Part shown: positions 1 through 64,000 of the stretch, piece by piece
How the letters are laid out: each line of letters opens with the position of its first letter
Numbering within the stretch: the stretch's first letter is position 1
Assembly (NCBI GenBank): GCA_036405895.1
Contig: DASWWS010000002.1
Location: 20,903-84,902 of the forward strand
Direction of reading: 5' to 3'
Origin: Minisyncoccota bacterium
Lineage (GTDB): Bacteria > Patescibacteriota > Minisyncoccia > Phycocordibacterales > UBA9973
DNA length: 64,000 nt
Position numbers and translations under genes: made by a program
The notes under the pieces: generated by a model
Databases searched by the model: none
Told to the model about the DNA's origin: nothing
Seen by the model: only the letters and a program-made list of their open reading frames with translations

Positions 1-153
1 AGTATACTCATCGGTATTTCCGATAGCATAGCTGTAGTCTTGGTCGTAGTCATACGCCCCGTCCCATGCCGTGTCGACAATTTTGTATGCTGCGAACGAT
101 CCAACAACAACAAAAATCAAAAAATAGATAAGAGATTTTCGGACTGAAAACAT
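1..153 (-). CDS. partial CDS (N-terminal 51 codons; continues past window start), hypothetical membrane-anchored protein
   Basis: ATG at 151-153 on minus strand, open to window edge; N-terminus MFSVRKSLIYFLIFVVVGSF is a hydrophobic anchor; acidic Tyr/Asp-rich tail. Confidence 0.3.
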   Translation of the reverse strand, partial: MFSVRKSLIYFLIFVVVGSFAAYKIVDTAWDGAYDYDQDYSYAIGNTDEYT

Positions 154-190
154 GTGCTCTTAGTATATCACGGCTCGCGCGCGTGCAAAC

Positions 191-1378
191 TTATTTGTAA
201 TAGCGAGCAATGAATGACTGCTTATGCTCAAGAAAGCTTCCGTCGAGAATGCTCGCGCGCATTGCTTCTACCAGGCGCAATATAAAATGAAGATTGTGTA
301 TTGAAGCAAGTGTGCCGGCAGCAGACTCGTTCGCCCGGAACAAATGCGCAATATACGCGCGAGTGTGGTGGGTGCAGGTGTAGCAGGTGCAATCCTGTTC
401 GATAGGAGCAAAGTCTGTCATGAAGGCAGAGTTTTTGATATTGATGCGCCCGTCCGCGGTGTGGATGGTGCCGTGGCGGCCCATGCGGGTAGGCGCAATG
501 CAATCAAACAAATCGCACCCCGCCTCTACTGCATTAAAAATATCCATAGGCTCTCCGATACCGAGCAAGTGCCGCGGCTTGTTTTCGGGCAAGATCGCAT
601 TCACCCACCCTACAGCATTTCCAATATCGTCTTTTGTAAATGAGCCCCCAATACCAAAGCCGTCGAAATCAAGCGCACCAAGTGTTTTCGCTGCGTGTTC
701 GCGCAGGTCTTGATGGCGCCCGCCTTGAATCACGCCGAAGATTGATTGCTTCTTTTCTGTATCGAGCTCTTCGTGCCGTGCTAAAGAACGCAGTGCCCAC
801 TCATATGTTCGGTCGAGGGATTTTTTCTGGTATTCATACGGCGCAGTAGGGCTCGTGCATTCATCAAATGCAAATATCATATCGGCTCCGAGCTTCCATT
901 GTATTTCCATGCTTCGCTCAGGCGTGAACAGATGCTTGCTTCCATCGATATGGCTTTTGAATTCCACTCCTTCGTCGGTCACTGTTGCGAGCTGGCCTTT
1001 TGTCGTAGACACATCCTCAAGCGGAGCGTCATTGTTGCGAGTGACCTTGCTCACATGGCTTCCGAATGCAGCGCCGAGAGAAAATGCTTGAAACCCGCCT
1101 GAGTCCGTCATGGTCGGCCCGTGCCAGTCCATAAAAGGACCAAAGCCTCCCGCTTTTTCTATAATGTCTTCACCTGGCTGAAGGTAGAGGTGGTAGGTAT
1201 TTGCCAATACTACTTGAGCATTCAAGCTTCGCACCTGCTCCGCCGTGAGCGCCTTTACTGCGGCCTTTGTCCCCACGGTCACAAAAGCCGGTGTCTCGAT
1301 AGACCCATTCAGTGTTTCAATCACCCCTGCTCGCGCAAGTGTTCCGTCTAATTTTTTCTCTATAGTAAATTTCAGCAT
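191..1378 (-). CDS. tgt: queuine tRNA-ribosyltransferase
   Basis: 395 aa; full-length similarity to Tgt incl. zinc site CTCYTC...H near C-terminus and DxGGF-type core; ATG at 1376-1378. Confidence 0.85.
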   Translation of the reverse strand: MLKFTIEKKLDGTLARAGVIETLNGSIETPAFVTVGTKAAVKALTAEQVRSLNAQVVLANTYHLYLQPGEDIIEKAGGFGPFMDWHGPTMTDSGGFQAFSLGAAFGSHVSKVTRNNDAPLEDVSTTKGQLATVTDEGVEFKSHIDGSKHLFTPERSMEIQWKLGADMIFAFDECTSPTAPYEYQKKSLDRTYEWALRSLARHEELDTEKKQSIFGVIQGGRHQDLREHAAKTLGALDFDGFGIGGSFTKDDIGNAVGWVNAILPENKPRHLLGIGEPMDIFNAVEAGCDLFDCIAPTRMGRHGTIHTADGRINIKNSAFMTDFAPIEQDCTCYTCTHHTRAYIAHLFRANESAAGTLASIHNLHFILRLVEAMRASILDGSFLEHKQSFIARYYK

Positions 1379-1443
1379 TACAAAGACATACTAGCAGGAA
1401 TTGAGGAAATAAAAAGCTAAATATTAGCATTCGAGCAAAAAGA

Positions 1444-1512
1444 AAAATATGCTTCGAAGCTGTGTCTGAGGGCTTTAGACCGAGTTCTGCAGAAGCATAT
1501 TTTTCTTGTTTG
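1444..1512 (-). terminator. structured bidirectional terminator-like hairpin downstream of mreC
   Basis: outer stem aaaaatatgcttc / gaagcatattttt enclosing palindromic sub-stems (cttcgaag, ttctgcagaa), T-runs on both sides. Confidence 0.4.
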
Positions 1513-1530
1513 CGAAGAATGCGTACTCTA

Positions 1531-2286
1531 CTATCTCACCACCACCCACTTAAGGGCGGTAAGATTTACTGGCGCTTTTGCAAGGAGGCGCTGGAACGGG
1601 TCGCGCGGGTCAGTGATGATTTTCTGCACTTCAGCCAATACTGCCGGGTACACGCTTTGAAGCGCAATTGCAGAGCCAATATCAAAATGCACGTCGCGCG
1701 GCATGCGCACTTCGTATTCCCCGCCCCCGCGCCCAATCAATGTCACCGCAACATCGCTTCCCACTGCAGTTCCGCTTGTTTCGCGGCCCGGTGCACTGAA
1801 GAGTGTTACTACTGCAGTATTGTCTGATACCGAGCTGACAGTTCCGAGTGCGATGGCATTAAATGCATATGCCTGTTGTTCCACTTGCACCCCCTGCATG
1901 CTTCCTGCATCAATCACAAACGTGTCATAAAAGCTGCGGTTGGGCACAGTGAGCACATGGGCCAAAATTCCGCGCGACTGAGGGTCGCGCCCTAGCTCTG
2001 CTTTCAGGGCAGTATTCTCGCTCTGAAGCAGTGAAACTCCTGCAATGTGCGAATTGTAGCTATCAAGCGTGCTTTGCAGTTCGTAGAGCTTTGTCGAGAG
2101 CTGTTTGCGTGACATCAGTGCTGTATCAAAAGAGTCCGGGTACAAAGGGATAATCGCTTGCGCCTGCGACTTCACAAGGGCTCGCGCAATAAACACAACA
2201 GCTACCACGGCAACAACAATGCCGGCAACGCGGAGCAGTATATTGAGAGGGTTTTGTTTTCGACGGGTGGTTTTATATTGTGACAT
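1531..2286 (-). CDS. mreC: rod shape-determining protein MreC
   Basis: 251 aa, N-terminal TM anchor then coiled coil and beta-rich C-domain; immediately downstream of mreB. Confidence 0.7.
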   Translation of the reverse strand: MSQYKTTRRKQNPLNILLRVAGIVVAVVAVVFIARALVKSQAQAIIPLYPDSFDTALMSRKQLSTKLYELQSTLDSYNSHIAGVSLLQSENTALKAELGRDPQSRGILAHVLTVPNRSFYDTFVIDAGSMQGVQVEQQAYAFNAIALGTVSSVSDNTAVVTLFSAPGRETSGTAVGSDVAVTLIGRGGGEYEVRMPRDVHFDIGSAIALQSVYPAVLAEVQKIITDPRDPFQRLLAKAPVNLTALKWVVVR

Positions 2287-3316
2287 GGTCAGTTAAAGGA
2301 ATGATAACAGAAGTATACTCCTCGAACTGGTCGAGGATAATCCCTGTTCCTCGCGCAACAGCCGAAAGCGGGTCGGGGGCAACATGTACCGGGAGCTTCA
2401 GCTCTTCTTGTAGCAAGCCCTGTAGTCCGCGCAAGAGCGCGCCTCCGCCGGTGAGCACTATCCCGCTTCCGATAATATCAGCAACCATTTCAGGCGGCGC
2501 AGTTTCCAATACTTCTTGGATGCCCACCACTACCAATGCAACAGACCGAGCGATTGCTTCGCGAATATCGCCGTCGGTGATCATCAAAGCTTTCGGGAGG
2601 CCGGACACCAAGTCGCGACCGCGCACTTCTATTTCCATATAATCTGTTTCGCTTGCGCTCCCCAAAGAAAGTTTTACATTCTCCGCTGTCGGCTCCCCGA
2701 TCAATAATTTAAATTCGTCTCGCATGTACTCGACAACGCGCATGTTGAAGTGATCGCCCGCAACTTTCAAGTTAAGCGACCGCACTATTCCTCCCAGTGC
2801 AATGAGTGCAACGTCGGTTGTTCCCCCTCCAATGTCGACAATAAATGTCGCCGTTGAAGAAAGCACCGGCAAGCGCACGCCAATAGCCGCAGCCATTGCC
2901 TCTTCCACCAAATACACCTCGCGCGCTCCCGCATCGATTGCTGCATCATAGACTGCGCGCATTTCAACGTTGGTGATGCCGCTTGGCACACCAATCACCA
3001 CGCGCGGGCGGAAGAATTTCGGCGAGAGTTTCTCGGCTTTTCGGATAAAGTACGCAAGCATCTCTTCGGTCATTTCAAAATCACTTACCACTCCTTCGCA
3101 CAACGGGCGCACGATTTGGATGTGGGCGGGGGTCTTGCCCCACATGTTCTTTGCTTCGCGCCCCACTGCCACGATCTGTCCGGTCTTTTGGTTTACCGCC
3201 ACAATCGACGGCTCGTTGATGATAATGCCGTGCCCCTTCAAATACACGAGCGTATTCGCCGTGCCCAAATCTATCCCTATATCATTGGAAAACTTTTCGT
3301 AAAAACTTTTAAACAT
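2273..3316 (-). CDS. mreB: rod shape-determining actin homolog MreB
   Basis: MFKSFYEKFSNDIGIDLGTANTLVY actin-fold phosphate-1 motif; likely ATG at 3316 (track ORF begins at a TTG at 3331). Confidence 0.9.
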   Translation of the reverse strand: MFKSFYEKFSNDIGIDLGTANTLVYLKGHGIIINEPSIVAVNQKTGQIVAVGREAKNMWGKTPAHIQIVRPLCEGVVSDFEMTEEMLAYFIRKAEKLSPKFFRPRVVIGVPSGITNVEMRAVYDAAIDAGAREVYLVEEAMAAAIGVRLPVLSSTATFIVDIGGGTTDVALIALGGIVRSLNLKVAGDHFNMRVVEYMRDEFKLLIGEPTAENVKLSLGSASETDYMEIEVRGRDLVSGLPKALMITDGDIREAIARSVALVVVGIQEVLETAPPEMVADIIGSGIVLTGGGALLRGLQGLLQEELKLPVHVAPDPLSAVARGTGIILDQFEEYTSVIIPLTDHVTI

Positions 3317-4559
3317 GCGTAACTTTTGCAATTGCTTCCATTGTATTCATTACTTCTCCCTTCTCTGCTGTGCGGTGCTTGTATTCAACCCCGCCGGCTG
3401 CGATGGATCGGTCAGAAACAACAATGCGGTGCGGAATACCGATAAGGTCGGCGTCGGCAAACTTCTCGCCTGCCTGCGCACCCATTCTGTCGTCAAAGAG
3501 TACTTCGACTCCTTGAGTTGTTAATTCAGCATACAATTTCTCTGCTTCGTCTTTTGACCCTTCGCCCAATTGAAGCAAATGCACAGCAAACGGTGCAATA
3601 GATTCCGGCCATACAATTCCCTTCTCGTCAGAGAGCACCTCAACGACAGTACCGATTAATCGAGTAATGCCGATGCCGTAGGAGCCCATAAATACAGGGA
3701 TTTCATTTCCATCAGCGTCTTTATACGTAAGATCGAACGGTTCGGAGAACTTTGAACCCAGTGAGAAAATATTCCCGACCTCGATTGCTTTCTTTTCTAT
3801 AAGCTCTTCCTTTGTAAGACCAATCTCTGCAAGCACCTCATCGGTATACACCTCTTTGTTTACTGCAATACCTTTCTCTTTTGAAACATAAATAATATCC
3901 TCTCCCGCTTCTGAAACAGTTTGAAATTCGTGCGAATATTTTGAAAACGTACCGCCAGACGCAAAAGTAATATATGTAGATTCGCCAAGGCCCGCCCGCT
4001 CGTACACACGCTTGTACGCGCCTTTTATTTTCTCATAAAAGAGATTGTGCTGTTCGAGGTCGGTTGAAAACGAATAGAGTGCCTTCCAATAAAATTCGCG
4101 TCCGCGCATGATTCCTGACTTGCTGCGTGTTTCATTTCTAAAGATTGTTTTGAAGTCGTACGGATAGAGCGGCAGGTCTTTGTACGAATTAACAAAACTT
4201 TTTACGATGTTCGAGTATGCTTCTTCGTTGGTAAATGAAAGGCCGACTTCTGTGCCATTCTTCAGCGTTGTTTTAAACCAATTGTCCACCACCTCATCGT
4301 CCCAGCGGTTTGTCTTCTCCCACACTTCCTTGCTCTGAAGCGCCGATGTTTTCATCTGCACGCCCCCCACAGCATCCATCTCTTCTTTGACGATGCTAAT
4401 CACCTTCTCCATAACCCGCTGCCCCAATGGAAGCATGCTGTAAACGCCTGCCATTTCCTTGAAAATGTAGCCTGCACGGATCAAAAGCTGCGCGTTTTTA
4501 GCAACCTCATCGGCCGGGCTTTCTTTCTTGGTTTTCGTAAACAATTGGCTTTGGCGCAT
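3309..4559 (-). CDS. proS: proline--tRNA ligase (short bacterial-type, no editing insertion)
   Basis: N-terminus MRQSQLFTKTKKESPADEV...LLIRAGYI typical ProRS; 416 aa implies INS editing domain absent. Confidence 0.85.
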   Translation of the reverse strand: MRQSQLFTKTKKESPADEVAKNAQLLIRAGYIFKEMAGVYSMLPLGQRVMEKVISIVKEEMDAVGGVQMKTSALQSKEVWEKTNRWDDEVVDNWFKTTLKNGTEVGLSFTNEEAYSNIVKSFVNSYKDLPLYPYDFKTIFRNETRSKSGIMRGREFYWKALYSFSTDLEQHNLFYEKIKGAYKRVYERAGLGESTYITFASGGTFSKYSHEFQTVSEAGEDIIYVSKEKGIAVNKEVYTDEVLAEIGLTKEELIEKKAIEVGNIFSLGSKFSEPFDLTYKDADGNEIPVFMGSYGIGITRLIGTVVEVLSDEKGIVWPESIAPFAVHLLQLGEGSKDEAEKLYAELTTQGVEVLFDDRMGAQAGEKFADADLIGIPHRIVVSDRSIAAGGVEYKHRTAEKGEVMNTMEAIAKVTHV

Positions 4560-4603
4560 ATAGACTCATATTCGCACAAAACGGCAAAAAAAAGAAGTAT
4601 GTA

Positions 4604-4632
4604 TTGATAAAAAGGCCTTTAAATGCTATAGT
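4604..4632 (+). promoter_or_regulatory. sigma70-like promoter for rpsB-tsf (TTGATA -35, 17 nt spacer, TATAGT -10)
   Basis: TTGATA at 4604-4609 and TATAGT at 4627-4632, read directly from sequence. Confidence 0.55.
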
Positions 4633-4701
4633 AACGGCTCGTCATTTGGACGAATTATTCAGATAAAAAGGGTGCCCAATGGCACTCTGCTACAGATTGT
4701 T

Positions 4702-5376
4702 ATGAAAAAAATAGAACCTACTACCCTCATGGAGGCGGGCGTACACTACGGCTACAGCCGTACTCGCCGCCACCCTACCGTTACCAACTTTATTTATGGT
4801 AATAAAAACGGCGTTGATATTATCGACGCTGAAAAAACAGCTGCATCTCTCGAGAAAGCCGGAGAATTTTTGGCGTCTCTTGGGGCAGCCGGAAAGAACG
4901 TACTTTTCGTTGGCGTAAAGCCTGAAGCGCGGGGTGCAACTATCGCAACAGCGGGTGCACTCTCTCAGCCATTCGTTACAGAACGATGGATCGGAGGCAT
5001 GCTCACCAACTTCGTTCAGATGAAGGTGCGCATCCAGAAGCTCGAAAAGATGCGCGAAGACCGCACTAACGGCGAATTTGAAAAGTACACCAAGAAAGAA
5101 CAGATTCTTCTCACTCGTGAGATGGCTCGCTTGGACAAATACTTTGCGGGCGTTGTAGGACTCTACAAAATGCCGGAAGCAGTCGTAATCATTGACCCGA
5201 AAAAGGAATCAATCGCGCTCTTGGAAGCTCGCAAGATGAACATCCCTGTTATCTCTATCGGAAACACTGACTGTTCAGTACGCGGCATTGAATACCCTAT
5301 TGTTGCAAATGACAGTTCTACCTCGAGTATTGCGGCTATCCTTGGTATACTCAAGGACGCATTCGAAGGAAAGTAA
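4702..5376 (+). CDS. rpsB: 30S ribosomal protein S2
   Basis: MKKIEPTTLMEAGVHYGYSRTRRHP matches S2 N-terminus spacing (E. coli ...LKAGVHFGHQTR); track ORF starts at upstream GTG 4672; ATG 4702 preferred. Confidence 0.85.
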   Translation: MKKIEPTTLMEAGVHYGYSRTRRHPTVTNFIYGNKNGVDIIDAEKTAASLEKAGEFLASLGAAGKNVLFVGVKPEARGATIATAGALSQPFVTERWIGGMLTNFVQMKVRIQKLEKMREDRTNGEFEKYTKKEQILLTREMARLDKYFAGVVGLYKMPEAVVIIDPKKESIALLEARKMNIPVISIGNTDCSVRGIEYPIVANDSSTSSIAAILGILKDAFEGK

Positions 5377-5431
5377 TTTCCTATTCCTCTGCAATGGGGC
5401 GTATATTTTCAGCTTAAATTTTTAACCCACT

Positions 5432-6208
5432 ATGATCACTACAGAACAAGTAAAGGAACTTCGCGACAAGACAGGTATCAGCGTTATGCAGTGCCGCAAA
5501 GCGCTTGAAGAAGCCGAAGGCGACATGGACAAGGCTGTTATCCTCCTTCAGAAGAAGGGTGCGGATATTGCTGCAAAGAAAGGCGACCGCGATGCTTCAG
5601 ACGGCACAGTAGTTGTACGCACTGACGGCAAGCGCGCGCTTACTCTTATCCTTAACTGCGAAACTGACTTCGTGGCAAAGAACGAAGACTTCGTAGCGCT
5701 TATTAACAAGCTCGCTGACGTAGCGTGGGAAAGTGGCATCGATGCTATGCGCGAAGCTGCACCGGCTCTCATCAGCGATGTAGTGCTCAAGATCGGGGAA
5801 AAGATCGAGCTTGGCCAAGTGGAAGAAATCTCAGGCGACGCTGTTGGCGCATACACTCACCACACCGGCAAAACTGCTGCTGTGGTAGTGCTCGCTGGCG
5901 GAACTCCTGATGTTGCAAAAGACATCGCAATGCATGTTACTGCAATGAAGCCTGCATTCCTCTCAGGAACTGAAATTTCTGAAGAGAACAAGGCAAACGT
6001 TATGGAAGTATTGAAAGCGGAAGTTGAAAATTCTGACAAGCCTGAAGAAATGAAAGCAAAAATCCTTGAAGGAAAGATCGCATCATTCTTCAAAGAGCAG
6101 ACCCTTCTCGACCAGCCATTCTTCAAGACTCCTGAAAAGACCATTGAACAGTTCGCAAAAGACAATGGAGCGACAGTCGAAAAGTTTGTGATCTATAACG
6201 TAGCATAA
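5432..6208 (+). CDS. tsf: elongation factor Ts
   Basis: MITTEQVKELRDKTGISVMQCRKALEEAEGDMDKA UBA-like N-terminus typical of EF-Ts; classical rpsB-tsf pairing. Confidence 0.9.
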   Translation: MITTEQVKELRDKTGISVMQCRKALEEAEGDMDKAVILLQKKGADIAAKKGDRDASDGTVVVRTDGKRALTLILNCETDFVAKNEDFVALINKLADVAWESGIDAMREAAPALISDVVLKIGEKIELGQVEEISGDAVGAYTHHTGKTAAVVVLAGGTPDVAKDIAMHVTAMKPAFLSGTEISEENKANVMEVLKAEVENSDKPEEMKAKILEGKIASFFKEQTLLDQPFFKTPEKTIEQFAKDNGATVEKFVIYNVA

Positions 6209-6221
6209 GCAGGGCCGTTGT

Positions 6222-6608
6222 ATGGTTACAACACTCCTCATTGTTCTCGCTGTACTTATTGTCCTGTTCTGGCTCTCTGTCATGCTTCTGTGGTGGCACG
6301 AAAGCGAGGCGCGCGAACACGCAACCCTTGACCGCGTAGCCATGCGCCAAGTAGAGCGGGCTATCCGCCTGACGCGCCGCAGCTACTATGCAGGAGCGCT
6401 CTATACCCGCCGTGCATTCAATTGGGGAAATAAGAGCGTAGCCCGAGCCTTTGTTCACGTGTTCCCGAAAGCAGCCCCCCTATTCCAAAAGCATGATGTG
6501 CTGGCAGGCCTTGAAAGCGGCCCTTCCTCATACTTCCTTCACAGCATTTCACGCTCAAAGGAAGAGGGTGAAAAGCCGAAAATCCGCAGAAAGAAAATAG
6601 TTGCATAA
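6222..6608 (+). CDS. hypothetical membrane-anchored protein
   Basis: 128 aa, N-terminal TM helix (LLIVLAVLIVLFWLSVMLLWW), basic C-terminus; no recognisable family. Confidence 0.4.
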   Translation: MVTTLLIVLAVLIVLFWLSVMLLWWHESEAREHATLDRVAMRQVERAIRLTRRSYYAGALYTRRAFNWGNKSVARAFVHVFPKAAPLFQKHDVLAGLESGPSSYFLHSISRSKEEGEKPKIRRKKIVA

Positions 6609-6613
6609 AATCG

Positions 6614-6636
6614 TTTTTTCATTATAATGAAAAAAC
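6614..6636 (+). terminator. AT-rich hairpin (weak terminator candidate)
   Basis: gttttttcatt-ata-aatgaaaaaac perfect inverted repeat right after stop of 6222..6608. Confidence 0.25.
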
Positions 6637-6666
6637 TCGAGAGTTAATTTATTAACACTCGGGTAC

Positions 6667-6742
6667 GCCGCTTTAGCTCAGTTGGTAGAGCTACACTTTT
6701 GTAAAGTGAGGGTCGTCAGTTCGAGTCTGACAAGCGGCTCCA
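6667..6742 (+). tRNA. tRNA-Thr (anticodon TGT)
   Basis: hand-folded cloverleaf: acceptor GCCGCTT/AAGCGGC, D-stem GCTC/GAGC, anticodon loop TT-TGT-AA, 5-nt variable loop, T-arm GTCAG-TTCGAGT-CTGAC, encoded CCA; one A27-A43 mismatch. Confidence 0.85.
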
Positions 6743-6747
6743 ATAAT

Positions 6748-6778
6748 AAAAACCCCATTCCTAGGAATGGGGTTTTTA
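6748..6778 (+). terminator. rho-independent terminator after tRNA-Thr
   Basis: ccccattcc-tag-gaatgggg GC-rich hairpin flanked by A-run and T-run. Confidence 0.75.
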
Positions 6779-6862
6779 TTATTGGTCACCACATTTGTCA
6801 TCCTCTCGAACCGAAGACCTTGTTCCGAGGGTCTTTCGAGTCTGACTTCTAGCAACAACACT

Positions 6863-6881
6863 CAGAAGGACCGTCCTTCTG
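6863..6881. repeat. GGAC-N-GTCC hairpin repeat, arm type A (cagaaggac-c-gtccttctg)
   Basis: perfect 9+1+9 palindrome; identical copies at 43951, 44861, 57778. Confidence 0.85.
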
Positions 6882-6884
6882 AAC

Positions 6885-6909
6885 CTGAGCGGGGACGGTC
6901 CTTGCTAGG
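6885..6909. repeat. degenerate type B hairpin repeat (ctgagcggggacggtccttgctagg)
   Basis: right arm and core identical to type B (ggacggtccttgctagg); left arm mutated; sits 3 nt after type A copy as in the 43951-43996 pair. Confidence 0.6.
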
Positions 6910-6921
6910 TATTCTGCACGA

Positions 6922-8310
6922 CTATTTCACCTCCCCTATCAACACTTGGCACGAGCCGTGGTTTGCGATGGCGGTGAAGTTCACTTTTGGAGCAAGGGTA
7001 TCAAGAAGAAGTGCTGTCTCTGCGCCACAACTCCCTCCCGCCTGACACTGCAGTAAGTCGCATGAGTTGAAATAGAGGAAATCAATATCATTTTCATTAC
7101 TATCAAATGCAATAAGATATTTGGCAGTCGTTTCAAAAGAACCAATCAATCGGACTGGTGCAAACGCCGCAATTGAAGGGTGCGTGGAGAGCACGGTCGC
7201 ACCAGGATACTCTCTGAAGCTTTTGTAGTACTCCTCGAGGATTTTATTCTTACCAAAACCGATGTTTGCGTGGAGCATGAGGAAAAATCCCGCAACCGCA
7301 AGTATTGAAACCGCACTAACGAGGACGGTCCTCGTTAGTGTTTTGGTGCGAGAAAAGAGGGTGGCAATACCAAGACCTGCCAAGAGTGCCAGAGGGGCAA
7401 ATGCCGGCATAATATAGCGCGGTTCTTTATGCTCCTCCATGCTGAAATAAAGAAAGAATGACACTGCAACAAAAGCGAGTATTCCGATAACAATATTCTT
7501 TGTCTGCTCATTCTTTTTGTAAAAGAAAAACGGTATGAGAGAAAATATGACCAATGGTGCGCCCAATACTAGTACGCCGACATAAAACAATGCATGCTCC
7601 CTGTAGAGAAAGCTCACTTCGTGTGCAACCCGCGCGCCTTCAGTGATAGGCATCAGTGCCCCACCAAAGAGAAAGATATTGCTGATGAGGTATGTCGCGA
7701 GAATAAGGAGGGCCCCAAGCGAAAAATGCATTCCGCGTTTTATAACAACAGAAATATGCTTTGTTTCTATCCATGCCTGCACTGCAAGCGCGATGCCAAA
7801 GAGCGGGATTAACAATCCGTATGGAAAGCGAAGCAAGAGCATTACTGCCGTTACCACCCCTCCCCACACATACGCACGCTTAATAAAAAGAATATAAAAT
7901 ACTATGAAAAATCCGAGTACCCCAAATACTTCAGTGGTTGGAAGCGTGCTAAACGTATTAAACAGTGTGGCACTTGCAAGCACTACAGCTGCCCACCCGC
8001 CGGCAGTTGGCATATACTGCTCTCCTACTTTGTACGCCACATAGAGTGCACCAAAGGATGCAAAAATGGTGAGCCCTATTGCCCATGCAATGGGGATGCC
8101 GAACAATGCCCCAAATGAAAACAACAATGGCAGCAGTGGCGGGCGGTACACTTCCCAAAATCCTAAGCTTCCGAAACTTTCAATGTAGCGCCCCATGCCG
8201 ACATACACAGCGGCATCCCATGCAAACGCAGAGGGCCACAGTAGAAGGTACACAATGCGGCAAGCGAGAATGCCGAGCGCTATGACAAACAGCAGCCGCG
8301 ACAATTTCAT
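6922..8310 (-). CDS. GT39/ArnT-like (PMT_2 family) integral membrane glycosyltransferase
   Basis: 462 aa, about 11 predicted TM helices, N-terminal half resembles dolichyl-phosphate-mannose/undecaprenyl-sugar transferases; C-terminal soluble Cys-rich domain. Confidence 0.6.
   Translation of the reverse strand: MKLSRLLFVIALGILACRIVYLLLWPSAFAWDAAVYVGMGRYIESFGSLGFWEVYRPPLLPLLFSFGALFGIPIAWAIGLTIFASFGALYVAYKVGEQYMPTAGGWAAVVLASATLFNTFSTLPTTEVFGVLGFFIVFYILFIKRAYVWGGVVTAVMLLLRFPYGLLIPLFGIALAVQAWIETKHISVVIKRGMHFSLGALLILATYLISNIFLFGGALMPITEGARVAHEVSFLYREHALFYVGVLVLGAPLVIFSLIPFFFYKKNEQTKNIVIGILAFVAVSFFLYFSMEEHKEPRYIMPAFAPLALLAGLGIATLFSRTKTLTRTVLVSAVSILAVAGFFLMLHANIGFGKNKILEEYYKSFREYPGATVLSTHPSIAAFAPVRLIGSFETTAKYLIAFDSNENDIDFLYFNSCDLLQCQAGGSCGAETALLLDTLAPKVNFTAIANHGSCQVLIGEVK
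7314..7340. repeat. type C hairpin repeat (cactaacgaggac-g-gtcctcgttagtg) inserted in-frame inside the CDS 6922..8310
   Basis: perfect 13+1+13 palindrome; encodes ...TLTRTVLVS... in the host protein; same arm type as copy at 57745. Confidence 0.85.
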
Positions 8311-8311
8311 A

Positions 8312-8998
8312 TTAATTCTGAGGCGTTACAGGAGTCTTTGGAGCCGGATTCGTAATAGCACTTGGAAGGACAGCTGTGATTTCAGCAAGAGACTTAAAGC
8401 CGTTGACGGTCACGCCGTCTATCACAAGCGCCGGAAGCTGGTCGTTGATGCCATACACGGTCTTGAGCGTTTTAATCGTTGTCAGATCAAGATTTGAATC
8501 AAACGAATAGATGCGCACGTCGTCGTATTTGTTGCGAAGCGCGTCGAGGACATATCCTTGCTTCACGCAGTCCGGACAGACATTTTTGTCAGTATAAAAA
8601 TAGAGGATAGTGACCGGCAGGTTGTTGCAGCGCTCTGCAATTTGTTTTGAAATGACAAAGTCCTTCACCTCCAAAATAGAATACTGCTTTTTGAGTTCAA
8701 GCGAGTCCGCGGCTGATGTTCCGTTTTCTTCGGTGTAGGTAATGCGCTCGGCAAGATTTGCAATTTCTTTTGAAAGATAGGTATTGCCCACATCTTCGCA
8801 GGAAAGGTCTTTAATTAAGTCGAGCTGCGTTTCAGAAGAGAGGATGTCGGTTGCAACACGGTCCTGCAGGTCGCGAATATTCTGAAGCTTGCGCTCGGTG
8901 ATGTACGAGCTGAGAAATACCGCTCCTCCGAAAATGCCGGAAGTTAAGAGAAAGGCGAGAAGATATTTGCTCCATTTGTATCGGTTGAAAAAATTCAT
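8312..8998 (-). CDS. membrane-anchored thioredoxin-fold protein (CxxC)
   Basis: 228 aa, N-terminal TM, CPDC active-site-like motif in C-terminal thioredoxin-like region. Confidence 0.5.
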   Translation of the reverse strand: MNFFNRYKWSKYLLAFLLTSGIFGGAVFLSSYITERKLQNIRDLQDRVATDILSSETQLDLIKDLSCEDVGNTYLSKEIANLAERITYTEENGTSAADSLELKKQYSILEVKDFVISKQIAERCNNLPVTILYFYTDKNVCPDCVKQGYVLDALRNKYDDVRIYSFDSNLDLTTIKTLKTVYGINDQLPALVIDGVTVNGFKSLAEITAVLPSAITNPAPKTPVTPQN

Positions 8999-8999
8999 A

Positions 9000-10241
9000 T
9001 TATCGCCACTTTGGCTGACTAGAAGTAATACTATTCCACACGGCGCGCATCAGCCAAAACGGCGCAATGACGCTATAGATAAGCATAAAGGAAATAATGT
9101 GCCATGAGAGCTTTTGCTTTGCGATGCGTGAGCCGACAATCATAGAAATAAGTACGAGTGAGTAGAGCACGATGGTTACCATTCCCAATGCCTTGGTGTT
9201 GATATAGAGCCAGTCAAACTCAAACCGCGGAAGCGTGTTCGTAAAGCCGACAATGCTCCATCGCGTCACTGTTTCGGCAATGTATACGATAACATTGTAT
9301 GTTGCAGCAGCAAAAAGGTAGACGGTCGCAGTAATAGAGATTACGCCGGCCGGCACCGTAAAGAGAGAAAAGTTTCCGTACTTTGGGTTAAGGATAAGCC
9401 GGCGGTAGTCGATCGTATTTTGAATAAAGCCGTAGATCCAGCGCAATCGCTGAGTATAGAGCTTTTTCACGGTGTCGGGAGTGACAGTGTACACATACGC
9501 TGTCGGGCAGTGCTCGATTTTCATATGGTTTTCCTGCATGCGATACGCAATCTCCTGGTCTTCGGTGCCGTGCGCTTTTTTAAACTTTCCGATGCGCTCA
9601 AACACTTCGCGGCGAAATACTGAAAACGGCCCCGGCGTTACGTGGATAGCATTCATGAATGCCTGCATTTTTTTCAGGTACACGCTCATGTTGTACTCCA
9701 CCTTCTGCGCCCACTGCAAAATATTTTTCGGGCCGTGCACAATCAATGTTGGCGCCACTGCCATCACGTCGGGGCGGTTGTTGAAAATGCGCACCATATC
9801 AGTGAGTGCGTGAGGCGCGACAAATGAGTCCGCATCCAAACAACCAATAAGGTCCGTCGTTGCCTTATCAATGCCAAAATTCACTGCAACATGCTTCCCG
9901 CCGTTTTCCGTATGGTACAGAGAAATTTGCGGATGCCCCTGATATTTCTGCATCTCTTCCCACGTGTTGTCGGTCGAGCCGTCGTCGATGATGGTGATGA
10001 AAAGTTTTTCTTTCGGATAATCGAGCGCAAGCAAACTCTCAACAGTGCCGTGCACTGTTTTTGATTCGTTCCAGCACGGCATGATGATTGTCACGCTTGG
10101 AAAATGCGTAATAGGCAGGCGCTTGTCGCTGGTCTGTTCGCGAAGGTCCTTGCGGCGCTCAAAAAACGTAATAAGGATGAATACTTGGACATATACCGCC
10201 AAAAACGTAATGGTATACGTAGCAATCGAGGTGATCGACAT
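9000..10241 (-). CDS. processive family-2 glycosyltransferase (cellulose/chitin-synthase-like)
   Basis: 413 aa; GT-A motifs DDGSTD, DAD (LDADS) and QRLRW (QxxRW) plus C-terminal TM helices. Confidence 0.8.
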   Translation of the reverse strand: MSITSIATYTITFLAVYVQVFILITFFERRKDLREQTSDKRLPITHFPSVTIIMPCWNESKTVHGTVESLLALDYPKEKLFITIIDDGSTDNTWEEMQKYQGHPQISLYHTENGGKHVAVNFGIDKATTDLIGCLDADSFVAPHALTDMVRIFNNRPDVMAVAPTLIVHGPKNILQWAQKVEYNMSVYLKKMQAFMNAIHVTPGPFSVFRREVFERIGKFKKAHGTEDQEIAYRMQENHMKIEHCPTAYVYTVTPDTVKKLYTQRLRWIYGFIQNTIDYRRLILNPKYGNFSLFTVPAGVISITATVYLFAAATYNVIVYIAETVTRWSIVGFTNTLPRFEFDWLYINTKALGMVTIVLYSLVLISMIVGSRIAKQKLSWHIISFMLIYSVIAPFWLMRAVWNSITSSQPKWR

Positions 10242-10299
10242 AGTGGGGTAACTATAGCAAAAATAGGCTTATTTTTCAATTCCTTACGTAGATGAAGGA

Positions 10300-11073
10300 A
10301 TGTGCGATATACTTGTGTACATGGAACCACAAAACGAAACACCACAAACAAACAACCCTGAAACAGTATCAAAAAAACCTACATTATCGCTTCCAGCGGC
10401 AGTATTGACCGGTTTTGCACTCATTGCTCTTGCAATCCTTCTCACTGTCCCTGGCCTGAAAAAAGCTGCAGAAGCTCCGGCACCTGCAGCGGGCACCCCT
10501 TCAGAAATGCCTACAAGCATTCCCGCTGAACTTGCAAAAATTCAAGCGGACGACCATGTACAAGGTGACCGTAATGCCGCCGTCATCGTGATCGAATACT
10601 CCGACACAGACTGCCCGTTTTGCGCAAAATTCCACCCTACGCTTAAAAGCGTAGTTGCGGACTATCAGGGAAAAGTTGCATGGGTATACCGCCACTTCCC
10701 GCTCGATATGCACCCGAATGCATACACCGAAGCAATCGCGCTTGAGTGCGCGGCAAAGCTTGGCGGCAATGGCGCGTTTTGGGGGTATCTCGATGAAGTT
10801 GTAGATATCACTCTTGAACCTGACCCAGCAAGCAACAACAAGCTCACTGCAATCGCAACCGATATGGGCATCAATGCAGAGGCGTTCAAGCGATGCTTCG
10901 GCTCTCCTGACGTTATTGCAAGTGTTGACGCAAACATTGCGGAGGCAGGACAAATCGGCGCTCGCGGTACGCCATTCTCTATCGCTGTTAACCAAAAGAC
11001 TGGCAAGCAAGTCATCATCCCGGGCGCATACCCACTTGAGGAGGTAAAGAAAATGATCGACAGCATTCTCTAA
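10300..11073 (+). CDS. DsbA-family thiol:disulfide oxidoreductase (membrane-anchored)
   Basis: CPFC active site, downstream cis-Pro region; TM anchor after Pro/Thr-rich N-terminus; alternative ATG at 10321. Confidence 0.7.
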   Translation: MCDILVYMEPQNETPQTNNPETVSKKPTLSLPAAVLTGFALIALAILLTVPGLKKAAEAPAPAAGTPSEMPTSIPAELAKIQADDHVQGDRNAAVIVIEYSDTDCPFCAKFHPTLKSVVADYQGKVAWVYRHFPLDMHPNAYTEAIALECAAKLGGNGAFWGYLDEVVDITLEPDPASNNKLTAIATDMGINAEAFKRCFGSPDVIASVDANIAEAGQIGARGTPFSIAVNQKTGKQVIIPGAYPLEEVKKMIDSIL

Positions 11074-11390
11074 GAATACTGAGTGAAAATAAAAAAAACC
11101 CCGGTCAGATTGACCGGGGTTTTCATTTGCTGAAATTCATCAGGAGTTTTTTCTCTGCGAACAGTGGTAACCATTGCAAACCACAATAGCGCGAGGGCAA
11201 TGGCTGTCAGGCGCACCGTGATAGATGCGCGCCTTATCCACATTCCCAATAGGGCTGCGTACATATGAGCCGAGAGCGCACACAATACAATAAGGCAGCT
11301 AATAAGAGGGTTTTCAGGAATGTCTGCGCAAATAATCAAGACAAATCCGAGCGCTAAAAAGCGATAGAAACGTTCAACAAGTATTTCCAT
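11070..11390 (-). CDS. hypothetical small membrane protein (about 106 aa from ATG 11390)
   Basis: three predicted TM helices; ORF reads through the 11093-11125 terminator hairpin at its 3' end, so extent is uncertain; track ORF start 11477 would include the rpoD terminator. Confidence 0.3.
   Translation of the reverse strand: MEILVERFYRFLALGFVLIICADIPENPLISCLIVLCALSAHMYAALLGMWIRRASITVRLTAIALALLWFAMVTTVRREKTPDEFQQMKTPVNLTGVFFIFTQYS
11093..11125 (+). terminator. rho-independent terminator after dsbA-like gene (bidirectional)
   Basis: aaaaaaaa-ccccggtcagattgaccgggg-ttttc. Confidence 0.7.
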
Positions 11391-11440
11391 AAGAGGGGCG
11401 ATTTCACAGCACTCTACTCTTCTGCGGATAAAAGTCAATA

Positions 11441-11468
11441 CAAAAAGCCCCGAGCTCGGGGCTTTTTG
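11441..11468 (-). terminator. rho-independent terminator downstream of rpoD (palindromic, bidirectional)
   Basis: aaaagccccgagctcggggcttttt. Confidence 0.7.
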
Positions 11469-11609
11469 TATCCTCACTAAGCGAGAGAAAAATAAGTATA
11501 GTCCTTGAGAACGGTCTAACGCAGGCTGACTGAGCCGAGTTGGAGCAAAATTTCAGCAGAAATTTATGCGTGCCGTTCGAGAGGAGCTATACTTATTTTT
11601 CTTGAGCGC

Positions 11610-12992
11610 TTAATCGAAGTAATTGCGCAGTCGCTGAATGCGGTCGTTCTGGCGAAGCTTTTCGTGCACTTTTGCTTCGATCTGTCGGATGCGTTCGCGA
11701 GTAACACCAAATTCCTTCCCTACCTCTTCCAGCGTGTGCTGCACGCCATCGGTCAATCCGTAGCGCATCTCAAGAATTCTTTTCTCCTTTGGAGAGAGGT
11801 CTTCGAGGACTGCACGAATCGCATCGGTAAGCATGCGGCGAGAGGCTTCCTGGTCGGGGCGAAGGATTTTGTCGTCGGCAATAAATTCACCAAACGTACT
11901 CTTGTCTTCGTCGTCGCCAATCGGCTGCTCAAGCGAGCGGGTTTCTTGGTTGATCTGTTCGATAACATGCACCTTTTCAACTTCGATTCCCATTTCCATT
12001 GCCACTTCTTCAGGCATTGGGTCGCGTCCAAGGTCCTGTGCCAAACGGCGAAGGACTTGCTTGTACTTTGAAATGGTTTCCACCATGTGCACAGGAATAC
12101 GAATAGTGCGAGACTGGTCGGCAAGTGCGCGCGTAATAGACTGGCGAATCCACCATGTCGCATACGTTGAGAACTTGAATCCCTTAGTGTGGTCGAATTT
12201 CTCCACGGCCTTAAAGAGCCCAATGTTCCCTTCTTGAATCAGGTCCAAAAGAGTAAGGTCAGCAGTACGGTTTGCATACTTCTTTGCAATACTTACTACG
12301 AGTCGGAGGTTGGAACGTGCAAGAAGATTCTTTGCTTCGCCGTCGCCCGCTGCAATACGCTTTGCGAGCTCTTTCTCTTGTGCCGCATTAATCAGTGGGT
12401 ACTGCCCGATATCTTTGAGATACATCTGGACCGAGCTAAAGCTGTGCGAATCCTTTGCGTACTTTGAAAGGTCTTCGGTAGCGTCAACGTCAAGAAGGTT
12501 TCCGCCTTCCAATACGTCGATGCCTGCGCCGGAGAACTTTTCATACAATTCATCCAAAAATGAAATATTGTTTTCAATATCGGGGAATGTCTTTAAAATT
12601 TCGTCGTACGTGATAAAGCCACGCTTCTTCCCTTTCTGAATCAGCTCATCGCTCTTTACTTCCAATTCCTTCAATTTCTTTTCAGTATTGGTTTCTCGGC
12701 GAGGAGTGCTTCCTGGGTGGCGAATAGTAATTGGCCGCGGCTTTGCGCGTTCTGCTGTTGATTCTGTTTTCTTCACTACTGCTTTGGCAGGAGCTGCTTT
12801 CTTTACGACTTTCTTTGGTGCAACTGTTGCAGGTTTCTTTACTGCTTTCTTTGCGGGTGCCTTGGAGGGGACTTTCTTGACTGGTGCAGCTTTTTTTACT
12901 GCTACCTTCTTTTTTGCTGGCGCCGGAGCGCTTTTTTTGAGTGCCTTCTTTGGTTGTACTTTTGCCTTTGGGGCTGGTTTCTTATTTGGCAT
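11610..12992 (-). CDS. rpoD: RNA polymerase primary sigma factor (sigma70) with about 100 aa Lys/Ala/Pro-rich N-terminal tail
   Basis: regions 1.2-4 recognisable ([52 protein letters not shown]); classical dnaG-rpoD arrangement. Confidence 0.9.
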
Positions 12993-13041
12993 AAAATGAG
13001 TGCATAGCTATCATCAGGGAAATGGGGGTAAAAGTCAACTC

Positions 13042-14754
13042 TTACCCTCCCTGACGACGCTGGTTAATGGTTTGCAGCAGTGCGAGATATTTCAGTTCTG
13101 TTTCTTCATCCCCTGCTTGCTTGGCGGCTGCCATGTTCATCGAATAGTTGAATTTAAGCTCAGCGAGAAACTGCATAATGATTGTCTCGACAAGTTCTCT
13201 CGCAACCGCTGCTCGGTCTTCGGTTGAAAACGATTGGTACTGGCTTTCGATAAGGGCGAGAATACTGTCGCGGTTTTCGATAAGCGGCGGCACCGTAATC
13301 ACGCTTTCGTTAAAGACGAACGACTCGAGGGCTTTTTTACTTTCACTTGTTTCGGCGGGGTACAGCTCGCACAGTGCGGCAAAGCGCTCAAGGTGTGTTG
13401 CTGATACAGCCCGCGCAGTTGGTGCCGGAGCATTGGGGTGAACAGTGGCTTGCTCACGCACAAATGCATTGTAGTCTTCGTGCACCACGCTCACACCCAG
13501 GCTGCTTTCGCGTGCAATTGAGTCGAGGTAGCTTTGGCGCTCGATTGCCGAAGAGACCCGCAACAAAAATGGAAAGAGCTTTTCGCGAATCAAGAGCTTC
13601 AGCCCATGTGCAGTTGGTGAAGATGCTTGTATTGCATGAAGCGTGTGCAGTATGTAGTGCTCGCTTTCTTTCAAGCGCTCTTTCCATGCGTCTGCGCCCT
13701 CTTTGAGAATATAGTCGGCCGGGTCAACGCCTTGTGGAAGTGCGACCACCTTTGGGTTCATTCCTAATGTTAGGGCCACCAGCGCCGCTCGCGCAAGCGC
13801 TTTCTCCCCTGCCTGGTCTCCGTCAAATGCCAAAAACAAGTTGGGCGTGAGGCGTGAAAGAACGACAAGCTGTGCTCCCATATCGGTTGCAGACTGCTCG
13901 GATACTGCCGTACCGCTCGTTGCAACAGTGTTCTTGAATCCTGCTTGATGAGAGAGCACTAAGTCCATCTGCCCTTCTACCATGATGGCAAAATTGTGCT
14001 TGCGAATAGCCTGCTTTGCCTTGTCGAATCCGAACAATATGCGCGACTTTTGAAACACTTCCGTTTCTGGAGAGTTCAAATATTTGGGCCCCTCCGCCGC
14101 TGTTGAACCTTCTGGCGGAAAAATGCGGCCGGAAAATCCGACGATGCGCCCGCTTGAGTCCGAAAGCGGAAACATAATCCGCCCGCGAAAACGGTCGTAG
14201 TATCCCTTCTCTGTTTTTTTGGAAAGCCCAGCGCGCTCAAGGATTTGCCCGTCGCCGATCGATGCAGTGCCGCTTAAGTACCGCCACTCATTCGGCGCGT
14301 AGCCAATGCGGAATGCCGAAATAGTTTCTTCAGTGATGCCTCGAGCTTTGAGGTATTCGAGCGCTTCTGTGTTTTTAAGAAGCTCGCTTTCGTAGCGCAC
14401 GGACGCGTCATCAAGCGACTTGTAGATGCGGTCGGTCTCATCCACTTCGTCCGCCGTTTTAGAGGTGTATGCAGAAAGCACTATACCCGCCCTGTCGGCG
14501 AGTATTTTGAGTGCCCCTTTGAAGTCTACTCCTTCGAACTCTTGCACAAAGTTGACGATGTCTCCTTTTGCGCTGCATCCAAAGCAGTAGTATAGCCCTC
14601 GCTCCGGCGAGATTGAAAACGATGCGGTCTTTTCATTATGAAACGGACACTTCGCTTTAAATTGTGCTCCTGCCGGAATAAGTGTGATATAGGACGCGAG
14701 AACTTCTGCAATAGGCAACCGACTTTTTATTTGTTCGATCACCGAGTTGTTCAT
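13042..14754 (-). CDS. dnaG: DNA primase
   Basis: CHC2 zinc finger CPFHNEKTASFSISPERGLYYCFGCSAKGD, TOPRIM core (EGQMD, DGDQAG). Confidence 0.9.
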   Translation of the reverse strand: MNNSVIEQIKSRLPIAEVLASYITLIPAGAQFKAKCPFHNEKTASFSISPERGLYYCFGCSAKGDIVNFVQEFEGVDFKGALKILADRAGIVLSAYTSKTADEVDETDRIYKSLDDASVRYESELLKNTEALEYLKARGITEETISAFRIGYAPNEWRYLSGTASIGDGQILERAGLSKKTEKGYYDRFRGRIMFPLSDSSGRIVGFSGRIFPPEGSTAAEGPKYLNSPETEVFQKSRILFGFDKAKQAIRKHNFAIMVEGQMDLVLSHQAGFKNTVATSGTAVSEQSATDMGAQLVVLSRLTPNLFLAFDGDQAGEKALARAALVALTLGMNPKVVALPQGVDPADYILKEGADAWKERLKESEHYILHTLHAIQASSPTAHGLKLLIREKLFPFLLRVSSAIERQSYLDSIARESSLGVSVVHEDYNAFVREQATVHPNAPAPTARAVSATHLERFAALCELYPAETSESKKALESFVFNESVITVPPLIENRDSILALIESQYQSFSTEDRAAVARELVETIIMQFLAELKFNYSMNMAAAKQAGDEETELKYLALLQTINQRRQGG

Positions 14755-14760
14755 TGCGCT

Positions 14761-17700
14761 TTATTCTTCGATTGGCTTGTTATTGTTGATGTTGAGCGCA
14801 CTTCGGTTTGCACGGAAGCCGGTACCAGCTGGAATCAATCGTCCAACGGTCACGTTTTCTTTGAGTCCTCGAAGCGTATCCACTCCGCCCTTCACTGCGT
14901 TTGCGATCAATACGCGGTTGGTGTTTTGGAATGAAGCAGCTGAGATCCATGACTTTGCGTGAAGCGCAGTCTGCGTGATACCAAGGATGATAAGGTCACC
15001 CTTTGCTTCGCGAGCATCTGCTCCGCGCATGCGGTTGTTCTCTTCCATGAGTTCAGTCATTTCAACTGTTTCTCCTGGAGAGAATGATGAGTCTCCTGCT
15101 TCCTTAATCTTTCGGCGTGAGAACATTTGGCGCACGATGATTTCCAAGTGCTTGCGGGCAATAGATGCACCTTGGAGTTCGTACACCTTGTTGATTTCGC
15201 GGATGATGTAGTCTTCTGCCACGTCACGTCCAGCAAAGTCGTAGATATCGTCGATGTTTGCAGATCCGTCGGTAAGGAGTTCTCCCTTCACAACGTCCTG
15301 TCCAACTTTGACGATAGCGACACGGCGAGCTGACACAGTGTAGTCAACAGAATCCTTCTTCGCATCCCCTGACTTATCAGAGAGAACGGTGATGATTTTT
15401 TCACTGCCGTTTTCTTTGATTTCGGAAACAGTACCGGAGTACTTGTTCACCGCAGCCGGGTTTTTGATTGTTCGGCATTCGAACACTTCTTCAACACGAG
15501 GGAGACCCTGCGTGATGTCGATACCCGCCACACCGCCGGCGTGGAAGGTTCGCAGCGTTAGCTGCGTACCTGGTTCACCAATCGCCTGCGCTGCAACAAT
15601 ACCGACTGATTCGCCGATAGCAACGAGGTGGTTGCGTCCAAGGTCAAGACCGTAACACTGGCGGCAAATACCGTAGATAGTCTTACACACGCTTGGTGTG
15701 CGAACCGCTACTGCTTCAACGCCCTTTGCTTCGATCAATGCAACATCGTCCTTTCCAAGCAAGTGTCCGCGCTTGAAGAGTGTTGTTCCGTCAGGAGCAA
15801 CAACTTCTTTTGCAACGATACGTCCGCGGATGCTTTTCGCAAGAGGGATTTCAAATCCTGAAAGGATTTCTTTTGTCATAGTCTTGGAAGCTTTCGTTCC
15901 GCAGTCTTCTTCGGTGATCACCACGTCCTGAGCCACGTCAACCAATCGGCGTGTGAGGTATCCGGCACGAGCGGTGTTGAGTGCCGTGTCGGCAAGACCC
16001 TTACGAGAACCGTGAGTGGTAATGAAGTATTCAAGTGGTGAGAGACCTTCCTTGTAAGAAGTGATAATCGGGAAGTCGATAGTGCGACCGGTAGTGTTCT
16101 GAATGAACCCTTTCATACCCACCATCTGAGACACCTGCGCCATAGAACCGCGGGCACCAGAGGTTACAAGGTCGCTTGCTGAGCCGTGCTTTTCGAGTGT
16201 TGCAGGAAGGAGCTTTTCAAGTTCGCTCTTTGCTTTGTTCCAAAGAGTGATTGTCTTTTCGTAGAGCTCTTCTTTTGAAAGAAGCCCTTCTTCGTACTGC
16301 ATTTTGATTTCGTCATCGAGCTTGCGGTACTGCGCTACGAGAGCCGGCTTTTCTTTTGGTGCAACGACGTTATCAATACCCCAGGTAGTACCAGAGCGCG
16401 TAGCGTATTTGTACCCGAAAGATTTGATGCGGTCGAGAATCGGTGCGACTTCAGTCACGCCGTACTTTGCAATCAATTCGTCCATGATAGACCCCATTTT
16501 CTTGGTAGTCATTTCTTCGTTGATGTAGCCAAAGTCAGCAGGCAAGATTGCATTGAACATGAGTCGTCCGATAGTTGTTTCAAACGGCTTGTTGTCAAAT
16601 GCTGCGTACTTTTTGTTTGCCGTTCCAAGCACGTTGATGCGCGCGCGGAATGACACAATGTCAAAGTCGCCCGCAGTGATTGCTTCGTTAGGGCTGCCGA
16701 AGTATTTCCCTTCGCCCTTTGCACCTTCTACCAATGAGGTTGCCCAGAAGCAGCCGAGCACGATGTCGAGCTTGTTTACCGCAACGATTGGGTCACCGTT
16801 TTGTGGCTTGAGGATGTTCTTGTCGGCTGCAATAAGAGTGCGCGCTTCTTCCTGAGCAGTGTCAGAAAGCGGAAGGTATACACCCATCTGGTCACCGTCG
16901 AAGTCGGCGTTGAAAGCCGGACACACGAGCGGGTGCACCTGAATAGCGTTGCCTTCGATCAATACCGGCATGAACGCCTGAATACCGAGTCGGTGAAGCG
17001 TTGGCGCACGGTTCAAAAGAACGTGTTTGCCCTTAATCACCTCTTCGAGGATTGCCCATACTTCCGGAATGCGCTCTTCAATGAGCTTGTTTGCTCCGCG
17101 GATGTTGTATGCGAGTTCGCGTTCAATCACTTTAGAGATAACAAACGGACGGAAGAGTTCAAGCGCCATATGCTTTGGAAGTCCGCACTGGTTGAGGCGA
17201 AGCGTTGGCCCCACGACAATAACAGATCGAGCAGAGTAGTCTACGCGCTTACCAAGCAAGTTCTGGCGGAAGAGACCCTGTTTTGATTTAAGGTTGTCTG
17301 AAAGAGATTTCAGTGCACGGCGCTGAGCAGATGCCATAGCCGGTGCGTCTGATCCTGCAATAGAGTTGTCGATGAGTGCATCAACCGCTTCTTGCAAGAT
17401 ACGCTTTTCATTTCGGAGGATCACATCAGGCGCGCCGATTTCCTTCAATTTCTTGAGACGGTTGTTTCGGTTGATTACGCGGCGGTACAGGTCGTTGATG
17501 TCAGAAGTCGCATGACGACCTCCTTCAAGCGCAACCATTGGGCGAATAGCCGGAGGAATAACAGGAATCGCTTCGAGGAACATCCATTCAGGGCGAATGT
17601 TTGCGTAAATCATAGAGCGGATAAGCGCGAGACGCTTGTGGAGCTTTTCGCGTTCAGCAGCACCTGCTTTTTCAAGAAGTTTTTCAGTTGCTTCCTTGAG

Positions 17701-18387
17701 TTTTGGAAGGTCGATATCTTTAAAGAGTGCAAAGATTGCTTCAGCTCCAATGCCCGCTTCAAAAGCAGAACCGTACTTGAGTGAGTAGTGGTGGTATGCA
17801 AGTTCAGTAAGCACCTTACCAACGCGAAGTTCGGCAATTTCTTTCTTTGTGTTTGTCAGAAGTGTGCGAAGCTTTTCGCGAGTCTCTTCATCAGCCGCGC
17901 CTTTGAGCTTGTTTTTGAATTCAGCATCAAGGTCGGTGATAATGCGAGCGCGTTCTTCTTCGTGCATTACAGTCACGATATATCCTGCAAAGTACACTAC
18001 CTTTTCAAGGTCAGAGAGCGATACTCCAAGAAGTGTGGACATACGGCTTGGTACTCCGCGCAAGAACCAGATGTGCGCAACCGGGCTTGCAAGCTCGATG
18101 TGGCCCATGCGGTCGCGGCGAACAATAGACTGCGTTACTTCAACGCCACACTTTTCGCAGATAATCCCTGCGTAGCGAATGCGCTTGTATTTTCCACAGT
18201 AACATTCGTAATCCTTTTCAGGTCCGAAGATGCGCTCATCAAAGAGCCCGCCTCGTTCGCTTCGTCCGGTACGGTAGTTGATAGTTTCAGGCTTGGTAAC
18301 TTCGCCGAAAGACCATTCGCGAATGCGCTCTGGGCTTGCGAGCTTGAGAGAGATTTGATCAAAATTTGTTGTGTCGAGTGTTTTCAT
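14761..18387 (-). CDS. rpoC: DNA-directed RNA polymerase subunit beta'
   Basis: 1208 aa; zinc-binding CxxC..CxxC N-terminus, NADFDGDQM catalytic loop. Confidence 0.95.
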
Positions 18388-18406
18388 ATATGTGTGTGAG
18401 AGGATA

Positions 18407-21400
18407 TTACGCTTCTACTTCTTCGCTGTCTGCTTCGACTACGAGAGGTTTGCTTTGCACCAGTTCGACATCCAGTGACAATCCGCGGAGATAGTTCAAC
18501 ATCACAGAGAATGATGCAGGAACATTCGGTTCCCCGATCGGCTCGTTTTTGATAATAGAGTCGAATGTTGCGGCACGTCCGCGAATATCATCAGACTTGA
18601 TTGTGAGCATTTCGCGAAGGGTGTGCGATGCACCGTATCCTTCAAGCGCCCAGACCTCCATTTCACCAAAACGCTGACCTCCACCTTGTGCTTTACCACC
18701 AAGCGGCTGCTGCGTAATGAGAGAGTACGGCCCGATGGAACGCATGTGAATCTTGTCTTCCACCATGTGGTGAAGTTTCAAGATGTACATGTATCCGACA
18801 GCGATATCGCTTTCGAATTTGTCTCCTGTTCGTCCGTCAAAGAGTGGGATGCGTCCGTTCGATGGAAGTCCTGCTTTCACAAGTTCTTCCTTGATTTCAG
18901 CATCAGTTGCCCCCGCAAACGGAGGAACGATAGCCTGGTAGCCAAGCTCTGCAGCTGCCATACCCAAGTGAAGCTCAAGAATCTGTCCGAGGTTCATACG
19001 TGATGGCACACCAAGTGGTGTGAGTACTACGTCAACCGGTCGGCCGTCTGCCGTGTATGGCATGTCTTCTTCAGGAAGGATAACAGAGATAACACCCTTG
19101 TTACCGTGGCGACCCGCGAGCTTGTCACCCACTGAAATGTTTCGAAGCTGTGCAACTTCGATAACGATTTTTTTGATCACACCGCTTTCAAGCGTGTGTC
19201 CTTGGTCGCGTGAGAATACCTTAACGCGAATAATGCGTCCGCGCTTGCCGTGATCCATCTTCAAAGATGTGTCTTTCACGTCGCGCGCCTTTTCAGCAAA
19301 GATTGAGCGAAGGAGGCGCTCTTCAGGAGTAAGCTCAGTTTCACCCTTTGGAGTGATTTTACCCACCAAGATGTCGCCTTCCTTTACTTCAGCACCGACG
19401 CGGATAATACCGTCTTCGTCGAGGTCTTTAAGGCGTCCTTCACCAACGTTCGGGATATCGCGAGTAGTGATTTCGGGCCCAAGCTTTGTGTCGCGCACCA
19501 CTGAAACGAATTCAGCAATGTACATAGAGGTGAACTTTGAATCTTTCACGAGTCGCTCTGAAAGAATGATCGCGTCTTCGAAGTTTGCACCGTTCCATGA
19601 CATAAACGCTACCATCATGTTGTGTCCGAGTGAGATTTGTCCGCGGTCAGTAGTAGAAGTGTCGGCCAAGAGGTCGCCCTTCTTTACTTTCGCTCCAGGA
19701 GAAACAACCGGGCGCTGGTGGAATGCACCGAAGTTGTTGTTGCGCTGGAAAGAGACAAGGTTGTAAGTGTGGTCTTTGTTCTTTTCGTTTCGGATTACCA
19801 CTTTAGACGCGTCTACTGCAATCACTTCGCCCGCTTCTTCAGCGATAACGAGGCGGCCTGAGTACGGAGCAGCGCTTTCTTCAACACCGGTCGCAACAAA
19901 TGGTGCTTCTGGGCGGATAAGCGGCACTGCCTGCTTCTGCATGTTTGATCCCATCAATGCGCGGTTCGCATCGTTGTGTTCAAGAAACGGCACCATAGAA
20001 GTCGCAAGAGAGAATGCCTGGTTAGGCGCAACATCAATGAAGTTTACTTCTTTCTTTGCAACAATCCCTGGGCTTCGGTGAATGCGAGCTTCAACGCGCT
20101 CTTCAAGGTTGCCCTTGTCATCGTATTTGTTTCCAGCATGAGCAATGATGCACTTTTCTTCTTCAGCAGCATTGAGATATGCAATTTCTCCAGTGATCTT
20201 GCCGTCTTTCACGCGAACATACGGAGTTTCGATAATACCAAACTCGTTAACGCGAGCGTAGATAGCCAAGCGAAGGATCAAACCGATGTTCGGACCTTCA
20301 GGAGTGTGGATAGGACACACGCGGCCGTAGTGAGAAGGGTGCACGTCGCGCACTTCAAGCGTTGCGCGTTCTCGTGAGAGACCGCCGGGCCCAAGCGCCG
20401 AAAGAGTACGCAGCTCTTCAAGTTCTGAGAGCACGTTTTCCTGGAGCATGAACTGCGAGAGCTGGTTGGTCGTAAAGAATTCCTTGATACGAGCCTGAAG
20501 CGGGCGCTGGTTTACCACCTGGATAGGGAGCGCGTTTGCAGAGTCGATAGTACTCATGCGGTCCTGCACGTTTCGCTTGATCTGAGTAAGACCAACGAAG
20601 ATTTTCTGCTGGAGCATTTCGCCCACAAAGCGAACTCGGCGGGAAGCAAGGTCATCAATATCGTCAGCATGACTTCCTGGTGTGGTGTTCAATTTTACGA
20701 TGTGGTCGATGATGTGGCAGATGTCAGACGCTGAAAGGGTCTTTCTCTCCATTTCTTTTGCACTTGAATCAAGTTCAAAGCGGTTGTTGAATCGGAAGCG
20801 GCCCACAGAAGAAAGGTCGTAGCGCTCTTCAGAGAAGAGGTTGTTGACGAATTCTCGTGCGTTGTCTGCAGTTGCCAAGTCACCGTCGCGGAGCTTACGG
20901 TAGATTTCAACCAATGCTTCATCAGTTGTCTTTGCAGGATCTTTTTCCAAAGAGTGCTCGATCATTTTCAAAGACGCTTCGTTTTTGAAGTGCTTTTTGA
21001 TTTCAGCATCTTCGTTGAGGCCCATTGCGCGCAACAGTGAAGTGATCGGGAACTTTCGCTTCTTGTCGATACGCACGTACACGGTGCCGTCTGGGTCGCT
21101 TTCGATTTCAATCCATACGCCGCGGTTTGGGATGATTTTTGCACCGAAAAAGCGCTTGCCTTTTACTTCAAGCTCAGTGAAAAATACACCAGAAGAACGA
21201 GAGAGCTGCGGAATGATAGAACGTTCAACACCGTTGATGATGAATGTTCCGTGGCCGGTCATCACTGGGATGTCCGCCATAAAAATTTCCTGCTCCTTGT
21301 CGGTGCCGGTTTGTTTGTTGGTGAGGCGAACGCGAGCCTTCAGCTGTGTTTCAAGCGAGAGCTTGTTCTCCTTTGCATAGTGTTCGTCGAACTTTGGTTC

Positions 21401-21622
21401 AACGAGGTGGAATGAGACGAAGTCCAATTGGAACTTCTTTGTAGAGTAGTCGAGGATCGGGGTGAATTCTTTAAAAACATCCTTCAACCCTTTTTCAATC
21501 AACATATTGAACGAGTCAATCTGATGCTGAATCAGGTTAGGAAATGGTGCAAGTGGTTCTTTGTATTTCGAAAAGTACTTTTTCGGCCGCGCTCCCGCTA
21601 CAGCCTGTTTTGTTTTACTCAT
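18407..21622 (-). CDS. rpoB: DNA-directed RNA polymerase subunit beta
   Basis: 1071 aa; conserved beta-subunit blocks throughout (e.g. GRHGNKGV, rifampicin-cluster region). Confidence 0.95.
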
Positions 21623-21756
21623 GCAGTATAATTTTTAACTAAAACGCAAAAATGCCGCATCGATTCTTTTAGTGAACCGATGGGCGTACGTGTAATCTCA
21701 CCTAATAATCTACAATATCTCTTTAGCCGCAACCATTCCGTAGTCAGTAGTGGAAA

Positions 21757-21786
21757 CAGTATATAGCACAACGTTTATTTGTCAAT
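21757..21786 (-). promoter_or_regulatory. candidate rpoB promoter (TTGACA ... TATATA on minus strand) with ~150 nt leader
   Basis: rc of 21780-21785 = TTGACA; rc of 21760-21765 = TATATA; spacer 14-15 nt (suboptimal). Confidence 0.3.
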
Positions 21787-21796
21787 CAGGGATAAG

Positions 21797-21820
21797 AAAA
21801 AGCCTCCGGGGAGGCTTTTT
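21797..21820 (-). terminator. bidirectional rho-independent terminator
   Basis: aaaa-agcctccggggaggct-ttttt downstream of small ORF 21843..22073. Confidence 0.7.
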
Positions 21821-21842
21821 ATAAGAAGTACGGCTTTCTAGA

Positions 21843-22073
21843 CTAGGCTGAGGCAGTTTTGCGTGGCTTCATAAGGCTCAATAGTGCAATACCTGCTTTT
21901 TTAACAGAAAAGCCCAATACCATACTGAGAATTCCAATCATTCCTGCAAGTGCAACCGAGCTTGGCTCTACAGGCAGGATTTCTGCTGTAATAAGGTTTG
22001 TCTTTACAGAGAATTCTGCAATAACGCCAACAAACATGACAATACCTGAAAGGATTGCTACGAACTTTTTCAT
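21843..22073 (-). CDS. small two-TM membrane protein (76 aa), hypothetical
   Basis: MKKFVAILSGIVMFVGVIAEF... two hydrophobic helices; own terminator. Confidence 0.4.
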   Translation of the reverse strand: MKKFVAILSGIVMFVGVIAEFSVKTNLITAEILPVEPSSVALAGMIGILSMVLGFSVKKAGIALLSLMKPRKTASA

Positions 22074-22166
22074 AATGAGCTATTTTTAAGGTTTAAATGA
22101 TACAAATGAATTCTTTTATATAATACTACATATTATATAAAATGTCAAGAGCTTTTACCCCTTATA

Positions 22167-22865
22167 TTACTTGCCCGTTTTCTGATTCGTGCGCCATTCC
22201 TCTATCTTTTTATGGTCTCCGCTAATAAGGACTGGTGGCACGATATGCTTCTTTGCCTTCACCGCAGGCAAGGTTTTAGTCGCCTTTTTCGCCTTGGGCC
22301 ACTCCAAAATTTCAGGGCGCGTAAACACGCGTGGGCTTGCAGCGCGCGATTCTTCCAATGACTCCCCTTTCCCCAATACTCCCGGAATTTGGCGCACAAT
22401 TGCGTCTGTCATCACGAGTGCCGGCAGTTCCCCGCCAGTGAGCACAAAGTCCCCAATCGAGACTTCTTCTGCTTTCAAAATGCTTCGCACGCGGTCATCC
22501 ACCCCTTCGTATCGCCCACAGATAAACACAATGTCGCTGTACTGCTTTGCAAGCTTTGCTGCCATGGCGTTGGTAAACATTTCCCCTGTCGGCGAGAGCA
22601 TCACTACTTTTACTTTCCCCTTTGTCTTTTCACCTTTCATTTTGAGTTTTGAATATGCGCGCAAAATAGGCTCAGGTGTCATCACCATGCCCGGGCCGCC
22701 GCCATAGGGGCGCTCATCGGTCTTGCCATGCTTGTCCAATGTATAGTCGCGGATATTGAGGACTGCAAAAGAAGCGAGCTTCTTTTCAGCAGCGCGCTTG
22801 AGCATTGCTTCCGTAAAATAGCTTTGCACCATTTCCGGGAAAATTGTCAGAAAGTGAAATTTCAT
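22167..22865 (-). CDS. trmD: tRNA (guanine37-N1)-methyltransferase
   Basis: MKFHFLTIFPEM...; SPOUT knot motifs (YGGGPGMVM, GRYEGVDDR). Confidence 0.9.
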   Translation of the reverse strand: MKFHFLTIFPEMVQSYFTEAMLKRAAEKKLASFAVLNIRDYTLDKHGKTDERPYGGGPGMVMTPEPILRAYSKLKMKGEKTKGKVKVVMLSPTGEMFTNAMAAKLAKQYSDIVFICGRYEGVDDRVRSILKAEEVSIGDFVLTGGELPALVMTDAIVRQIPGVLGKGESLEESRAASPRVFTRPEILEWPKAKKATKTLPAVKAKKHIVPPVLISGDHKKIEEWRTNQKTGK

Positions 22866-23171
22866 TTAGAGATCCTTAAGGTCGGCCATTGCGTCGTCGA
22901 GGTTGGCAACGTCTGCCTGGCCTTTGTAGCCAGCCGGCTCGTTGATTTTCAGGTTCACGCGGGCATTGTTCTTCATGCCCACCACGCGAAGGAGGGTGCG
23001 GATAGCTTTTGCAGTATTGCCGGCGCGCCCAATAATCTTACCCATATCGGACTGGGCAATAGAGAGCGTAAGGAGGACGCCCATCTCATCAACGGAGCGG
23101 TCTATCTTTACTTCATCAGGATTATCAACAAGGGCTTTTACGAGCATTTCGAGGAATTCTTTGTCAGACAT
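22866..23171 (-). CDS. KH-domain RNA-binding protein (YlqC/UPF0109 family)
   Basis: GKIIGRAGNTAKAIRTLL GxxG KH motif; conserved position between rpsP and trmD. Confidence 0.8.
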   Translation of the reverse strand: MSDKEFLEMLVKALVDNPDEVKIDRSVDEMGVLLTLSIAQSDMGKIIGRAGNTAKAIRTLLRVVGMKNNARVNLKINEPAGYKGQADVANLDDAMADLKDL

Positions 23172-23230
23172 AGGGATGCACTCATTTACTGTTAACTGTG
23201 TAATAGTATAGCAGATGCTATAGCGGGTAT

Positions 23231-23263
23231 AAAAAAGTCCTCATTATTCTGAGGACATTTTTT
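23231..23263 (-). terminator. hairpin plus T-run between rpsP and KH gene (attenuator/terminator)
   Basis: aaaaaa-gtcctcattattctgaggac-atttttt overlapping rpsP stop. Confidence 0.5.
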
Positions 23264-23570
23264 ATTTCTTCTTTGGAGCGTCTTTGCGCTTTACGGTCGG
23301 AGACTTTTTTGAAAGCACGTTCTTCTTGCGGCCTTCAACGATTCCTTCCTTTACGAGCATGTTGTATGCCGTGTCAGAAACCTGTGCACCGTTCTTCATC
23401 CAGTGCGAGATGCGGTCAGCCTTCAGCGCTACGAGGTTGCTCTTAACAGTGTATGAGCCAAGAATTTCAAGGAAGCTCCCGCTCTGGGCTGCGTTTTTAG
23501 AGTCGGTCACTACCATACGGAATGCCGGTTCGTTTTTTCGTCCAATTCTCTGGAGGCGGATCTTTAACAT
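23262..23570 (-). CDS. rpsP: 30S ribosomal protein S16
   Basis: MLKIRLQRIGRKNEPAFRMVVTDSKNA... canonical S16 N-terminus; basic C-terminal extension. Confidence 0.9.
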   Translation of the reverse strand: MLKIRLQRIGRKNEPAFRMVVTDSKNAAQSGSFLEILGSYTVKSNLVALKADRISHWMKNGAQVSDTAYNMLVKEGIVEGRKKNVLSKKSPTVKRKDAPKKK

Positions 23571-23643
23571 GTAGGGGTCATGGTAGCAGACAAAAGAAAA
23601 AACGTCAAACGGGCAATAGCCAATCTGACGTTCAATGGAGCAG

Positions 23644-24030
23644 TCACACTTCTGCTTCTGCGAGCTCTTTCTCCTTTACAGAGGGATTTTCATGCACCGT
23701 CTCAGTAAAATACTTTGAAATAAGCGATTTTGCCCTATCTTTTCCTTCCTTTTGCCATCCTTTCTTATTTTCAAGCGTATTGATTGTTTTCTCCAATGAA
23801 ACGCTCTGGGGGATAAGAAATTCTCCGTATACAGGAGTATTCGAATTGATTCCCTCAGTTTCTTCAGGGTTGTTTTTGCAAACCCATGCACAACCTACAG
23901 CAAGAAAGTTTTTTCCTGGCTCCGGTCTCCATTCAAGAAACGATTCGTTTGAAAAAATGTTATCCCCTACTTTGAGGATAAAAACAATGTCTGTTTTTTC
24001 CATTATTTTTCTATTAATTTTGTTTTGCAT
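23644..24030 (-). CDS. hypothetical protein (about 128 aa) in AT-rich patch
   Basis: track ORF starts at TTG 24108; ATG candidates 24030 and 24003; no recognised motifs; composition clearly more AT-rich than flanks. Confidence 0.35.
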   Translation of the reverse strand: MQNKINRKIMEKTDIVFILKVGDNIFSNESFLEWRPEPGKNFLAVGCAWVCKNNPEETEGINSNTPVYGEFLIPQSVSLEKTINTLENKKGWQKEGKDRAKSLISKYFTETVHENPSVKEKELAEAEV

Positions 24031-24102
24031 AATAATACTACGTAAGCAAAAATAGTCAATAGATTTCTCGCCTTCACAGCTTTGCTGTGGTACAGTATTC
24101 GA

Positions 24103-26058
24103 ATGCAAAACTCACCTACTGTTCACTCTCTTGCCGCAGGCAGCCAATTCGAAGGCCCAATTAATATTTCGACGAAAGGAGTCGGCTATGTAAAAGTCCG
24201 CGACCTCGGCCTTACTATAGAAGTGCCGCGCGAGGCGCTGAACCGCGCATTCCACTACGACACCGTCAAAGTTGAAGTTACCTCCCTTCCTACCCCCAAC
24301 AGCACAAGTCCCAACCCGCAAGGAAAAGTGCTCGACATCGTCAAGCGCGCAAAGGTGGGCTATTCCGGGACCCTTTCATTTGAAAACGGCAATCACTGCA
24401 TCGTCACCAACGACGGCCGCATGTACACCGCTATTACTATCCCTGGCGACAAGCTCGGAGGCGCCGCACAAGGCGACAAAGTATTCTGCCGCATCAGCGA
24501 CTGGCCCAACCCGCAAGGCGAGCCAACGGGCGAGATCACCCGCGTATTAGGAAAGCCGCTTGAGAACAATGCAGAGATGCTCTCTCTTGCGCTTGAGAAG
24601 GGCTTTAGCGACGACTACCCAGAAGCGGTATTGAAAGAAGCGCATGATATTGCCGACCACGGAATCACCGAAGAAGAAAAAGCTTCCCGCCGCGATTTCC
24701 GCGACACTGTCACCTTCACCATCGACCCTGAAGATGCAAAAGACTTCGACGATGCCATTTCGGTAAAGTTCCTTGAAGATGGCAATACCGAAATCGGCAT
24801 TCACATTGCAGATGTATCGCACTATGTGCGCCCTGGCACGGCAATTGATAAAGAAGCATCCGACCGTGCAACAAGTGTGTACCTCGTCGACCGCACTATC
24901 CCTATGCTCCCGGAAGTCCTTTCAAACAATCTCTGTAGCTTGATGCCAAATGTCGACCGTCTCACCTTCTCGGCTGTATTCGTATTTCGGCCCAACATGG
25001 AAATCGTGAGCGAATGGTTTGGAAAAACAGTAATCCACAGTGCCCACCGCTATAGTTATGAAAGCGCGCAGAAAGTTTTGGATGATAAAGAAGGACCGTA
25101 CCTCAAAGAGCTCGAAGCTTCTCTTGCAGTGGCGCAATTTCTCGAACGAGAGCGCTTTGTCAACGGTGCAATTTCGCTTGAAACAACAGAAGTAAAATTC
25201 AAGCTCGATGAAATGGGTGTTCCTATCGGCGTCTACACCAAAGAGCGCGGCCCAACGCACCACATGATTGAAGAATTGATGTTGCTTGCCAACCGCAAGG
25301 TTGCAGAGTTTGTTGCGACCCGCGACAAGCACGCCGACGAAATATTCGTCTACCGCATCCATGATACGCCGGACCCTGAGCGCGCAGAAACGCTGATGCT
25401 CTTTTTGAAACGCCTTGGGTACAAGCTCACCGCAGACGAGCACGGAGTTATTCCTTCAAAACAGCTCAATGAGCTCGTGCTTTCATTGGAGGGCAAGCCT
25501 GAGCGCGAAACAATCCAGACAGCAATCGTGCGAAGCATGGCAAAGGCTATTTACTCTACAAAAAATATCGGCCACTACGGCTTGGCATTTGAATACTACA
25601 CGCACTTCACCTCTCCTATCCGCCGCTACCCCGACCTTATGGTGCACCGCCTTATACACGAGTACCTCCAAAACAACACCATTTCAAAAGACACCTGGGA
25701 CTATTATGAGAAAATGTCCGGGCACTCTTCAATGCGCGAAAAGGAAGCGTCAGATGCAGAGCGCGCAAGTATTAAGTACAAGCAGACCGAGTACATGTCT
25801 ACCCGAATTGGGCAGATGTTTGACGGTACTGTCACCGGCGTATCGCAAAACGGCATGTTCGTGGAAGAAAAGCTCACCAAGTGTGAAGGCATGGTGCGCA
25901 TGCGCGATATCGGCAACGACTACTTCGAATATTCCGAACGCGAGCTCGCCCTCATCGGCCGCAAGAGCAAAAAAGAATACCGCATCGGAGACTCTGTCCG
26001 CTTCCGCGTTGTTTCGACCGACCTTGCAAAGCGTCTTATCGACTACGCATTAGTATAA
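24103..26058 (+). CDS. rnr: ribonuclease R / RNase II-family 3'-5' exoribonuclease
   Basis: RNB catalytic block FTIDPEDAKDFDDAISV...GIHIADVSHYV; N-terminal cold-shock-like and C-terminal S1 (DGTVTGVSQNGMFVE). Confidence 0.9.
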   Translation: MQNSPTVHSLAAGSQFEGPINISTKGVGYVKVRDLGLTIEVPREALNRAFHYDTVKVEVTSLPTPNSTSPNPQGKVLDIVKRAKVGYSGTLSFENGNHCIVTNDGRMYTAITIPGDKLGGAAQGDKVFCRISDWPNPQGEPTGEITRVLGKPLENNAEMLSLALEKGFSDDYPEAVLKEAHDIADHGITEEEKASRRDFRDTVTFTIDPEDAKDFDDAISVKFLEDGNTEIGIHIADVSHYVRPGTAIDKEASDRATSVYLVDRTIPMLPEVLSNNLCSLMPNVDRLTFSAVFVFRPNMEIVSEWFGKTVIHSAHRYSYESAQKVLDDKEGPYLKELEASLAVAQFLERERFVNGAISLETTEVKFKLDEMGVPIGVYTKERGPTHHMIEELMLLANRKVAEFVATRDKHADEIFVYRIHDTPDPERAETLMLFLKRLGYKLTADEHGVIPSKQLNELVLSLEGKPERETIQTAIVRSMAKAIYSTKNIGHYGLAFEYYTHFTSPIRRYPDLMVHRLIHEYLQNNTISKDTWDYYEKMSGHSSMREKEASDAERASIKYKQTEYMSTRIGQMFDGTVTGVSQNGMFVEEKLTKCEGMVRMRDIGNDYFEYSERELALIGRKSKKEYRIGDSVRFRVVSTDLAKRLIDYALV

Positions 26059-26067
26059 TTTGAAATA

Positions 26068-27078
26068 ATGTTCTGGCGTCTCCTTTTAGTTGTTATAGCT
26101 CTTGGAGTGAGCACGATTGTGTTTTCTTTTGCGTACCCGCTGACGCCCGGCACTGGTATGCGCAGCAAACTTACCCAACAAGAATTTCCCAATGACATTA
26201 TAGTGGGGTGGGTTGGCGACATGGTGCCAAGCCGGGACAGTACGTACAACCATGCAGTGCTTTCTTTTGTCGCACCGGCGCTCGTTGCGCCTGACCTCAT
26301 GATCGGCAACCTCGAAGGCACCTTTGCCGCTGAGAACCGATCAAGCAAGTGCATCTACCTCCTGAACCGCTGCCATGCATTTCGCGGAGACGCGTCATTT
26401 GCGGAAGGATTGAAAACTGCGGGCTTTGATTTTGTAAGTCTTGTGAACAACCACTCATACGACTACGGCGAGATGGGGCTTGCCGATACTACTGCTGTCC
26501 TTGATGCCGCTGGCATCCCCTATGTCGCACCAAACAAGCCCTTTACTAGTATTACAGTGAAAGGAAAGCGTATTGGCATCCTCGGCCTTTCCAGCACCGA
26601 GCCAACGCGCACCATCACCGACTATGATTTTATAAAAAATACCGTTGCAAAACTAAAGCAAGAAAATGATTTCGTCATCGTCATCTTCCACGGAGGAAAC
26701 GAAGGGTCTGACAAAACAGCGGTACCGGGTGTGAACGAATACATGGGTACTGAAGACCGCGGCAACGTCCAGCTGGTGGCATACACTGCAATTGATGCAG
26801 GTGCAGACCTCGTGCTTGGCTCAGGCCCGCATGTCTTGCGCAAAATAGAAACATATAAGGGCAAGAAAATTGCGTACTCGCTTGGCAACTTTGTCGGCGG
26901 CAACGGAAGCCTTGTCACCAGTGGCACGCTTGGCCTCTCCGGCATTTTCACTTCCACACTCTCGTACGACCACAGCCCCGACCCAACATTCACCTCCGTC
27001 ATCCTCACCAAAAACGGCACACCGACACTCGACCCATTGAACCGCGGCAAAGACCTCATTGAGCAATTGTCGCAATAG
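26068..27078 (+). CDS. CapA/PgsA-family metallophosphatase-like protein (membrane-anchored)
   Basis: N-terminal TM; GDxxxxR, VNNHSYDYG (NNH), FHGGNEG motifs characteristic of the CapA family. Confidence 0.7.
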   Translation: MFWRLLLVVIALGVSTIVFSFAYPLTPGTGMRSKLTQQEFPNDIIVGWVGDMVPSRDSTYNHAVLSFVAPALVAPDLMIGNLEGTFAAENRSSKCIYLLNRCHAFRGDASFAEGLKTAGFDFVSLVNNHSYDYGEMGLADTTAVLDAAGIPYVAPNKPFTSITVKGKRIGILGLSSTEPTRTITDYDFIKNTVAKLKQENDFVIVIFHGGNEGSDKTAVPGVNEYMGTEDRGNVQLVAYTAIDAGADLVLGSGPHVLRKIETYKGKKIAYSLGNFVGGNGSLVTSGTLGLSGIFTSTLSYDHSPDPTFTSVILTKNGTPTLDPLNRGKDLIEQLSQ

Positions 27079-27079
27079 A

Positions 27080-27108
27080 AAAAGCCGTATCAATTGATAC
27101 GGCTTTTA
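27080..27108. terminator. bidirectional rho-independent terminator
   Basis: aaaagccgtatcaattgatacggctttt between convergent capA-like and 27113..27523 genes. Confidence 0.7.
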
Positions 27109-27112
27109 TTTG

Positions 27113-27523
27113 CTATCGCGGGCACAGCAGGCGTTGCCATTCCTCGGGTGAAATGCCCGGCCGTCTGATGCGCCGAGAGGAGTACACAGGGTATGAGCTT
27201 CTTGTTACAGCCCTCCTTGAAACAGTTGCTGTCCGGGGGCGATTTCTGCTTTGTTCAAGCAATAGCGCAAGCGAGTCGCGCTCCATATAAAGCCGCGTCA
27301 CTTCTGCTCGAGCATAGGCAAGCGCTTCTTTAAGCTCCTCAACTTCCCTATTTCGATTTTTGGGAATGGTGATTTCAACAAGCGGCTTTTTTATCTTTGC
27401 CACCGTCGGCTCCGAAAGCTCTCGCTTGCGAACGCCCCAGTACCATACTCCCCATACAATTACTGCTGCTAGTGCGAGCAGTGCAATAAACTTCAAAAAT
27501 CCTTTTGCTGATCCGTTTGCCAT
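27113..27523 (-). CDS. hypothetical membrane-anchored coiled-coil protein
   Basis: 136 aa; TM near N-terminus, Arg-rich C-terminus; no family assignment. Confidence 0.4.
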   Translation of the reverse strand: MANGSAKGFLKFIALLALAAVIVWGVWYWGVRKRELSEPTVAKIKKPLVEITIPKNRNREVEELKEALAYARAEVTRLYMERDSLALLLEQSRNRPRTATVSRRAVTRSSYPVYSSRRIRRPGISPEEWQRLLCPR

Positions 27524-27760
27524 ATTCAGTTGTATTAAGTGAACGATTGCTTCTTGGCGGTATAATGCCGATATCTATCCCCGAAGTCAATAAAAATAGT
27601 CGTACCACCACTTGGGTGATACGACCGGTTTTCTCTCGCCTGTCGGCAAGAAAAATGGGCAGATTAGCTTTTTTCTGATGCGAGCTGTCTCATAGCGTAT
27701 TTCCCTCAGTGTACTCCTCTGTCACTAAAGTGCAAATAAAAAAAATAAACTAGATATGTC

Positions 27761-28282
27761 TTACATTGACGGCAGACCAAGACGATTTAATGTAATTCCT
27801 TCAAATTCATAATCGCACTCAACTTCTTTAATATAAGCGAGTACGTCTTTATATGCGGGAGCTTGGAACCATTCACTTAGGATATAAATATATTCAACTT
27901 GAACACCGAGTGCATTTAAAAGTTTTTCATACTGTCGTTTCTTAAAATGACAAGTTTGTAATTTCTCATCTACTGATCCAGCAACATTCTGGAACTTAAT
28001 TTCAATCACAAAAAATGTATTTGTATTTAATACTAAAATAGCATCATCAGGAAGAAGTTTTTTGGAGAGAATTTCCCTATGATTTATACCTTTTCTTTCA
28101 AGAAATTTATATAAGGTGTTTTTTCGAAGATTAAGAGCAACTACTTCTCCATTAAATAAAATAGAGCCATCATCCTTAACCTCATAACCCGGCATCGTCT
28201 TAAGAACAGTAAGAAAATCAACCCTACCTTCAAAATGCATTCCAGATTTTGTATTTCCGCCCCCAACACCACCAAGCTTCAT
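27761..28282 (-). CDS. short PD-(D/E)xK nuclease, likely N-terminally truncated DpnII/MboI-family (GATC) restriction endonuclease
   Basis: 173 aa; LPDDAILVLNTNTFFVIEIKFQNVAGSVDEKL resembles DpnII catalytic block FDFVIKNEQGELYLIEVNFYSGSGSKLNE (recalled from memory); N-terminus GGVGGGNTKSG resembles DpnII mid-region DTNGRKNRTG; full-length family members are about 280-290 aa. Confidence 0.5.
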   Translation of the reverse strand: MKLGGVGGGNTKSGMHFEGRVDFLTVLKTMPGYEVKDDGSILFNGEVVALNLRKNTLYKFLERKGINHREILSKKLLPDDAILVLNTNTFFVIEIKFQNVAGSVDEKLQTCHFKKRQYEKLLNALGVQVEYIYILSEWFQAPAYKDVLAYIKEVECDYEFEGITLNRLGLPSM

Positions 28283-28361
28283 ATCGATCAGATTACCATT
28301 TAAGGCTTCTCTGTCAATAAATTCACTTACCTAGGAATCTAAGGGTGCAACTGATAAAATC

Positions 28362-29210
28362 ATGTTTATGAAAGTGACGAGAAAAGTAAAGCCATTTCTT
28401 AAATGGGTTGGGGGCAAGGGCCAATTACTGGAGCAATTCGAAAATATTTATCCAAAGAAATTCAATACATATTACGAACCTTTTATTGGTGGGGGTGCTG
28501 TTTTCTTTTCTATTAACCCTAAGAAGGGTGTTATTAATGACATTAATCAAACTCTAGTTAATACATACAAGAATATTAAAAATCAGCCCGAAAAGTTAAT
28601 CAGGTCCCTTAAAAAAATTGAGAAAGATTTTATAGCTAAAAATGAGGATGATCGTAAGGAGTATTATTATTTAATTCGAGATAAATATAATCGGCTTTCT
28701 TCTGAAGATTTCAACCGTAGCGTCTACTTTCTATTTTTAAATAAGACAGCCTTTAATGGTGTGTACCGAGAAAATTCAAAAGGAGGTTTTAACGTGCCGA
28801 TAGGCAGCTATAAAAATCCTAAAATTGTTGATGAAGAAAATATATTAGCAATCTCAAACACATTAAAGAATACGAAAATTACGTGCTCCTCTTTTGTTGA
28901 TGCGGTAAAAAATGCAAAGTCAGGAGATTTTGTATATTTTGATCCCCCCTATTACCCCTTATCTAAAACTTCGCAATTCACTAGCTATAGTAAAGATTCA
29001 TTTTCAGAAGAAGATCAAATTAAACTTCGCGATCTATTTGTTCAGTTAGATAAAAAAGGTGTTTACGTGATGCTCAGTAATTCAAGCGCCTCTTTTATAA
29101 AGAAAATCTATGCTGGATATACCCAAATCCCTGTATATGCTAATCGCATGATTAATTCAAAGTCAGATAGGCGAGGAAAGATATCAGAAGTAGTTATTAT
29201 TAATTATTAA
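28362..29210 (+). CDS. Dam-family (alpha-class) N6-adenine DNA methyltransferase, probable GATC specificity (DpnM/M.MboIA-like)
   Basis: KPFLKWVGGKGQLL, EPFIGGGAVFF (motif I), NGVYRENSKGGFNVPIGSY, FVYFDPPYYPL (motif IV), FTSYSKDSF - near-diagnostic Dam signature. Confidence 0.9.
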   Translation: MFMKVTRKVKPFLKWVGGKGQLLEQFENIYPKKFNTYYEPFIGGGAVFFSINPKKGVINDINQTLVNTYKNIKNQPEKLIRSLKKIEKDFIAKNEDDRKEYYYLIRDKYNRLSSEDFNRSVYFLFLNKTAFNGVYRENSKGGFNVPIGSYKNPKIVDEENILAISNTLKNTKITCSSFVDAVKNAKSGDFVYFDPPYYPLSKTSQFTSYSKDSFSEEDQIKLRDLFVQLDKKGVYVMLSNSSASFIKKIYAGYTQIPVYANRMINSKSDRRGKISEVVIINY

Positions 29211-30021
29211 GTTTTATAAGATCTTCAAAACGTTTTCGAGAAAGTTCTAGATATTTTTTCTCCATATCAATACCAATAAATTTCCTTCCATGTTTTTTTG
29301 CAGCAATCCCAGTTGTTGAGCTTCCTGTAAAAGGGTCAAGAACAACGTCCCCCTTATTTGTACTTGCTAATATAATCCTCTCTAAAAGAGATAATGGTTT
29401 TTGAGTTGGGTGTTTGGTAAATTTTTTTTCTTCTTTTTTAGGAGGATGAACTGCCCATACTGAACGCATTTGAAGATTAGGTTTTTTAATAAAATCTTCA
29501 GACCATTCGCCATTTTTCATCAAATCATAATTGAATATATGTTTTGCTTTTTTATCTTTGCGAGCCCATAAAATAGTTTCATGACTTGCAGTAAAAAACC
29601 TACAACTAAGATTAGGTGCTGCATTTGGTTTAAACCAAGATATGTCATTAAGCATATGAAATCCAATTGACTGGATAGCATGCCCACATTGATAAATAGA
29701 ATGATACGTACCACTAACCCAAATGGTGCCATGCGGCTTAAGAACACGATGGCATGCATTGAGCCATTTTTCGTGGAAGGCATAATCGCTGGCAAAACCC
29801 TTACTCTTATCCCATTCCCCCTTATTAACACTCACCATCTTTCCTGCATGGACTGTAAAACCATTATTTGAAAGCATATATGGAGGGTCAGCAAAAATCA
29901 TATCAATTGAATCTTCAGGGAGTGAATTCAAAAGTTCTACGCAGTCACTCAGGTAAAGAACGAAGTCTTTACCTGAGTAATGTGGCTTATTTTTAACATT
30001 TCTAAGTATTCTCTCAGGCAT
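29200..30021 (-). CDS. beta-class N6-adenine (or N4-cytosine) DNA methyltransferase, DpnA/M.MboIC-like second methylase
   Basis: IFADPPYM (motif IV) near N-terminus then VLDPFTGSSTTGIAA (motif I) near C-terminus = beta permutation; long collinear similarity to DpnA as recalled (KHPTQKP..LERIILAST). Confidence 0.85.
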   Translation of the reverse strand: MPERILRNVKNKPHYSGKDFVLYLSDCVELLNSLPEDSIDMIFADPPYMLSNNGFTVHAGKMVSVNKGEWDKSKGFASDYAFHEKWLNACHRVLKPHGTIWVSGTYHSIYQCGHAIQSIGFHMLNDISWFKPNAAPNLSCRFFTASHETILWARKDKKAKHIFNYDLMKNGEWSEDFIKKPNLQMRSVWAVHPPKKEEKKFTKHPTQKPLSLLERIILASTNKGDVVLDPFTGSSTTGIAAKKHGRKFIGIDMEKKYLELSRKRFEDLIKLNN

Positions 30022-30166
30022 TACGTATAGTTTAACTTATTAAAATGAACTTAACATAAAAAATTGTTAAATTATATATAAATTACCCATAAGATCCACA
30101 ATTTATACTAACCCGCACAGGACACAAAAGCCTCTTTAAGTAGAAGTTTTTGTTATAATAATAGAA

Positions 30167-31348
30167 GTGATTAGACTATTAAAAAACGATGACAAGCTTA
30201 TTTTAAGTTACTCTACAGATAATCCATGGTTTCGTGACCGACTACGAAATGGACAAGATATTTCTCTTAAAAAGAGAGCATTTATCCTATCAAAAAATGA
30301 TATTTCTAAACAAGATATTGATGATGATGGCGCTGATGTAGAATTTATTCTTGGAAATTTAATTGAGGGTCAATATTTTAAAATTGAAGGTAGAAAACTA
30401 GGGATTAATCAGGATGTGTACATAGACAAAAATGTAGAAATAACAGAAAGTTTCTTTCTTGGAGTAAGAGACATCCCCATATTTCAAAAAATTAGTAGGG
30501 TAGTAAATGAAGACATTTATATTGGAGGTAAACTAGAGGAGTCTATACCCCTGGAGGAATTTGAACAGTTACTTAAGAATTTTCCAAATTCCTATGAAAT
30601 TGCAAAATATCTGGACGCTCGTCTCGCTTCTGTATTAAGTAACTATTTCGATTCTTCATCAAATGTAGAAGCGAAATATCAGCGCTACATGAACAAAAAA
30701 CAAAGTATCAAAGGCGAGGATTTACCTGAACTTTTTAAAGAGAGAGAAATAGTCAAGTACGAAACAATTCTCGAAAAACTCGAACTGATGCTTTTAAATC
30801 AAAATAAATATAACGAAAAACAGTGGCAGAAAGAAATACTCGAAATAATTCTACTTTTGTATCCTAAATATATTTACGCATTTGAAGAAGCCCCTATTCG
30901 GGATCAGTATCAAAGTAAGGATAGAAAGATTGATTTCCTACTCATTGATGCTAACGGAAACACGGACATTATTGAAATCAAGCGACCATTAAACGAAAGG
31001 ATTATCACAAAAGGACGGTATCGTGATAATTACATACCACTAAGAGAGTTATCTGGAACAGTGATGCAGATTGAAAAGTATATATATCATCTTAATAAAT
31101 CTGGGCAGACTGGCGAGAATAGATTGACCACGAAGTATAAGAGTAAGCTACCTGCTGATTTCAAAATAAAGATTACCAATCCTGGTGGAATGATTATCAT
31201 GGGAAGAGACAATCTTCTTTCTCGTGATCAAATGGAAGATTTTGAAGTGGTAAAGAGAAAATACAAAAATGTAATTGATATCATTACCTATGACGATCTC
31301 ATAAGAAGACTGAAATCTATTATTACAGCTTGGAAAAATAGAGCTTAA
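30167..31348 (+). CDS. Shedu-like defense nuclease (DUF4263 PD-(D/E)xK domain at C-terminus), GTG start
   Basis: 393 aa; C-terminal block KIDFLLIDANGNTDIIEIKRP (D...ExK) followed by VMQIEKYIYHL (Q..Y) as in DUF4263/SduA; N-terminal about 230 aa unassigned. Confidence 0.6.
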   Translation: MIRLLKNDDKLILSYSTDNPWFRDRLRNGQDISLKKRAFILSKNDISKQDIDDDGADVEFILGNLIEGQYFKIEGRKLGINQDVYIDKNVEITESFFLGVRDIPIFQKISRVVNEDIYIGGKLEESIPLEEFEQLLKNFPNSYEIAKYLDARLASVLSNYFDSSSNVEAKYQRYMNKKQSIKGEDLPELFKEREIVKYETILEKLELMLLNQNKYNEKQWQKEILEIILLLYPKYIYAFEEAPIRDQYQSKDRKIDFLLIDANGNTDIIEIKRPLNERIITKGRYRDNYIPLRELSGTVMQIEKYIYHLNKSGQTGENRLTTKYKSKLPADFKIKITNPGGMIIMGRDNLLSRDQMEDFEVVKRKYKNVIDIITYDDLIRRLKSIITAWKNRA

Positions 31349-31353
31349 ACTTA

Positions 31354-33285
31354 CTACAGGACAATAATTTCCCACTGATTTTGATCTATATCACTAAGAT
31401 TAGCAGTATACCTATCATTATGGATAGCAACACAAAGAAGATGCGTTGGTCGAGATAATCCAACATACATCATTTTTGTAGACTCTTTATGGTAAATTCG
31501 AGCGTCGTTAAATACCGTACCCTTGAATTGTGGACTTAACCTTTGTGACTCGTATGCAATAGTTCTTTGTTGGTGGTAATTTGTTTCAAGATAAAGAGTT
31601 GCTGTATGTGTTTGACCCTTAACTGAGTGAATAGTTGCAACTTCAACTTTGATACCGTCGCCATTATAAATATTTGGAGACTCTTCCACCTCAGTATTAT
31701 AAATTGGTGTTCCAGCATGAGGAGTATCAATAAATGTCCTGCTTTCCGCTATCTCTTTGCCAAACAAGGCAAGTAGGCTGACTAAATAGGTCTTTATATC
31801 AGTAAGAACCTGATCCTTTTGTCCTTTGATAAGCCTAAAACTCCACTCAGCTAATTTTAGCTTAAAAGAATCGTATACCTCCTCATCTTGCTCACTTAGA
31901 AAGCTTAGAAACTTTTGTCGTGTATAAAATCTATCATTCTCGTCAACAATATTTTCCAAACGTAATATTCTTATAATAGCGTTAATTATATTTTTCTTAA
32001 AAGGCTCAAAAGTTTTTTCCCCAGCCTTTATATTAGAGAGATAGGCCTCAAGGCAGTCACAGTCTATTTTGGGTTGTCTTGCATCTTTAGAAAAAGTTGG
32101 GTGGTAATCACCGATTCTGGTTTTATTTGCTTCAACTTTAGTATTCCAACCGATAGCTCTATATTTATTTTTTGGAGAGTTAGTTATCTTCCCCTCATCT
32201 TGGAAAGCCTTAATCATTTCTGCAAATCTTGATATAACTTGAGAAATATTTGCATCCGTATAAACAATTATATGAGGTTTAATATCTATCTCAGATCCAT
32301 CACCATTCTTCATATGCCCAACAATGGCTATATTTTGTAGACCAAAAGGTACAACAACCTGTGCGATCTTAGGATTAAGGCGGTGGCTACCATTCAACTC
32401 TAAGACGGTAGGTCTATCAACCCATTGAGTATTCGCTTTAGCGGAATCGCTAAAAATTGATTGATTCTTGTCTCCGATTCGTTGATAGACTGACTCACTA
32501 GCACCTTCGCTGTAAAAAAGTTTTTCTAGGATATCATATTGAAGAGAGTCCATATCTTGAACCTCATCAACAAACACAAAGCGGAATCTTTTCTGCAAAA
32601 GAGTTTTAATTTGAGGATATTTATCAATCGCCTCAAATGCCAAAATAAATGCGTCCTCAAAACTGAGATAGCCTTTTTCTCTGAGTTGCTTTTTAAGAGC
32701 CAGGATTGCAACAGCTGTAGCATTGGTAGTATCTGCAAAAGTAGGAACGGGTGGATATCCGCTTGCGAGCAAGTCATTTGGATGTAGCTTGATATTAAAC
32801 AGCTTAGACTCATCACTTGTTCCAAATTGATGACCTAGCCATGCCCTTGCGGGTCCAGGCACATATTGTGACTGATAATAAGATTGATCGTCGATACGAA
32901 AAACTTTCTTTCCATATTTATTCACATAAAAAGGCGTTGCGATAAATTTATCAACAAATATCTGGATTGTTCCAACAAAGTTTGGGTAACTGAACAAATG
33001 TGAACAATATTTGCCAATCTTGTCTTTGATTTCGTCAATCGCAGCGTTCGTATGAGAAATGACTAAAATACCTGAGCCATCAGCAAAAGGTAGGTATCTA
33101 TCAAGTATTAAAAGCTTTGCTAGGAGTGCCGTTGTCTTTCCACTACCAGGAACAGCTTGTAGATCTAGAATCTCAAGATTGGTGATAAAATCACGTCGCT
33201 CCTGATCAAAATGTTGTCCATCTGGAAGCAGTATTGATTCAGCATAAGCAATATCATCTTCCGTAACATTAAGAGTTTGAGGCAT
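31354..33285 (-). CDS. gajB: Gabija GajB-like UvrD/PcrA-type superfamily-1 helicase
   Basis: 643 aa; Walker A AVPGSGKTTALLAK, motif II FVFVDEVQD; overlaps gajA-like gene by 17 nt. Confidence 0.75.
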   Translation of the reverse strand: MPQTLNVTEDDIAYAESILLPDGQHFDQERRDFITNLEILDLQAVPGSGKTTALLAKLLILDRYLPFADGSGILVISHTNAAIDEIKDKIGKYCSHLFSYPNFVGTIQIFVDKFIATPFYVNKYGKKVFRIDDQSYYQSQYVPGPARAWLGHQFGTSDESKLFNIKLHPNDLLASGYPPVPTFADTTNATAVAILALKKQLREKGYLSFEDAFILAFEAIDKYPQIKTLLQKRFRFVFVDEVQDMDSLQYDILEKLFYSEGASESVYQRIGDKNQSIFSDSAKANTQWVDRPTVLELNGSHRLNPKIAQVVVPFGLQNIAIVGHMKNGDGSEIDIKPHIIVYTDANISQVISRFAEMIKAFQDEGKITNSPKNKYRAIGWNTKVEANKTRIGDYHPTFSKDARQPKIDCDCLEAYLSNIKAGEKTFEPFKKNIINAIIRILRLENIVDENDRFYTRQKFLSFLSEQDEEVYDSFKLKLAEWSFRLIKGQKDQVLTDIKTYLVSLLALFGKEIAESRTFIDTPHAGTPIYNTEVEESPNIYNGDGIKVEVATIHSVKGQTHTATLYLETNYHQQRTIAYESQRLSPQFKGTVFNDARIYHKESTKMMYVGLSRPTHLLCVAIHNDRYTANLSDIDQNQWEIIVL

Positions 33286-35098
33286 AACGTATTGCTTTTA
33301 TTAAGTAGCTTATAGTGTCAGCTTCATCGTCCTTATTAATAGTGACTAACGATGTAGTGTTTTGAAAATTCTTATCTAAAAGATTAGCAAGCTTATAGGC
33401 GATTTCTGTTTTCTTTAAGCCTTTATTGATCAACTTTTCGGCTAGTGATTTTTCAAAATCATCAGTCCAATTTGTTCCTGTATGAATAGCCTCAACAACC
33501 ATTTTAAAACTATCAGATAGACAACTCGAGTTTAGAAGTGAGTATTCTAAGGTCCACTGTGGAGCAACAAAGAATTTTACATTCTCTTCTGATCTAGCCT
33601 CTATAGTAGGAATTTTAGCTATTGTTTCTGCCTCTACCGTAGCTGTATCAATCTTTGCAAACTCATATTGATTTTTCCCCGCTACCTTAACTGGCTTACC
33701 ATCGCCGTCTAACACCAAATCTTTCTGGTATCTTGGCACGTCTACATCAGTCACAACAGCAACAGGGATATTCATCGGACTACCACTTTGTCTCAAAAAG
33801 ATATTCGTATAATTTGAAAATCCTAGATTCCCAATATTAATAACGGTGACACCTTTTTCTGTTAAATCGATACCCATCTTTTTTGCAATACTCGGTATCA
33901 AAATCTCTTCTGCCCACCCCTCTACCAAAATGACACCTTTGGCAAAAAATAAATTTGCTTTTGTTGTATCAAGAAACTTTTCTAAAAAAACGTATTCTTT
34001 TTGATCGAGCTTTGTATATTCTGAACCCATTGGAAAAGCAGCGCCGTCTTTGCAAACTATTAGATGTTTAAGTTTTACCTTAGAAGCGAGATTGGGGCTG
34101 TGAGTAGTCAGTATAAGCTGAATATCCTTTTGAGCCTGAAGTACCTCTATAACCTGCATTTGAGCCTGAGGATGCAAATGTGCCTCTAACTCTTCAATTA
34201 AGCCAAGTCGTAAGCCATTCCAATTTGGTTTATTCAGGTGAAGTAACTCTGACGACATAAACAACTTGTTCAATGTTCCTAAGCCTGGGTTAATTACGCC
34301 CTTGAGCGAAAGCTCCAGTCTTTCAAGAATATTTTTCAGTTTTCCGTCATTAACTGTAAAAACAGATTCACGATCTGGGTGATAAAAAGACTGAATGTAC
34401 TTATCTATTTCATTTTTCAAATCCTGTCCTTTTAGATCACCAATAGCGACATCATCAGTGTCTTTTCCTTCAAAATATTTTTCAATCGAAGTATTAAAGT
34501 GTTTGAATATTTCAATTAGAAGGTGGTCATCTTTCTTGCCTTTAAAAGCATCATGTCCCTGAAGAATCTGGGACAATCGAGAGTTCTTTTTTGGAACCAA
34601 TTCTGATTCAGCATCTCGCAATGGTCGTAGATAAGTACTCTTCAAATAATCTCTGGCTTCTGCGTTTAGGGTAACCCCTTCTGTATCTACACCAGCTTTT
34701 ATGTCATAAGGAAATACCTGCTCTGATCCAGCACTTCTTTTTACATCCAATATTAATCTAAGAAAGCATTGTGCATCTTCTCCTTCACCGGTCCAACCGA
34801 GCCAATCAATAAAGTTCTTTGCTTCCTGAAGATTTAAATCAATGAACATTAGCTCAATCCTAAAACGAGAACTATTACCGAAGAAGTCATCTTGTTCTGC
34901 TCGAATCCAGTCAAAACTGTGAGTCTTAAGTGTAAGTTTTATAGCGTCTATAATTGCTGATTTTCCTGAATCATTCTCACCGATAAGAACATTCAATCCC
35001 TTGGTGAGGTTAAGGTCTAAATCTGGAGAATCAAGATTGAAATCAGTTGGTTTTCCATATTTTCTAAAATTCCATAACTTGATATTTGCTAGATACAT
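33269..35098 (-). CDS. gajA: Gabija GajA-like OLD-family nuclease (ABC ATPase + TOPRIM)
   Basis: 609 aa; Walker A LIGENDSGKS, ABC signature/D-loop IEELEAHLHP, H-loop LILTTHSP, TOPRIM glutamate VILVEGWAEE and DxD VVTDVDV. Confidence 0.8.
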   Translation of the reverse strand: MYLANIKLWNFRKYGKPTDFNLDSPDLDLNLTKGLNVLIGENDSGKSAIIDAIKLTLKTHSFDWIRAEQDDFFGNSSRFRIELMFIDLNLQEAKNFIDWLGWTGEGEDAQCFLRLILDVKRSAGSEQVFPYDIKAGVDTEGVTLNAEARDYLKSTYLRPLRDAESELVPKKNSRLSQILQGHDAFKGKKDDHLLIEIFKHFNTSIEKYFEGKDTDDVAIGDLKGQDLKNEIDKYIQSFYHPDRESVFTVNDGKLKNILERLELSLKGVINPGLGTLNKLFMSSELLHLNKPNWNGLRLGLIEELEAHLHPQAQMQVIEVLQAQKDIQLILTTHSPNLASKVKLKHLIVCKDGAAFPMGSEYTKLDQKEYVFLEKFLDTTKANLFFAKGVILVEGWAEEILIPSIAKKMGIDLTEKGVTVINIGNLGFSNYTNIFLRQSGSPMNIPVAVVTDVDVPRYQKDLVLDGDGKPVKVAGKNQYEFAKIDTATVEAETIAKIPTIEARSEENVKFFVAPQWTLEYSLLNSSCLSDSFKMVVEAIHTGTNWTDDFEKSLAEKLINKGLKKTEIAYKLANLLDKNFQNTTSLVTINKDDEADTISYLIKAIRYASNS

Positions 35099-35167
35099 GA
35101 TGGGCTGATTCTAGCATTTTCAGAGATGTTTTTGAAATAAAAAATGTCTTAAAATAAATTTCATGTC

Positions 35168-36847
35168 CTAATACCCTCCCTGCGGTTGCTCGGGCTTTGG
35201 CGCATCAGGGTCGTCGGCGATGGCGACGTCGGTTGTCAGGAGGATGCCGGCGGCTGAGGCTGCATTCTGCAGTGCTGTGCGGGTGACTTTAACCGGGTCA
35301 ATGATTCCTTTTTTCATCATTTCGACTAGTACAAAATCGCCAGAGAGTGTATCTGCCCCTGCGTCATAGCCAAATGCATTCTCGGACTTCTGCACTGCGT
35401 CCACTACAAGAGACGGATCTGTGTGGCCTGCATTGTGTGCAATTTGCCGCAATGGTGCAGTGAGTGCATCAGTGAGTGCCATGTAGCCTGCCATGAATTC
35501 AGACTCGTGCTTATCTGTCGCAGACTTTTTGTAGCGCGCACTCTTGAACATTGCACTAGTGACAGTGCCAGATACTTTTGCAAGCGCCACTCCGCCGCCG
35601 GGCACAATTCCCTCTTCGATTGCAGCTTTGGTTGCGTTGACTGCGTCTTCGATTTTGAGCTTAAGATACTTCATCTCTGTTTCTGTTGCAGCCCCTACAC
35701 GAATAACTGCAACACCGCTGGTTAGCTTTGCGATGCGCTTTTCGAGGTGGTCGCGGGTGAACTTATCGAGCTTGCTGCCGCCTACTTGAGTGAGCTCTCC
35801 TTTGATAGCGTCAACACGTTCTTTGATAGCACTCTTCTTTCCTTTGCCGTCTACGATGACTGTTTTCTCTTTTGTTGAAATGACTTTGCCAGCTTTACCC
35901 AATACAGAGGTGTCTGCTGTCTCAAGCGCGATGCCAAGCGCATCAGTCACCACTGTTGCACCAACAAGCGCTGCAATGTCTGCAAGCTCTCCTGCCTTGC
36001 GGTCGCCAAACCCTGGGGCCTTGATTGCGAGAATATTGAAAATGCCGCGGATTTTGTTTAATACGAATGTCGTGAGTGCTTCGCCGTCGATATCTTCGGC
36101 AATAATCACCAATTCTTTTTTACCCGCAGCTGCGAGTTTCTCAAGAAGCGGAAGGACGTCCTTAATAGCAGAAATCTTTTTGTCGGTCACCAATACGGGA
36201 ACAGTGGTGTAGCTCGCCTCTCCGCGCTCTGCATTGTTGATCATGTAGTGCGAGACGAAGCCTTTGTCGAATTCCATTCCTTCTACCACTTCGCTTGTGA
36301 CACCAAACACTTGGGACTCTTCTACTGTCACCACGCCGTCAGTGCCAACCTTATCTATAGTACTTGCGATGATGCCGCCAATTTCAGTACTCTCGGCAGA
36401 AATGGTTGCAACCTGCTTGATCTCTTCTTTGTTTTTTACTGGGCGCGCCATGCCGCGAAGCGCCTCTACAACATCTGCGGCTGCAGCTTCAATGCCTTGG
36501 CGAAGTATCAGGCCATTTGCACCGGCGCCAATGCGCTTTACGCCTTCTGTGGCGATAGCGGCCGTGAGTACTACTGAGGTGGTAGTGCCGTCTCCTGCCG
36601 TGTCATTGGTCTTGCTTGCGACTTCTTTGATAATTTCGGCTCCCATGTTTTCGAACTTGTCGAGAAGCGTGATTTCGCGCGCGATAGAGACGCCGTCGTT
36701 GGTGATCATCGGCGCGCCGTATCCTTTATCGAATACGACATTTCGCCCGCGGGGGCCAAGCGTGATGCGCACTGCATCCGCTACTGTATTGAGTCCTTTT
36801 GTGAGCGCTTCTTGCGCTTCGATGCCGTGTAAGATTTTCTTTGCCAT
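35168..36847 (-). CDS. groL: chaperonin GroEL (60 kDa)
   Basis: MAKKILHGIEAQEALTKGLNTVADAVRITLGPRGRNVV...; full-length; C-terminus ends PKPEQPQGGY (no GGM repeat tail). Confidence 0.95.
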   Translation of the reverse strand: MAKKILHGIEAQEALTKGLNTVADAVRITLGPRGRNVVFDKGYGAPMITNDGVSIAREITLLDKFENMGAEIIKEVASKTNDTAGDGTTTSVVLTAAIATEGVKRIGAGANGLILRQGIEAAAADVVEALRGMARPVKNKEEIKQVATISAESTEIGGIIASTIDKVGTDGVVTVEESQVFGVTSEVVEGMEFDKGFVSHYMINNAERGEASYTTVPVLVTDKKISAIKDVLPLLEKLAAAGKKELVIIAEDIDGEALTTFVLNKIRGIFNILAIKAPGFGDRKAGELADIAALVGATVVTDALGIALETADTSVLGKAGKVISTKEKTVIVDGKGKKSAIKERVDAIKGELTQVGGSKLDKFTRDHLEKRIAKLTSGVAVIRVGAATETEMKYLKLKIEDAVNATKAAIEEGIVPGGGVALAKVSGTVTSAMFKSARYKKSATDKHESEFMAGYMALTDALTAPLRQIAHNAGHTDPSLVVDAVQKSENAFGYDAGADTLSGDFVLVEMMKKGIIDPVKVTRTALQNAASAAGILLTTDVAIADDPDAPKPEQPQGGY

Positions 36848-36848
36848 A

Positions 36849-37145
36849 TTATTTGATAATCGCTAATATCTGGTCTTCGCGCAATATATAGTATTCGATA
36901 CCGTCTACTACTATTACTTCCGGGCCGTATTTGGAAAACAATACTTCGTCTCCCACTTTTACCTCAACAGGAATTGCTTCTCCTTTGTCGTTCTTTCGAC
37001 CCTTGCCCACCGCTGTCACTACTCCGCGCTCCGGGCGCTCTTTGCCAGCGGTGTCTGGAATAATAATCCCTGAGAGGGTTTTCTTCTCTGTTACCACGCT
37101 TACTACCACGCGGTCAGCAAGCGGAATGATTGTTGTCTTTGCCAT
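36849..37145 (-). CDS. groS: co-chaperonin GroES (10 kDa)
   Basis: MAKTTIIPLADRVVVSVV...GIIIPDTAGKERPERGVVTAVG; ATG at 37143-37145 (track ORF extends further upstream). Confidence 0.9.
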   Translation of the reverse strand: MAKTTIIPLADRVVVSVVTEKKTLSGIIIPDTAGKERPERGVVTAVGKGRKNDKGEAIPVEVKVGDEVLFSKYGPEVIVVDGIEYYILREDQILAIIK

Positions 37146-37197
37146 ATGCACACAGTATATAGGAAAGCGCGGGTATAAAAAATCCAAATAAAAAAAC

Positions 37198-37662
37198 TCA
37201 CTTTCGTGAGCCTTGTTTGATTCGGTGGGCATAATATATTGATGCCATGCGCAAAAGCGACAGCATCATGCCAATAGTGAGCACCACTGCACTTGCATAG
37301 ACAAATCCGTTAAACGGAAAGTACAACAACAGCAAGCGAAAGAGTGCTCCGAAAATAAAACTTCCCATAATGCAGGTGTAGCAGAACCGCACGATGTAGT
37401 ACCCCAAGAACGTGTTCATTACCGGAAAAATCACTGATTCGGGAGCGTCGTCCCACGGCATGAAAACGACAAGAAGAATGCTGTACATGATAATCAAGCC
37501 TATTTCCAGACCAAAGGAGGTGAGGAACAGTACTTTTTTTGCATAATCGAGGTCGTGGAGCTGTACCACTTGAACAATCCGCATGATGCAAAACAAACAG
37601 AGGAAAATGCAGATGAAGCGAGCAATGGCGACACTTGTCCGCGGAGAGGTATTTTCTTTCAT
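37198..37662 (-). CDS. hypothetical polytopic membrane protein (154 aa, 4 TM)
   Basis: hydrophobicity only. Confidence 0.4.
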   Translation of the reverse strand: MKENTSPRTSVAIARFICIFLCLFCIMRIVQVVQLHDLDYAKKVLFLTSFGLEIGLIIMYSILLVVFMPWDDAPESVIFPVMNTFLGYYIVRFCYTCIMGSFIFGALFRLLLLYFPFNGFVYASAVVLTIGMMLSLLRMASIYYAHRIKQGSRK

Positions 37663-37777
37663 ATTTCAATTTTTTTCTATATCACCATATTTGGGGTAAA
37701 TAATCAAGGGTAGCTTCGAAAAGCGCGCCTGGGTTTACGAACGGCACCGCGGGTGCTATAATCATCTCGTTTCACCT

Positions 37778-38005
37778 ATGGTAACAACTCTGCACAGCAT
37801 TCAAATAATCTTGGCACTTGCACTCATTGCCCTTATCCTTCTCCAGCGCCCTTCAAGCGATGCGAGCGGTATTCCTGTTGGCGGAGACAGTGCGTCATTT
37901 TTGCATACTCGCAGAGGTGCTGAGCGCTTCTTCTTTGTAATGACCGTATCGGTTTCGATTGCATTTGCTGCAGTCTCTCTCGCCGTTATTGTTCTTGCTG
38001 CATAA
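37778..38005 (+). CDS. secG: preprotein translocase subunit SecG
   Basis: 75 aa, two TM helices, LLQRPSSDASG...GG...F..RRG.E pattern matching the SecG signature LLQ.GKG..GG...F..RG. Confidence 0.7.
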   Translation: MVTTLHSIQIILALALIALILLQRPSSDASGIPVGGDSASFLHTRRGAERFFFVMTVSVSIAFAAVSLAVIVLAA

Positions 38006-38032
38006 AGAACCAGCCTCCTTCCACACACACGG

Positions 38033-39583
38033 GTGAGCCGACTCACAATGGCATCCTTTTTTTCTTTTCTCTCCCACAAAAAAATCCCCTCTCCACAAAA
38101 ACTCCGCGCCCTTTTGCGCGGGGAAATGACAGCATACCGCAAGCTTGCGATCGGCCTTTTTATCGCTGTGCTTACAGCGGCCTTTTTCACGCTCGTTGCA
38201 TTTCATAATTCATTCCTTGTCACCGTGCCCGCTCCGGGTGGCGCTTTAAGCGAAGGGATTATCGGCGCGCCAAAGTCTATCAACCCTGTCCTTGCAATGA
38301 CAGACACCGATATTGCGCTCACACACCTTATCTACGCCGGCCTCATGAAAGAAACAAGCGCAGGCGACATCATCCCCGAACTTGCCGAGAGCTATACCCT
38401 CTCGCCCGACAGCCGAACCTATACCGTAACCCTTCGCGATGCCAAATTCCACGACGGAAAAAAGCTTACTTCCAATGACGTACTCTTCACTGTGGGCAAA
38501 CTCCAGAACAGCGCACTGAACCCTGCACAAACAGCATATTGGGGCGATGTGGGCGTGGAAACGCCTGACGAAGCTACTGTTGTATTTCGACTTCCCTCTC
38601 CGCGCGCAGACTTTTTGCGCCGTATGACTGTGGGCATACTTCCGGAACATGTGTGGGCCGATATTGCCGACGAGAATTTTGCGACTGCTCCGGAAAATGT
38701 GCACCCTGTTGGCGCGGGCGCATTTAAGCTTGCACGCACTGCAAGCGAGCGTGGTGTAGCAACACTGCTTGTCTTTAAGCGCAATCACAACTATGTACTC
38801 GGTGCGCCTTTATTGAAAAAGCTCTCAGTGCATATTTTTAACAATCAAAATGAATTAATGAGCGCAGTTGAGGATGGCGACGTGGATGTAACGCTTGCGC
38901 TTGCCCCTGAAACCTTGCGCGATTCCGCGGATGCCGAATATTCCGTAGCCCCAATCACTACTCCAACCGAAGCGACACTGTACCACTTGCGCGGAGACGG
39001 AGGTGCGCTTGCGAATGCCGCATTTGTGACCGTACTTGCGCAATATATTGACAAAGAGCGAATAATCGATATAGTAGAAAACGGTTATGGAACTCCGATC
39101 GAAGAATCGGGTTCGCTTACAAAGGAAAATGAGAACGCGCACGACCGCCTTCTCGCACTTGGCTACCGATTGCAAAACGGTACGCTCATGAAAAATGGTT
39201 CTTCTGTCGGATTCTCGATAGCAACGATCAACACTCCTTCGAACACTGCTCTTGCCAATGCCCTTGCGGAAGAAGTCCGCGCGCTTGGAGTGACAGTTTC
39301 GGTAAGAAGCTTTGATCCGGGATTCTTTCAGTCGGCGCTTGCGAGCGGGGCCTTCAATGCCATTTTGGCAAAAGGCGCCTCGCCTTCAAATGCGTACGAA
39401 GCGGTCATCCCGCTGTACACGACCACTATTCCTTTTGTGACCAAAACAGATGCTCATGGTATTATTCCTCCTGTACTTATCTCTCCCGTGCTTCGGTACG
39501 CGAATGTAAATGACTGGTATGTGAATACCGACCGGCTCTACCCCGGCCTCGCGAAAAAGAAGACCGAGAACACTAATTACTAA
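38033..39583 (+). CDS. ABC transporter substrate-binding protein, family 5 (peptide/nickel type), membrane-anchored
   Basis: 516 aa; N-terminal TM; family-5 SBP hallmark ...LAESYTLSPDSRTYTVTLRDAKFHDGKKLTSNDVLFT... Confidence 0.7.
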   Translation: MSRLTMASFFSFLSHKKIPSPQKLRALLRGEMTAYRKLAIGLFIAVLTAAFFTLVAFHNSFLVTVPAPGGALSEGIIGAPKSINPVLAMTDTDIALTHLIYAGLMKETSAGDIIPELAESYTLSPDSRTYTVTLRDAKFHDGKKLTSNDVLFTVGKLQNSALNPAQTAYWGDVGVETPDEATVVFRLPSPRADFLRRMTVGILPEHVWADIADENFATAPENVHPVGAGAFKLARTASERGVATLLVFKRNHNYVLGAPLLKKLSVHIFNNQNELMSAVEDGDVDVTLALAPETLRDSADAEYSVAPITTPTEATLYHLRGDGGALANAAFVTVLAQYIDKERIIDIVENGYGTPIEESGSLTKENENAHDRLLALGYRLQNGTLMKNGSSVGFSIATINTPSNTALANALAEEVRALGVTVSVRSFDPGFFQSALASGAFNAILAKGASPSNAYEAVIPLYTTTIPFVTKTDAHGIIPPVLISPVLRYANVNDWYVNTDRLYPGLAKKKTENTNY

Positions 39584-39772
39584 CTTTTATATATGGAACA
39601 ACAAACAAACACACAACCAAAAAGACAATTTAACAATGCAACTCCTCGCACTCCGGGCGCGCCTGGTACAGGTGCTGGAAAGCCGAAGCGGTCATTCAAC
39701 CGTCGAGGACAAGGCGGCGGAGGCGGACGCAACCGACGCCCTGCATGGCCAAAAAATGAAGGCCAGGAAAAC

Positions 39773-41497
39773 ATGGTGGAAGAGCGAAAGACAGCGCATA
39801 TTCCCGACCCTGAAGAGGGTGTGATTCGCGTGATTCCTCTTGGAGGCGTGGAAGAAATCGGAAAGAACATGACCGTTATTGAAATCGGCGACGACATCAT
39901 CGTCATCGATGCAGGTATGGCGTTTTCAAACGAAACTACTCCGGGTATCGACTACGTGATCCCGAACACCCGCTACCTCGAAGAGCGCAAGCACAAAATT
40001 CGAGCGCTTATCATAACCCACGGACACCTCGACCACATCGGAGGAGTGCCGCTGGTACTCTCTCGCATCGGCAACCCGCCAGTGTATTCCCGCAACCTGA
40101 CAGTATTGATGCTGAAAAAGCGCCAGGCTGAATTCCCGCATCTTCCCGCAATGAACACGGTGATTGTTGAGAACAACGAAACAGTGACACTCGGAAAAAT
40201 GCGCGTGAAATTCTGGGGCGTAACGCACACTATTCCCGACTCTATGGGGGTAATTATCGAAACACCGCACGGCATACTCGCAAACCCTGGAGACTACAAG
40301 CTCGACCAAATTGACGGCATTGTGACAGAAAGCGAAGAGAAGGCGTACAAGATCTTTGACTCAATGAAGACCTTGCTTCTTTTTACCGACTCTACCAACA
40401 TCGAAAACGAAGGCTTCTCATTGCCTGAGATCAAGGTGCACCAGGGGCTCGAGACGATTCTCCGCCGCGAAAGCAACCAACGCGTTATCATTGCAGCCTT
40501 TGCCTCTCATATCACGCGCCTTATCAAGCTCGTGGAAATTGCCGAATCATTGGGCAAGCACATCTTCCTCAATGGCCGCTCAATGAAGACAAACATTGAA
40601 ATTGCGATTCAGGCAGGCCTCCTCAAGCCAAAGAAGGACACTATTGTATCAATGGATGAAATCGACAGATTCCCTCCTCACAAGTGCATCGTGCTTTCAA
40701 CCGGCGGACAAGGTGAAGAATTCTCCGGATTGATGCGCGCCGCAAACAAGACCGACAAAAAGTTTGCGCTGAAGAAAACAGACACGGTGATTCTTTCGTC
40801 ATCTGTTATTCCAGGAAACGAACGCGCAATCGAGCGCATGAAGGACGGCATCGCGCGCCAGGGTGTAAAAATCATCGGCTACCGAACTCCGGGCGAAGAA
40901 TACGTGCACGCAACCGGACACGGAAACAAAGAAGACGTTCGATGGCTGCACCGCAAAGTGAATGAAAAATTCTTTATTCCTATTCACGGCAACCACTACC
41001 GACTCCAGCAGCACAAGGACCTTGCAATGGAGCTTGGTGTTCCTGAAAACAACATTGTTGTTCCCGACAACGGAAGCATTATTGAAATCTCTGCTGACGG
41101 AGAGCGCATCAGCGTTCGCAAAGAAAAAGCTCCTGCACAGGCAATGATGGTGGACGGCTTCTCTATCGGCGACGAGCAGACTGTTGTTATCCGCGACCGA
41201 CAAATGCTCGCAGAAGACGGCATGTTCGTTGTGATGGCCCTTGTAGACGCGAAAACAGGCCTTCTGAAGAAGTCTCCTGACCTTATCTCTCGTGGATTCG
41301 TATATCTTAAGGAAAACCAAGAACTCCTTCGCACAGCACGCACATTGATTAAGCGCACCATCGAGCAAAGCACTAAAGGGCAAAACCCTATCGACTTTGA
41401 CATGGCAAAAAATGCTGTTGCGGAAACGGTTTCAAAATACCTCTTCCAGAACACGGCAAAGCGCCCGCTCGTTATCCCAGTTATCTTGGCAATCTAA
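39773..41497 (+). CDS. rnj: ribonuclease J (metallo-beta-lactamase / beta-CASP RNase)
   Basis: IRVIPLGGVEEIGKNM start region, HGHLDHIGG zinc motif; ATG 39773 has an AGGAAAAC Shine-Dalgarno; in-frame upstream extension to 39593 (RG/Pro-rich, 60 aa) is questionable. Confidence 0.8.
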   Translation: MVEERKTAHIPDPEEGVIRVIPLGGVEEIGKNMTVIEIGDDIIVIDAGMAFSNETTPGIDYVIPNTRYLEERKHKIRALIITHGHLDHIGGVPLVLSRIGNPPVYSRNLTVLMLKKRQAEFPHLPAMNTVIVENNETVTLGKMRVKFWGVTHTIPDSMGVIIETPHGILANPGDYKLDQIDGIVTESEEKAYKIFDSMKTLLLFTDSTNIENEGFSLPEIKVHQGLETILRRESNQRVIIAAFASHITRLIKLVEIAESLGKHIFLNGRSMKTNIEIAIQAGLLKPKKDTIVSMDEIDRFPPHKCIVLSTGGQGEEFSGLMRAANKTDKKFALKKTDTVILSSSVIPGNERAIERMKDGIARQGVKIIGYRTPGEEYVHATGHGNKEDVRWLHRKVNEKFFIPIHGNHYRLQQHKDLAMELGVPENNIVVPDNGSIIEISADGERISVRKEKAPAQAMMVDGFSIGDEQTVVIRDRQMLAEDGMFVVMALVDAKTGLLKKSPDLISRGFVYLKENQELLRTARTLIKRTIEQSTKGQNPIDFDMAKNAVAETVSKYLFQNTAKRPLVIPVILAI

Positions 41498-41533
41498 TCC
41501 TCACCGCGCTTTAAACTGCGCTATACTACCCCT

Positions 41534-42679
41534 ATGAAAAAACTTCGAGTTGTATTCCTTGCGTCATTCTTTTTCGCAATTCACCTTGCCCTTGTCGCCT
41601 ATATACACTCAAGCATGCTCGGAGAGCACGTGAGCGCAAATATTGTAAGCGTCTTGTTTGCCATTGCCTCCGCGCTCTCTATCCTTCTTACCCTCTCGGC
41701 CCCGCGGCTGATGCGAAGCTTTGGGACTGTGCGCGTGACACTTGCAGTGATACTCTTCTCCGCGCTTTTGTTGTGGGTATTGGGCACTGCGACAAGCGAA
41801 TATGTTCTCTTGGCTGCGTTTGTTGTCTACTTTGCGCTCAACGCGTGCATTCTCTATGCGCTCGACATATTTATCGAGCACTATAGCGCGGACGCGGCAA
41901 CAGGGAATATCCGAGGGCTCATGCTTACCATCATGAATGTCGGATGGGTTGGAATGCCGGTATTGGTGGGCATGATTTCAACGCGCTACGGCTTTAATGC
42001 CGTGTATTTGATTTCGGCAATTGCGATTTCTGTATGCGGCATCGTCATCGCAATCAGCCAGCGGAAGTTTGTCGCGCGGCCGCAAAGTGCGCCAAACCTT
42101 GTGGCGGCATTTGCCCGCATACGAAAAACGCCGGCGCTTCGCCGGGTGATATCATTGAACTTTTTATTGCAGTTTTTCTTTTCGTGGATGGCGCTCTATG
42201 TGCCCTTATATCTTATCCAGACGCTTGGCTTTGGCTGGGGCACGATAGGCGCGATATTCTCGTTCATGCTCATCCCTTTTATACTATTCCCCTACCCGAT
42301 GGGGCGCATTGCGGATAAGTGGCTCGGCGAAAAAGAGCTCATGATTACTGCGCTGACAATCATGGCAGTTGCCGTTGTGGCGCTTGCCGTAGTCAGTGCT
42401 CCAAGCGCAATCTTGGTAGCCGGGATTCTTTTCTCTACCCGTATTGGAGCGAGCACGCTTGAGGTGATGAATGACAGCTACTTTTTCAAGCAGGTCACGG
42501 ACACCGACACAGAAGTGATAAGCTTTTACCGCATCATGCAGCCCTTTGCGTATGTTATTGGGCCGATGGCGGGAGCCGGGCTTCTTTTCTTCCTTTCGTA
42601 TACCGGGCTATTCGTATTTCTTGCAGGACTGCTGCTTCTCGGAGCGCTCTATGCATTTCGCATAGTTGATACTCGCTAA
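41534..42679 (+). CDS. major facilitator superfamily transporter
   Basis: 381 aa, about 12 TM helices with MFS-like loop between TM6 and TM7. Confidence 0.7.
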   Translation: MKKLRVVFLASFFFAIHLALVAYIHSSMLGEHVSANIVSVLFAIASALSILLTLSAPRLMRSFGTVRVTLAVILFSALLLWVLGTATSEYVLLAAFVVYFALNACILYALDIFIEHYSADAATGNIRGLMLTIMNVGWVGMPVLVGMISTRYGFNAVYLISAIAISVCGIVIAISQRKFVARPQSAPNLVAAFARIRKTPALRRVISLNFLLQFFFSWMALYVPLYLIQTLGFGWGTIGAIFSFMLIPFILFPYPMGRIADKWLGEKELMITALTIMAVAVVALAVVSAPSAILVAGILFSTRIGASTLEVMNDSYFFKQVTDTDTEVISFYRIMQPFAYVIGPMAGAGLLFFLSYTGLFVFLAGLLLLGALYAFRIVDTR

Positions 42680-42684
42680 CGTAA

Positions 42685-43893
42685 CTAAATAGCCGGCGCT
42701 TCAGCAAGTGTCACCTTATACGGAGTCGTAACGCCGGCGCGTAGTACAACCAGCGTTACTGTCGTTCCGACAGTTTTTTGGCGTATAAGAGAGGCAAAGC
42801 TGTGCGCCTGGTCGAGCTTCACGCCGTTGAATGTGAGAATAATGTCTCCGCTCATAATACCAGCTGCCGCTGCAGGAGAGCCTGCAAGTACGGCGGCGCC
42901 AGTACCTGTTTTACCCTCTTCAATGACGACTCCATAGTTCACCGAAAGTCCGCGCTCGGCCGCAATTTCGGGAGTGATTTGCGTATAGCGAACGCCGACA
43001 TACGGGCGGATAATGCGGCCTGTTTTTTGCACCGATGTTATTGCCTGCTTCACGTCATTAATAGGGAGCGCAAAGCCCACGCTCTGAGAAGTCAGCGCGC
43101 TTGCTACACTTACTCCGACTACTTCGCCCTTAAGGTTCAACAATGGCCCACCTGAGTTTCCTTTATTGATTGCCGCATCGGTTTGAATGACTGCATCGAG
43201 ATACTCCGAGTCACCGTTGCTTCCGCGAGCAACAACGCTTCGGGAAAGGCCGGAGATTACACCGACAGAAACAGAGTTTTGGAATGTGCCCAATGCGTAG
43301 CCGATAGCGACAACGCTTTGGCCGGTGGAGAGCGTATCAGAATTCCCTAAAGCAAGTGGCGTAAAGCCCGAGCCCGATACGCGCATGATAGCGATATCCA
43401 ATACCGGGTCGGTTGCGGCAAGAGTGGCCGGGCGCTCTTTGCCGTCTGTCGTAGTGACAGTGAAGGTTGCACCAGGAGTATCCACCACGTGGCGATTGGT
43501 AACAAGCATGCCGCTTGATGAAACAAAGAATCCTGTTCCCTTTCCAACTACTTTCCCAACGCTGTTGGTAAGCGTGATAGAGACAACGCTGTCGTCGGCC
43601 TTTGCAACTACCTCCGTCACCGAAAGCGGAATATCCTCGGCCTCCTCTACAGAAGCTGTGTCTGATGCAACTGCCACCTCACCGCCTGCAAGCGGAACAA
43701 CCGGTGTTTCAGGAATTTCCCGCAATTGCGGCGCGGGTACATAGAGCGCAATAGAAGTAAGTATTCGGTCCTTAAACGCCCATAATACGCCCGCTACGAG
43801 CATCAAAAGCACCAAACCTGCTGCAAGGCTGATAAGAAATACCCGGCCTATAAAGCGAAAATGTCGAAGTTTTCGCGGTGTCATTCTAAACAT
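42685..43893 (-). CDS. HtrA/DegP-family trypsin-like serine protease with C-terminal PDZ domain
   Basis: N-terminal TM; catalytic triad context (TNRHVV His, Asp, GNSGGPLLN Ser) and PDZ (GDIILTFNGVKL). Confidence 0.85.
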   Translation of the reverse strand: MFRMTPRKLRHFRFIGRVFLISLAAGLVLLMLVAGVLWAFKDRILTSIALYVPAPQLREIPETPVVPLAGGEVAVASDTASVEEAEDIPLSVTEVVAKADDSVVSITLTNSVGKVVGKGTGFFVSSSGMLVTNRHVVDTPGATFTVTTTDGKERPATLAATDPVLDIAIMRVSGSGFTPLALGNSDTLSTGQSVVAIGYALGTFQNSVSVGVISGLSRSVVARGSNGDSEYLDAVIQTDAAINKGNSGGPLLNLKGEVVGVSVASALTSQSVGFALPINDVKQAITSVQKTGRIIRPYVGVRYTQITPEIAAERGLSVNYGVVIEEGKTGTGAAVLAGSPAAAAGIMSGDIILTFNGVKLDQAHSFASLIRQKTVGTTVTLVVLRAGVTTPYKVTLAEAPAI

Positions 43894-43950
43894 ATAGCCT
43901 ATTGTAGTAAAAAGCCCCTCAGAATACTAGCAATCCCCCCTAAAAGAATT

Positions 43951-43969
43951 CAGAAGGACCGTCCTTCTG
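43951..43969. repeat. type A GGAC-N-GTCC hairpin repeat
   Basis: cagaaggaccgtccttctg, identical to 6863 copy. Confidence 0.85.
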
Positions 43970-43971
43970 AA

Positions 43972-43996
43972 CCTAGCAATGACCGTCCTTGCTAGG
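43972..43996. repeat. type B hairpin repeat (cctagcaatgaccgtccttgctagg), one arm mismatch; contains stop codon of 43992..44807
   Basis: 12+1+12 palindrome with single T/C mismatch; TAG stop (43992-43994 rc) lies in right arm. Confidence 0.8.
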
Positions 43997-44807
43997 ATTT
44001 TATTTGATAGGTATTCCCCTTCTTTTCGATGAGATGTTCGGCTATAAGCTGGGCGATGGCGGTGTTGTAGCGAGGAGTATCAAATTGTACTTTCTTGCGG
44101 AGAATAGAAACGGTGTGCGGACCACTCGCAAGCACTTTGATAATTGCGCCGCGCACTTCGCGGACCGAGCCCTTGAGCGGGCTTTGCTTTTTGTACTGCG
44201 CAGAGTTGCGGTGAATCTTCACTCCACTCGTTTTGAGAAAGCTTCCGTAGTCCATAAGTGCCCAATACCACTCTCGAGGATTTTTTCTATCAAGCGTTTC
44301 TTCAATGATCGGCATTAATACTTTGTCATCCACCAACTCAAACGACTCAGGAAAGAAATGATGTATATACACCGTGCGGATATTTGTTTCAATAAACACG
44401 TCCGGCATATTGTATGCAAAGGTAGCTATTGCGCGCGCAGTGTAATGCCCAACTCCCGGAAGCGTTTCAAGCTCTGAAACTGTTTTGGGAAATTTCCCTT
44501 TATAGTGGCGCAACACCGTTTCCGCCATTGCTTTCAAAAATTTTGCACGGCGGTTGTAGCCGAGGCCCGTCCATACTTTCAATACGTCGGCCAGCGACGC
44601 GGCAGCGAGTGCTTTTGCATTGGGGAACAATTTCAAAAACTCTTTGTATTTTTCCTTCACGCGTGCAACTTGGGTCTGTTGCAGCATTACTTCGGAAACG
44701 GCTATCTTATATGGGTCGGTCGTTTGCCGCCATGCCAAATCATGCCTCCCTTCCGCTTTATAGTAGGCATATACGATTTTTACGAAGGCTTTCTCGTTCG
44801 CATTCAT
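43992..44807 (-). CDS. HhH-GPD base-excision DNA glycosylase (MutY/Nth superfamily), flanked by hairpin-repeat pairs
   Basis: helix-hairpin-helix LPGVGHYTARAI with Gly/Pro-rich loop and downstream catalytic Asp region; no obvious C-terminal 4Cys Fe-S cluster; ATG 44805-44807 (track ORF starts at GTG 44834). Confidence 0.7.
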   Translation of the reverse strand: MNANEKAFVKIVYAYYKAEGRHDLAWRQTTDPYKIAVSEVMLQQTQVARVKEKYKEFLKLFPNAKALAAASLADVLKVWTGLGYNRRAKFLKAMAETVLRHYKGKFPKTVSELETLPGVGHYTARAIATFAYNMPDVFIETNIRTVYIHHFFPESFELVDDKVLMPIIEETLDRKNPREWYWALMDYGSFLKTSGVKIHRNSAQYKKQSPLKGSVREVRGAIIKVLASGPHTVSILRKKVQFDTPRYNTAIAQLIAEHLIEKKGNTYQIKS

Positions 44808-44833
44808 ATGGGGTACTGTATCACAAAAAAGCA

Positions 44834-44857
44834 CCTAGCAAGGACGGTCCTTACTAG
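44834..44857. repeat. type B hairpin repeat (cctagcaaggacggtccttactag), right arm 1 mismatch
   Basis: in 5' leader of MutY-like gene. Confidence 0.75.
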
Positions 44858-44860
44858 TTT

Positions 44861-44879
44861 CAGAAGGACCGTCCTTCTG
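44861..44879. repeat. type A hairpin repeat
   Basis: cagaaggaccgtccttctg. Confidence 0.85.
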
Positions 44880-44934
44880 AGAATTTCCGAGAAAAGAGTT
44901 TAGTGTTCGGTGTACGGTGTACACCGTGGGATAC

Positions 44935-44970
44935 AAAAAACCGCCCCTCTATTTAAGGGGGCGGTTTTTT
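44935..44970. terminator. bidirectional rho-independent terminator
   Basis: aaaaaa-ccgcccctctatttaagggggcgg-tttttt. Confidence 0.75.
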
Positions 44971-44980
44971 GTATCAGTAC

Positions 44981-45130
44981 TTAAAACGGATTTTCTCCGC
45001 GGATGATGCGGATGAGGATCATCACGACAGCCACCACAAGAAGAATGTGAATGAAGTTACCGATAGTGTAAATACCGATAAATCCGAGGAACCAAAGAAT
45101 CAGAAGCAGAATTGCAATCGTTGTTAGCAT
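44981..45130 (-). CDS. small hydrophobic membrane protein (49 aa), lmo0937/YqaE-like
   Basis: not in ORF track (<60 aa); MLTTIAILLLILWFLGFIGIYTIGNFIHILLVVAVVMILIRIIRGENPF; ATG 45128-45130, terminator immediately downstream. Confidence 0.45.
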   Translation of the reverse strand: MLTTIAILLLILWFLGFIGIYTIGNFIHILLVVAVVMILIRIIRGENPF

Positions 45131-45192
45131 ATGAATATTTATTTACTTCTAATACTTACATTGTAGCCATAATGGGTACAATTGTGCAACCC

Positions 45193-45834
45193 CTATTGTA
45201 CTGTAACGGTATCAATCACTTCGGCAAGCTTTTGCTCTACTGCGATGTGGTCAAATTCTTTGATGCCGAGTTCTGGCGGATAATGGCCCACGTTCACGGA
45301 GTGCACTACTGTGTTGAGCATCACGCAGGTATCGTTTTTCACCATGCGGTAGCTTGTCGTCTCATAGTAATTCCCCGCACCGGCATCTCCGAGCGTAAAC
45401 ACTGTCCACTGATTTCGTGTTCCCGCCAGCACTTCGCCGTTTTGCGGCAGGGTGCAAGAATCCCGCTCTCCAGGCGAAGCATACAGAGTGATCCACGCTT
45501 CAGAAAAATTGGTTCCCGGCTGAAAGCTCTTGGGGAGAGAGATTTCAAACAGCGGGTTAAAGGGGGTAGGGTCTTCCTGGTCCCACACCATGTATGTCCC
45601 TTCCAGCGCAGGCTGTGGCACAAAGTCCGCACTGTAGCGAAGCGTAATGCCGTACTCGGCGTTTGCATATACAGTGGCATCATTTACCTGATTTGCAGAG
45701 GGCTCTGGCACCACGGGAGCATTCGCAACGGGGCGCTTGCCCGACATCAGAAAGAGCAGAAGCCCTCCGACAATAAGTACGGAGACGATAATGAGAAGCC
45801 CGTTGATTTGCTGCTGGTGGTGTTCGTTATGCAT
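45193..45834 (-). CDS. hypothetical secreted/membrane-anchored protein
   Basis: His/Gln-rich N-terminus then TM anchor; beta-rich; no family. Confidence 0.4.
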   Translation of the reverse strand: MHNEHHQQQINGLLIIVSVLIVGGLLLFLMSGKRPVANAPVVPEPSANQVNDATVYANAEYGITLRYSADFVPQPALEGTYMVWDQEDPTPFNPLFEISLPKSFQPGTNFSEAWITLYASPGERDSCTLPQNGEVLAGTRNQWTVFTLGDAGAGNYYETTSYRMVKNDTCVMLNTVVHSVNVGHYPPELGIKEFDHIAVEQKLAEVIDTVTVQ

Positions 45835-45909
45835 ACACACAGTATAACAAAATGCCGCAGGCCTTGTCGTCTGCAGCATTGTGTTTATAGAAAGAAAGGT
45901 CAGTAGTAA

Positions 45910-46347
45910 TTATTTTGACGCTTTCTTCGCAGCTTTTTTCACTGCACTTTTTGCAACTTTCTTTGCCGCACCTGCCGCCTTTTTAGCGGGAGATTTCTTG
46001 GCGCCAGAAGATTTTGCAGAAGTCTTTGTGATTCCTTTCCACTGCGCTTTTAGCATGTCTGAGAACATGCGGATTTCCATTTCGCTTACCTTGCCCGCCT
46101 TTGCGTACTTTGCGGCCACAACGTCAACGATTTTTCCGTACACGTCTTCAGTAAGGTCTTTGGCATCCTCCATCTTTTCGATGATTTCGCCTTTCATTTT
46201 GATCATCCAACCCTTGAGGCTGTTGCGGTTCTTTTTTCCCTCAGGACCAAAGAAGTAGTAGGAGGCAGCAGCGAGTGCCACAACTCCTGCTCCAACTGCA
46301 GCAACATTGCCGGCTGACATTGAATCTTTCTGTGTTTTTTTCTTCAT
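45910..46347 (-). CDS. YtxH-like membrane-anchored protein with Lys/Ala-rich tail
   Basis: N-terminal TM, amphipathic coiled region, KKxAK repeats at C-terminus. Confidence 0.4.
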   Translation of the reverse strand: MKKKTQKDSMSAGNVAAVGAGVVALAAASYYFFGPEGKKNRNSLKGWMIKMKGEIIEKMEDAKDLTEDVYGKIVDVVAAKYAKAGKVSEMEIRMFSDMLKAQWKGITKTSAKSSGAKKSPAKKAAGAAKKVAKSAVKKAAKKASK

Positions 46348-46362
46348 GATTTTACTGCTCTC

Positions 46363-46626
46363 TTAATCTGATAATACCTTCTTAGTATACTTCTTTCTTT
46401 TGCGGAATAAAAGCGAGAAGAGAGAACTTTGCTGAAGGTCCAAGACAAGCTCTTTGGCGGTGTCTCCGATAGTGTCGATATCGCGCTCCACTTTTTCTGC
46501 AATGCGAGAGACGGTTTTGAATATCCCAATCAGATAGATGCCGAGCACCAAGAGCACCAGAAAGAGCGCTACAAAGCCGACGCTGCTGATAAGGAAAAAA
46601 GTGTTTGCGTGTTCCAAAGTCTGCAT
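46363..46626 (-). CDS. DUF948/YtxH-like small membrane protein
   Basis: 87 aa, single TM followed by coiled-coil. Confidence 0.35.
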   Translation of the reverse strand: MQTLEHANTFFLISSVGFVALFLVLLVLGIYLIGIFKTVSRIAEKVERDIDTIGDTAKELVLDLQQSSLFSLLFRKRKKYTKKVLSD

Positions 46627-46627
46627 A

Positions 46628-46975
46628 TTAGTTCTTTGTTTCCACTACGGTAACTTCTTCAACAACAATCGGTTCGCTGGTGTGCACTACTGTCGTTGTA
46701 GGAGTTTCCATCAAAAGCTTTTTGTGCTCTTCAAGATCGTCTGCAAGCTTTTTGTTGTGCTTTTTCAGGGAGGAGTTCTTGAACTCTTTGTTGAGAATAG
46801 CAGGAAGCGCGAGCAATAGCCCAATCAAAACACCCGCGATAACTGCAAGGAGCACCAATACGGCAATCGTGCCGCTAAACTGCCATACCAAAAACGTAAC
46901 GGTAACAGGAACAATATTCTGCAGGATAAACAATACGACTGCAGCCCCGATCAATAATCCAATGATGAATAACAT
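46628..46975 (-). CDS. LapA-like (DUF1049) inner-membrane protein
   Basis: two TM helices then acidic coiled tail. Confidence 0.35.
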   Translation of the reverse strand: MLFIIGLLIGAAVVLFILQNIVPVTVTFLVWQFSGTIAVLVLLAVIAGVLIGLLLALPAILNKEFKNSSLKKHNKKLADDLEEHKKLLMETPTTTVVHTSEPIVVEEVTVVETKN

Positions 46976-47224
46976 ATGTATAAAAACTCTCTCTATTGCT
47001 GCTAATTACCCTTTCAGTATAGCATTTTTAAAAAACGCATCATACACCCCGCGCGGGCCAAGACTAGCCAGCTTCGGCAATTACTCTGTGCCGAAGCCGC
47101 TGTTGCGCAGCCTTGGCCCGCGCGCGAAGTACCATTCCTGCAGTGTAAAACATGGGACATGAAATTTTCCTTAAGAAAGAGTATAGTTATAGAGAACTAT
47201 TATTCATGTAATTTACGAATACTT

Positions 47225-47581
47225 ATGGAAACAACAAATACAGTCAAACCCCTCTATCGCGGCACGCAAATCGTTTGGTACATTTTCTACTTTATTGAAA
47301 CAGTGTTGGCATTCCGCTTCCTTTTGAAGCTTCTTGGAGCAAACACCGGTGCCGGCTTCACCAAGCTTATCTATGGCATCAGCTACCCGTTTGCGGAACC
47401 GTTTCGCTACGTAGTGGGCTCTCCTCGCGTTGGAGGAAGCACGCTTGAATGGGGCACACTTCTTGCAATGCTCGTGTACTGGATCGTTGCGTGGGGCATC
47501 GTTCGCCTGATTGTTATGGGTAAGCCCGTTTCTCAAGTAGAAGCGCACGTTAAGCTCAACGAGCAGGACGTTACGAACTAG
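47225..47581 (+). CDS. YggT-family membrane protein
   Basis: YGGT repeat signature (RFLLKLLGANTGAGF...; W...VRLIVMG); ATG 47225. Confidence 0.6.
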   Translation: METTNTVKPLYRGTQIVWYIFYFIETVLAFRFLLKLLGANTGAGFTKLIYGISYPFAEPFRYVVGSPRVGGSTLEWGTLLAMLVYWIVAWGIVRLIVMGKPVSQVEAHVKLNEQDVTN

Positions 47582-47819
47582 TTTCTAGGAGCGCTTGCTT
47601 TTGCGCTCGAGTAAGGCGCTTCAGCGCCGCTTCCCGGCTTCGCGCTTCGCCAAGCGTCGCAAGCTCTTCACTATATCGAAGCACAACGGGCCGGCGAATC
47701 TTTGTATAGTGCGCACCATTCTTTGCAGTATTGTGCTCATGAATACGGCGATTAATATCGGTCGTACTTCCGATATAGAGCGTACCATCGGCGCACTCGA
47801 GCATGTAGACATATCCCAT
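47571..47819 (-). CDS. GIY-YIG nuclease-family protein (UPF0213/YazA-like)
   Basis: GYVYMLECADGTLYIGSTTDINRRIHEHN GIY-YIG core; ATG 47817-47819. Confidence 0.7.
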   Translation of the reverse strand: MGYVYMLECADGTLYIGSTTDINRRIHEHNTAKNGAHYTKIRRPVVLRYSEELATLGEARSREAALKRLTRAQKQALLETSS

Positions 47820-48007
47820 ACACACAGTGTAGCAAAAAGTCCGCCCCATAATGGAGCGGATTTTTTGTAAGCCTTGTCGAGGCGAATAATAAAGTCGTGT
47901 ACAATACTGCGACTCTTATCTATATAGACGCGCAACTAAAAGCTCTCTTACCTTTACAAAAAAGATTTTAGTGGCAAAACATACATTTTCCTGTATACTA
48001 GCATCCT

Positions 48008-48718
48008 ATGAAAACCCTCTCTACCCTTGCCGCCGGCCTTGAACGCCTTGAGCGCGCAATAGCCCACCAGGGCTTGGCATCACGCCGTGAAGCAAAGGCG
48101 CTTATTCTTGCAGGCCAGGTGACGGTCAACGGCACCGTAATCAAAGAAACGGGCTATGGCATAAAGCCTACTGACACGATTGATATCAAAGGCGTTTCAA
48201 CTGCGAAAAAAGAAGCAGTGCTCTTGTACAAGCCGCGCGGACTTGAAACAACTAAAACGCTTCCGAAAGCAAAAGACATCAAAGACAAGTTTCCAAAGCT
48301 CGCCCACCTTTCCCCTGTCGGCCGTCTCGACAAAGAATCCGAGGGTTTAATCATCCTGACAAATGACGGCACGCTCACGCGCGCACTCACCAAAGAGAAT
48401 GCGAGCGTCGACAAAGAATACCTTGTTACCGTGCGCGAAAATATTACAGACGCAAGCCTCGAAAAAATGGCAAAAGGAATCATGCTCGACAAAATCAAAA
48501 CCAAATCGACAACAACAAAACGAGTGTCCCGCTATTCGTTCACCATTGTTCTTCACGAGGGGCGCAAGCACCAAATCCGCCGAATGTGTGCCGCATGCAA
48601 GCTCACTGTTGAGTCGCTCGTACGCATCCGCATCGGACACCTGCTTTCGTCCGGCATGAAGTCAGGAAGCATAAAAAAACTTAGTCCTTCGGATATCGAG
48701 CTTTTGAAACAGGCTTAG
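48008..48718 (+). CDS. rRNA pseudouridine synthase, RsuA/RluB family (S4 domain + catalytic domain)
   Basis: S4 (GLASRREAKALILAGQVTVNG), catalytic Asp motif GRLDKESEGLIILTNDG. Confidence 0.8.
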   Translation: MKTLSTLAAGLERLERAIAHQGLASRREAKALILAGQVTVNGTVIKETGYGIKPTDTIDIKGVSTAKKEAVLLYKPRGLETTKTLPKAKDIKDKFPKLAHLSPVGRLDKESEGLIILTNDGTLTRALTKENASVDKEYLVTVRENITDASLEKMAKGIMLDKIKTKSTTTKRVSRYSFTIVLHEGRKHQIRRMCAACKLTVESLVRIRIGHLLSSGMKSGSIKKLSPSDIELLKQA

Positions 48719-50951
48719 CAATGCGATCCATTGCAATGCGGGCAAGCAAATACGACACCGTAGACTCGGCGCCCTGATTGAGATTAATCGCGTGCTCTCC
48801 AATGCCGTCATAGCAGCCCCCTGTTGAATGCGTGTAGACGAATTGTCGAAGCAGGTTGTTTCCGAGAAACCAGTTGAAGGCAAGCACTATTTTTTCGCGG
48901 TATATCGGCTCGCTCTTGATCGAAATCATTTTTGCAATTGCGAGCACAAGGGCCGAGACTTCTTCGGGCTGCTGGTCGTGGCGCTCTTTTTTACCGCCCT
49001 TTTTATACCATCCCGCCTGCCCCACCGGCACGCATACACCTCCTTCAAAAGACTGCGCCAATAAGAAATCAAGAGCACTCTTCCCCACCTGCAAATACTT
49101 TTCGTCACGCGTCACCGTGTAGGCAATTAAGAGCGCTTCGGGAAGCACGCCGTTTGAATACGTGAGCGACTCTTCGAACCACTGCCATGAAGAGTCTGAG
49201 CTTCGCTCATAGAGGTCCACCAAAAAGTCCGCGTACCGGCGAATGCGAAGCATACTCTCTTCTCGGCTCTCAGGAAAATCAGCAACAGCCGCGAATGCCT
49301 TGATATAAGCAGCTGCAGCACGCGGAGAAACTACCTGCCGGTGCTCGGCGGTGCGCTCTGAAAAAAGAGCTCTCGCGCGAGCCACCACACCCTCGGGAAG
49401 CGTGCTGTGCATCACTTCTGCAAGTGCCCACAATGCGCGCGCATTTGCGTCTTCGAGATTTTCATTATTGTTCAAACTGGTATGTGAAATTCTCTCGGTA
49501 GTAAAATAATTGGCAAAGCTCTCTGGGTGCACGGTTGCTGCGCGTTCTATAAAGCCAAGATACGTATCCGCAAGATTCTTTGCGTCTTCGCTTGGGTGTG
49601 AGGCGCTGTACCAGCTCATTGCAACCAACGCGCGTGCATTGTCGTCGAGCGTGTAGCCAAATTTCGGATCCGGGTTGCCCAGATGCGCAAACTGCCATAT
49701 GCCGAAGTCGTCGGTGAGCTTTTTGATATAGTCGAGCTTGATTGGCACCATGCATTCTTTAAACCCAAGCAAAGAGGGCGCGTGCTCTGAAAAAACCGTC
49801 ATATAGCCAAGCGCCACATTTGGCCATGTCATTGCACGGGTTCTAAAGTACGCAGCCTTTCCCAAAGATTTCAATTCTGCTTCATTTCCAAAAACGCGGC
49901 GCACATTGTCTGCGATTTCCTGATGGCTCTCAAACGGCAGCAGCACCCCCACTTCAGGCGTGACTATTTCTTTTGCCTGCATGAAGCTGGTGGAGAATAC
50001 CGTCCTCCCCGCTCCGAGCGCATACGAAAGCGTTCCGGACACCGCTTGGTTGGGGTTTTGCGAAAGCGACAGATAAATATCGGTAGCTTCCAAAAACAGC
50101 AGCAGTTCTTTCGTTTCCAAATACCGATTATGAAAGACAACGTGAGCTTCTACTCCAAGCTCGCGCGCAAGCGCTATAAGCTCATTTCGATACACTTCCC
50201 CTTCGCGGCGAGCAACAACCGGATGCGTTGCACCCAGCACCAAGTACACAGTGTCAGGATATGTTGCAACAATGTCCGGCAAAGCGCGAATACCGTATTC
50301 AATACCCTTTCCTCGGCTCAAAAGCCCGAAGGTTGAAAGCACTCGCTTTCCTGAAAGTCCCAAACGCTCTTTTGCAGAGGCGCCGTCGGTATAGCTTTCG
50401 GGGTGAATACCGTGAGGAATGATACGCACTTTTTCTGCAGGAGTGTCATAGAGCGTGAGCAAAAGCTCGCGTGACACTTCTGTCATCACAACAGCACAAT
50501 CCACTGCATCGAGAATGGCCTGCATCACACCTTTCATTTCCTCCGACGGTTCGGGAAGTACTGTGTGAAAAGTAATCACAGAAGGCTTAGTGAGCTCCTG
50601 TAAAAAAGCAATAATGTTCTCTCCCTGATGTTCGCCAAAAATGCCGAATTCATGTTGTACTGAAACAAGGGCCACATGCGCTATTGAATTGAGCGTTTGC
50701 GCCGCTTTTATATATTCGTCTTTCGAATTTTCTTGTATTGAAAATAGCACCTTTGAGTCGTACTGGGTATCGGCCGTAGCTTCCGTATTCATGGAGATAA
50801 CGCGCGTCTGCGCCTCATCGGAAAAAAGCTCGTCGGTGTAAGAAATCAGGTCTGCCGTAAAGGTTGCAATGCCGCACTCGCGGGGAGGATAGGTGCTGAC
50901 ATAAACAATGCAGTCCTTTTCATATGCATCCCGGGAAACAGCATTAGTCAT
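48681..50951 (-). CDS. GT4 (GT-B fold) glycosyltransferase fused to C-terminal (alpha/alpha)6-barrel glycoside-hydrolase-like domain
   Basis: N-terminal GT4 retaining-transferase pattern (...STFGLLSRGKG...E..A.GT..); C-terminal about 370 aa with hydrolase-like W/D/E-rich blocks; ATG 50951 preferred over track start 51038. Confidence 0.5.
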   Translation of the reverse strand: MTNAVSRDAYEKDCIVYVSTYPPRECGIATFTADLISYTDELFSDEAQTRVISMNTEATADTQYDSKVLFSIQENSKDEYIKAAQTLNSIAHVALVSVQHEFGIFGEHQGENIIAFLQELTKPSVITFHTVLPEPSEEMKGVMQAILDAVDCAVVMTEVSRELLLTLYDTPAEKVRIIPHGIHPESYTDGASAKERLGLSGKRVLSTFGLLSRGKGIEYGIRALPDIVATYPDTVYLVLGATHPVVARREGEVYRNELIALARELGVEAHVVFHNRYLETKELLLFLEATDIYLSLSQNPNQAVSGTLSYALGAGRTVFSTSFMQAKEIVTPEVGVLLPFESHQEIADNVRRVFGNEAELKSLGKAAYFRTRAMTWPNVALGYMTVFSEHAPSLLGFKECMVPIKLDYIKKLTDDFGIWQFAHLGNPDPKFGYTLDDNARALVAMSWYSASHPSEDAKNLADTYLGFIERAATVHPESFANYFTTERISHTSLNNNENLEDANARALWALAEVMHSTLPEGVVARARALFSERTAEHRQVVSPRAAAAYIKAFAAVADFPESREESMLRIRRYADFLVDLYERSSDSSWQWFEESLTYSNGVLPEALLIAYTVTRDEKYLQVGKSALDFLLAQSFEGGVCVPVGQAGWYKKGGKKERHDQQPEEVSALVLAIAKMISIKSEPIYREKIVLAFNWFLGNNLLRQFVYTHSTGGCYDGIGEHAINLNQGAESTVSYLLARIAMDRIAKPVSKARYPKD

Positions 50952-51978
50952 GGGATGATGCAAGGAGTTCGCTGATAAGAGGTGCGAGCGGCGTGGTTGC
51001 AAGGCATACGTATCGGTCGGATGCGCCGTAGTATACATGCAGTATTCCGTCTTTTACGTATCCGCCTGTCGGAAAGACAATGTGGGAATTGCGCTCTTTT
51101 TCATATGCCTCGTCAGGTGCAAGAATGTCATAGTCGAGCTTGCCGATAAGGCGAGTAGGCTCATCAAGCGCAAAGAGTGCCGCACGTGCGGTGTAGTTGA
51201 AGCCGTCCGGACGATCGGTCGTTATTACATGGTGATAAATAACAAGCCAGCCTTCGGGAGTTTCAATCGGGGGAAGGCCTGGGCCGATTTTTGCGTCATT
51301 GGCATGAGAGGTCGGCAAGAAAACTGAGTGATTGTCCCAGTGCAGCAAATCATCCGACCAGGCAATCCATATTGCCGGATTTTGCGGAAGAGCGGAGAGG
51401 TCGCACGGCCAATTGACCGGGTTGCCCTCTGCGCGCCTTCGATCGCACTTTGGCTTATTCCATCGGTTCGGGCGATGCAGCATGCAGTAGCGGCCGTTGA
51501 TCTTGCGGGGAAAGAGCACGATATCCTTATTGTCCGAGTCTTCCGCCGAAATAATGCCGAGATTTTCAAATGACTGAAAGTCGCGTGTGCGCAAAAGCCC
51601 CGTTGCCGTTTCAAGCGGCGTTGTGCGCGGAAAGGAAGAGCCGTTTAGCATAATGCGCTCGGGCACTGCAACATAGGTCACATAATAGTCGTCTTCTATT
51701 TTTGTGATGCGCGGGTCTTCGGTGCCCCACGCATCAAATGTTTCGCGAGGTTCAAATACGGGCTGAAGTGAAGCGCGCGTAAAATGAATGCCGTCAGTGC
51801 TCTTTGCAAGACCGAAGCGCGAAACATATGCATCAAGCTCCCCCACTGCGCGATACAAAAGTACTACTTCGCTTCCTGTATGGATTGCGCCGGGATTAAA
51901 TACTCCTTCATTTTCCCACGCATACGCAGGGTCGGGCGAAAAAATGGGGTTGCCTTCGTGGCGCTTTAGACTAATCAT
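50944..51978 (-). CDS. GH130-family glycoside phosphorylase (beta-mannoside phosphorylase-like)
   Basis: N-terminus ...EGNPIFSPDPAYAWENEGVFNPGAI... and five-bladed beta-propeller pattern typical of GH130. Confidence 0.65.
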   Translation of the reverse strand: MISLKRHEGNPIFSPDPAYAWENEGVFNPGAIHTGSEVVLLYRAVGELDAYVSRFGLAKSTDGIHFTRASLQPVFEPRETFDAWGTEDPRITKIEDDYYVTYVAVPERIMLNGSSFPRTTPLETATGLLRTRDFQSFENLGIISAEDSDNKDIVLFPRKINGRYCMLHRPNRWNKPKCDRRRAEGNPVNWPCDLSALPQNPAIWIAWSDDLLHWDNHSVFLPTSHANDAKIGPGLPPIETPEGWLVIYHHVITTDRPDGFNYTARAALFALDEPTRLIGKLDYDILAPDEAYEKERNSHIVFPTGGYVKDGILHVYYGASDRYVCLATTPLAPLISELLASSHD

Positions 51979-52316
51979 ACGCGACCGTACTTGTCTTGCA
52001 GTCTGATAATATCATCCTCATCGAATGCGCCTCGCGCAATTTCAAGAATTTCTGCGTCAGCACCTTCGGCCTCTATTCGATGCGCTGTGCCAGCAGCAAT
52101 ACTGAATTCATCTCCCGCTTTTGCACGTGTCGTCACGTCTCCAATAGTGATGCGCGGCGTACCGGAAAGCACTTTCCAGAATTCTTCGCGGTGCGCATGC
52201 GTCTGGAGGCTGAACGCTTCCCCAGCCCTTACGAACAGCACCTTAACGGTTGTTGATTCATTATGGGTAAATTGCCTGAATGCTCCCCATGGCTTGGAAG
52301 TGGTCTGTGGTTCCAT
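51975..52316 (-). CDS. cupin-domain protein, mannose-6-phosphate isomerase type II-like
   Basis: KPWGAFRQF...SLQTHAHREEFWKVLSGTPRITIGD...AGTAHRIE cupin PMI signature. Confidence 0.7.
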   Translation of the reverse strand: MEPQTTSKPWGAFRQFTHNESTTVKVLFVRAGEAFSLQTHAHREEFWKVLSGTPRITIGDVTTRAKAGDEFSIAAGTAHRIEAEGADAEILEIARGAFDEDDIIRLQDKYGRV

Positions 52317-52323
52317 AGGCTTA

Positions 52324-53319
52324 TTATAGCTTACCCTCTATCAGTTTTCTAATAACACCTTTCGTCTCGGAAACGCCTTTGACTGCAGCAACTGCAACGC
52401 CTACGCGCAGCACTGCTGCGTCATTCCCTCCTTTAAAGAGCGCGTCTCCTACAAATAAGAGCTGCTCGGTATCGAGGTGGGTATGCTTAAGCAGGGACTT
52501 GATGCCGTATGCCTTGTCCACTGAGCCTTTTGTCACATCAATGGAGGTCATTCCTCCGATTGAAATAGAGAACTCCGGTATCTGTTTCTTTAGAGCATGT
52601 TGGAGTGCTGTTCGTTTTTCATGATGGGGATCCCAGAGCGCTTTGAGTTCGGTAGGGGCAGTACTGCCAAGGCCGGAGAAAGTGATTTGTGTTCCGCGGT
52701 CTTCGATAATGACTCCATTCGCGTCAGTCGGGCGGACATAACCTGTTTGCGTGAACGCAGTTTCAAACGCCGCAAATATTTTCGCCTTTTCTTCGGCAGT
52801 CAGTGCATTTTCGTACTCTGTTTTCCATGTGCCATTGTGCGAGAGAAGTGCGGCCCCATTAGTAGGAAGCAGATAGAGATTGGAGAGAAGCGCAGAAGAC
52901 GGCAAATGAGAGAGCACCTGCTTTTCGAGCTGAGGAATACCGGCGCCGGAAATGATGGCAACTTTTTTCACGCTTAACAGATCGGCAATAAGACCAGCCA
53001 TCTCATTATCGAGAGACATCTTGCTCTCGGCGAGCGTGCCATCGAGATCAAAGGCGATGAGGGAAAATTCTTTTTGCACTCCCCACTGCCACCGCGGCTT
53101 TTCGCCTGTTGCATAGCAAATGCGAATCAAGGCGGTAGTCAGTATTAAAAATGGAAGAACGAGCATAAAGAAGACTTCGCGGTCGGGCGATGCATTGTCG
53201 ACCGTGCTTGCAAAAAAGGCCATTACCGCCACATATACTGCAAGCACTAGCCATCCCTGCCAGGCTGCCGGATACCAGCCCCATCCATATGCTTTTCGTT
53301 TGAACCAGAGTTTTTTCAT
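52324..53319 (-). CDS. HAD-superfamily IIB sugar-phosphate phosphatase with N-terminal TM anchor
   Basis: DLDGTL motif I, downstream T/S and GDxxND-type motifs (VGDALFKGGND). Confidence 0.65.
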   Translation of the reverse strand: MKKLWFKRKAYGWGWYPAAWQGWLVLAVYVAVMAFFASTVDNASPDREVFFMLVLPFLILTTALIRICYATGEKPRWQWGVQKEFSLIAFDLDGTLAESKMSLDNEMAGLIADLLSVKKVAIISGAGIPQLEKQVLSHLPSSALLSNLYLLPTNGAALLSHNGTWKTEYENALTAEEKAKIFAAFETAFTQTGYVRPTDANGVIIEDRGTQITFSGLGSTAPTELKALWDPHHEKRTALQHALKKQIPEFSISIGGMTSIDVTKGSVDKAYGIKSLLKHTHLDTEQLLFVGDALFKGGNDAAVLRVGVAVAAVKGVSETKGVIRKLIEGKL

Positions 53320-53375
53320 ACCCTTATTTTACCATATAAAAAAGCCCTCTTTTTGAGGGCTTTTTTGGGGTCGTT

Positions 53376-54146
53376 TTAATTCAAAAATGAAAGTGCTGAC
53401 TTGATGGAGAGGAGTATCTTCTGCCAAAAGCTCACAGGCGCCTGTACCTCTTGCATTCCTGGCATCATTGGGAGACCTCCTGCAACACTGCCTTCTGCAG
53501 ACACAGCCGCAGTGGGACCATTTGATGGAGCTGCTGGCTCGGGTGCTGCGGGCGCCGGAGTTGCGCTCTTGCATTCCCCTTCATAGAGTGTCGTCGCCTT
53601 GTCCGCCCCGAGCATGCACGAGTTGCCGTATGTTTTTGTCACACCGCTTGGGCTCTTTCCGCACACCGGCATGTACTGCATCGTGCACATGGTGGGAGTT
53701 TCTTCTCCAGGCACTGTAATGCCGTACCCTGTCATTGCAGTCACCGCGAGGCCGATAGAAGCGTAGCTTGTGTTCAGTGCAAGAGAGTTTGTAGTGTAGC
53801 CATTAACCGCAGTACCATTTGCATAAATCATCCACACGCTGCCCGCCTGGAATGTTTCGTAGCCATTGTCGTATCCGCACGCAGCAGAACTACTAGTAGT
53901 TTGGATTGTTACAGTATTCCCCAATGTTCCCTTATATACCTGGTCTACCTTAAACGTGATGCGGTAATCGCCATTGACGCTCTTGTCCTGAGCAATCATC
54001 TGCACGGTACCGATAAATGCAATGTCCTTTTGTGCAAGGTTTTCTTTTGCAGTAGGCGGCCAATTGCCGTCCGGCTTACACGCGTACGCGGTATTCGTGC
54101 TAAAAAGCGAAATAATGAGGACAAATGCTATAAGGATTTTTTTCAT
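53376..54146 (-). CDS. secreted two-domain protein: N-terminal NTR/TIMP-like module + C-terminal Kazal-like domain (putative protease inhibitor)
   Basis: signal peptide MKKILIAFVLIISLFSTNTAYA; CKPDGNWPPTAKENLAQKDIAFIGTV... parallels TIMP N-terminus [22 protein letters not shown]; C-terminal C-x6-PVCG-x9-TYGNSC-x15-C Kazal pattern. Confidence 0.5.
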   Translation of the reverse strand: MKKILIAFVLIISLFSTNTAYACKPDGNWPPTAKENLAQKDIAFIGTVQMIAQDKSVNGDYRITFKVDQVYKGTLGNTVTIQTTSSSAACGYDNGYETFQAGSVWMIYANGTAVNGYTTNSLALNTSYASIGLAVTAMTGYGITVPGEETPTMCTMQYMPVCGKSPSGVTKTYGNSCMLGADKATTLYEGECKSATPAPAAPEPAAPSNGPTAAVSAEGSVAGGLPMMPGMQEVQAPVSFWQKILLSIKSALSFLN

Positions 54147-54176
54147 AATAATAAGACGAGTGTTGTTAATGGTTTC

Positions 54177-54917
54177 TTACAATTCTTTTGCGTACTGAGC
54201 AATATCTCCTCGGGGAATGGAAAACTCTATCGCTCCCGTTGCCCCCGGCGCTATTTCATATTTGTCGAAATAGAGAGTGAGCGCATTGTCGTTGAGCGAG
54301 AAATTGTCGAATGAAGCAAAGGTGAGCTTCTTTACATCTTCTTCAAAAACGACCATGGAGGCCATGCCCCCTGGGCGCCAGCTGAGAAGCTGTTGCTGAA
54401 TATACGCGGTAAATGCCGCCTGGCTGTTGCCCGGTATAATATCGGACAATGCAAGAAGTGTGTCGTTAGAACGCGCGGCCGTGAATACTTTGTAGATACT
54501 GTTGCCGTTTGCGCCCCCGGTATAGACATAACTTTCCACCACAATAGATTCTGTCTCTGCACCTGTGCTGTATTTTGCGGTCATCTCAATCGTATAAGTT
54601 GAAGGCGCGATAGCGTCAGGAAACTGCTCTCGCATGCCCGGGACTTCGGCGTCCGCGCGCGCCTTAAATGCTGCAACGCTTTGGTCTACATATGCACGGG
54701 CCGCAACTGCAACACTACTGTCTCCTGCAATTACAGGTTTTGTACCGCTAAAGTTTGCTTCGGTAATTTTTGTTTCAGTAATAGTAACCGGCACTTTTTC
54801 TTCTACCGCATTTTCAGGGGCAATAATTGTCTGGTTGTGCTTATTGAGCCACAGTGCAAGCACAATAATAATTGCGAGGACCAGGATAGTTACAAGAATT
54901 GTCGGTATTCTTTTCAT
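54177..54917 (-). CDS. membrane-anchored DUF3298/DUF4163-like protein (RsiV-like fold)
   Basis: N-terminal TM then two beta-rich domains; weak family resemblance only. Confidence 0.35.
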   Translation of the reverse strand: MKRIPTILVTILVLAIIIVLALWLNKHNQTIIAPENAVEEKVPVTITETKITEANFSGTKPVIAGDSSVAVAARAYVDQSVAAFKARADAEVPGMREQFPDAIAPSTYTIEMTAKYSTGAETESIVVESYVYTGGANGNSIYKVFTAARSNDTLLALSDIIPGNSQAAFTAYIQQQLLSWRPGGMASMVVFEEDVKKLTFASFDNFSLNDNALTLYFDKYEIAPGATGAIEFSIPRGDIAQYAKEL

Positions 54918-54920
54918 AAA

Positions 54921-55409
54921 CTACTTTACTGGAGGATAGTATTCGACGACCTTCCACCCTTCGTTTACCCATGCAACAGTGATGTCCACTGGTTTTCGGG
55001 AAAACTCTGTTCCGCTTTCAACCTCAGCACTTGTCATCTCAATTATTTCTGCAGATACTTTGTAATAGTCCCGGACTTTTTCCATGCTGATTACCTCAAT
55101 CCTCTCAGGCCACGGGCTTGACGTAGCGCGCCCCGGCGCTTGGGACGTGCTCTGTATCCATCGCGTAATCAAAGCGGGAGCGACAGTAGCTTCGTACTCT
55201 TTCTTGATGCTTGCACTCAGCACATCTTGCTCCGCCGTAAGAGGGACATTCTTCATCTGTCCTCCAAATGCGACAACGGTCGCTGCAACCGCTTCCTTTT
55301 CCTCTGCAACTATTTGCTCAACAGTCGGCTCTTTTGTCCGGGTATAAACAAATAGTGCTGTTGCCGCTACAATGCCGATAATAATAAGTATCAATGTTTT
55401 CTTTTTCAT
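54921..55409 (-). CDS. hypothetical membrane-anchored protein
   Basis: 162 aa, N-terminal TM. Confidence 0.35.
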   Translation of the reverse strand: MKKKTLILIIIGIVAATALFVYTRTKEPTVEQIVAEEKEAVAATVVAFGGQMKNVPLTAEQDVLSASIKKEYEATVAPALITRWIQSTSQAPGRATSSPWPERIEVISMEKVRDYYKVSAEIIEMTSAEVESGTEFSRKPVDITVAWVNEGWKVVEYYPPVK

Positions 55410-55463
55410 AGAATCATTATACTACGTTTTTCGGTTTATTCCTCTGAAACGCCCCTCTCGGTG

Positions 55464-55901
55464 CTATGCGTCAAACAGTCCAGTATTTACCTTCTTTTTC
55501 ACATGAGGAATGCGTGGAACCACGATGGCGACAAGGCCCGCTACAACGGCGACGACATAAAAACCGTATCCAATCGTCATGCCGATTGCACCGGCAAACC
55601 ACATACTTGCAGCGGTGGTGAGGTTTTTCACGCTCGCCCCCTCTTTCAAAATGAGCCCCGCTCCAAGAAAGCCAATACCGGAAACAATTTGCGCTGCAAT
55701 GCGCGACTTGGATGCGGGATCCACGACTCCAGAAAGAAACGTAAAGAGCATTGCTCCTGCGAGCACAAAGATGTGAGTACTGATTCCTGCATCCTTGCCG
55801 CGACTTTCGCGCTCCGCTCCGATGAGGTATCCAAGAATAACAGCCAGAGCAAGATTGATAATAAACGTGACTTCCATTGTTCCAAAAAGTTGTTGTAGCA
55901 T
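55464..55901 (-). CDS. MgtC/SapB-family membrane protein
   Basis: LAVILGYLIGAERE...GIGFLGAGLI MgtC core. Confidence 0.75.
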   Translation of the reverse strand: MLQQLFGTMEVTFIINLALAVILGYLIGAERESRGKDAGISTHIFVLAGAMLFTFLSGVVDPASKSRIAAQIVSGIGFLGAGLILKEGASVKNLTTAASMWFAGAIGMTIGYGFYVVAVVAGLVAIVVPRIPHVKKKVNTGLFDA

Positions 55902-55905
55902 GGTT

Positions 55906-56478
55906 TTATTTTAGCACTTCGGAGAGGAGTTCTGGAAATTCAGTGGTGCCCATATCACCCTCTGTAAAATGGCCCTTGCCTGCAAACTCTACAACCATAA
56001 GGCCTGCAATAGCCTCTTTCAACAGCTCCGCTGTTTTTTGCATTGGCGCATCATCATCACTTGAGATAAAAACAGTTATTCCTTTTGTTCTTTCTGCAAG
56101 AGCAGGGTCAATAATAAAATCAAAAAAGTCGCTTACTAATTCCCTCTCTTCGTGCTCAGGGTCCATCCACGGAGCGACCAGTATCACCACTCCTACTTTC
56201 TTCTTGTTTTCAGAAAGCCATCGCACCAAAAATCCGGCCCCGCAACTGTGCCCGATCAATATAGTTTCTTCATCTATTGGAAATTGCTCGAATACCGCTT
56301 TCCATTTTTCATACTGTGGAGCATAGGGCTCGGGCATTTCAGGAGTTTCGACCGCAATACCTTGTGCCTCAAGTTCGCTCTTTATCCAAGGAAGCCAGTG
56401 CTGTTTTGAAGAAGTTGCACCTCGTGCAATATATTCTTCTTTACTCGGCATTCCATGGATAACAATGGCGTTTCTCAT
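55906..56478 (-). CDS. alpha/beta-hydrolase (RBBP9/YdeN-like serine hydrolase)
   Basis: GHSCG nucleophile elbow, about 190 aa; ATG 56478. Confidence 0.6.
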   Translation of the reverse strand: MRNAIVIHGMPSKEEYIARGATSSKQHWLPWIKSELEAQGIAVETPEMPEPYAPQYEKWKAVFEQFPIDEETILIGHSCGAGFLVRWLSENKKKVGVVILVAPWMDPEHEERELVSDFFDFIIDPALAERTKGITVFISSDDDAPMQKTAELLKEAIAGLMVVEFAGKGHFTEGDMGTTEFPELLSEVLK

Positions 56479-56509
56479 GCAGAAAAGTATATCATGGTAG
56501 AATAGGCGT

Positions 56510-57658
56510 ATGACTACAAAAACACTCCTCACAACATTTCTCTCTGCATCATTTGTTCTCGGTATTACAGCTGGACCGCTCTACGGAGCAACCCTTACGA
56601 CTGAACTCAACACCCTTGTTGACCAGCAAAAAATTGCGCGCGCAAAACAATCTGTATGTATTGAACAAAATGGTGTTGATACCCTCTCCTATAATGCCCA
56701 GACTCGTATTATCCCGGCATCTGTGTCCAAGCTCTACACCTTTGACTTCGCGCTTGCAACACTGCCAGAAGATTTTCGCTACACAACGAATTTTTATGTG
56801 CAGGGCACGACGCTCTATATCAATGGCGCGGGGGACCCGCACTTTGTGGCTGAGCACCTTACAAAAGTACTCACGACCGTACAATCTGAAAAGAATATCG
56901 TGATAGATCATATTGTTTTCACTCCAGGCTTTTATTTCAATTGGGAAATGGCGCCAGCTGCTGTACAGACAGCGCTTGCAAATGCGGTGCGCAACACTCC
57001 GGGCATGCCTGTTTCTCCAAACGTGCGCATCACGCTTTCTCTTGTACCGTACAACGGAAAAGGCACTTCCTACCAATTCAGTTCAGCTCCCCTGCCCGCC
57101 CTCTTGAAACAAATCAACAACTACTCAACCAATATCTCGGCCGACATTCTCCTTTCTCGCTTGGGCGGACCGGTCGCCTTTTCCGAGTACATGAAAAAGA
57201 CTTATGATGCGGGCCCTGAAACAGTGTCCTTTATGACAGGCTCCGGACTCTATGGCAATTACACGACGTGCGCTCTGACGCTTCGCGTTATCAAACATTT
57301 GGAATCCCAGCTCAAAGAGCGTGACCTCGAAGTTACTGACGTCCTGTCCATGCCGAAAGTTGATCCGGGTGTAATCGAAAAGCGCGCAATCAATATGGAC
57401 GGAAAAAATGCGATTGTCGCAAAGAGTGGGTTCGTCAATTACCATCACGCACTTGCGGGGGTTATTAATACAGCAGACAAACCGGCATACTTTGCAATCT
57501 TCACCAACTACAACTTTATGGCCCAGACAAGTGCGGTAAAGACAATGGTGGATCAATACACGGAGAAAATCCTCGCGCACTTTAGCCCAACGCTTGAGTC
57601 ATTTGACTACGCTCCGGACCCGAGCATCTTTGAGGATGTCCTCATAAAAAAACTGTAA
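56510..57658 (+). CDS. D-alanyl-D-alanine carboxypeptidase/endopeptidase (PBP4/S13-like)
   Basis: signal/TM, SVSKL (SxxK) active site, SGL (SxN-like) and KSG motifs. Confidence 0.7.
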   Translation: MTTKTLLTTFLSASFVLGITAGPLYGATLTTELNTLVDQQKIARAKQSVCIEQNGVDTLSYNAQTRIIPASVSKLYTFDFALATLPEDFRYTTNFYVQGTTLYINGAGDPHFVAEHLTKVLTTVQSEKNIVIDHIVFTPGFYFNWEMAPAAVQTALANAVRNTPGMPVSPNVRITLSLVPYNGKGTSYQFSSAPLPALLKQINNYSTNISADILLSRLGGPVAFSEYMKKTYDAGPETVSFMTGSGLYGNYTTCALTLRVIKHLESQLKERDLEVTDVLSMPKVDPGVIEKRAINMDGKNAIVAKSGFVNYHHALAGVINTADKPAYFAIFTNYNFMAQTSAVKTMVDQYTEKILAHFSPTLESFDYAPDPSIFEDVLIKKL

Positions 57659-57661
57659 TAC

Positions 57662-57694
57662 CTTACCTAGCAAGGACCGTCCTTGCTAGGTAAG
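57662..57694. repeat. type B hairpin repeat, extended perfect 16+1+16 palindrome (cttacctagcaaggac-c-gtccttgctaggtaag)
   Basis: starts 4 nt after dacB-like stop. Confidence 0.9.
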
Positions 57695-57711
57695 ATTTAG
57701 CGTTGCAAAAG

Positions 57712-57740
57712 AAAATCCCGAGCAGTTGCTCGGGATTTTC
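57712..57740. terminator. bidirectional rho-independent terminator between convergent genes
   Basis: gaaaa-tcccgagcagttgctcggga-ttttc. Confidence 0.7.
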
Positions 57741-57744
57741 TACC

Positions 57745-57775
57745 TTACCTAACGAGGACCGTCCTCGTTAGGTAA
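57745..57775. repeat. type C hairpin repeat, 15+1+15 palindrome (ttacctaacgaggac-c-gtcctcgttaggtaa)
   Basis: shares outer flank ccttacct with the adjacent type B copy. Confidence 0.9.
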
Positions 57776-57777
57776 TT

Positions 57778-57798
57778 TCAGAAGGACGGTCCTTCTGA
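57778..57798. repeat. type A hairpin repeat (tcagaaggac-g-gtccttctga) abutting stop codon of 57799..58779
   Basis: 10+1+10 palindrome. Confidence 0.9.
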
Positions 57799-58779
57799 TT
57801 ATGGGTGCGCTACAACGTAAGCCTTGGACTTCGGTCCGTAGACACCGTCGGGGGTAAGACCGGCTGATGCCTGGAATTCAATCAATGCCTTTTTAGTCAT
57901 TGGGCCAAACGCTCCGTCAGCGGTAATGCTTGCTCCTGTACCCACACCTTTTTTGATAAGGTATGCCTGGAGTGCGACAACCTCGCTTCCGCGAGAGCCT
58001 ACCATCAGTGTTCCTGTAGAAGATACTCCGGAAGAAGTATTGCTTGAAGTCGAAGCAGGGACGGTGCCAAGCGCATCAATGATTGCGTCAGGAATATCTA
58101 TTCCTTGAATGCGCGCAGAAACAAATTCTGAACGAAAATTTTTTACCAATAACTCTGCAAGTTCTTCCTCGTCATCGTGGTTGTCGAGAATCTCTTCGAG
58201 GTACTCCATCTTTTCCTCAGGAGTAAATACTTTTGTAAAGCGCGGATAGGGGTCGGTCGTGTCATTGTCTTCATCATAGAGCTCAAAGTGAAGATGCGGC
58301 GCGCTTGCAACGGCATTTCCGGTGTGTCCCACATAGCCGACAATATCGCCCACTTTCAATACATCCCCTTCGTCAATATCTGCAATTTCGCTTAAGTGCA
58401 TGTAGACAAAGCGCTCTCCTCCGGGAGCTGCTGTTTGCACGTAGTTCCCCGCTCCTGTCCAAACCCCCATGCCGGTAACAACGGCTTCTGTAGGAGAAAC
58501 AATTGGCGTGCCTTCGGGCGCCATGATATCAAGTCCAATGTGGCTGTGGCCAGCACGCGGGTCCCCGTAGTTTTTTGTCAGATTGCGGAGTGCTACACCA
58601 AAGAGTACAGGTATAGGCAAATCCTCCACCTGGTCGTCATCAAGATTGTTAATTTTAGTCGAAAGCCCGCTACTGCTTCGGCGGCGTGTCTGCGCTTCAG
58701 CAACAGCTGCACCTCCTAAGAGAGAACCTATAATAATAAAGCCCAATACGTACGCGAACATTTTTTTATTCATATGCAT
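57799..58779 (-). CDS. M23-family peptidoglycan metalloendopeptidase with C-terminal PG_binding_1 domain
   Basis: HxxxD (GHSHIGLD) and HLHFE zinc-ligand motifs; C-terminal ...ALQAYLIKKGV...DGAFGPMTKKALIEFQ peptidoglycan-binding repeat. Confidence 0.8.
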   Translation of the reverse strand: MHMNKKMFAYVLGFIIIGSLLGGAAVAEAQTRRRSSSGLSTKINNLDDDQVEDLPIPVLFGVALRNLTKNYGDPRAGHSHIGLDIMAPEGTPIVSPTEAVVTGMGVWTGAGNYVQTAAPGGERFVYMHLSEIADIDEGDVLKVGDIVGYVGHTGNAVASAPHLHFELYDEDNDTTDPYPRFTKVFTPEEKMEYLEEILDNHDDEEELAELLVKNFRSEFVSARIQGIDIPDAIIDALGTVPASTSSNTSSGVSSTGTLMVGSRGSEVVALQAYLIKKGVGTGASITADGAFGPMTKKALIEFQASAGLTPDGVYGPKSKAYVVAHP

Positions 58780-58849
58780 CAGTATACAAGACGAATCACT
58801 GTCATACCTCTTTCATTGACAGATAGAAAATAAAACGTTTAAAAAACTA

Positions 58850-59359
58850 TTATATGGCTCGGCTGTCATAGGCCCAGTGCAGCACCGCTTGGCGTTGCTT
58901 TCTTCGGCAAAACAAATCCCCCTTTCTGCAGGCCGCTGCAATTTGTGCAACATGCCGAACAAATGCACGCCATCGCTTTATTTGCCGCCTATCTTCTTGT
59001 GGAATTCTTCTACCGCTGTAATACCTGCAGTACCACTGAAACCATCCACGAGGATCATCTTTATATATCCATCCTTTTTCTCTCCATACTGAAAGCGGCT
59101 GGCTGGCATTGATGCCAAAAAAATTCAGTGATGGATCATGCTTACTGGAATTGAGTTTGGCTTTTACAAACCATGCTTTTGGAAATTCTTCCATGCAGTC
59201 CGTCATGTACTTCCCTCCAAAGATGCCGAGCTCCAGCATTTGCTGCGGGGTAAGGTCCGGCTTAAACACGGGGTCGAAGTTTTTTCCGACCGGTTCGGTG
59301 CATTCATAGGCGTACCCTTTCTGCATTGTGTCGTTAACAACAATAGTACGCATATGCAC
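58850..59359 (-). CDS. conserved hypothetical protein with Trp/Arg-rich signature (family not recognised)
   Basis: blocks MTDCMEEFPKAWF, NFFGINASQPLSVWREKGWI, DPRGWFQWYCRYYSGRR. Confidence 0.35.
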   Translation of the reverse strand: MHMRTIVVNDTMQKGYAYECTEPVGKNFDPVFKPDLTPQQMLELGIFGGKYMTDCMEEFPKAWFVKAKLNSSKHDPSLNFFGINASQPLSVWREKGWIYKDDPRGWFQWYCRYYSGRRIPQEDRRQIKRWRAFVRHVAQIAAACRKGDLFCRRKQRQAVLHWAYDSRAI

Positions 59360-59366
59360 TGTATAC

Positions 59367-59840
59367 TTATTGTTTCTTTGAGCGCTTGAGAATGAAGCTT
59401 GAGACAGAACTTACAATAGCGCCGAATACAACTGCAAACACTACTTGAAGCCCCATGTCGGTAAGAATGAGTTTGGTTTCGCTCGCGCTCTGCATTCGAT
59501 ACGCAATGCGAACAGATTCCAAAATGCCGCTGTTAAACCATTTGTAGTATGCGAGAAATACGAATGCGGAGATGATACCGAAAAGAAGTGAAATCATCAT
59601 TCCTTCGCGGAAGCCTTGCTTGAAGCTCATCACGCCGTCGAGTATTGCGCGCTTTGTCCGAATACCGAGAAACAATACCACTGCCGGTGCGATGGTCATA
59701 AACAATACTTGGTACCACGCTCCGCTGTTAAAGCTTTGATTGTTGCCGCTCGTTTCCATGAGTACAAGACAGGCAATGGTGAAGCAAGAAAGAATCAGTG
59801 CGTAGTTCCAGTGATTTCGTGAAAATATAGTCATATACAA
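59367..59840 (-). CDS. DUF4199-like 4-TM membrane protein
   Basis: hydropathy and size. Confidence 0.35.
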   Translation of the reverse strand: MYMTIFSRNHWNYALILSCFTIACLVLMETSGNNQSFNSGAWYQVLFMTIAPAVVLFLGIRTKRAILDGVMSFKQGFREGMMISLLFGIISAFVFLAYYKWFNSGILESVRIAYRMQSASETKLILTDMGLQVVFAVVFGAIVSSVSSFILKRSKKQ

Positions 59841-59875
59841 CAGTATAAACTAAATAGGCAAGTACTCCACCTTCT

Positions 59876-60379
59876 TTGCTGATGCTATACTGTACCCGCA
59901 TGGACCCCGAAGTACAAAACCACCCTTCTGTCGGACCCACTCACACGAGTACGCTCGACGAAAAAATAACCGCAATGGCGCACGAACTGCATGTTGAAGT
60001 GCCTGAAGGAGCGCTTCCCTTATCACTGAAGCTTGTCTGCGTGTTTACGCTCATTGGAGGACTGAGTATTATCGGCAGTCTTTTTGTCGACATCATCCGG
60101 CCGAGCAACACAATCAGCGCAGGGCTCTATATCATGCGCCTTGCGGTGGGCGTTACTGCCGTGGGAGCAGCCTATGGCATCATCCGCAAAGAGCGATGGA
60201 CCATGTGGTTCTATGGAGTACTTATGATGATGGGCTTGTTCCTCAACCCCGTCACCGCCGTCATCCCGGCACTGGTGCTTGTCTCTCTCTATCGTACCCG
60301 CCACCTGCTTGCACCCTCAAAACTCGATTTGATGATTGAATACTACTGGGAAGTGATAAAGAACAAGCTTCGCGAATAA
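59876..60379 (+). CDS. hypothetical 3-4 TM membrane protein immediately upstream of UbiA-family prenyltransferase
   Basis: 167 aa (ATG candidates 59876/59900); hydrophobic; position analogous to small carotenoid-cyclase subunits in some clusters (speculative). Confidence 0.3.
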   Translation: MLMLYCTRMDPEVQNHPSVGPTHTSTLDEKITAMAHELHVEVPEGALPLSLKLVCVFTLIGGLSIIGSLFVDIIRPSNTISAGLYIMRLAVGVTAVGAAYGIIRKERWTMWFYGVLMMMGLFLNPVTAVIPALVLVSLYRTRHLLAPSKLDLMIEYYWEVIKNKLRE

Positions 60380-61242
60380 TGTGCGATACTGAGGGGATGA
60401 ATTGTATTACTCTCCTTCGCATCAGCCGTCCGCGCTTTTGGCTCTATGAAGCCGCAACGTTTGCACTCATTGGCGCAGTCGCCGGAGCCGCCGATACAGC
60501 ATTTCTTTCAGATTGGCGTTTTTGGACATTTACTCTTTATTTCCTTATTCCCGCCAACCTGCTGATATACGGCGTCAATGATATCTACGACTACGAGACA
60601 GATCGACTCAATCCCAAAAAAGGATTATACGAAGTACTCGTGCATCCGGATATGCACAGCACGCTATGGAAATGGATCATCTTTACCACGCTCCCGTTTC
60701 TCTTTTTTATTCCCTCTTCATTCCCCCTTATTGCATCATTTGCTGCATTTCTTTTTTTTGCACTAATGTATTCAGCAAAACCAATCCGCGCAAAAGCAAT
60801 TCCAATTCTTGATTCGCTCTTTTCAGCAGGGCATTATGTTGCAACGGGGGTCTTTGGATACTACCTTGCAGGCGGCACGGTATTTCCGTGGATTGGAGTA
60901 ATCGCGGGCATGTCGTGGGCAATTGCCATGCATGCCGTGAGTGCCGTTCCGGATATTGAAGCCGATACTCGAGCAGGCCTTTCTACCATTGCAACGCTTT
61001 TGGGCAAGCGCGGCACGCTTTCACTGTGCGTGATATTGTACGGAGTTGCCGCAGTTATTACCCGCGATATCCTCCCGCTTGCAAGCATGGTGGGTGGATT
61101 TGCTTTTATCTATGCAATGCACCGAATGTTCCGCGCACGCACACAAGCCGCACTCTTTCGCGAATACACCTACTTCCCGCTACTCAATACAACAGTCGGA
61201 GCACTCGTATCGATTACGCTGATGCTGAGCCTTTTCTCTTAA
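60379..61242 (+). CDS. UbiA-family prenyltransferase (lycopene elongase CrtEb/LyeJ-like candidate)
   Basis: NDIYDYETD (NDxxDxxxD) and second Asp-rich region DIEAD; 8-9 TM; adjacent to crtI/crtB. Confidence 0.6.
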   Translation: MCDTEGMNCITLLRISRPRFWLYEAATFALIGAVAGAADTAFLSDWRFWTFTLYFLIPANLLIYGVNDIYDYETDRLNPKKGLYEVLVHPDMHSTLWKWIIFTTLPFLFFIPSSFPLIASFAAFLFFALMYSAKPIRAKAIPILDSLFSAGHYVATGVFGYYLAGGTVFPWIGVIAGMSWAIAMHAVSAVPDIEADTRAGLSTIATLLGKRGTLSLCVILYGVAAVITRDILPLASMVGGFAFIYAMHRMFRARTQAALFREYTYFPLLNTTVGALVSITLMLSLFS

Positions 61243-62750
61243 ATCTTCTCCAGTGGAAACGGGTCGGCAATTCCTTCGATGCGCTTGTACGCAAGCTCAG
61301 CCGAAATAAGGCAGATAGGCATGCCGATTCCAGGATTGGTGCCGGCTCCCACAAAATACAAGTTCGGGATCTTTGGATGAATATTGTTTGGGCGGAAAAT
61401 CGCCGTCTGCCCGAGAGTATGAGCCAGGCCAAGCGCTGTCCCCTTAAAGGCATTGTAGTCCGCAATAAAGTCTTTGATGCAGTATGAGCGCTCGACAACA
61501 ATGCGGCTCGCAAGGTCCGGTGCCTCAAACGCTGTGGCAAGTTCAGCTATCACCTTGTCGCGATACTCTTTCACAAATGCTTCAGTATATTCAAGCCCAG
61601 GCGCTATGGGAACCAGTACAAAAAGGTTCTCGCACCCCTCTGGTGCAACAGTGCTGTCGGTTTTTGACGGTGCGCAGACATACAGTGATGGGTCAGTCGG
61701 CCAGGATTTTGTTTTTCCGAATATTTGAGAAAAGCTTTCTTCCCAGTGCTCCGAGAAAATAAGGTTGTGATGTCGCGCCTTTGGAAGCGTGCCTGAAACG
61801 CCGAGGTATAAAATAAACGCGCTTGGCGCAAGCGTGCGCTTGTTCCATGAGCGGTCTGAATACTGCTGGTATTCTCCTCCCAACAGCACGCGATCAGTGT
61901 GCACAATGTCCGCATTGGAAACAACAATATCCGCGCGGTGTTCGGTGCCGTTTGCAAGAAGCACTCCCTGCGCGCGGCCACCCTCTACGATGATTTTTTC
62001 AACCGGCGCATTGGTGATGACGCTCACTCCGTATTTTTTCGCAATTGACTCAAGTGCCCGTGGGACCGAAACAATACCGCCTTTAGGGTACCAAATACCC
62101 AGCCCGAAATCGACATAGTTCATCATGCTGTATATTCCCGGCGTGTCGCCCGGTGCGGTGCCCAAGAGCACGGTCTGATACTGCATCACCTTTCGCAGAA
62201 TCTCGCTCTTGAACAACTTTTCAATGATTGCTTTTTGCTTCTTAAACAGCGGAAGCTTCGCGCCAAGCTTCATTACCCGCTTGTTGAAAAAATCAAAAAT
62301 AGAGTCGTAGTTTTTGTACATAAACTCGTGTTTTGCGATTTCGTACTGCTCTTTGGTGGTTGCCAAGAATTCCTCGAGCACTTTTCCGGAACCGGATTCA
62401 AATGACTCAAACGTCGCTTTGTTCTTTTCGATGTCACCGTAAAAATCGTGGTGCGTGCCGTCGCTTTTCAAAAAAATGCGGTATGAAGGAGAGAGCTTTT
62501 CAAGGGAGAGGTATTCTTCGATATGTTCACCCATCATAGAGAAATAGTGCTCGAACACGTCCGGCATCATGTACCAGCTCGGCCCCATATCAAAGGTATA
62601 GCCGTCTTTCTGCCACAATCGGGCACGGCCTCCAATTGATTCGTTTTTCTCGATAACTGTCACGGCATACCCGCGCTTTGCAAGCATGGCTGCAAGCGAA
62701 AGTCCGCCAAGGCCGGCTCCGATGATTAGTGCGCTTTTTTTGTGTTCCAT
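61239..62750 (-). CDS. crtI: phytoene desaturase-family FAD oxidoreductase (CrtI/CrtN-like)
   Basis: N-terminal dinucleotide fold ALIIGAGLGGLSLAAMLAKRGYAVTVIEKNESIGGRA; length 503 aa typical. Confidence 0.8.
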   Translation of the reverse strand: MEHKKSALIIGAGLGGLSLAAMLAKRGYAVTVIEKNESIGGRARLWQKDGYTFDMGPSWYMMPDVFEHYFSMMGEHIEEYLSLEKLSPSYRIFLKSDGTHHDFYGDIEKNKATFESFESGSGKVLEEFLATTKEQYEIAKHEFMYKNYDSIFDFFNKRVMKLGAKLPLFKKQKAIIEKLFKSEILRKVMQYQTVLLGTAPGDTPGIYSMMNYVDFGLGIWYPKGGIVSVPRALESIAKKYGVSVITNAPVEKIIVEGGRAQGVLLANGTEHRADIVVSNADIVHTDRVLLGGEYQQYSDRSWNKRTLAPSAFILYLGVSGTLPKARHHNLIFSEHWEESFSQIFGKTKSWPTDPSLYVCAPSKTDSTVAPEGCENLFVLVPIAPGLEYTEAFVKEYRDKVIAELATAFEAPDLASRIVVERSYCIKDFIADYNAFKGTALGLAHTLGQTAIFRPNNIHPKIPNLYFVGAGTNPGIGMPICLISAELAYKRIEGIADPFPLEKI

Positions 62751-63628
62751 AGTGTTGTGGTGATTATTGAAAATTTGCGCACAGTACTGGTGCGGACCCG
62801 CCCCTTAAAACTATCGTACCCTCGCATTTCGATCTCGTCGAGAATTGCCGAGTAGAGCGCGCTTGCAACCGCCACGGCGCGATGCCCGCGCGGATGCAAC
62901 AGTGCAATCCCTTTGTCGCTCTCTCGAAAAAGCGCGCGGGCACGCCCCATTTGAAATTGCATGAGCGCCTTCCACGCATCGTCTGTGCGCTTCTCGGCAA
63001 TATGCATCTCTGTTACGCCATAGCGCTCCATGTCTTCGCGCGGCAAATAGATGCGGTTGCGAAGCATATAGTCTTCATCAATATCGCGCAGAAAGTTTGT
63101 CAGCTGCATGGCGTCTCCCAATGCTTTAGCGTACGGGAGCGCGCCTTCCTCAAAGCCAATGAGGTGCGTCATCATCAGCCCTACTGCAGCAGCGGATCCG
63201 TACATATACTCTTCGAGCGCCTCGTATGTTTCGTAGCGCTCTACCGTAAGGTCCATTGCCATGCTTTTAAGAAAGGCACGAGAGTATTCAAATGGAATAG
63301 TATATTGGTCGTGCACACTTTTAGCAGCGATCATAATCGGGTTTGCGCCGGCCGGCAGTTCGCCCGCCACAAGCGCTTCCCAGTCTGCAGTCCATTTCGC
63401 AAGTTCAGCTGCTCCCTTTGCATGGTCAGGCTCGGTGTCTACCATTTCGTCCGGAATCCGAACAAAGGCATACAGTATCCACGTTGCCTCCCGAAGCGCG
63501 CGAGGAAAAAACCAGGTGGCGCGATAATAGCTCGTGCCGTAAAAACGGGTAATGTCGCGCGCTTTTGTAATGGCTTCTTTTGTAATCATGGATGACAGCA
63601 CGCGAAGGTAACGGAGCCATTGTAGCAT
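62726..63628 (-). CDS. crtB: phytoene/squalene synthase-family protein (CrtB-like)
   Basis: isoprenoid synthase fold with Asp-rich motifs (IPDEMVDTEP; DIDEDY); overlaps crtI. Confidence 0.75.
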   Translation of the reverse strand: MLQWLRYLRVLSSMITKEAITKARDITRFYGTSYYRATWFFPRALREATWILYAFVRIPDEMVDTEPDHAKGAAELAKWTADWEALVAGELPAGANPIMIAAKSVHDQYTIPFEYSRAFLKSMAMDLTVERYETYEALEEYMYGSAAAVGLMMTHLIGFEEGALPYAKALGDAMQLTNFLRDIDEDYMLRNRIYLPREDMERYGVTEMHIAEKRTDDAWKALMQFQMGRARALFRESDKGIALLHPRGHRAVAVASALYSAILDEIEMRGYDSFKGRVRTSTVRKFSIITTTLWNTKKAH

Positions 63629-63646
63629 ACGAGTGTTTACCTCCCT

Positions 63647-63677
63647 TAAACTAGCAAGGACCGTCCTTGCTAGTTTA
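63647..63677. repeat. type B hairpin repeat, perfect 15+1+15 palindrome (taaactagcaaggac-c-gtccttgctagttta), abutting stop of 63678..63941
   Basis: read directly. Confidence 0.9.
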
Positions 63678-63941
63678 TTACTTCGCCTTCTCAGCCCACT
63701 TCACAAACAATTCCTTCGGAAGTTTTACATTCGAAACATCCTTCGTCGCAATTTCTTCCACCGGGTACTTGTTGATGAGGTTCATCTCCCACTGGGTGTC
63801 TATGTCATCGACAATTTCGTACGCACGCTCAAGATCTTTGTCTTCAAATGCAATTTCCTCTTCTGAAATATATTCGCTCACAAATCGGTCTGCCCACTCT
63901 GCAATGTCTGCATGAGTGACAGTATCAGAAGAAATGCCCAT
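63678..63941 (-). CDS. hypothetical acidic protein (87 aa)
   Basis: ORF only; no motifs. Confidence 0.3.
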   Translation of the reverse strand: MGISSDTVTHADIAEWADRFVSEYISEEEIAFEDKDLERAYEIVDDIDTQWEMNLINKYPVEEIATKDVSNVKLPKELFVKWAEKAK

Positions 63942-64000
63942 ATCCAGGACTTTTCGAAGAGAAGCAAGAGTGAAGGGCAGTTTGATTGCGGGGTCTGTAG

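Follow-up and report, generated by a model that had tools for sequence, protein, structure and literature searches.

The gene cluster at positions 27761–30021 of the window (the whole 64,000-nt stretch of DNA analyzed here) poses a question: do two GATC-type adenine methylases and one very short nuclease ORF make up a working restriction-modification (R-M) system, or are they what is left of one? The ORF list places the candidate restriction endonuclease, a 173-aa PD-(D/E)XK protein, at 27761–28282 on the minus strand; we use “R173” for this product and for the family to which it belongs. A divergent intergenic region of 79 nt (28283–28361, read from the sequence) separates it from the first methylase, M1 (282 aa; 28362–29210, plus strand), which is followed by the second, M2 (273 aa; 29200–30021, minus strand). 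The two methylase genes are convergent, and their 3′ ends share an 11-nt overlap. All three features are real genes rather than chance ORFs. A first-pass annotation of this DNA had given these coordinates, the order R(-) M1(+) M2(-) on alternating strands and the 79-nt gap, all of which were confirmed in the ORF list; its remark that the order is unlike dpnM-dpnA-dpnB is likewise correct.

Profile matches and motif order identify M1 as a Dam-family, alpha-class (D12) N6-adenine methyltransferase, for which GATC specificity is predicted. It scored 306.1 bits against TIGR00571 (cut-off 114.85) and 229.6 bits against Pfam PF02086 (D12; 6.8e-68, cut-off 22), was returned by PADLOC as MTase_II (2e-103), and displays the alpha-class order of motifs, with FxGxG (EPFIGGGA) near residue 40 and DPPY near residue 194. 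Over 279 residues, it is 48% identical to M.LlaDCHIA of pSRQ700. Judged in the same way, M2 is a beta-class N6-adenine methyltransferase of the DpnA/M.LlaDCHIB type, also with predicted GATC specificity. Its match to Pfam PF01555 (N6_N4) reached 213.9 bits (3.6e-63, cut-off 26.7), PADLOC again returned MTase_II (6e-102), and the motifs are in the beta-class order (DPPY near residue 44, DPFTGSSTT near residue 229). M2 is 53% identical to M.LlaDCHIB (DpnA-type) and ~55% identical to the neisserial “dpnIIB-like” methylase, but only ~40–45% identical to alphaproteobacterial CcrM-type GANTC methylases; its score against the NCBIfam CcrM model, 256 bits, is far under the cut-off of 830. Among plasmids, it is best matched by the second methylases of cassettes that combine Dam, beta, and DpnII genes. 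Thus, the view that this is a two-methylase GATC cassette of the DpnII/MboI type, with a Dam-type alpha M1 and a DpnA-like beta M2, was well founded: the closest characterized pair is M.LlaDCHIA/B, and FxGxG and DPPY are intact. The GATC specificity of the pair is predicted from these identities of ~50%, from single-molecule (SMRT) data on the neisserial pair, and from context. Pneumococcal DpnA is active on single-stranded DNA (PMC3812788), and by analogy M2 may methylate such DNA as well.

Is R173 a fragment of a longer enzyme? The ORF cannot be extended, because an in-frame TAG is located 16 codons upstream of its ATG; this stop codon and the 79-nt gap bear out the earlier remark that there is no room upstream. 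No remnant of an N-terminal domain was seen in the sequence of the 79-nt spacer. The length of R173 is that of its relatives: the family, with 3946 homologs at E ≤ 1e-3 and 757 cluster representatives at 50% identity, has a median length of 174–176 aa, and 98% of the 120 closest homologs are 165–190 aa long. A “hypothetical protein” encoded by a Candidatus Paceibacterota MAG matches R173 at 100% identity, and 12 contigs from several samples retain this identical protein. Its relatives go by the public names “hypothetical protein” and “PD-(D/E)XK nuclease superfamily protein.” NCBIfam has no model and PHROGs no family for R173, the PADLOC Type II nuclease profile matched it weakly (E = 0.003), and a demonstrated activity for any family member was not found in the literature searched. 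R173 is of full length and belongs to a large, widespread, uncharacterized family of ~175-aa PD-(D/E)XK nucleases.

The active site of R173 is intact. The predicted catalytic residues are D79, E94, and K96 (PD...ExK). In an alignment of 50 family members, which are 56–100% identical to the window protein, P78-D79, E94-x-K96, and GS.DEKLQT are invariant, and all of them are present in the window copy; R173 also has an N-terminal GGxGGxNTK(S/T)Gx(H)FE motif and a GSVDEKLQTC motif. The first-pass annotation had proposed that the ORF was probably truncated at its N-terminus and, as one possibility, that it was an inactivated endonuclease that left the methylases orphaned. Neither proposal survives the family-wide length, the upstream stop codon, and the invariance of the catalytic residues.

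The AlphaFold2 model of R173 is confident (pLDDT 86.8) and has an alpha/beta core. Compared to the PDB with Foldseek, it gave weak matches only (E ~1e-2), mostly generic ones to PD-(D/E)XK nucleases; the restriction enzymes BstEII and BspD6I were among the structural matches. Sequence and profile searches of the PDB yielded nothing meaningful. In Pfam, R173 matched PDDEXK_11 (PF20472), a generic PD-(D/E)XK domain family whose name carries no functional assignment, at 19.7 bits over residues 86–108 only, below the gathering threshold of 23.7. This model matches all 50 aligned members (E ≤ 1; best 5.5e-8) around the ExK strand, and some relatives exceed the threshold (e.g., P0212 at 27.1 bits). 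Nuclease activity, GATC specificity, methylation sensitivity, and dimerization are predicted properties of R173.

How close, then, is R173 to the DpnII/MboI family? Pfam PF04556 (DpnII) did not match the window protein at E ≤ 0.1 and matched 0 of the 50 aligned members at E ≤ 1, whereas the positive controls were readily recovered (R.LlaDCHI at 3.6e-86 and two plasmid homologs at 4.7e-103 and 1.5e-79). BLASTP of R173 against R.LlaDCHI gave E = 1.2. The best score of an R173 HMM on a DpnII protein was 4.8 bits, that of a DpnII HMM on an R173 protein was 13.8 bits, and these cross-family alignments lay mostly within the catalytic block. The DpnII-family members that we examined are 285–309 aa long, with a helical N-terminal region of ~140 aa preceding the catalytic half. 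Membership of R173 in the DpnII/MboI family (PF04556) is ruled out by the Pfam, BLASTP, and HMM-to-sequence searches and by length.

A profile-profile comparison with hhalign (263 R173 sequences vs. 17 DpnII sequences) returned P = 0.0053, but its score of 25.6 was also reached by the top one of 60 block-shuffled controls; a reversed template scored 18.0. The alignment places R173 residues 15–154 on residues 120–285 of R.LlaDCHI, its C-terminal half, and pairs D79/D210, E94/E225, K96/N227, and GS/GS (R173/DpnII), in a match no better than the shuffled best. The resemblance pointed out in the first-pass annotation, D..(V/L)IE(I/V)(K/N) with a Gly-rich block upstream, is indeed visible in the alignments, and hhalign chose the same register. 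A DpnII AlphaFold model built from a shallow alignment was poor (pLDDT 60.9). This low-confidence model and that of R173 have the same top match among the viral structures of BFVD (G8DDE9), a coincidence that is only suggestive. Weak signals such as these hint at a very distant link of R173 to the catalytic half of DpnII. The idea that R173 is a miniaturized DpnII-family variant is only weakly supported (BLASTP E = 1.2; PF04556 0/50; hhalign P = 0.005), and no significant similarity that would place R173 in that family was found. The possibility had also been raised that a full-length restriction enzyme lies elsewhere; no full-length DpnII-family ORF occurs anywhere in the 64-kb window. Because R173 is full-length across its family and lacks significant similarity to DpnII-family enzymes, we conclude that the dpnB/mboB slot is filled here by a separate family of small nucleases and that R173 did not arise through shortening of a DpnII-type gene in this genome.

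Among other GATC nucleases, Sau3AI/MutH and R.CviAI of chlorovirus PBCV-1 have in common with R173 a PD-(D/E)XK fold and, as predicted for R173, a GATC target. Sau3AI/MutH differ from it in that the Pfam scan at E ≤ 0.1 returned PDDEXK_11 as its sole match to R173, with none to the MutH/Sau3AI families. There were no MutH or Sau3AI chains among the PDB sequence matches or the 50 structural matches listed. In a search of viral structures with the R173 model, a Bathycoccus virus protein (A0A7S6NXM7) and two unnamed entries were at the top; chlorovirus-like entries (M1H...) matched weakly, with no identifiable CviAI among the top matches. MboI isoschizomers have been obtained from several Neisseria species. 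Because a literature search on Neisseria GATC enzymes (NlaII, NmeCI, and others) returned irrelevant papers only, the R173 family was not linked to a purified activity. Recognition of GATC arose several times on the PD-(D/E)XK scaffold according to Orlowski and Bujnicki, 2008 (PMC2441816).

In 28 of 28 independent bacterial contexts examined, a Dam-type and/or DpnA-type methylase adjoins the R173 homolog, often with overlapping genes, and a DpnII nuclease is beside it in none of the 28. The R/M1/M2 layout of the window, with both methylases, recurs in nine CPR genomes. Lawsonibacter and Oscillospiraceae display the order Dam>R>Beta, i.e., that of MboI (mboA-mboB-mboC, methylase-nuclease-methylase), from which the window differs; in Phycisphaerae, Neisseria, and Kingella, the DpnII order (Dam>Beta>R, as in dpnM-dpnA-dpnB) is kept with overlapping genes. 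Only a beta methylase accompanies R173 in Campylobacter, Verrucomicrobiia, and Elusimicrobiota, and only Dam does so in Hymenobacter/Cytophagales, Puia, and a Leuconostoc plasmid. Because R173 pairs with either methylase class, a shared target is indicated, namely GATC; to our knowledge, GATC is the only property known in common to the Dam-type and DpnA-type classes. In one natural fusion (P0148, 489 aa), a D12/Dam methylase domain is followed by an R173 domain. A nuclease that adjoins methylases in an arrangement conserved across taxa is the mark of a Type II R-M system, and both the 28 contexts and the fusion display it. The constant company of GATC m6A methylases hints that R173 is not methyl-dependent. 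The cassettes are found in defense islands and on phage or prophage contigs. On five distinct viral or mobile-element contigs (L030/31/35/36, L034, L038, L044, L046), an R173 homolog and a full-length DpnII-family nuclease share one cassette, implying either redundancy or a different role. Near some phage copies (L040-42, L048, L049, L051, L052, L056), no methylase was detected.

In composition, the window cassette comports with DpnII of S. pneumoniae and LlaDCHI of the Lactococcus plasmid pSRQ700, which likewise have an alpha Dam-type and a beta DpnA-type methylase and are completed, as compact mobile cassettes, by one small nuclease gene. They differ in that nuclease, which is a PF04556 protein of the length given above, while R173 lacks the N-terminal helical half and has no significant sequence match to it, and in that the DpnII genes form one operon, in contrast to the alternating strands of the window. 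MboI shares the predicted target, GATC, but R.MboI is a ~280-aa DpnII-family enzyme, unlike R173.

Dam-positive Neisseria have the arrangement leuS-dam-beta methylase-R173 homolog, the last encoding 184 aa with ~46% identity to the window protein. In these bacteria, the neisserial dam/drg locus (NgoAXI; dam and a “dpnIIB-like” methylase) has the same three-gene content as the window cassette. By SMRT sequencing, the methylase pair (dam + “dpnIIb”) was found to give 99.7–100% m6A at GATC, and only GATC methylation (PMC7973814). The literature regards Dam at this locus as an orphan or a regulator (PMC6789123), and three papers describe the methylases and Drg only, giving the third gene no function (PMC6789123, PMC4269198, PMC516771). 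In N. gonorrhoeae, Drg, a methyl-GATC-cutting enzyme of the DpnI family, occupies the dam slot; in this species, a frameshift disrupts the beta methylase gene, and the R173 homolog has lost its C-terminal part. The decay of these two genes where Drg replaces dam amounts to a natural experiment that favors the R-M reading.

We therefore regard the locus as quite probably an intact Type II GATC R-M cassette with a compact, uncharacterized nuclease, since R173 is a full-length member of a family that adjoins GATC methylases in many bacteria. In such a system, M1 and M2 would convert the GATC sites of the host chromosome to G(m6A)TC, and M2 may also methylate incoming single-stranded DNA, as DpnA does. 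R173 would act on invading DNA, cleaving its unmethylated GATC sites by means of D79, E94, and K96, presumably as a homodimer and with Mg2+. In the host flanks, GATC is observed 95 times vs. 158 expected (O/E 0.60), making it the second lowest palindromic tetramer after CTAG; this counts in favor of the R-M reading, but the deficit is a moderate one for which there may be other reasons. The setting in a defense island with Shedu and Gabija counts in its favor as well.

Do other explanations account for the data as well? A dead DpnII/MboI enzyme that has lost its N-terminus, with methylases that are in effect orphans, is a highly improbable account of the 173-aa ORF. Although R173 is ~120 residues shorter than DpnB or R.MboI and hhalign aligns it to the C-terminal half of R.LlaDCHI, this length is normal for thousands of homologs, the catalytic residues do not vary among the 50 aligned members, the identical protein persists on the 12 contigs, PF04556 matches none of the 50 (vs. 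1e-80 to 1e-103 for true DpnII enzymes), and the spacer retains no trace of the missing domain. R173 might instead cut another site, be it a longer one containing GATC or GANTC, and be cognate to one methylase while the other is an unrelated passenger. The resemblance of M2 to CcrM/HinfI-type GANTC methylases (the 256-bit match to the CcrM model) speaks for this, as does the fact that ~50% identity gives no certain specificity. We nonetheless consider it improbable: M2 is nearer to M.LlaDCHIB than to the CcrM-type enzymes, the neisserial pair yields GATC methylation only (PMC7973814), and R173 occurs with Dam alone in Bacteroidota and the Leuconostoc plasmid and with the beta methylase alone in the three groups named above.

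R173 could also be an accessory nuclease of GATC-methylase cassettes that nicks hemimethylated GATC in the manner of MutH or acts on single-stranded or replicating DNA beside a DpnA-type methylase. It is half the size of other GATC enzymes, has no solved or characterized relative, stands next to an apparently intact, full-length DpnII-family nuclease in the five distinct cassettes mentioned, and is found at the dam locus of Dam-positive Neisseria, where Dam is called orphan or regulatory (PMC6789123). Arguing against this proposal, R173 is the sole nuclease beside the methylases in all 28 bacterial contexts, a classical R-M signature; it has no sequence match to the MutH or Sau3AI families; and the cassette is mobile, residing in defense islands and phage or prophage contigs. 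We judge an accessory role unlikely. SsuDAT1I has two isoschizomeric nucleases in one DpnII-type cassette; with this precedent, the co-occurrence of R173 and a DpnII enzyme needs no new role. We are also doubtful of a related idea, that R173, rather than being a plain second GATC restriction enzyme, is a minimal nuclease module of its own kind, tied to GATC methylation in some other way, e.g., through the cutting of hemimethylated, replicating, or single-stranded GATC DNA jointly with the DpnA-type single-strand methylase. It would explain why R173 accompanies a full-length DpnII enzyme in some cassettes and why Neisseria and Kingella, which are naturally transformable, retain it at the dam locus.

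Should the ~175-aa family prove active on GATC, as the R-M reading predicts, it would be a fourth and very compact GATC solution on the PD-(D/E)XK scaffold after DpnII/MboI, Sau3AI, and CviAI, of value for work on minimal sequence recognition and perhaps also as a reagent. The dam gene of Neisseria, Kingella, and many uncultivated bacteria would then head a restriction cassette instead of being an orphan regulator; methylases counted as orphans would be reclassified, and thousands of “hypothetical proteins” beside Dam/DpnA-type methylases could be labeled candidate restriction enzymes. For the window itself, the outcome would be rather ordinary: a defense island of a Patescibacteria genome that contains an intact R-M cassette.

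The 79-nt spacer presumably carries the promoters of both R173 and M1. A scan for the sigma-70 consensus gave no promoter match in it, but that consensus may not suit a Patescibacteria host. The spacer contains one GATC (28286–28289), 4 nt upstream of the R173 start codon; a regulatory role for this site is speculation.

The cassette is part of a low-GC defense island of 7.4 kb (27700–35150), delineated by the GC profile of the window (0.31–0.38 vs. ~0.50 in the flanks) and by PADLOC. Next to the cassette, PADLOC identified Shedu (SduA; 30167–31348, plus strand; 1.5e-144) and the two Gabija genes, gajB (31354–33285, minus strand; GajB, 1.3e-233) and gajA (33269–35098, minus strand; GajA, 8e-223). 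Flanking direct repeats, an integrase, and a tRNA were looked for at the island ends; none was found. The cassette is probably a small mobile unit that landed beside Shedu and Gabija in this island of a Candidatus Paceibacterota genome. Several contigs from the same organism carry the same island, flanked by groEL and a 136-aa ORF.

The small size of the nuclease R173 (27761-28282, minus strand; 173 aa) raised a question in the first-pass annotation: is it an N-terminally truncated, inactivated restriction enzyme that leaves two orphan methylases, or a minimal functional member of the DpnII/MboI family? The coordinates, strands and 79-nt gap given there were confirmed by the ORF list. R173 is divergent from the methylase M1 (28362-29210, plus strand; 282 aa) across a spacer at 28283-28361, and M1 converges on the methylase M2 (29200-30021, minus strand; 273 aa), their 3' ends overlapping by 11 nt. 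A GATC at 28286-28289 lies in the divergent spacer, 4 nt 5' of the R173 start codon; it could render expression methylation-sensitive, and any regulatory meaning is speculation.

M1 belongs to the alpha class and to the Dam family (TIGR00571, 306 bits vs. a cut-off of 114.85), and is 48% identical to M.LlaDCHIA of the Lactococcus plasmid pSRQ700. M2, a beta-class N6_N4 methylase (PF01555, 3.6e-63), shares 53% identity with M.LlaDCHIB, which is the second, DpnA-type methylase in the LlaDCHI GATC system, and only ~40-45% with alphaproteobacterial CcrM-type enzymes. FxGxG and DPPY motifs occur in both translations, each in the order typical of its class. From these similarities, we infer GATC specificity for M1 and M2, and the proposed two-methylase GATC cassette stands.

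A search among 5.8 billion proteins returned 3946 homologues of R173; of 1.84 billion cluster representatives, searched exhaustively and without a profile, 757 matched at E <= 1e-3. The 120 closest homologues have a median length of 174 aa, 98% of them having 165-190 aa; among the 150 best representatives, the median is 176 aa. An in-frame TAG is located 16 codons 5' of the R173 ATG, so the ORF cannot be longer. Invariant in a 50-member alignment are an N-terminal GGxGG...T..G...E, P78-D79, E94-x-K96 and GS.DEKLQT, and the window protein retains all of these residues; judged from the alignment, P78-D79 and E94-x-K96 form a classical PD...ExK active site. Family length, upstream stop and complete active site together refute the view of R173 as a dead, truncated enzyme that leaves two orphan methylases; the protein is small and probably functional. 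Its confident AlphaFold2 model (pLDDT 86.8, pTM 0.83) has an alpha/beta core and matches solved structures weakly (E ~1e-2); most of these are PD-(D/E)XK nucleases, and the weak matches include arenavirus cap-snatching endonucleases, BstEII, XisH and the BspD6I small subunit. The best BFVD matches are three predicted viral structures of ~180-215 aa (E 2e-8 to 2e-7, 23-26% identity): G8DDE9, A0A6G6XN47 and A0A7S6NXM7, the last from Bathycoccus sp. RCC716 virus 1, which infects the alga Bathycoccus.

The idea of a minimal DpnII/MboI variant survives as to size and probable function; as to family membership, judged by the customary criteria, it does not. BLASTP of R173 against R.LlaDCHI gave E = 1.2, and Pfam DpnII (PF04556) matched neither the window protein nor any of 50 relatives; on three genuine DpnII-family enzymes, it scored 3.6e-86, 4.7e-103 and 1.5e-79. 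The generic PDDEXK_11 model matched 50/50 relatives, with the window protein below threshold (19.7 vs. 23.7 bits). The DpnII-like motifs that had suggested kinship are real in the alignments: 'D-a-v...lIETNyyGGGGSKL' in DpnII vs. 'PD-a-i...iIE.KFQ.vaGSvDEKL' in R173 for the catalytic block, and 'N.RKNRSG..ME' vs. 'NTK(S/T)G..FE' for a second block. With deeper alignments, hhalign chose the motif register (P = 0.005), with a score that ties with the best of 60 block-shuffled controls. A poor model of a DpnII enzyme (pLDDT 61) found G8DDE9 as its best predicted viral structure (E = 8e-4); this is also the top viral match of the R173 model (2e-8), whose second-best viral match ranks sixth for the DpnII model. 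There is a faint signal of a deep relationship between R173 and the catalytic half that lies at the C terminus of DpnII enzymes.

The strongest evidence for the function of R173 is its genomic company. Neighboring ORFs of its homologues were annotated using the window proteins as queries and precomputed Pfam labels. In 28/28 independent bacterial contexts, the homologue adjoins, and often overlaps, a Dam-type and/or DpnA-type methylase, and no further nuclease was present in any of the 28. Both methylases occur in the window layout in nine CPR genomes (Paceibacterota, Zambryskibacteria, Saccharibacteria), in the MboI order (Dam>R>Beta) in Lawsonibacter and Oscillospiraceae, and in the DpnII order (Dam>Beta>R), with overlapping genes, in Phycisphaerae, Neisseria and Kingella. 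The beta methylase is the sole partner in Campylobacter pinnipediorum, Verrucomicrobiia and Elusimicrobiota; Dam is the sole partner in Hymenobacter/Cytophagales, Puia and a Leuconostoc plasmid. Either class may be the sole partner, so the property that they share, GATC methylation, is likely what links them functionally to R173. Among the cluster representatives, P0148 (489 aa) carries a D12/Dam methylase domain (20-268) followed by an R173-family domain (318-486), an apparent fusion or a gene-calling artefact.

The plasmid database searched included two N. gonorrhoeae chromosomes, whose R173 homologue lies at the well-known leuS-dam/drg locus. There, in the NgoAXI/drg region (L024 3197-5456; NZ_CP119142.1, ~9.1-11.4 kb), leuS is followed by drg (DpnI family, 1.5e-77), a frameshifted 'dpnIIB-like' beta methylase and a C-terminally truncated homologue of 151 aa. 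In dam-positive commensal Neisseria (L058-L062), leuS precedes dam, the beta methylase and an R173 homologue (184 aa), the three genes being intact and overlapping; Kingella oralis (L063-L065) likewise has an intact dam-beta methylase-nuclease operon. A GATC R-M module would be expected to lose its beta methylase and R173 genes to decay in this way once an enzyme that cuts methyl-GATC has entered the locus. The neisserial pair M1/M2.Nme15193ORF50P (REBASE; 'dam', 'dpnIIb') gives 99.7-100% m6A at GATC by SMRT sequencing (PMC7973814). Neisserial Dam has been described as an orphan with a disrupted methylase behind it (PMC6789123, PMC4269198, PMC516771); the third gene, the R173 homologue, is unmentioned in these papers.

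We therefore consider it likely that the cassette is an orthodox Type II GATC R-M system whose nuclease comes from a widespread, uncharacterised PD-(D/E)XK family of ~175 aa. Its architecture and methylases are familiar, but the compact nuclease in the R slot is either unrelated to the usual one or extremely diverged. This is what is new relative to known systems, although REBASE may already carry such genes as putative enzymes.

Viral and mobile elements leave room for a role of R173 that differs from plain restriction, which we regard as improbable. In five distinct cassettes on IMG/VR contigs (L030/L031/L035/L036, L034, L038, L044 and L046), an R173 homologue accompanies a full-length DpnII-family nuclease and Dam and/or beta methylases, which means either that a single system has two GATC nucleases or, as a hint, that R173 plays a separate role. 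SsuDAT1I is a precedent for the former, having two isoschizomeric nucleases within one DpnII-type cassette. Moreover, no Dam- or beta-type methylase was detected near the R173 members on the phage contigs L040-42, L048, L049, L051, L052 and L056; phages, however, may turn such a nuclease on host DNA. The copies on L040-42 are full-length (173 aa). That on L048 (3929-4345) is a 138-aa variant with a dCMP deaminase on one side and a weak ThyX-like ORF on the other; genes for SHMT and dUTPase are close by. L049, L051 and L052, which like L048 are large IMG/VR phage contigs, carry similarly short copies; such relatives may be host-DNA-degrading nucleases of phages with modified DNA. On the IMG/VR contig L056 (371-3658), a 168-aa member separates the gene for a GmrSD-N-domain protein from that for an ATP-dependent DNA ligase, and no methylase lies close by, a setting unlike every bacterial context.

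In the host sequence on either side of the island that carries the cassette (1-27700 and 35151-64000; 56.5 kb), a maximal-order Markov model predicts 158 GATC sites, and 95 were observed (O/E 0.60), placing GATC between CTAG (0.43) and AATT (0.72) among the most depleted palindromic tetramers. This is compatible with, and no proof of, long exposure to GATC restriction. R173, M1 and M2 stand at the start of a 7.4-kb block, containing 24 GATC sites, with a GC content of 0.31-0.38 vs. ~0.50 elsewhere in the window. Because the block also encodes complete Shedu (sduA, 30167-31348, plus strand; PADLOC SduA 1.5e-144) and Gabija systems (gajB, 31354-33285, GajB 1.3e-233; gajA, 33269-35098, GajA 8e-223; both minus strand, overlapping by 17 nt), it is a defence island. 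A 100% identical 173-aa protein is on record from a Candidatus Paceibacterota MAG, and several contigs of that population carry the same island, flanked by groEL and a small ORF. This Candidatus Paceibacterota (CPR) genome thus has three defence systems (R-M, Shedu and Gabija) within 7.4 kb, inserted beside groES/groEL.

Follow-up and report, generated by a model that had tools for sequence, protein, structure and literature searches.

An EcSduA-type Shedu nuclease convergent with Gabija in a defence island of Candidatus Paceibacterota

RESULTS

Gene content of the island

The window, by which we mean the whole 64,000-nucleotide stretch of DNA that was analysed, contains a compact, horizontally acquired defence island. 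The composition profile delimits it as a low-GC region with six defence genes (27700..35100), in which the GC content is 0.31-0.38 compared with ~0.49 in the flanks. The island covers 7.4 kb between a PGA_cap gene and a 136-aa ORF at one end and groEL at the other, and its flanks consist of the housekeeping genes for RNase R, the PGA_cap protein and groES/groEL. The same gene order, with an identical and intact SduA, recurs on 8 public contigs (runs SRR11449180-88). No integrase, tRNA or bounding repeats were seen at the island (27700-35100), and a search for direct and inverted repeats at the island boundaries or on either side of sduA, the latter as traces of an inversion, returned only short matches at chance level. 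An Rfam search of the whole window found one tRNA, at 6667-6739, and none near sduA.

Three genes at the left of the island form a module resembling a restriction-modification system by their Pfam matches (27761..30021). A D12-class N6-adenine methyltransferase (28362-29210, forward strand; Pfam MethyltransfD12, E 7e-68) is followed by an N6/N4 methyltransferase on the reverse strand (29200-30021; Pfam N6_N4_Mtase, E 4e-63). They are preceded by a 173-aa PD-(D/E)xK-like ORF (27761-28282, reverse strand), which carries a P-D...E-I-K motif and a sub-threshold match to PDDEXK_11 (E 7e-4). This ORF has no NCBIfam or PDB match and may encode a small, uncharacterised restriction endonuclease. It is hypothetical in GenBank, and its cluster at 90% identity has a single member.

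The sduA coding sequence follows on the forward strand (30167..31348) and encodes 393 aa between a GTG start and a TAA stop according to the ORF list. On the reverse strand lie the two Gabija genes: gajB (31354..33285), encoding a UvrD-like helicase of 643 aa (PADLOC GajB PDLC00146, E 1.3e-233; Pfam UvrD-helicase), and gajA (33269..35098), encoding an OLD-family ATPase-TOPRIM nuclease of 609 aa (PADLOC GajA PDLC00099, E 8e-223; Pfam AAA_15 and OLD-like_TOPRIM). In transcriptional order gajA precedes gajB with an overlap of 17 nt, the arrangement by which Gabija is recognised. The window GajB is identical to a protein of the same GenBank metagenome-assembled genome (MAG) that holds the window SduA. 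The island thus equips a CPR bacterium with three stacked DNA-targeting defences: the restriction-modification module, Shedu and Gabija.

A perfect palindrome of 14+14 nt (AAAAGCCGTATCAA/TTGATACGGCTTTT, 27080-27107) is located at the island's left edge, between the PGA_cap gene, which ends at 27078, and the convergent 136-aa ORF (27113-27523, reverse strand). It is probably a bidirectional terminator.

The junction between sduA and gajB

The stop codons of the convergent sduA and gajB genes are separated in the ORF list by an intergenic gap of 5 nt, ACTTA (31349..31353). The sequence-only reading that preceded this work had noted both the convergent arrangement with its 5-nt gap and the lack of a terminator, and our results agree with it on each point. 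A terminator scan of 29800-31800 gave no terminator-like site, and RNA of the junction (31290-31420) folds no better than shuffled sequences (z = +0.9), with no significant hairpin. The 5-nt convergent junction is real and is in itself unremarkable.

Start codon and upstream region of sduA

The GTG assigned as the start of sduA on first inspection is borne out by the protein data, as the homologues and the GenBank product share the same N-terminus. GenBank entry HEY0980203.1, named "Shedu immune nuclease family protein" and derived from a Candidatus Paceibacterota MAG (contig up to 276 kb), is the identical 393-aa product with the same start. Among the homologues, 37 align with SduA from residue 1 and display a conserved N-terminal M-I/L, and the Gabija-linked loci with mapped ORFs have an ATG exactly at the position aligned to query residue 1. 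Within the first 174 codons of sduA, the only canonical start codons are GTG1 and GTG84. Translation of 29999-30199 and a frame check placed the first in-frame upstream stop, a TAA, at 30137..30139 on the forward strand, and the frame check found no canonical start codon between this TAA and the GTG. The earlier proposal that no upstream start exists therefore stands, but the stop codons cited for it do not, since the TAA, TAA and TAG at 30156-30164 fall in a different reading frame.

A perfect extended -10-like element, TGTTATAAT, could be read from the sequence at 30151..30159 on the forward strand, where it ends 7 nt before the GTG of sduA. A promoter scan based on two hexamers did not list this element because a -35 match is absent. 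The interval between TGTTATAAT and the GTG leaves no room for a Shine-Dalgarno sequence. This spacing suggests that the sduA mRNA is leaderless or near-leaderless, possibly beginning with the GTG itself.

SduA belongs to the EcSduA subfamily of type I Shedu proteins

The protein had been proposed to be a Shedu SduA with a PD-(D/E)xK domain of the DUF4263 family and an intact D/E/K triad, and this proposal is upheld by the Pfam match and by the alignment to SduA of E. coli KTE10 (EcSduA), in which the D/E/K residues are aligned. The Pfam model PF14082 (SduA_C, formerly DUF4263) matched residues 215-379 over model positions 2-159 of 159, with E 7.4e-37 and a score of 127.4 bits against a gathering cut-off of 27. 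The PADLOC SduA model PDLC00388 covered the entire protein (E 1.5e-144; residues 1-392 on model positions 1-399 of 402), and PDLC04067, the second SduA model, likewise matched over the full length. An NCBIfam search with SduA gave no match.

Comparison with known structures led to the same family. In a single-sequence phmmer search of the PDB, the top match was the "Shedu effector protein" of 8PS4/8PS5 (E 5.5e-81). These entries are the apo and DNA-bound structures of EcSduA, respectively, for which the N-terminal domain has also been described separately as 8PS6 (Loeff, Walter, Rosalen and Jinek, 10.1101/2023.08.10.552762). A profile made from an alignment of 38 family sequences (A1) extended the match to 8PS4 over nearly the whole chain (E 5.6e-123; query 1-390 on chain residues 4-410). 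The AF2 model of the SduA monomer, built on the 38-sequence alignment, has a mean pLDDT of 86 and a pTM of 0.54. With this model, Foldseek retrieved 8PS5_A (E 6e-38) and 8PS4_A (E 1.6e-36) as the best folds, over ~410 columns with 37-38% identity. Superposed on the chains of the EcSduA tetramer, the predicted monomer gives a modest global TM of 0.53 with an rmsd of ~15 A, because its domains are oriented differently towards each other, and not because the fold differs.

At E <= 1e-5, the homology search yielded 1,368 homologues, of which the best 120 are 49-81% identical to the window protein and nearly all full length (with one 303-aa fragment), mostly of 387-412 aa. Several of them bear the name "Shedu immune nuclease family protein", among them proteins of Candidatus Paceibacterota and Staskawiczbacteria. 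The protein collection clustered at 90% identity lists the window SduA under a representative that is a 57-aa fragment, and for this reason the homology search returned no self-match.

It is virtually certain from these matches that the protein belongs to the EcSduA-type Shedu family. It is an ordinary type I Shedu of the EcSduA subfamily, intact and full length, and the gene is already correctly annotated in public resources, as Pfam, PADLOC and the NCBI annotation all name SduA.

The N-terminal region is homologous to that of EcSduA

Inspection of the letters had described residues 1-230 as acidic and rich in Ile and Lys, which the computed values reproduce (pI 5.0, Ile 10.9%, Lys 10.0%). 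It had further treated the N-terminal 230 aa as an unassigned or hypervariable domain, and this view had to be abandoned. The whole region is homologous to EcSduA and is strongly conserved in more than 100 full-length homologues with 49-81% identity. Nor is it one domain: by homology, it comprises the N-terminal domain, a helical linker and the first helices of the nuclease, which contain E217 and Q221.

EcSduA consists of an N-terminal domain (1-145), a helical linker (146-188) and a nuclease domain (195-408) (Loeff et al., 10.1101/2023.08.10.552762), and the window protein shares this layout of clamp domain, linker and DUF4263 nuclease over its full length. Its N-terminal domain, the homologue of the clamp that binds DNA ends in EcSduA, spans aa 1-138 (30167..30580, forward strand), with the boundary taken from EcSduA 1-145. 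[quoted passage not shown] The α-helical linker, mapped from EcSduA 146-188, spans aa 139-185 (30581..30721, forward strand). In the AF2 model it is predicted as two helices, 146-157 and 162-175, with pLDDT values of 53-75, the lowest-confidence part of the model. The PD-(D/E)xK nuclease domain occupies aa 186-393 (30722..31345, forward strand); it includes the PF14082 match over 215-379 and also aligns with 8TI8/8TI9. We also weighed a novel sensor role for the N-terminal domain and rejected it because of the sequence, profile and fold matches to EcSduA.

The structures 8TI8 and 8TI9 represent the SduA of Bacillus cereus B4264 (BcSduA), a Type 1A Shedu. The resemblance to BcSduA concerns the nuclease core and the helical region preceding it (query 146-389; profile E 3.5e-12), whereas the N-terminal domains are unrelated. 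The sPC4/Whirly-fold N-terminal domain is a feature of the B. cereus class by which Type 1A Shedu proteins are defined, and it is not found here: 8TI8 aligns with residues 146-389 only, and the N-terminus matches 8PS6.

Conservation of catalytic and DNA-contact residues

The EcSduA active site is lined by E226, Q230, D269, E283, K285 and Q314 (10.1101/2023.08.10.552762). The PDB chain carries 3 extra N-terminal residues, so that its Met4 corresponds to Met1 in native numbering and its D272/E286/K288 to D269/E283/K285. With this offset, the active-site residues correspond in the window protein to E217, Q221, D256, E270, K272 and Q301, in the same order, and the alignment to EcSduA places their codons within 30815..31069 on the forward strand. 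The motifs D256-x13-E270-I-K272 and Q301-x3-Y305 were confirmed on the translation exactly where they had been located by eye.

In EcSduA, Trp25 stabilises the bound DNA end (10.1101/2023.08.10.552762). The profile alignment pairs this residue (chain residue 28), whose role in EcSduA is to stack on the DNA end, with W21 of the window protein (codon 30227..30229, forward strand). The DNA-backbone patches of EcSduA are formed by R106/K116, R154/Y181 and Y256/K263 (10.1101/2023.08.10.552762). The residues of patch 1, R106 and K116, align with R101 and R111, respectively, and those of patch 2, R154 and Y181, with K147 and Y174. The patch-3 residue K263 is within a 4-residue insertion that is missing from the window protein. 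No variation is seen at W21, at Y174 or at any of the six active-site residues across the 38 aligned sequences. The present analysis therefore establishes the architecture, the fold and the conservation of the catalytic and end-stacking residues.

EcSduA is thus the best match by sequence and by fold (408 aa, against 393 aa for the window protein), and the two proteins have in common the six active-site residues, the end-stacking Trp and most of the basic residues along the DNA path. They differ in that their identity is only ~38%, the window protein has shorter loops, it lacks the K263 insertion and its acidic loop 48-59 is different. Furthermore, the window gene has a GTG start and its host is represented by a Patescibacteria (CPR) MAG, whereas the host of EcSduA is an enterobacterium.

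Gabija genes upstream of sduA in related loci

Loci with SduA relatives were collected from a one-genome-per-species scan (51 loci) and a metagenome scan (80 loci). The 51 loci of the species scan are distributed over Bacteroidota, Paceibacterota, Brocadia, Smithella, spirochaetes and others. Linkage was assessed by tBLASTn with the window GajA and GajB together with ORF maps, and counted in those loci where SduA was matched over its full length and no less than 4.2 kb of upstream sequence was available, 71 in all. Of these, 20 have gajA-gajB directly before sduA in the same orientation; some of the 20 are near-duplicates. The distance from the gajB stop to the sduA start in these 20 loci is ~4-14 nt, or the genes overlap slightly, as in an operon.

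The 20 cassettes belong to at least four SduA subclades and have differing flanking genes. They employ two Gabija subfamilies, PDLC00099/00146, as in the window, and PDLC00091/00129, whose GajA proteins are ~29% identical. Cassettes were mapped at L017-L020, L024, L025, L027, L028, L030, L033, L049, L052, L107, L110, L111, L129 and L134, with gajA at ~4.1-6.0 kb, gajB at ~6.0-8.0 kb and sduA from 8001 in most of them; those with the second Gabija subfamily are L021, L108, L122 and L125. The named carriers are all Bacteroidota.

The window is the only locus in which Gabija lies downstream of sduA and convergent to it. It resembles the Bacteroidota cassettes (Chryseobacterium culicis L017, Terrimonas L024, Flavobacterium L030/L049 and a Bacteroidia MAG, L021) in having an SduA of the same subfamily, PDLC00388, with 46-51% identity. 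With most of them it also shares the Gabija subfamily (GajA 54-61% and GajB 42-46% identity) and the contiguity of the three genes. Whereas sduA comes after gajB in the same orientation in the Bacteroidota cassettes, it is inverted and convergent in the window, whose SduA belongs to a different SduA clade.

We found no description of the gajA-gajB-sduA linkage in the searchable literature, and no paper dealing with both GajB and DUF4263. Gabija is unmentioned in both Shedu structure papers, and the preprint supplement of Gu et al. contains neither Gabija nor UvrD nor TOPRIM. The idea that this Gabija subtype is obligately linked to Shedu was rejected, because the four closest GajB relatives examined are without sduA.

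DISCUSSION

Our analysis describes a Shedu nuclease of the EcSduA type in a candidate phyla radiation bacterium. The sduA gene very probably encodes a stand-alone type I Shedu nuclease, horizontally acquired in a defence island of Candidatus Paceibacterota and endowed, by homology, with an EcSduA-like mechanism. Previous work demonstrated that EcSduA alone protects E. coli and that the protection is non-abortive, and that defence is abolished by mutating the catalytic residues or Trp25 (10.1101/2023.08.10.552762). Stand-alone action is further supported by the closest SduA relative with a known context, which is 76% identical and has no adjoining Gabija. The recurrent Gabija linkage in other relatives, on the other hand, may mean that SduA does not act entirely alone.

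That the full EcSduA mechanism holds for the window protein is likely, by analogy with its characterised homologue, even though the ~38% identity, the deviating domain orientation of the monomer model and the missing counterpart of K263 weigh against it. In such a mechanism, SduA would form a homotetramer with the nuclease domains as its core. The paired N-terminal domains would act as clamps that are too narrow for continuous B-DNA and admit only the free ends of linear dsDNA, and W21 would stack on the terminal base pair of the bound end. Once an end is bound, the duplex would be positioned over the PD-(D/E)xK site, comprising E217, Q221, D256, E270, K272 and Q301 with Mg2+, so that the 5' strand could be nicked at a fixed distance of ~13-14 nt from the end. 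Linear intermediates of phage replication and recombination would in this way be damaged and fail to propagate, and the circular chromosome would be spared. In all these respects, from the oligomeric state and the specificity for ends to nicking and activity against phages, the proposal is carried over from EcSduA. The phenotypes of Shedu orthologues are host- and phage-specific (Loeff et al., 10.1101/2023.08.10.552762), and the target range is therefore not transferable to the window SduA.

A different mode of regulation has been proposed for B. cereus SduA, in which activation proceeds by tetramer-to-octamer assembly instead of end clamping (Gu et al., 10.1101/2023.08.10.552793). Applied to the window protein, the N-terminal domain would restrain an inactive tetramer until an infection signal brought about a conformational change and octamer formation. 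The nuclease domain does match 8TI8/8TI9 (E ~1e-7 to 1e-12), and removal of the N-terminal domain releases toxicity in both model proteins, EcSduA and BcSduA. However, the similarity to BcSduA is limited to residues 146-389, with an N-terminal domain of the EcSduA kind and not of the sPC4/Whirly type, and the protein retains W21 as well as the basic residues that line the DNA path in the EcSduA mechanism, so that we regard B. cereus-like regulation as very unlikely. The neighbourhood raises another option, namely that sduA serves the adjacent restriction-modification module as an accessory, for instance as a second nuclease controlled by methylation. The gene is divergent from the N6/N4 methyltransferase gene across a spacer of 145 bp, and 602 of 5,499 Shedu genes were found within restriction-modification systems (Gu et al., 10.1101/2023.08.10.552793). 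This association is not seen among the relatives: none of 135 related loci has homologues of the methyltransferases or of the 173-aa ORF beside sduA, except for two distant matches of 26-27% identity (L044 and L130). Moreover, EcSduA binding is neither sequence- nor modification-specific (10.1101/2023.08.10.552762), and we regard an accessory role as extremely improbable.

The relationship with Gabija deserves more attention. SduA might be the third component of a Gabija-Shedu module, in which cuts made by GajA would supply the ends that SduA nicks, or in which each system would, at DNA ends, close the routes of escape from the other. The three genes stand side by side in the window, and the presence of gajA-gajB directly upstream of sduA in 20 of the 71 loci, across at least four SduA subclades and with two Gabija subfamilies, speaks for such a module. 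Published work has both systems acting at DNA ends. In a 2025 preprint, Gabija is described as recognising its targets at protected DNA ends and Shedu is cited as a sensor of ends, which renders Gabija-Shedu cooperation plausible. Yet co-transcription with gajAB is impossible for the window sduA, which is on the opposite strand. Among the nearest GajB relatives examined (80, 57, 54 and 50% identity), none is flanked by sduA, the 76% identical SduA relative mentioned above has no Gabija, and EcSduA defends alone (10.1101/2023.08.10.552762). In addition, the cassette count is inflated by shared Bacteroidota descent and near-duplicate loci, and adjacency in defence islands commonly arises without functional coupling. 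On balance, a role of SduA as the third component of a module seems unlikely to us. The broader proposition, that Gabija and Shedu of the EcSduA type are recurrent functional partners, joined as an operon in Bacteroidota at least twice with different Gabija subfamilies and rearranged into the convergent order seen here, is rather unlikely as well.

Under the preferred reading of a stand-alone nuclease, sduA itself adds one more orthologue of a characterised immune nuclease, and the gajA-gajB-sduA arrangement is the more useful lead. Its frequent operon-like occurrence in relatives suggests cooperation, open to testing, between two systems acting at DNA ends.

Other genes also follow gajB closely elsewhere. 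ORFs begin within 5-14 nt after gajB in L140 (3414-3926, 170 aa), L142 (7949-9271, 440 aa) and L043 (4239-4766, 175 aa). None of the three has a Pfam match, and they are unrelated to the 173-aa ORF of the window or to SduA. These cases hint that Gabija operons often have a variable third gene.

What the first reader, a model, noticed from the sequence alone, without database searches (positions are those of the whole stretch)
31354..35098. Gabija operon with overlapping gajA/gajB and an enlarged GajB
GajA shows every ABC-ATPase and TOPRIM hallmark of OLD/GajA. GajB is a UvrD-type helicase but is 643 aa (canonical GajB is about 490-500), implying an extra C-terminal module (about 31354-31800 region). 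The genes overlap by 17 nt (translational coupling).
Basis: partly seen in the sequence, partly recalled or inferred. Interest (0 to 1): 0.55.

Follow-up and report, generated by a model that had tools for sequence, protein, structure and literature searches.

The report
Ordinary Gabija operon, long-GajB subfamily
This is a normal two-gene Gabija anti-phage system (nuclease plus helicase-like partner) of an already catalogued subfamily; its helicase is not enlarged by an extra C-terminal module, and its only unusual aspect is where it sits, in a small horizontally acquired defence island of a Paceibacterota (CPR) genome.

Summary
Two minus-strand ORFs are present, gajA at 33269-35098 (609 aa) and gajB at 31354-33285 (643 aa), and they overlap by 17 nt. 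GajA has the full ABC-ATPase and class 2 OLD TOPRIM catalytic set. Both proteins match PADLOC Gabija models end to end (E=8e-223 and 1e-233).

The "extra C-terminal module" is not supported. Residues 536-643 carry the invariant helicase motifs V and VI of the 2A RecA-like core, and the protein ends 25 residues after motif VI. The roughly 149 residues beyond B. cereus GajB are spread over the N-terminus, 1B, 2A and, above all, a helical insert at the 2B position (about 381-535).

A length of 643 aa is normal, even short, for this clade:
- relatives measure about 620-702 aa;
- the best PADLOC GajB profiles are 647 and 663 positions long;
- the insert occurs only at this position, in 374 cluster representatives.

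The 17-nt overlap is shared across the clade (49 of 73 loci), and overlapping frames were already reported for class 2 OLD-helicase pairs.

The pair lies in a 7.4-kb low-GC island next to groEL, together with Shedu and a two-methylase restriction-modification module.

Verdict: new member of a known kind, low interest.

The parts
33269..35098 (-). gajA: class 2 OLD-family nuclease, 609 aa (N-terminal ABC-type ATPase, then TOPRIM and a helical domain)
   Evidence: Pfam AAA_15 1.3e-24, AAA_21 7e-19, OLD-like_TOPRIM 2.6e-17. PADLOC GajA PDLC00099 E=8e-223, residues 1-608 against profile 1-619/626. PDB sequence hits to the class 2 OLD C-terminal regions 6njv and 6nk8 and to Ts OLD 6p74.
34958..34981 (-). 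GajA Walker A (G40-ENDSGK-S47)
   Evidence: Motif scan. G40, N42, D43, S44, G45 and K46 are invariant in 40 homologues. Walker B/D-loop LIEELEAHLHP (E302, E303, H307, H309, P310) and H-loop T332-H333-S334-P335 are also invariant.
33734..33949 (-). GajA TOPRIM core (residues 384-455) with E393, E397, G423 and D451-x-D453
   Evidence: Pfam PF20469 covers residues 384-453. Residue-level HMMER alignments to Bp, Xcc and Ts OLD. All these residues are invariant. Together with T516, E518 and K563 they match BpOLD E400, E404, D455, D457, T506, E508 and K562 (PMC6755086).
33269..33285 (-). 17-nt gajA/gajB overlap (gajB ATG inside the last six codons of gajA)
   Evidence: Sequence read directly. The same 17-nt overlap occurs in 49 of 73 measurable loci of the clade.
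31354..33285 (-). gajB: SF1A UvrD-like helicase-fold ATPase, 643 aa
   Evidence: Pfam UvrD-helicase 1.4e-23, residues 43-279. PADLOC GajB PDLC00146 E=1.3e-233 and PDLC00131 E=1.3e-208, residues 3-641 against profile 2-645/647. AlphaFold model pLDDT 87.7. Foldseek: PcrA 4.7e-22, UvrD 9e-22, B. cereus GajB 3e-13.
33130..33156 (-). GajB motif I / Walker A (A44-VPGSGKT-T52)
   Evidence: A44, P46, S48, G49, K50, T51, T52 invariant. Aligned to UvrD GAGSGKT by hhalign and hmmsearch.
32554..32568 (-). GajB motif II / DExQD box (D240-E-V-Q-D244)
   Evidence: Aligned to UvrD DEFQD. Motif III G271-D-K-N-Q275 and motif IV S300/R302 are also invariant.
31681..32145 (-). GajB accessory helical insert at the 2B position (residues about 381-535); it holds most of the extra length relative to B. 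cereus GajB
   Evidence: DSSP of the model shows helices 391-394, 412-417, 426-443, 456-466, 468-486, 490-506 and 516-520, lying between 2A strand 375-379 and strands 539-551. The isolated-domain model (pLDDT 82.9) has no significant PDB neighbour (best E=1.9). Its profile finds 374 cluster representatives; among the 150 listed, every protein of 600 aa or more carries it at about residues 323-640, mostly 360-575.
31357..31680 (-).
   Evidence: H553, K556, G557, H560, Y607, V608, G609, S611 and R612 are invariant. Motif VI aligns collinearly with UvrD 593-613. Strand-helix pattern. Only 25 residues follow motif VI.
35108..35136 (-). Promoter-like site in the 69-nt groEL-gajA spacer (TTCAAA, 17 nt, TG-n-TAGAAT); the -10 hexamer ends 9 nt before the gajA ATG
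   Evidence: Consensus scan and sequence. This is a consensus match only. No terminator-like site lies between groEL and gajA.

Best explanation
The locus is a two-gene Gabija anti-phage system. It belongs to the widespread 'long-GajB' subfamily that PADLOC already models.

Shown here:
- GajB is an SF1A UvrD/PcrA-fold ATPase with all NTPase motifs.
- The four-subdomain layout (1A about 1-106 and 205-285; 1B about 107-204; 2A about 286-380 and 536-643; accessory insert about 381-535) is the size of the UvrD core without its C-terminal tail. These boundaries are estimates from the model's secondary structure and the motif positions.
- There is no appended C-terminal module.

Inferred from work on B. 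cereus VD045 and P. aeruginosa PA14 Gabija:
- GajA and GajB assemble into a 4:4 complex.
- Physiological NTP levels keep GajA DNA binding and cleavage off.
- During infection GajA nicks or cleaves DNA, either through nucleotide depletion or because phage DNA ends lack RecBCD protection.
- GajB acts as a DNA-end-stimulated (d)NTPase or translocase that reinforces activation.

The conserved 17-nt overlap most likely couples gajB translation to gajA and so helps keep the two subunits balanced (inference). The operon arrived by horizontal transfer as part of a 7.4-kb low-GC defence island downstream of groEL in a Paceibacterota genome.
For: - ORFs and overlap.
- PADLOC full-length matches: GajA 8e-223, GajB 1.3e-233 and 1.3e-208.
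- Pfam: AAA_15, AAA_21, OLD-like_TOPRIM, UvrD-helicase.
- TOPRIM alignments to Bp, Xcc and Ts OLD. The invariant residues E393, E397, G423, D451, D453, T516, E518 and K563 match the experimentally defined BpOLD set (PMC6755086) and the B. cereus GajA residues E379, G409, D432 and D434 (PMC10781630).
- GajB motifs I-VI are invariant. The N-terminal half aligns to EcUvrD 26-313 at hhalign probability 97.6, and motif VI aligns to UvrD 593-613.
- The model (pLDDT 87.7) matches PcrA, UvrD and Rep over the whole length and also B. cereus GajB 8sm3_B and 8iud.
- Clade properties: the top 120 GajB homologues are 640-689 aa at 98-100% coverage. In 83 related loci gajA lies directly upstream on the same strand wherever the contig allows, and the overlap is 17 nt in 49 of 73.
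- The insert profile is confined to one position in this clade.
- Island: GC 0.31-0.38 against about 0.49 in the flanks. The GajA relatives that carry a taxon name are mostly Bacteroidota, at about 60% identity. The island is absent downstream of groEL in 10 more distant Paceibacterota/CPR genomes that keep the upstream synteny.
Against: - Sequence similarity to the experimentally studied B. cereus VD045 proteins is very low. GajB gives no PDB sequence hit to B. cereus GajB, either alone or as a profile. GajA matches B. cereus GajA only locally at E=1e-5, and the profile search does not recover it at E<=0.001.
- Pfam does not recognise the C-terminal half of GajB at all.
- The accessory insert has no structural neighbour, so mechanistic details may differ from B. 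cereus Gabija.
- No functional data exist for this subfamily in what I searched.
- Complex formation, nuclease activity and defence are all inferred.
Confidence: 0.9

Rival explanations
1. One reading: GajB is a canonical GajB of about 495 aa plus an added C-terminal module (residues about 480-643) with a new function.
For: The protein is 149 aa longer than B. cereus GajB (643 against 494; PMC10681800). Pfam finds no known domain in residues 298-643.
Against: Motif V (553-558) and motif VI (607-613) lie inside the claimed module and are invariant. Motif VI aligns collinearly with UvrD. The predicted strands and helices after residue 536 complete a RecA-like domain. Foldseek aligns the full length to the PcrA, UvrD and Rep cores. 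PADLOC GajB profiles of 647 and 663 positions cover the protein end to end.
Confidence: 0.03
2. GajB is really longer because of an internal, clade-specific accessory subdomain at the 2B position. This subdomain gives the long-GajB Gabija subfamily a sensing or partner-binding function, or true helicase activity, that differs from B. cereus Gabija.
For: The insert of about 155 aa compares with the 103-aa Cacc subdomain of B. cereus GajB. It is confidently predicted as a helical bundle, has no PDB neighbour, and is found only in this clade at this position. Unlike B. cereus GajB, this protein keeps about 25 N-terminal residues before Walker A, with invariant F26, D27 and E29, where UvrD has its adenine-binding Q-motif element. 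Overall it is structurally closer to PcrA and UvrD (E about 1e-22) than to B. cereus GajB (3e-13).
Against: B. cereus GajB's own Cacc subdomain likewise has no significant structural neighbour (PMC10681800), so a family-specific accessory domain is the norm for GajB and not evidence of a new function. No biochemical data are available. I could not make a residue-level comparison with B. cereus GajB.
Confidence: 0.25
3. The helicase is a housekeeping UvrD/PcrA/Rep repair helicase that merely happens to lie next to an OLD nuclease.
For: The best structural matches are PcrA, UvrD and Rep, and the protein is the size of the UvrD core.
Against: NCBIfam PcrA, UvrD and Rep equivalog scores are 28-44 bits against cut-offs of 911-1168. 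No UvrD_C domain is detected. The gene overlaps gajA by 17 nt, and this pairing holds in every related locus with enough upstream sequence. It sits in a low-GC island with Shedu and restriction-modification genes.
Confidence: 0.02

Closest known systems
PADLOC Gabija subfamily models GajA PDLC00099/PDLC00080 and GajB PDLC00146/PDLC00131
   Same: Full-length, collinear matches (E from 1e-208 to 1e-233) with the same lengths: profiles of 626/622 and 663/647 positions against proteins of 609 and 643 aa. The gene order and overlap match the clade.
   Different: Nothing structural. This is a new instance, from a Candidatus Paceibacterota metagenome-assembled genome. The identical proteins are already in NCBI, named only 'AAA family ATPase' and 'UvrD-helicase domain-containing protein'.
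Bacillus cereus VD045 Gabija (GajA 578 aa, GajB 494 aa; PDB 8SM3, 8IUD, 8J4T, 8TK0)
   Same: Same two-gene architecture. [quoted passage not shown] GajB has the SF1A four-subdomain fold with Walker A and a DExQD box.
   Different: Very low sequence similarity: no GajB-to-GajB sequence hit. This GajB is 149 aa longer. It has about 25 extra N-terminal residues before Walker A, larger 1A, 1B and 2A subdomains, and a 2B-position insert of about 155 aa against 103 aa. It is structurally nearer to PcrA and UvrD than to B. cereus GajB.
Class 2 OLD nucleases of Burkholderia pseudomallei and Xanthomonas campestris (PDB 6NK8, 6NJV; Schiltz et al. 2019, PMC6755086)
   Same: These are the best PDB sequence matches with the single GajA sequence, and second and third after Ts OLD 6p74 in the profile search. 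They cover the TOPRIM region (E 1e-11 to 1e-13). The whole catalytic set is conserved: metal A, metal B and the lysine. [quoted passage not shown]
   Different: Those proteins were characterised only as isolated nucleases in vitro. The ATPase regions were not compared here at residue level.
E. coli UvrD, G. stearothermophilus PcrA and E. coli Rep (SF1A repair/replication helicases)
   Same: Top structural neighbours over the full length. Motifs I-IV align by sequence. The protein is the size of the UvrD core.
   Different: No C-terminal tail. The C-terminal half is not recognised by Pfam UvrD_C. The isolated 2B-position insert shows no detectable similarity to any solved structure, UvrD or PcrA 2B included. 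NCBIfam equivalog scores are far below the cut-offs. The genomic context is defence rather than repair.

Membership tests
Gabija (GajA + GajB) | GajA: OLD-family protein with an N-terminal ABC-type ATPase and a C-terminal TOPRIM nuclease domain | tested here: met
   Pfam AAA_15, AAA_21 and OLD-like_TOPRIM. PADLOC GajA 8e-223, full length. Walker A, Walker B and H-loop are invariant.
Gabija (GajA + GajB) | Complete TOPRIM active site (Glu, Gly, DxD, plus the class 2 metal-B ligands and catalytic Lys) | tested here: met
   E393, E397, G423, D451, D453, T516, E518 and K563 are invariant in 40 homologues. E393, E397, G423 and D451/D453 align to Bp, Xcc or Ts OLD. T516, E518 and K563 are assigned by position and conservation only. 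Reference residues are from PMC6755086 and PMC10781630.
Gabija (GajA + GajB) | GajB: SF1A UvrD-like protein encoded immediately downstream of gajA on the same strand | tested here: met
   The same adjacency is found in the related loci.
Gabija (GajA + GajB) | GajB NTPase motifs (Walker A, DExQD, motifs III-VI including the arginine finger) | tested here: met
   K50, D240/E241/Q243/D244, Q275, R302, H553/K556/G557 and R612 are invariant. Motifs I-IV align to UvrD by sequence. Motif VI aligns weakly but collinearly. Motif V is assigned by pattern, conservation and predicted fold.
Gabija (GajA + GajB) | Detectable sequence homology to the founding B. cereus VD045 proteins | tested here: inconclusive
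   GajA matches B. cereus GajA only locally (residues 294-431, E=1e-5), and the profile search does not recover it at E<=0.001. GajB gives no sequence hit to B. cereus GajB and matches it only by fold (Foldseek 3e-13 and 4.7e-13). Membership therefore rests on the PADLOC subfamily models and the architecture.
Gabija (GajA + GajB) | GajA4:GajB4 supramolecular complex; NTP-inhibited DNA cleavage; anti-phage protection | not testable with these tools
   Needs co-expression, biochemistry and phage challenge.
Class 2 OLD nuclease (Schiltz et al. 2019) | [quoted passage not shown] | tested here: met
   17-nt overlap. Definition quoted from PMC6755086.
Housekeeping UvrD/PcrA/Rep | Passes the NCBIfam equivalog cut-offs and has a recognisable UvrD_C domain | tested here: not met
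   Scores of 28-44 bits against cut-offs of 911-1168. No Pfam hit in residues 298-643, even at E<=10.
   Motif VI is at 607-613 and the protein ends at 643. Residues 613-642 are predicted as the last strand-helix-strand of 2A.

The most novel reading that the evidence does not exclude
The long-GajB Gabija subfamily may work differently from the B. cereus paradigm. Three features set it apart: the retained UvrD-like N-terminal element, an overall fold closer to PcrA/UvrD, and a clade-restricted 155-aa helical insert with no structural neighbour. The subfamily could be a real DNA translocase or helicase, or the insert could act as a sensor or partner-binding surface. Its presence, with Shedu and a restriction-modification module, in a compact island of a reduced Paceibacterota genome would then point to a defence cassette tuned for CPR bacteria.
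Probability: 0.2. Interest if true: 0.4.

Novelty: new member of a known kind. Interest (0 to 1): 0.15.

Why it matters
The locus matters little on its own. It adds one more Gabija instance to a subfamily that defence-system annotation tools already recognise.

Two points may be useful:
- The B. cereus VD045 GajB (494 aa) is a short outlier and should not be used as the length standard for GajB. Most of the catalogued GajB profiles listed are 565-738 positions long. The long clade keeps UvrD-like elements that B. cereus GajB lacks, so mechanistic conclusions such as 'GajB is not a helicase' may not carry over.
- CPR/Paceibacterota genomes are small, yet this one carries a 7.4-kb horizontally acquired island that stacks restriction-modification, Shedu and Gabija directly downstream of groESL.

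Tried and rejected
I could not retrieve the B. cereus sequences. PDB sequence searches with the single GajB sequence and with a 40-sequence profile did not hit B. cereus GajB, and the GajA profile did not hit B. cereus GajA at E<=0.001. I used published subdomain boundaries (PMC10681800) and Foldseek instead. The paper's supplement holds no sequences.
- Pfam on the C-terminal half alone (residues 298-643 and 536-643) at E<=10 gave nothing.
- hhalign of the GajB profile against EcUvrD aligned only the N-terminal half. hmmsearch with filters off added only a weak motif VI match.
- Foldseek of the isolated insert against the PDB found no significant match.
- Search for an empty insertion site: the GroEL-based scan of genome contigs found only relatives at 61% identity or less. 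Upstream synteny is kept, but the downstream side is not conserved, so the island borders could not be defined by comparison.
- No tRNA, integrase or convincing flanking repeats mark the island.
- Rejected: a housekeeping UvrD and an appended C-terminal module.
Full report
**Observation**

The two ORFs exist exactly as described. gajA is at 33269..35098 (-), 609 aa. gajB is at 31354..33285 (-), 643 aa. On the minus strand the gajB ATG (33285) lies within the last codons of gajA (…ATACGTT ATG CCT CAA ACT CTT AA), which gives a 17-nt overlap, 33269-33285. Both start codons agree with the consensus N-termini of 40 homologues each: MPxxIxITDxDIxYAE for GajB and MYLSNIKLWNFRKFG for GajA.

**GajA**

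Pfam finds AAA_15 (1.3e-24), AAA_21 (7e-19) and OLD-like_TOPRIM (2.6e-17, residues 384-453). PADLOC's GajA model PDLC00099 matches residues 1-608 at E=8e-223.

The ATPase motifs are all invariant in 40 homologues:
- Walker A, G40-ENDSGK-S47;
- Walker B/D-loop, LIEELEAHLHP (E302, E303);
- H-loop, T332-H333-S334-P335.

HMMER alignments to the class 2 OLD C-terminal regions of B. pseudomallei (6nk8) and X. campestris (6njv) and to Thermus OLD (6p74) align the TOPRIM Glu (E393), the second Glu (E397), G423 and the DxD (D451, D453). T516, E518 and K563 are also invariant. Together these reproduce the experimentally defined BpOLD catalytic set E400, E404, D455, D457, T506, E508 and K562 (PMC6755086). 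They also match B. cereus GajA E379, G409, D432 and D434 (PMC10781630).

**GajB is a UvrD-type protein, but a distant relative of B. cereus GajB**

Pfam detects only the N-terminal UvrD-helicase domain (residues 43-279, 1.4e-23). PADLOC GajB models PDLC00146 (663 positions, 1.3e-233) and PDLC00131 (647 positions, residues 3-641 against 2-645, 1.3e-208) cover the whole protein. PDB sequence searches hit UvrD1, PcrA and Rep but not B. cereus GajB, whether the query is the single sequence or a 40-sequence profile.

An AlphaFold2 model built on that alignment is confident (pLDDT 87.7). Its best Foldseek matches are full-length PcrA (4.7e-22), UvrD (9e-22) and Rep. B. cereus GajB appears only at rank 47 (8sm3_B, 3e-13) and rank 49 (8iud, 4.7e-13).

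**Is there an extra C-terminal module? No.**

The motif positions are:

| Motif | Sequence / residues |
|---|---|
| I | A44-VPGSGKT-T52 |
| II | D240-EVQ-D244 |
| III | G271-DKN-Q275 |
| IV | S300 / R302 |
| V | H553-SVKG-Q558 |
| VI | Y607-VGLSR-P613 |

The key residues are invariant across the clade. hhalign aligns residues 45-341 to EcUvrD 26-313 at probability 97.6. An unfiltered hmmsearch places motif VI on UvrD 593-613, collinearly but weakly. The protein ends 25 residues after motif VI. Residues 539-642 are predicted as the strand/helix elements that complete the 2A RecA-like domain.

**Where the extra 149 residues lie**

Published B. cereus GajB boundaries (PMC10681800):
- Ncore: 1-72 and 156-222
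- Nacc: 73-155
- Ccore: 223-313 and 417-494
- Cacc: 314-416

From the model's secondary structure and the motif positions I estimate for this protein:
- 1A: about 1-106 and 205-285
- 1B: about 107-204
- 2A: about 286-380 and 536-643
- an accessory insert at the 2B position: about 381-535

On these estimates the surplus is roughly +47 residues in 1A, +15 in 1B, +34 in 2A and +52 in the 2B-position insert. The 1A surplus includes about 25 residues before Walker A, with invariant F26, D27 and E29, where UvrD has the adenine-binding element that B. cereus GajB lacks. The boundaries are estimates because I could not superpose coordinates.

I modelled the insert alone (residues 378-538, 25-sequence alignment). 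It is a confident helical bundle (pLDDT 82.9) with no significant neighbour in the PDB (best Foldseek E=1.9). This parallels what was reported for B. cereus GajB's own Cacc subdomain. A profile of the insert searched against 1.84 billion cluster representatives finds 374 proteins at E<=0.001. Among the 150 listed, every protein of 600 aa or more carries it at about residues 323-640, mostly 360-575. The shorter hits look like fragments. The insert is therefore a fixed, clade-specific subdomain and not a mobile module.

**The length is normal for the clade**

- The best 120 homologues are 640-689 aa at 98-100% coverage and come from many phyla, including Chryseobacterium, Chitinophaga, Herbaspirillum, Nitrotoga and a Lokiarchaeota MAG.
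- In 83 related loci the GajB ORFs measure about 620-702 aa, which puts 643 aa at the short end.
- Of the 24 PADLOC GajB profiles listed, 21 are 565-738 positions long.
- Full-length relatives at about 30% identity sit on plasmids of Bacillus, Segatella, Aliivibrio, Rhizobium and Acinetobacter. They are annotated 'UvrD-helicase domain-containing protein', in some cases next to an 'AAA family ATPase'.
- B. cereus GajB and its closest relatives (493-503 aa) are the short lineage.

**The overlap**

In three distant relatives fetched individually, the called gajA and gajB genes overlap by exactly 17 nt. Across 83 loci plus the window, a GajA homologue lies directly upstream on the same strand wherever the contig leaves room. 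The overlap is 17 nt in 49 of 73 measurable cases. The other values are 14, 20, 29, 38 and so on, and some of these may reflect my heuristic choice of start codon. [quoted passage not shown] Translational coupling is a reasonable inference but has not been tested.

**Context**

GC content falls from about 0.49 to 0.31-0.38 between about 27.7 and 35.1 kb. The island contains:
- a 173-aa PD-(D/E)XK-like protein (27761-28282, -);
- a Dam-family methyltransferase (28362-29210, +);
- an N6_N4 methyltransferase (29200-30021, -);
- Shedu SduA (30167-31348, +; PADLOC 1.5e-144);
- gajB and gajA.

It abuts groEL (35168-36847, -) and groES. The identical proteins are in NCBI from a 'Candidatus Paceibacterota' MAG, and the same arrangement recurs in contigs from one sample series. 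The GajA relatives that carry a taxon name are mostly Bacteroidota, at about 60% identity. Ten more distant Paceibacterota/CPR genomes keep RNase J/SBP-groES-groEL synteny, but none has any island gene within 10 kb downstream. No tRNA, integrase or flanking repeats mark the borders.

A promoter-like site (TTCAAA, 17 nt, TG-n-TAGAAT) lies in the 69-nt groEL-gajA spacer, and no terminator-like site separates groEL from gajA. Both are consensus matches only.

**Mechanism**

Shown: both proteins have intact catalytic motifs and the Gabija/class 2 OLD architecture.

Inferred from the literature: 4:4 GajA-GajB assembly, with GajB's 1B subdomain contacting GajA (PMC10781630). Further inferred: NTP-inhibited GajA nicking or cleavage, with DNA-end-stimulated (d)NTP hydrolysis by GajB (abstracts listed). 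An alternative model is attack on phage DNA ends not protected by RecBCD (PMC12407980). Which trigger applies in a CPR host is unknown.

**Verdict**

This is a genuine Gabija operon of an already catalogued long-GajB subfamily. The proposed extra C-terminal module does not exist, and both the overlap and the length are typical of the clade. It is a new member of a known kind, of low interest. Two modest caveats apply: this subfamily is structurally closer to UvrD/PcrA than the B. cereus paradigm, and it carries a clade-specific accessory insert of unknown role.

Noticed in passing
window 27700-35100: A 7.4-kb low-GC island (0.31-0.38 against about 0.49) packs three defence systems directly downstream of groES-groEL in a Paceibacterota genome: a restriction-modification-like module, Shedu and Gabija. 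None of the island genes is found within 10 kb downstream of groEL in 10 more distant Paceibacterota/CPR genomes that keep the upstream synteny. No tRNA, integrase or flanking repeats were found.
   Followed up: partly
window 30167-31348 (+); L090 7965-9191; L144 about 5290-6520: Shedu SduA (393 aa; PADLOC PDLC00388 1.5e-144) ends 5 nt from the gajB stop codon, convergent with gajB. In a Chryseobacterium-type contig (L090) and in L144, an SduA 47-48% identical to it follows gajB immediately (5 nt downstream by the called genes in L090), but on the same strand. This may be a recurrent Gabija-Shedu linkage with an inversion here. It was seen in only 2 of 83 related loci, and many of those have little downstream sequence.
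   Followed up: partly
window 27761-28282 (-): A 173-aa ORF with only a weak PDDEXK_11 match (E=7e-4) sits next to the two methyltransferases. It belongs to a large family of proteins of about 147-199 aa (mostly 170-180 aa; 3946 hits). Several of the few named hits come from CPR/Parcubacteria MAGs, and a few are annotated as PD-(D/E)XK nucleases. It is a candidate restriction endonuclease for the Dam plus N6_N4 methyltransferase pair (a DpnII-like three-gene layout), but it matches no PADLOC restriction-enzyme model.
   Followed up: partly
window 28362-29210 (+) and 29200-30021 (-): The Dam-family (TIGR00571, 2.5e-91) and N6_N4/CcrM-like methyltransferase genes are convergent, and their 3' ends overlap by 11 nt.
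   Followed up: no
window 35099-35167: The groEL-gajA spacer is only 69 nt and has no terminator-like hairpin. The -10-like hexamer of its promoter-like site ends 9 nt before the gajA ATG. gajAB could therefore be read through from groESL, or be transcribed as a nearly leaderless mRNA. This rests on consensus matches only.
   Followed up: no
L004 about 6992-8532, compared with window 26068-27523: One contig from the same sample series lacks a called counterpart of the 136-aa ORF (27113-27523) and has a shorter PGA_cap gene (285 aa against 336 aa). This indicates population-level variation at the island's far border.
   Followed up: no
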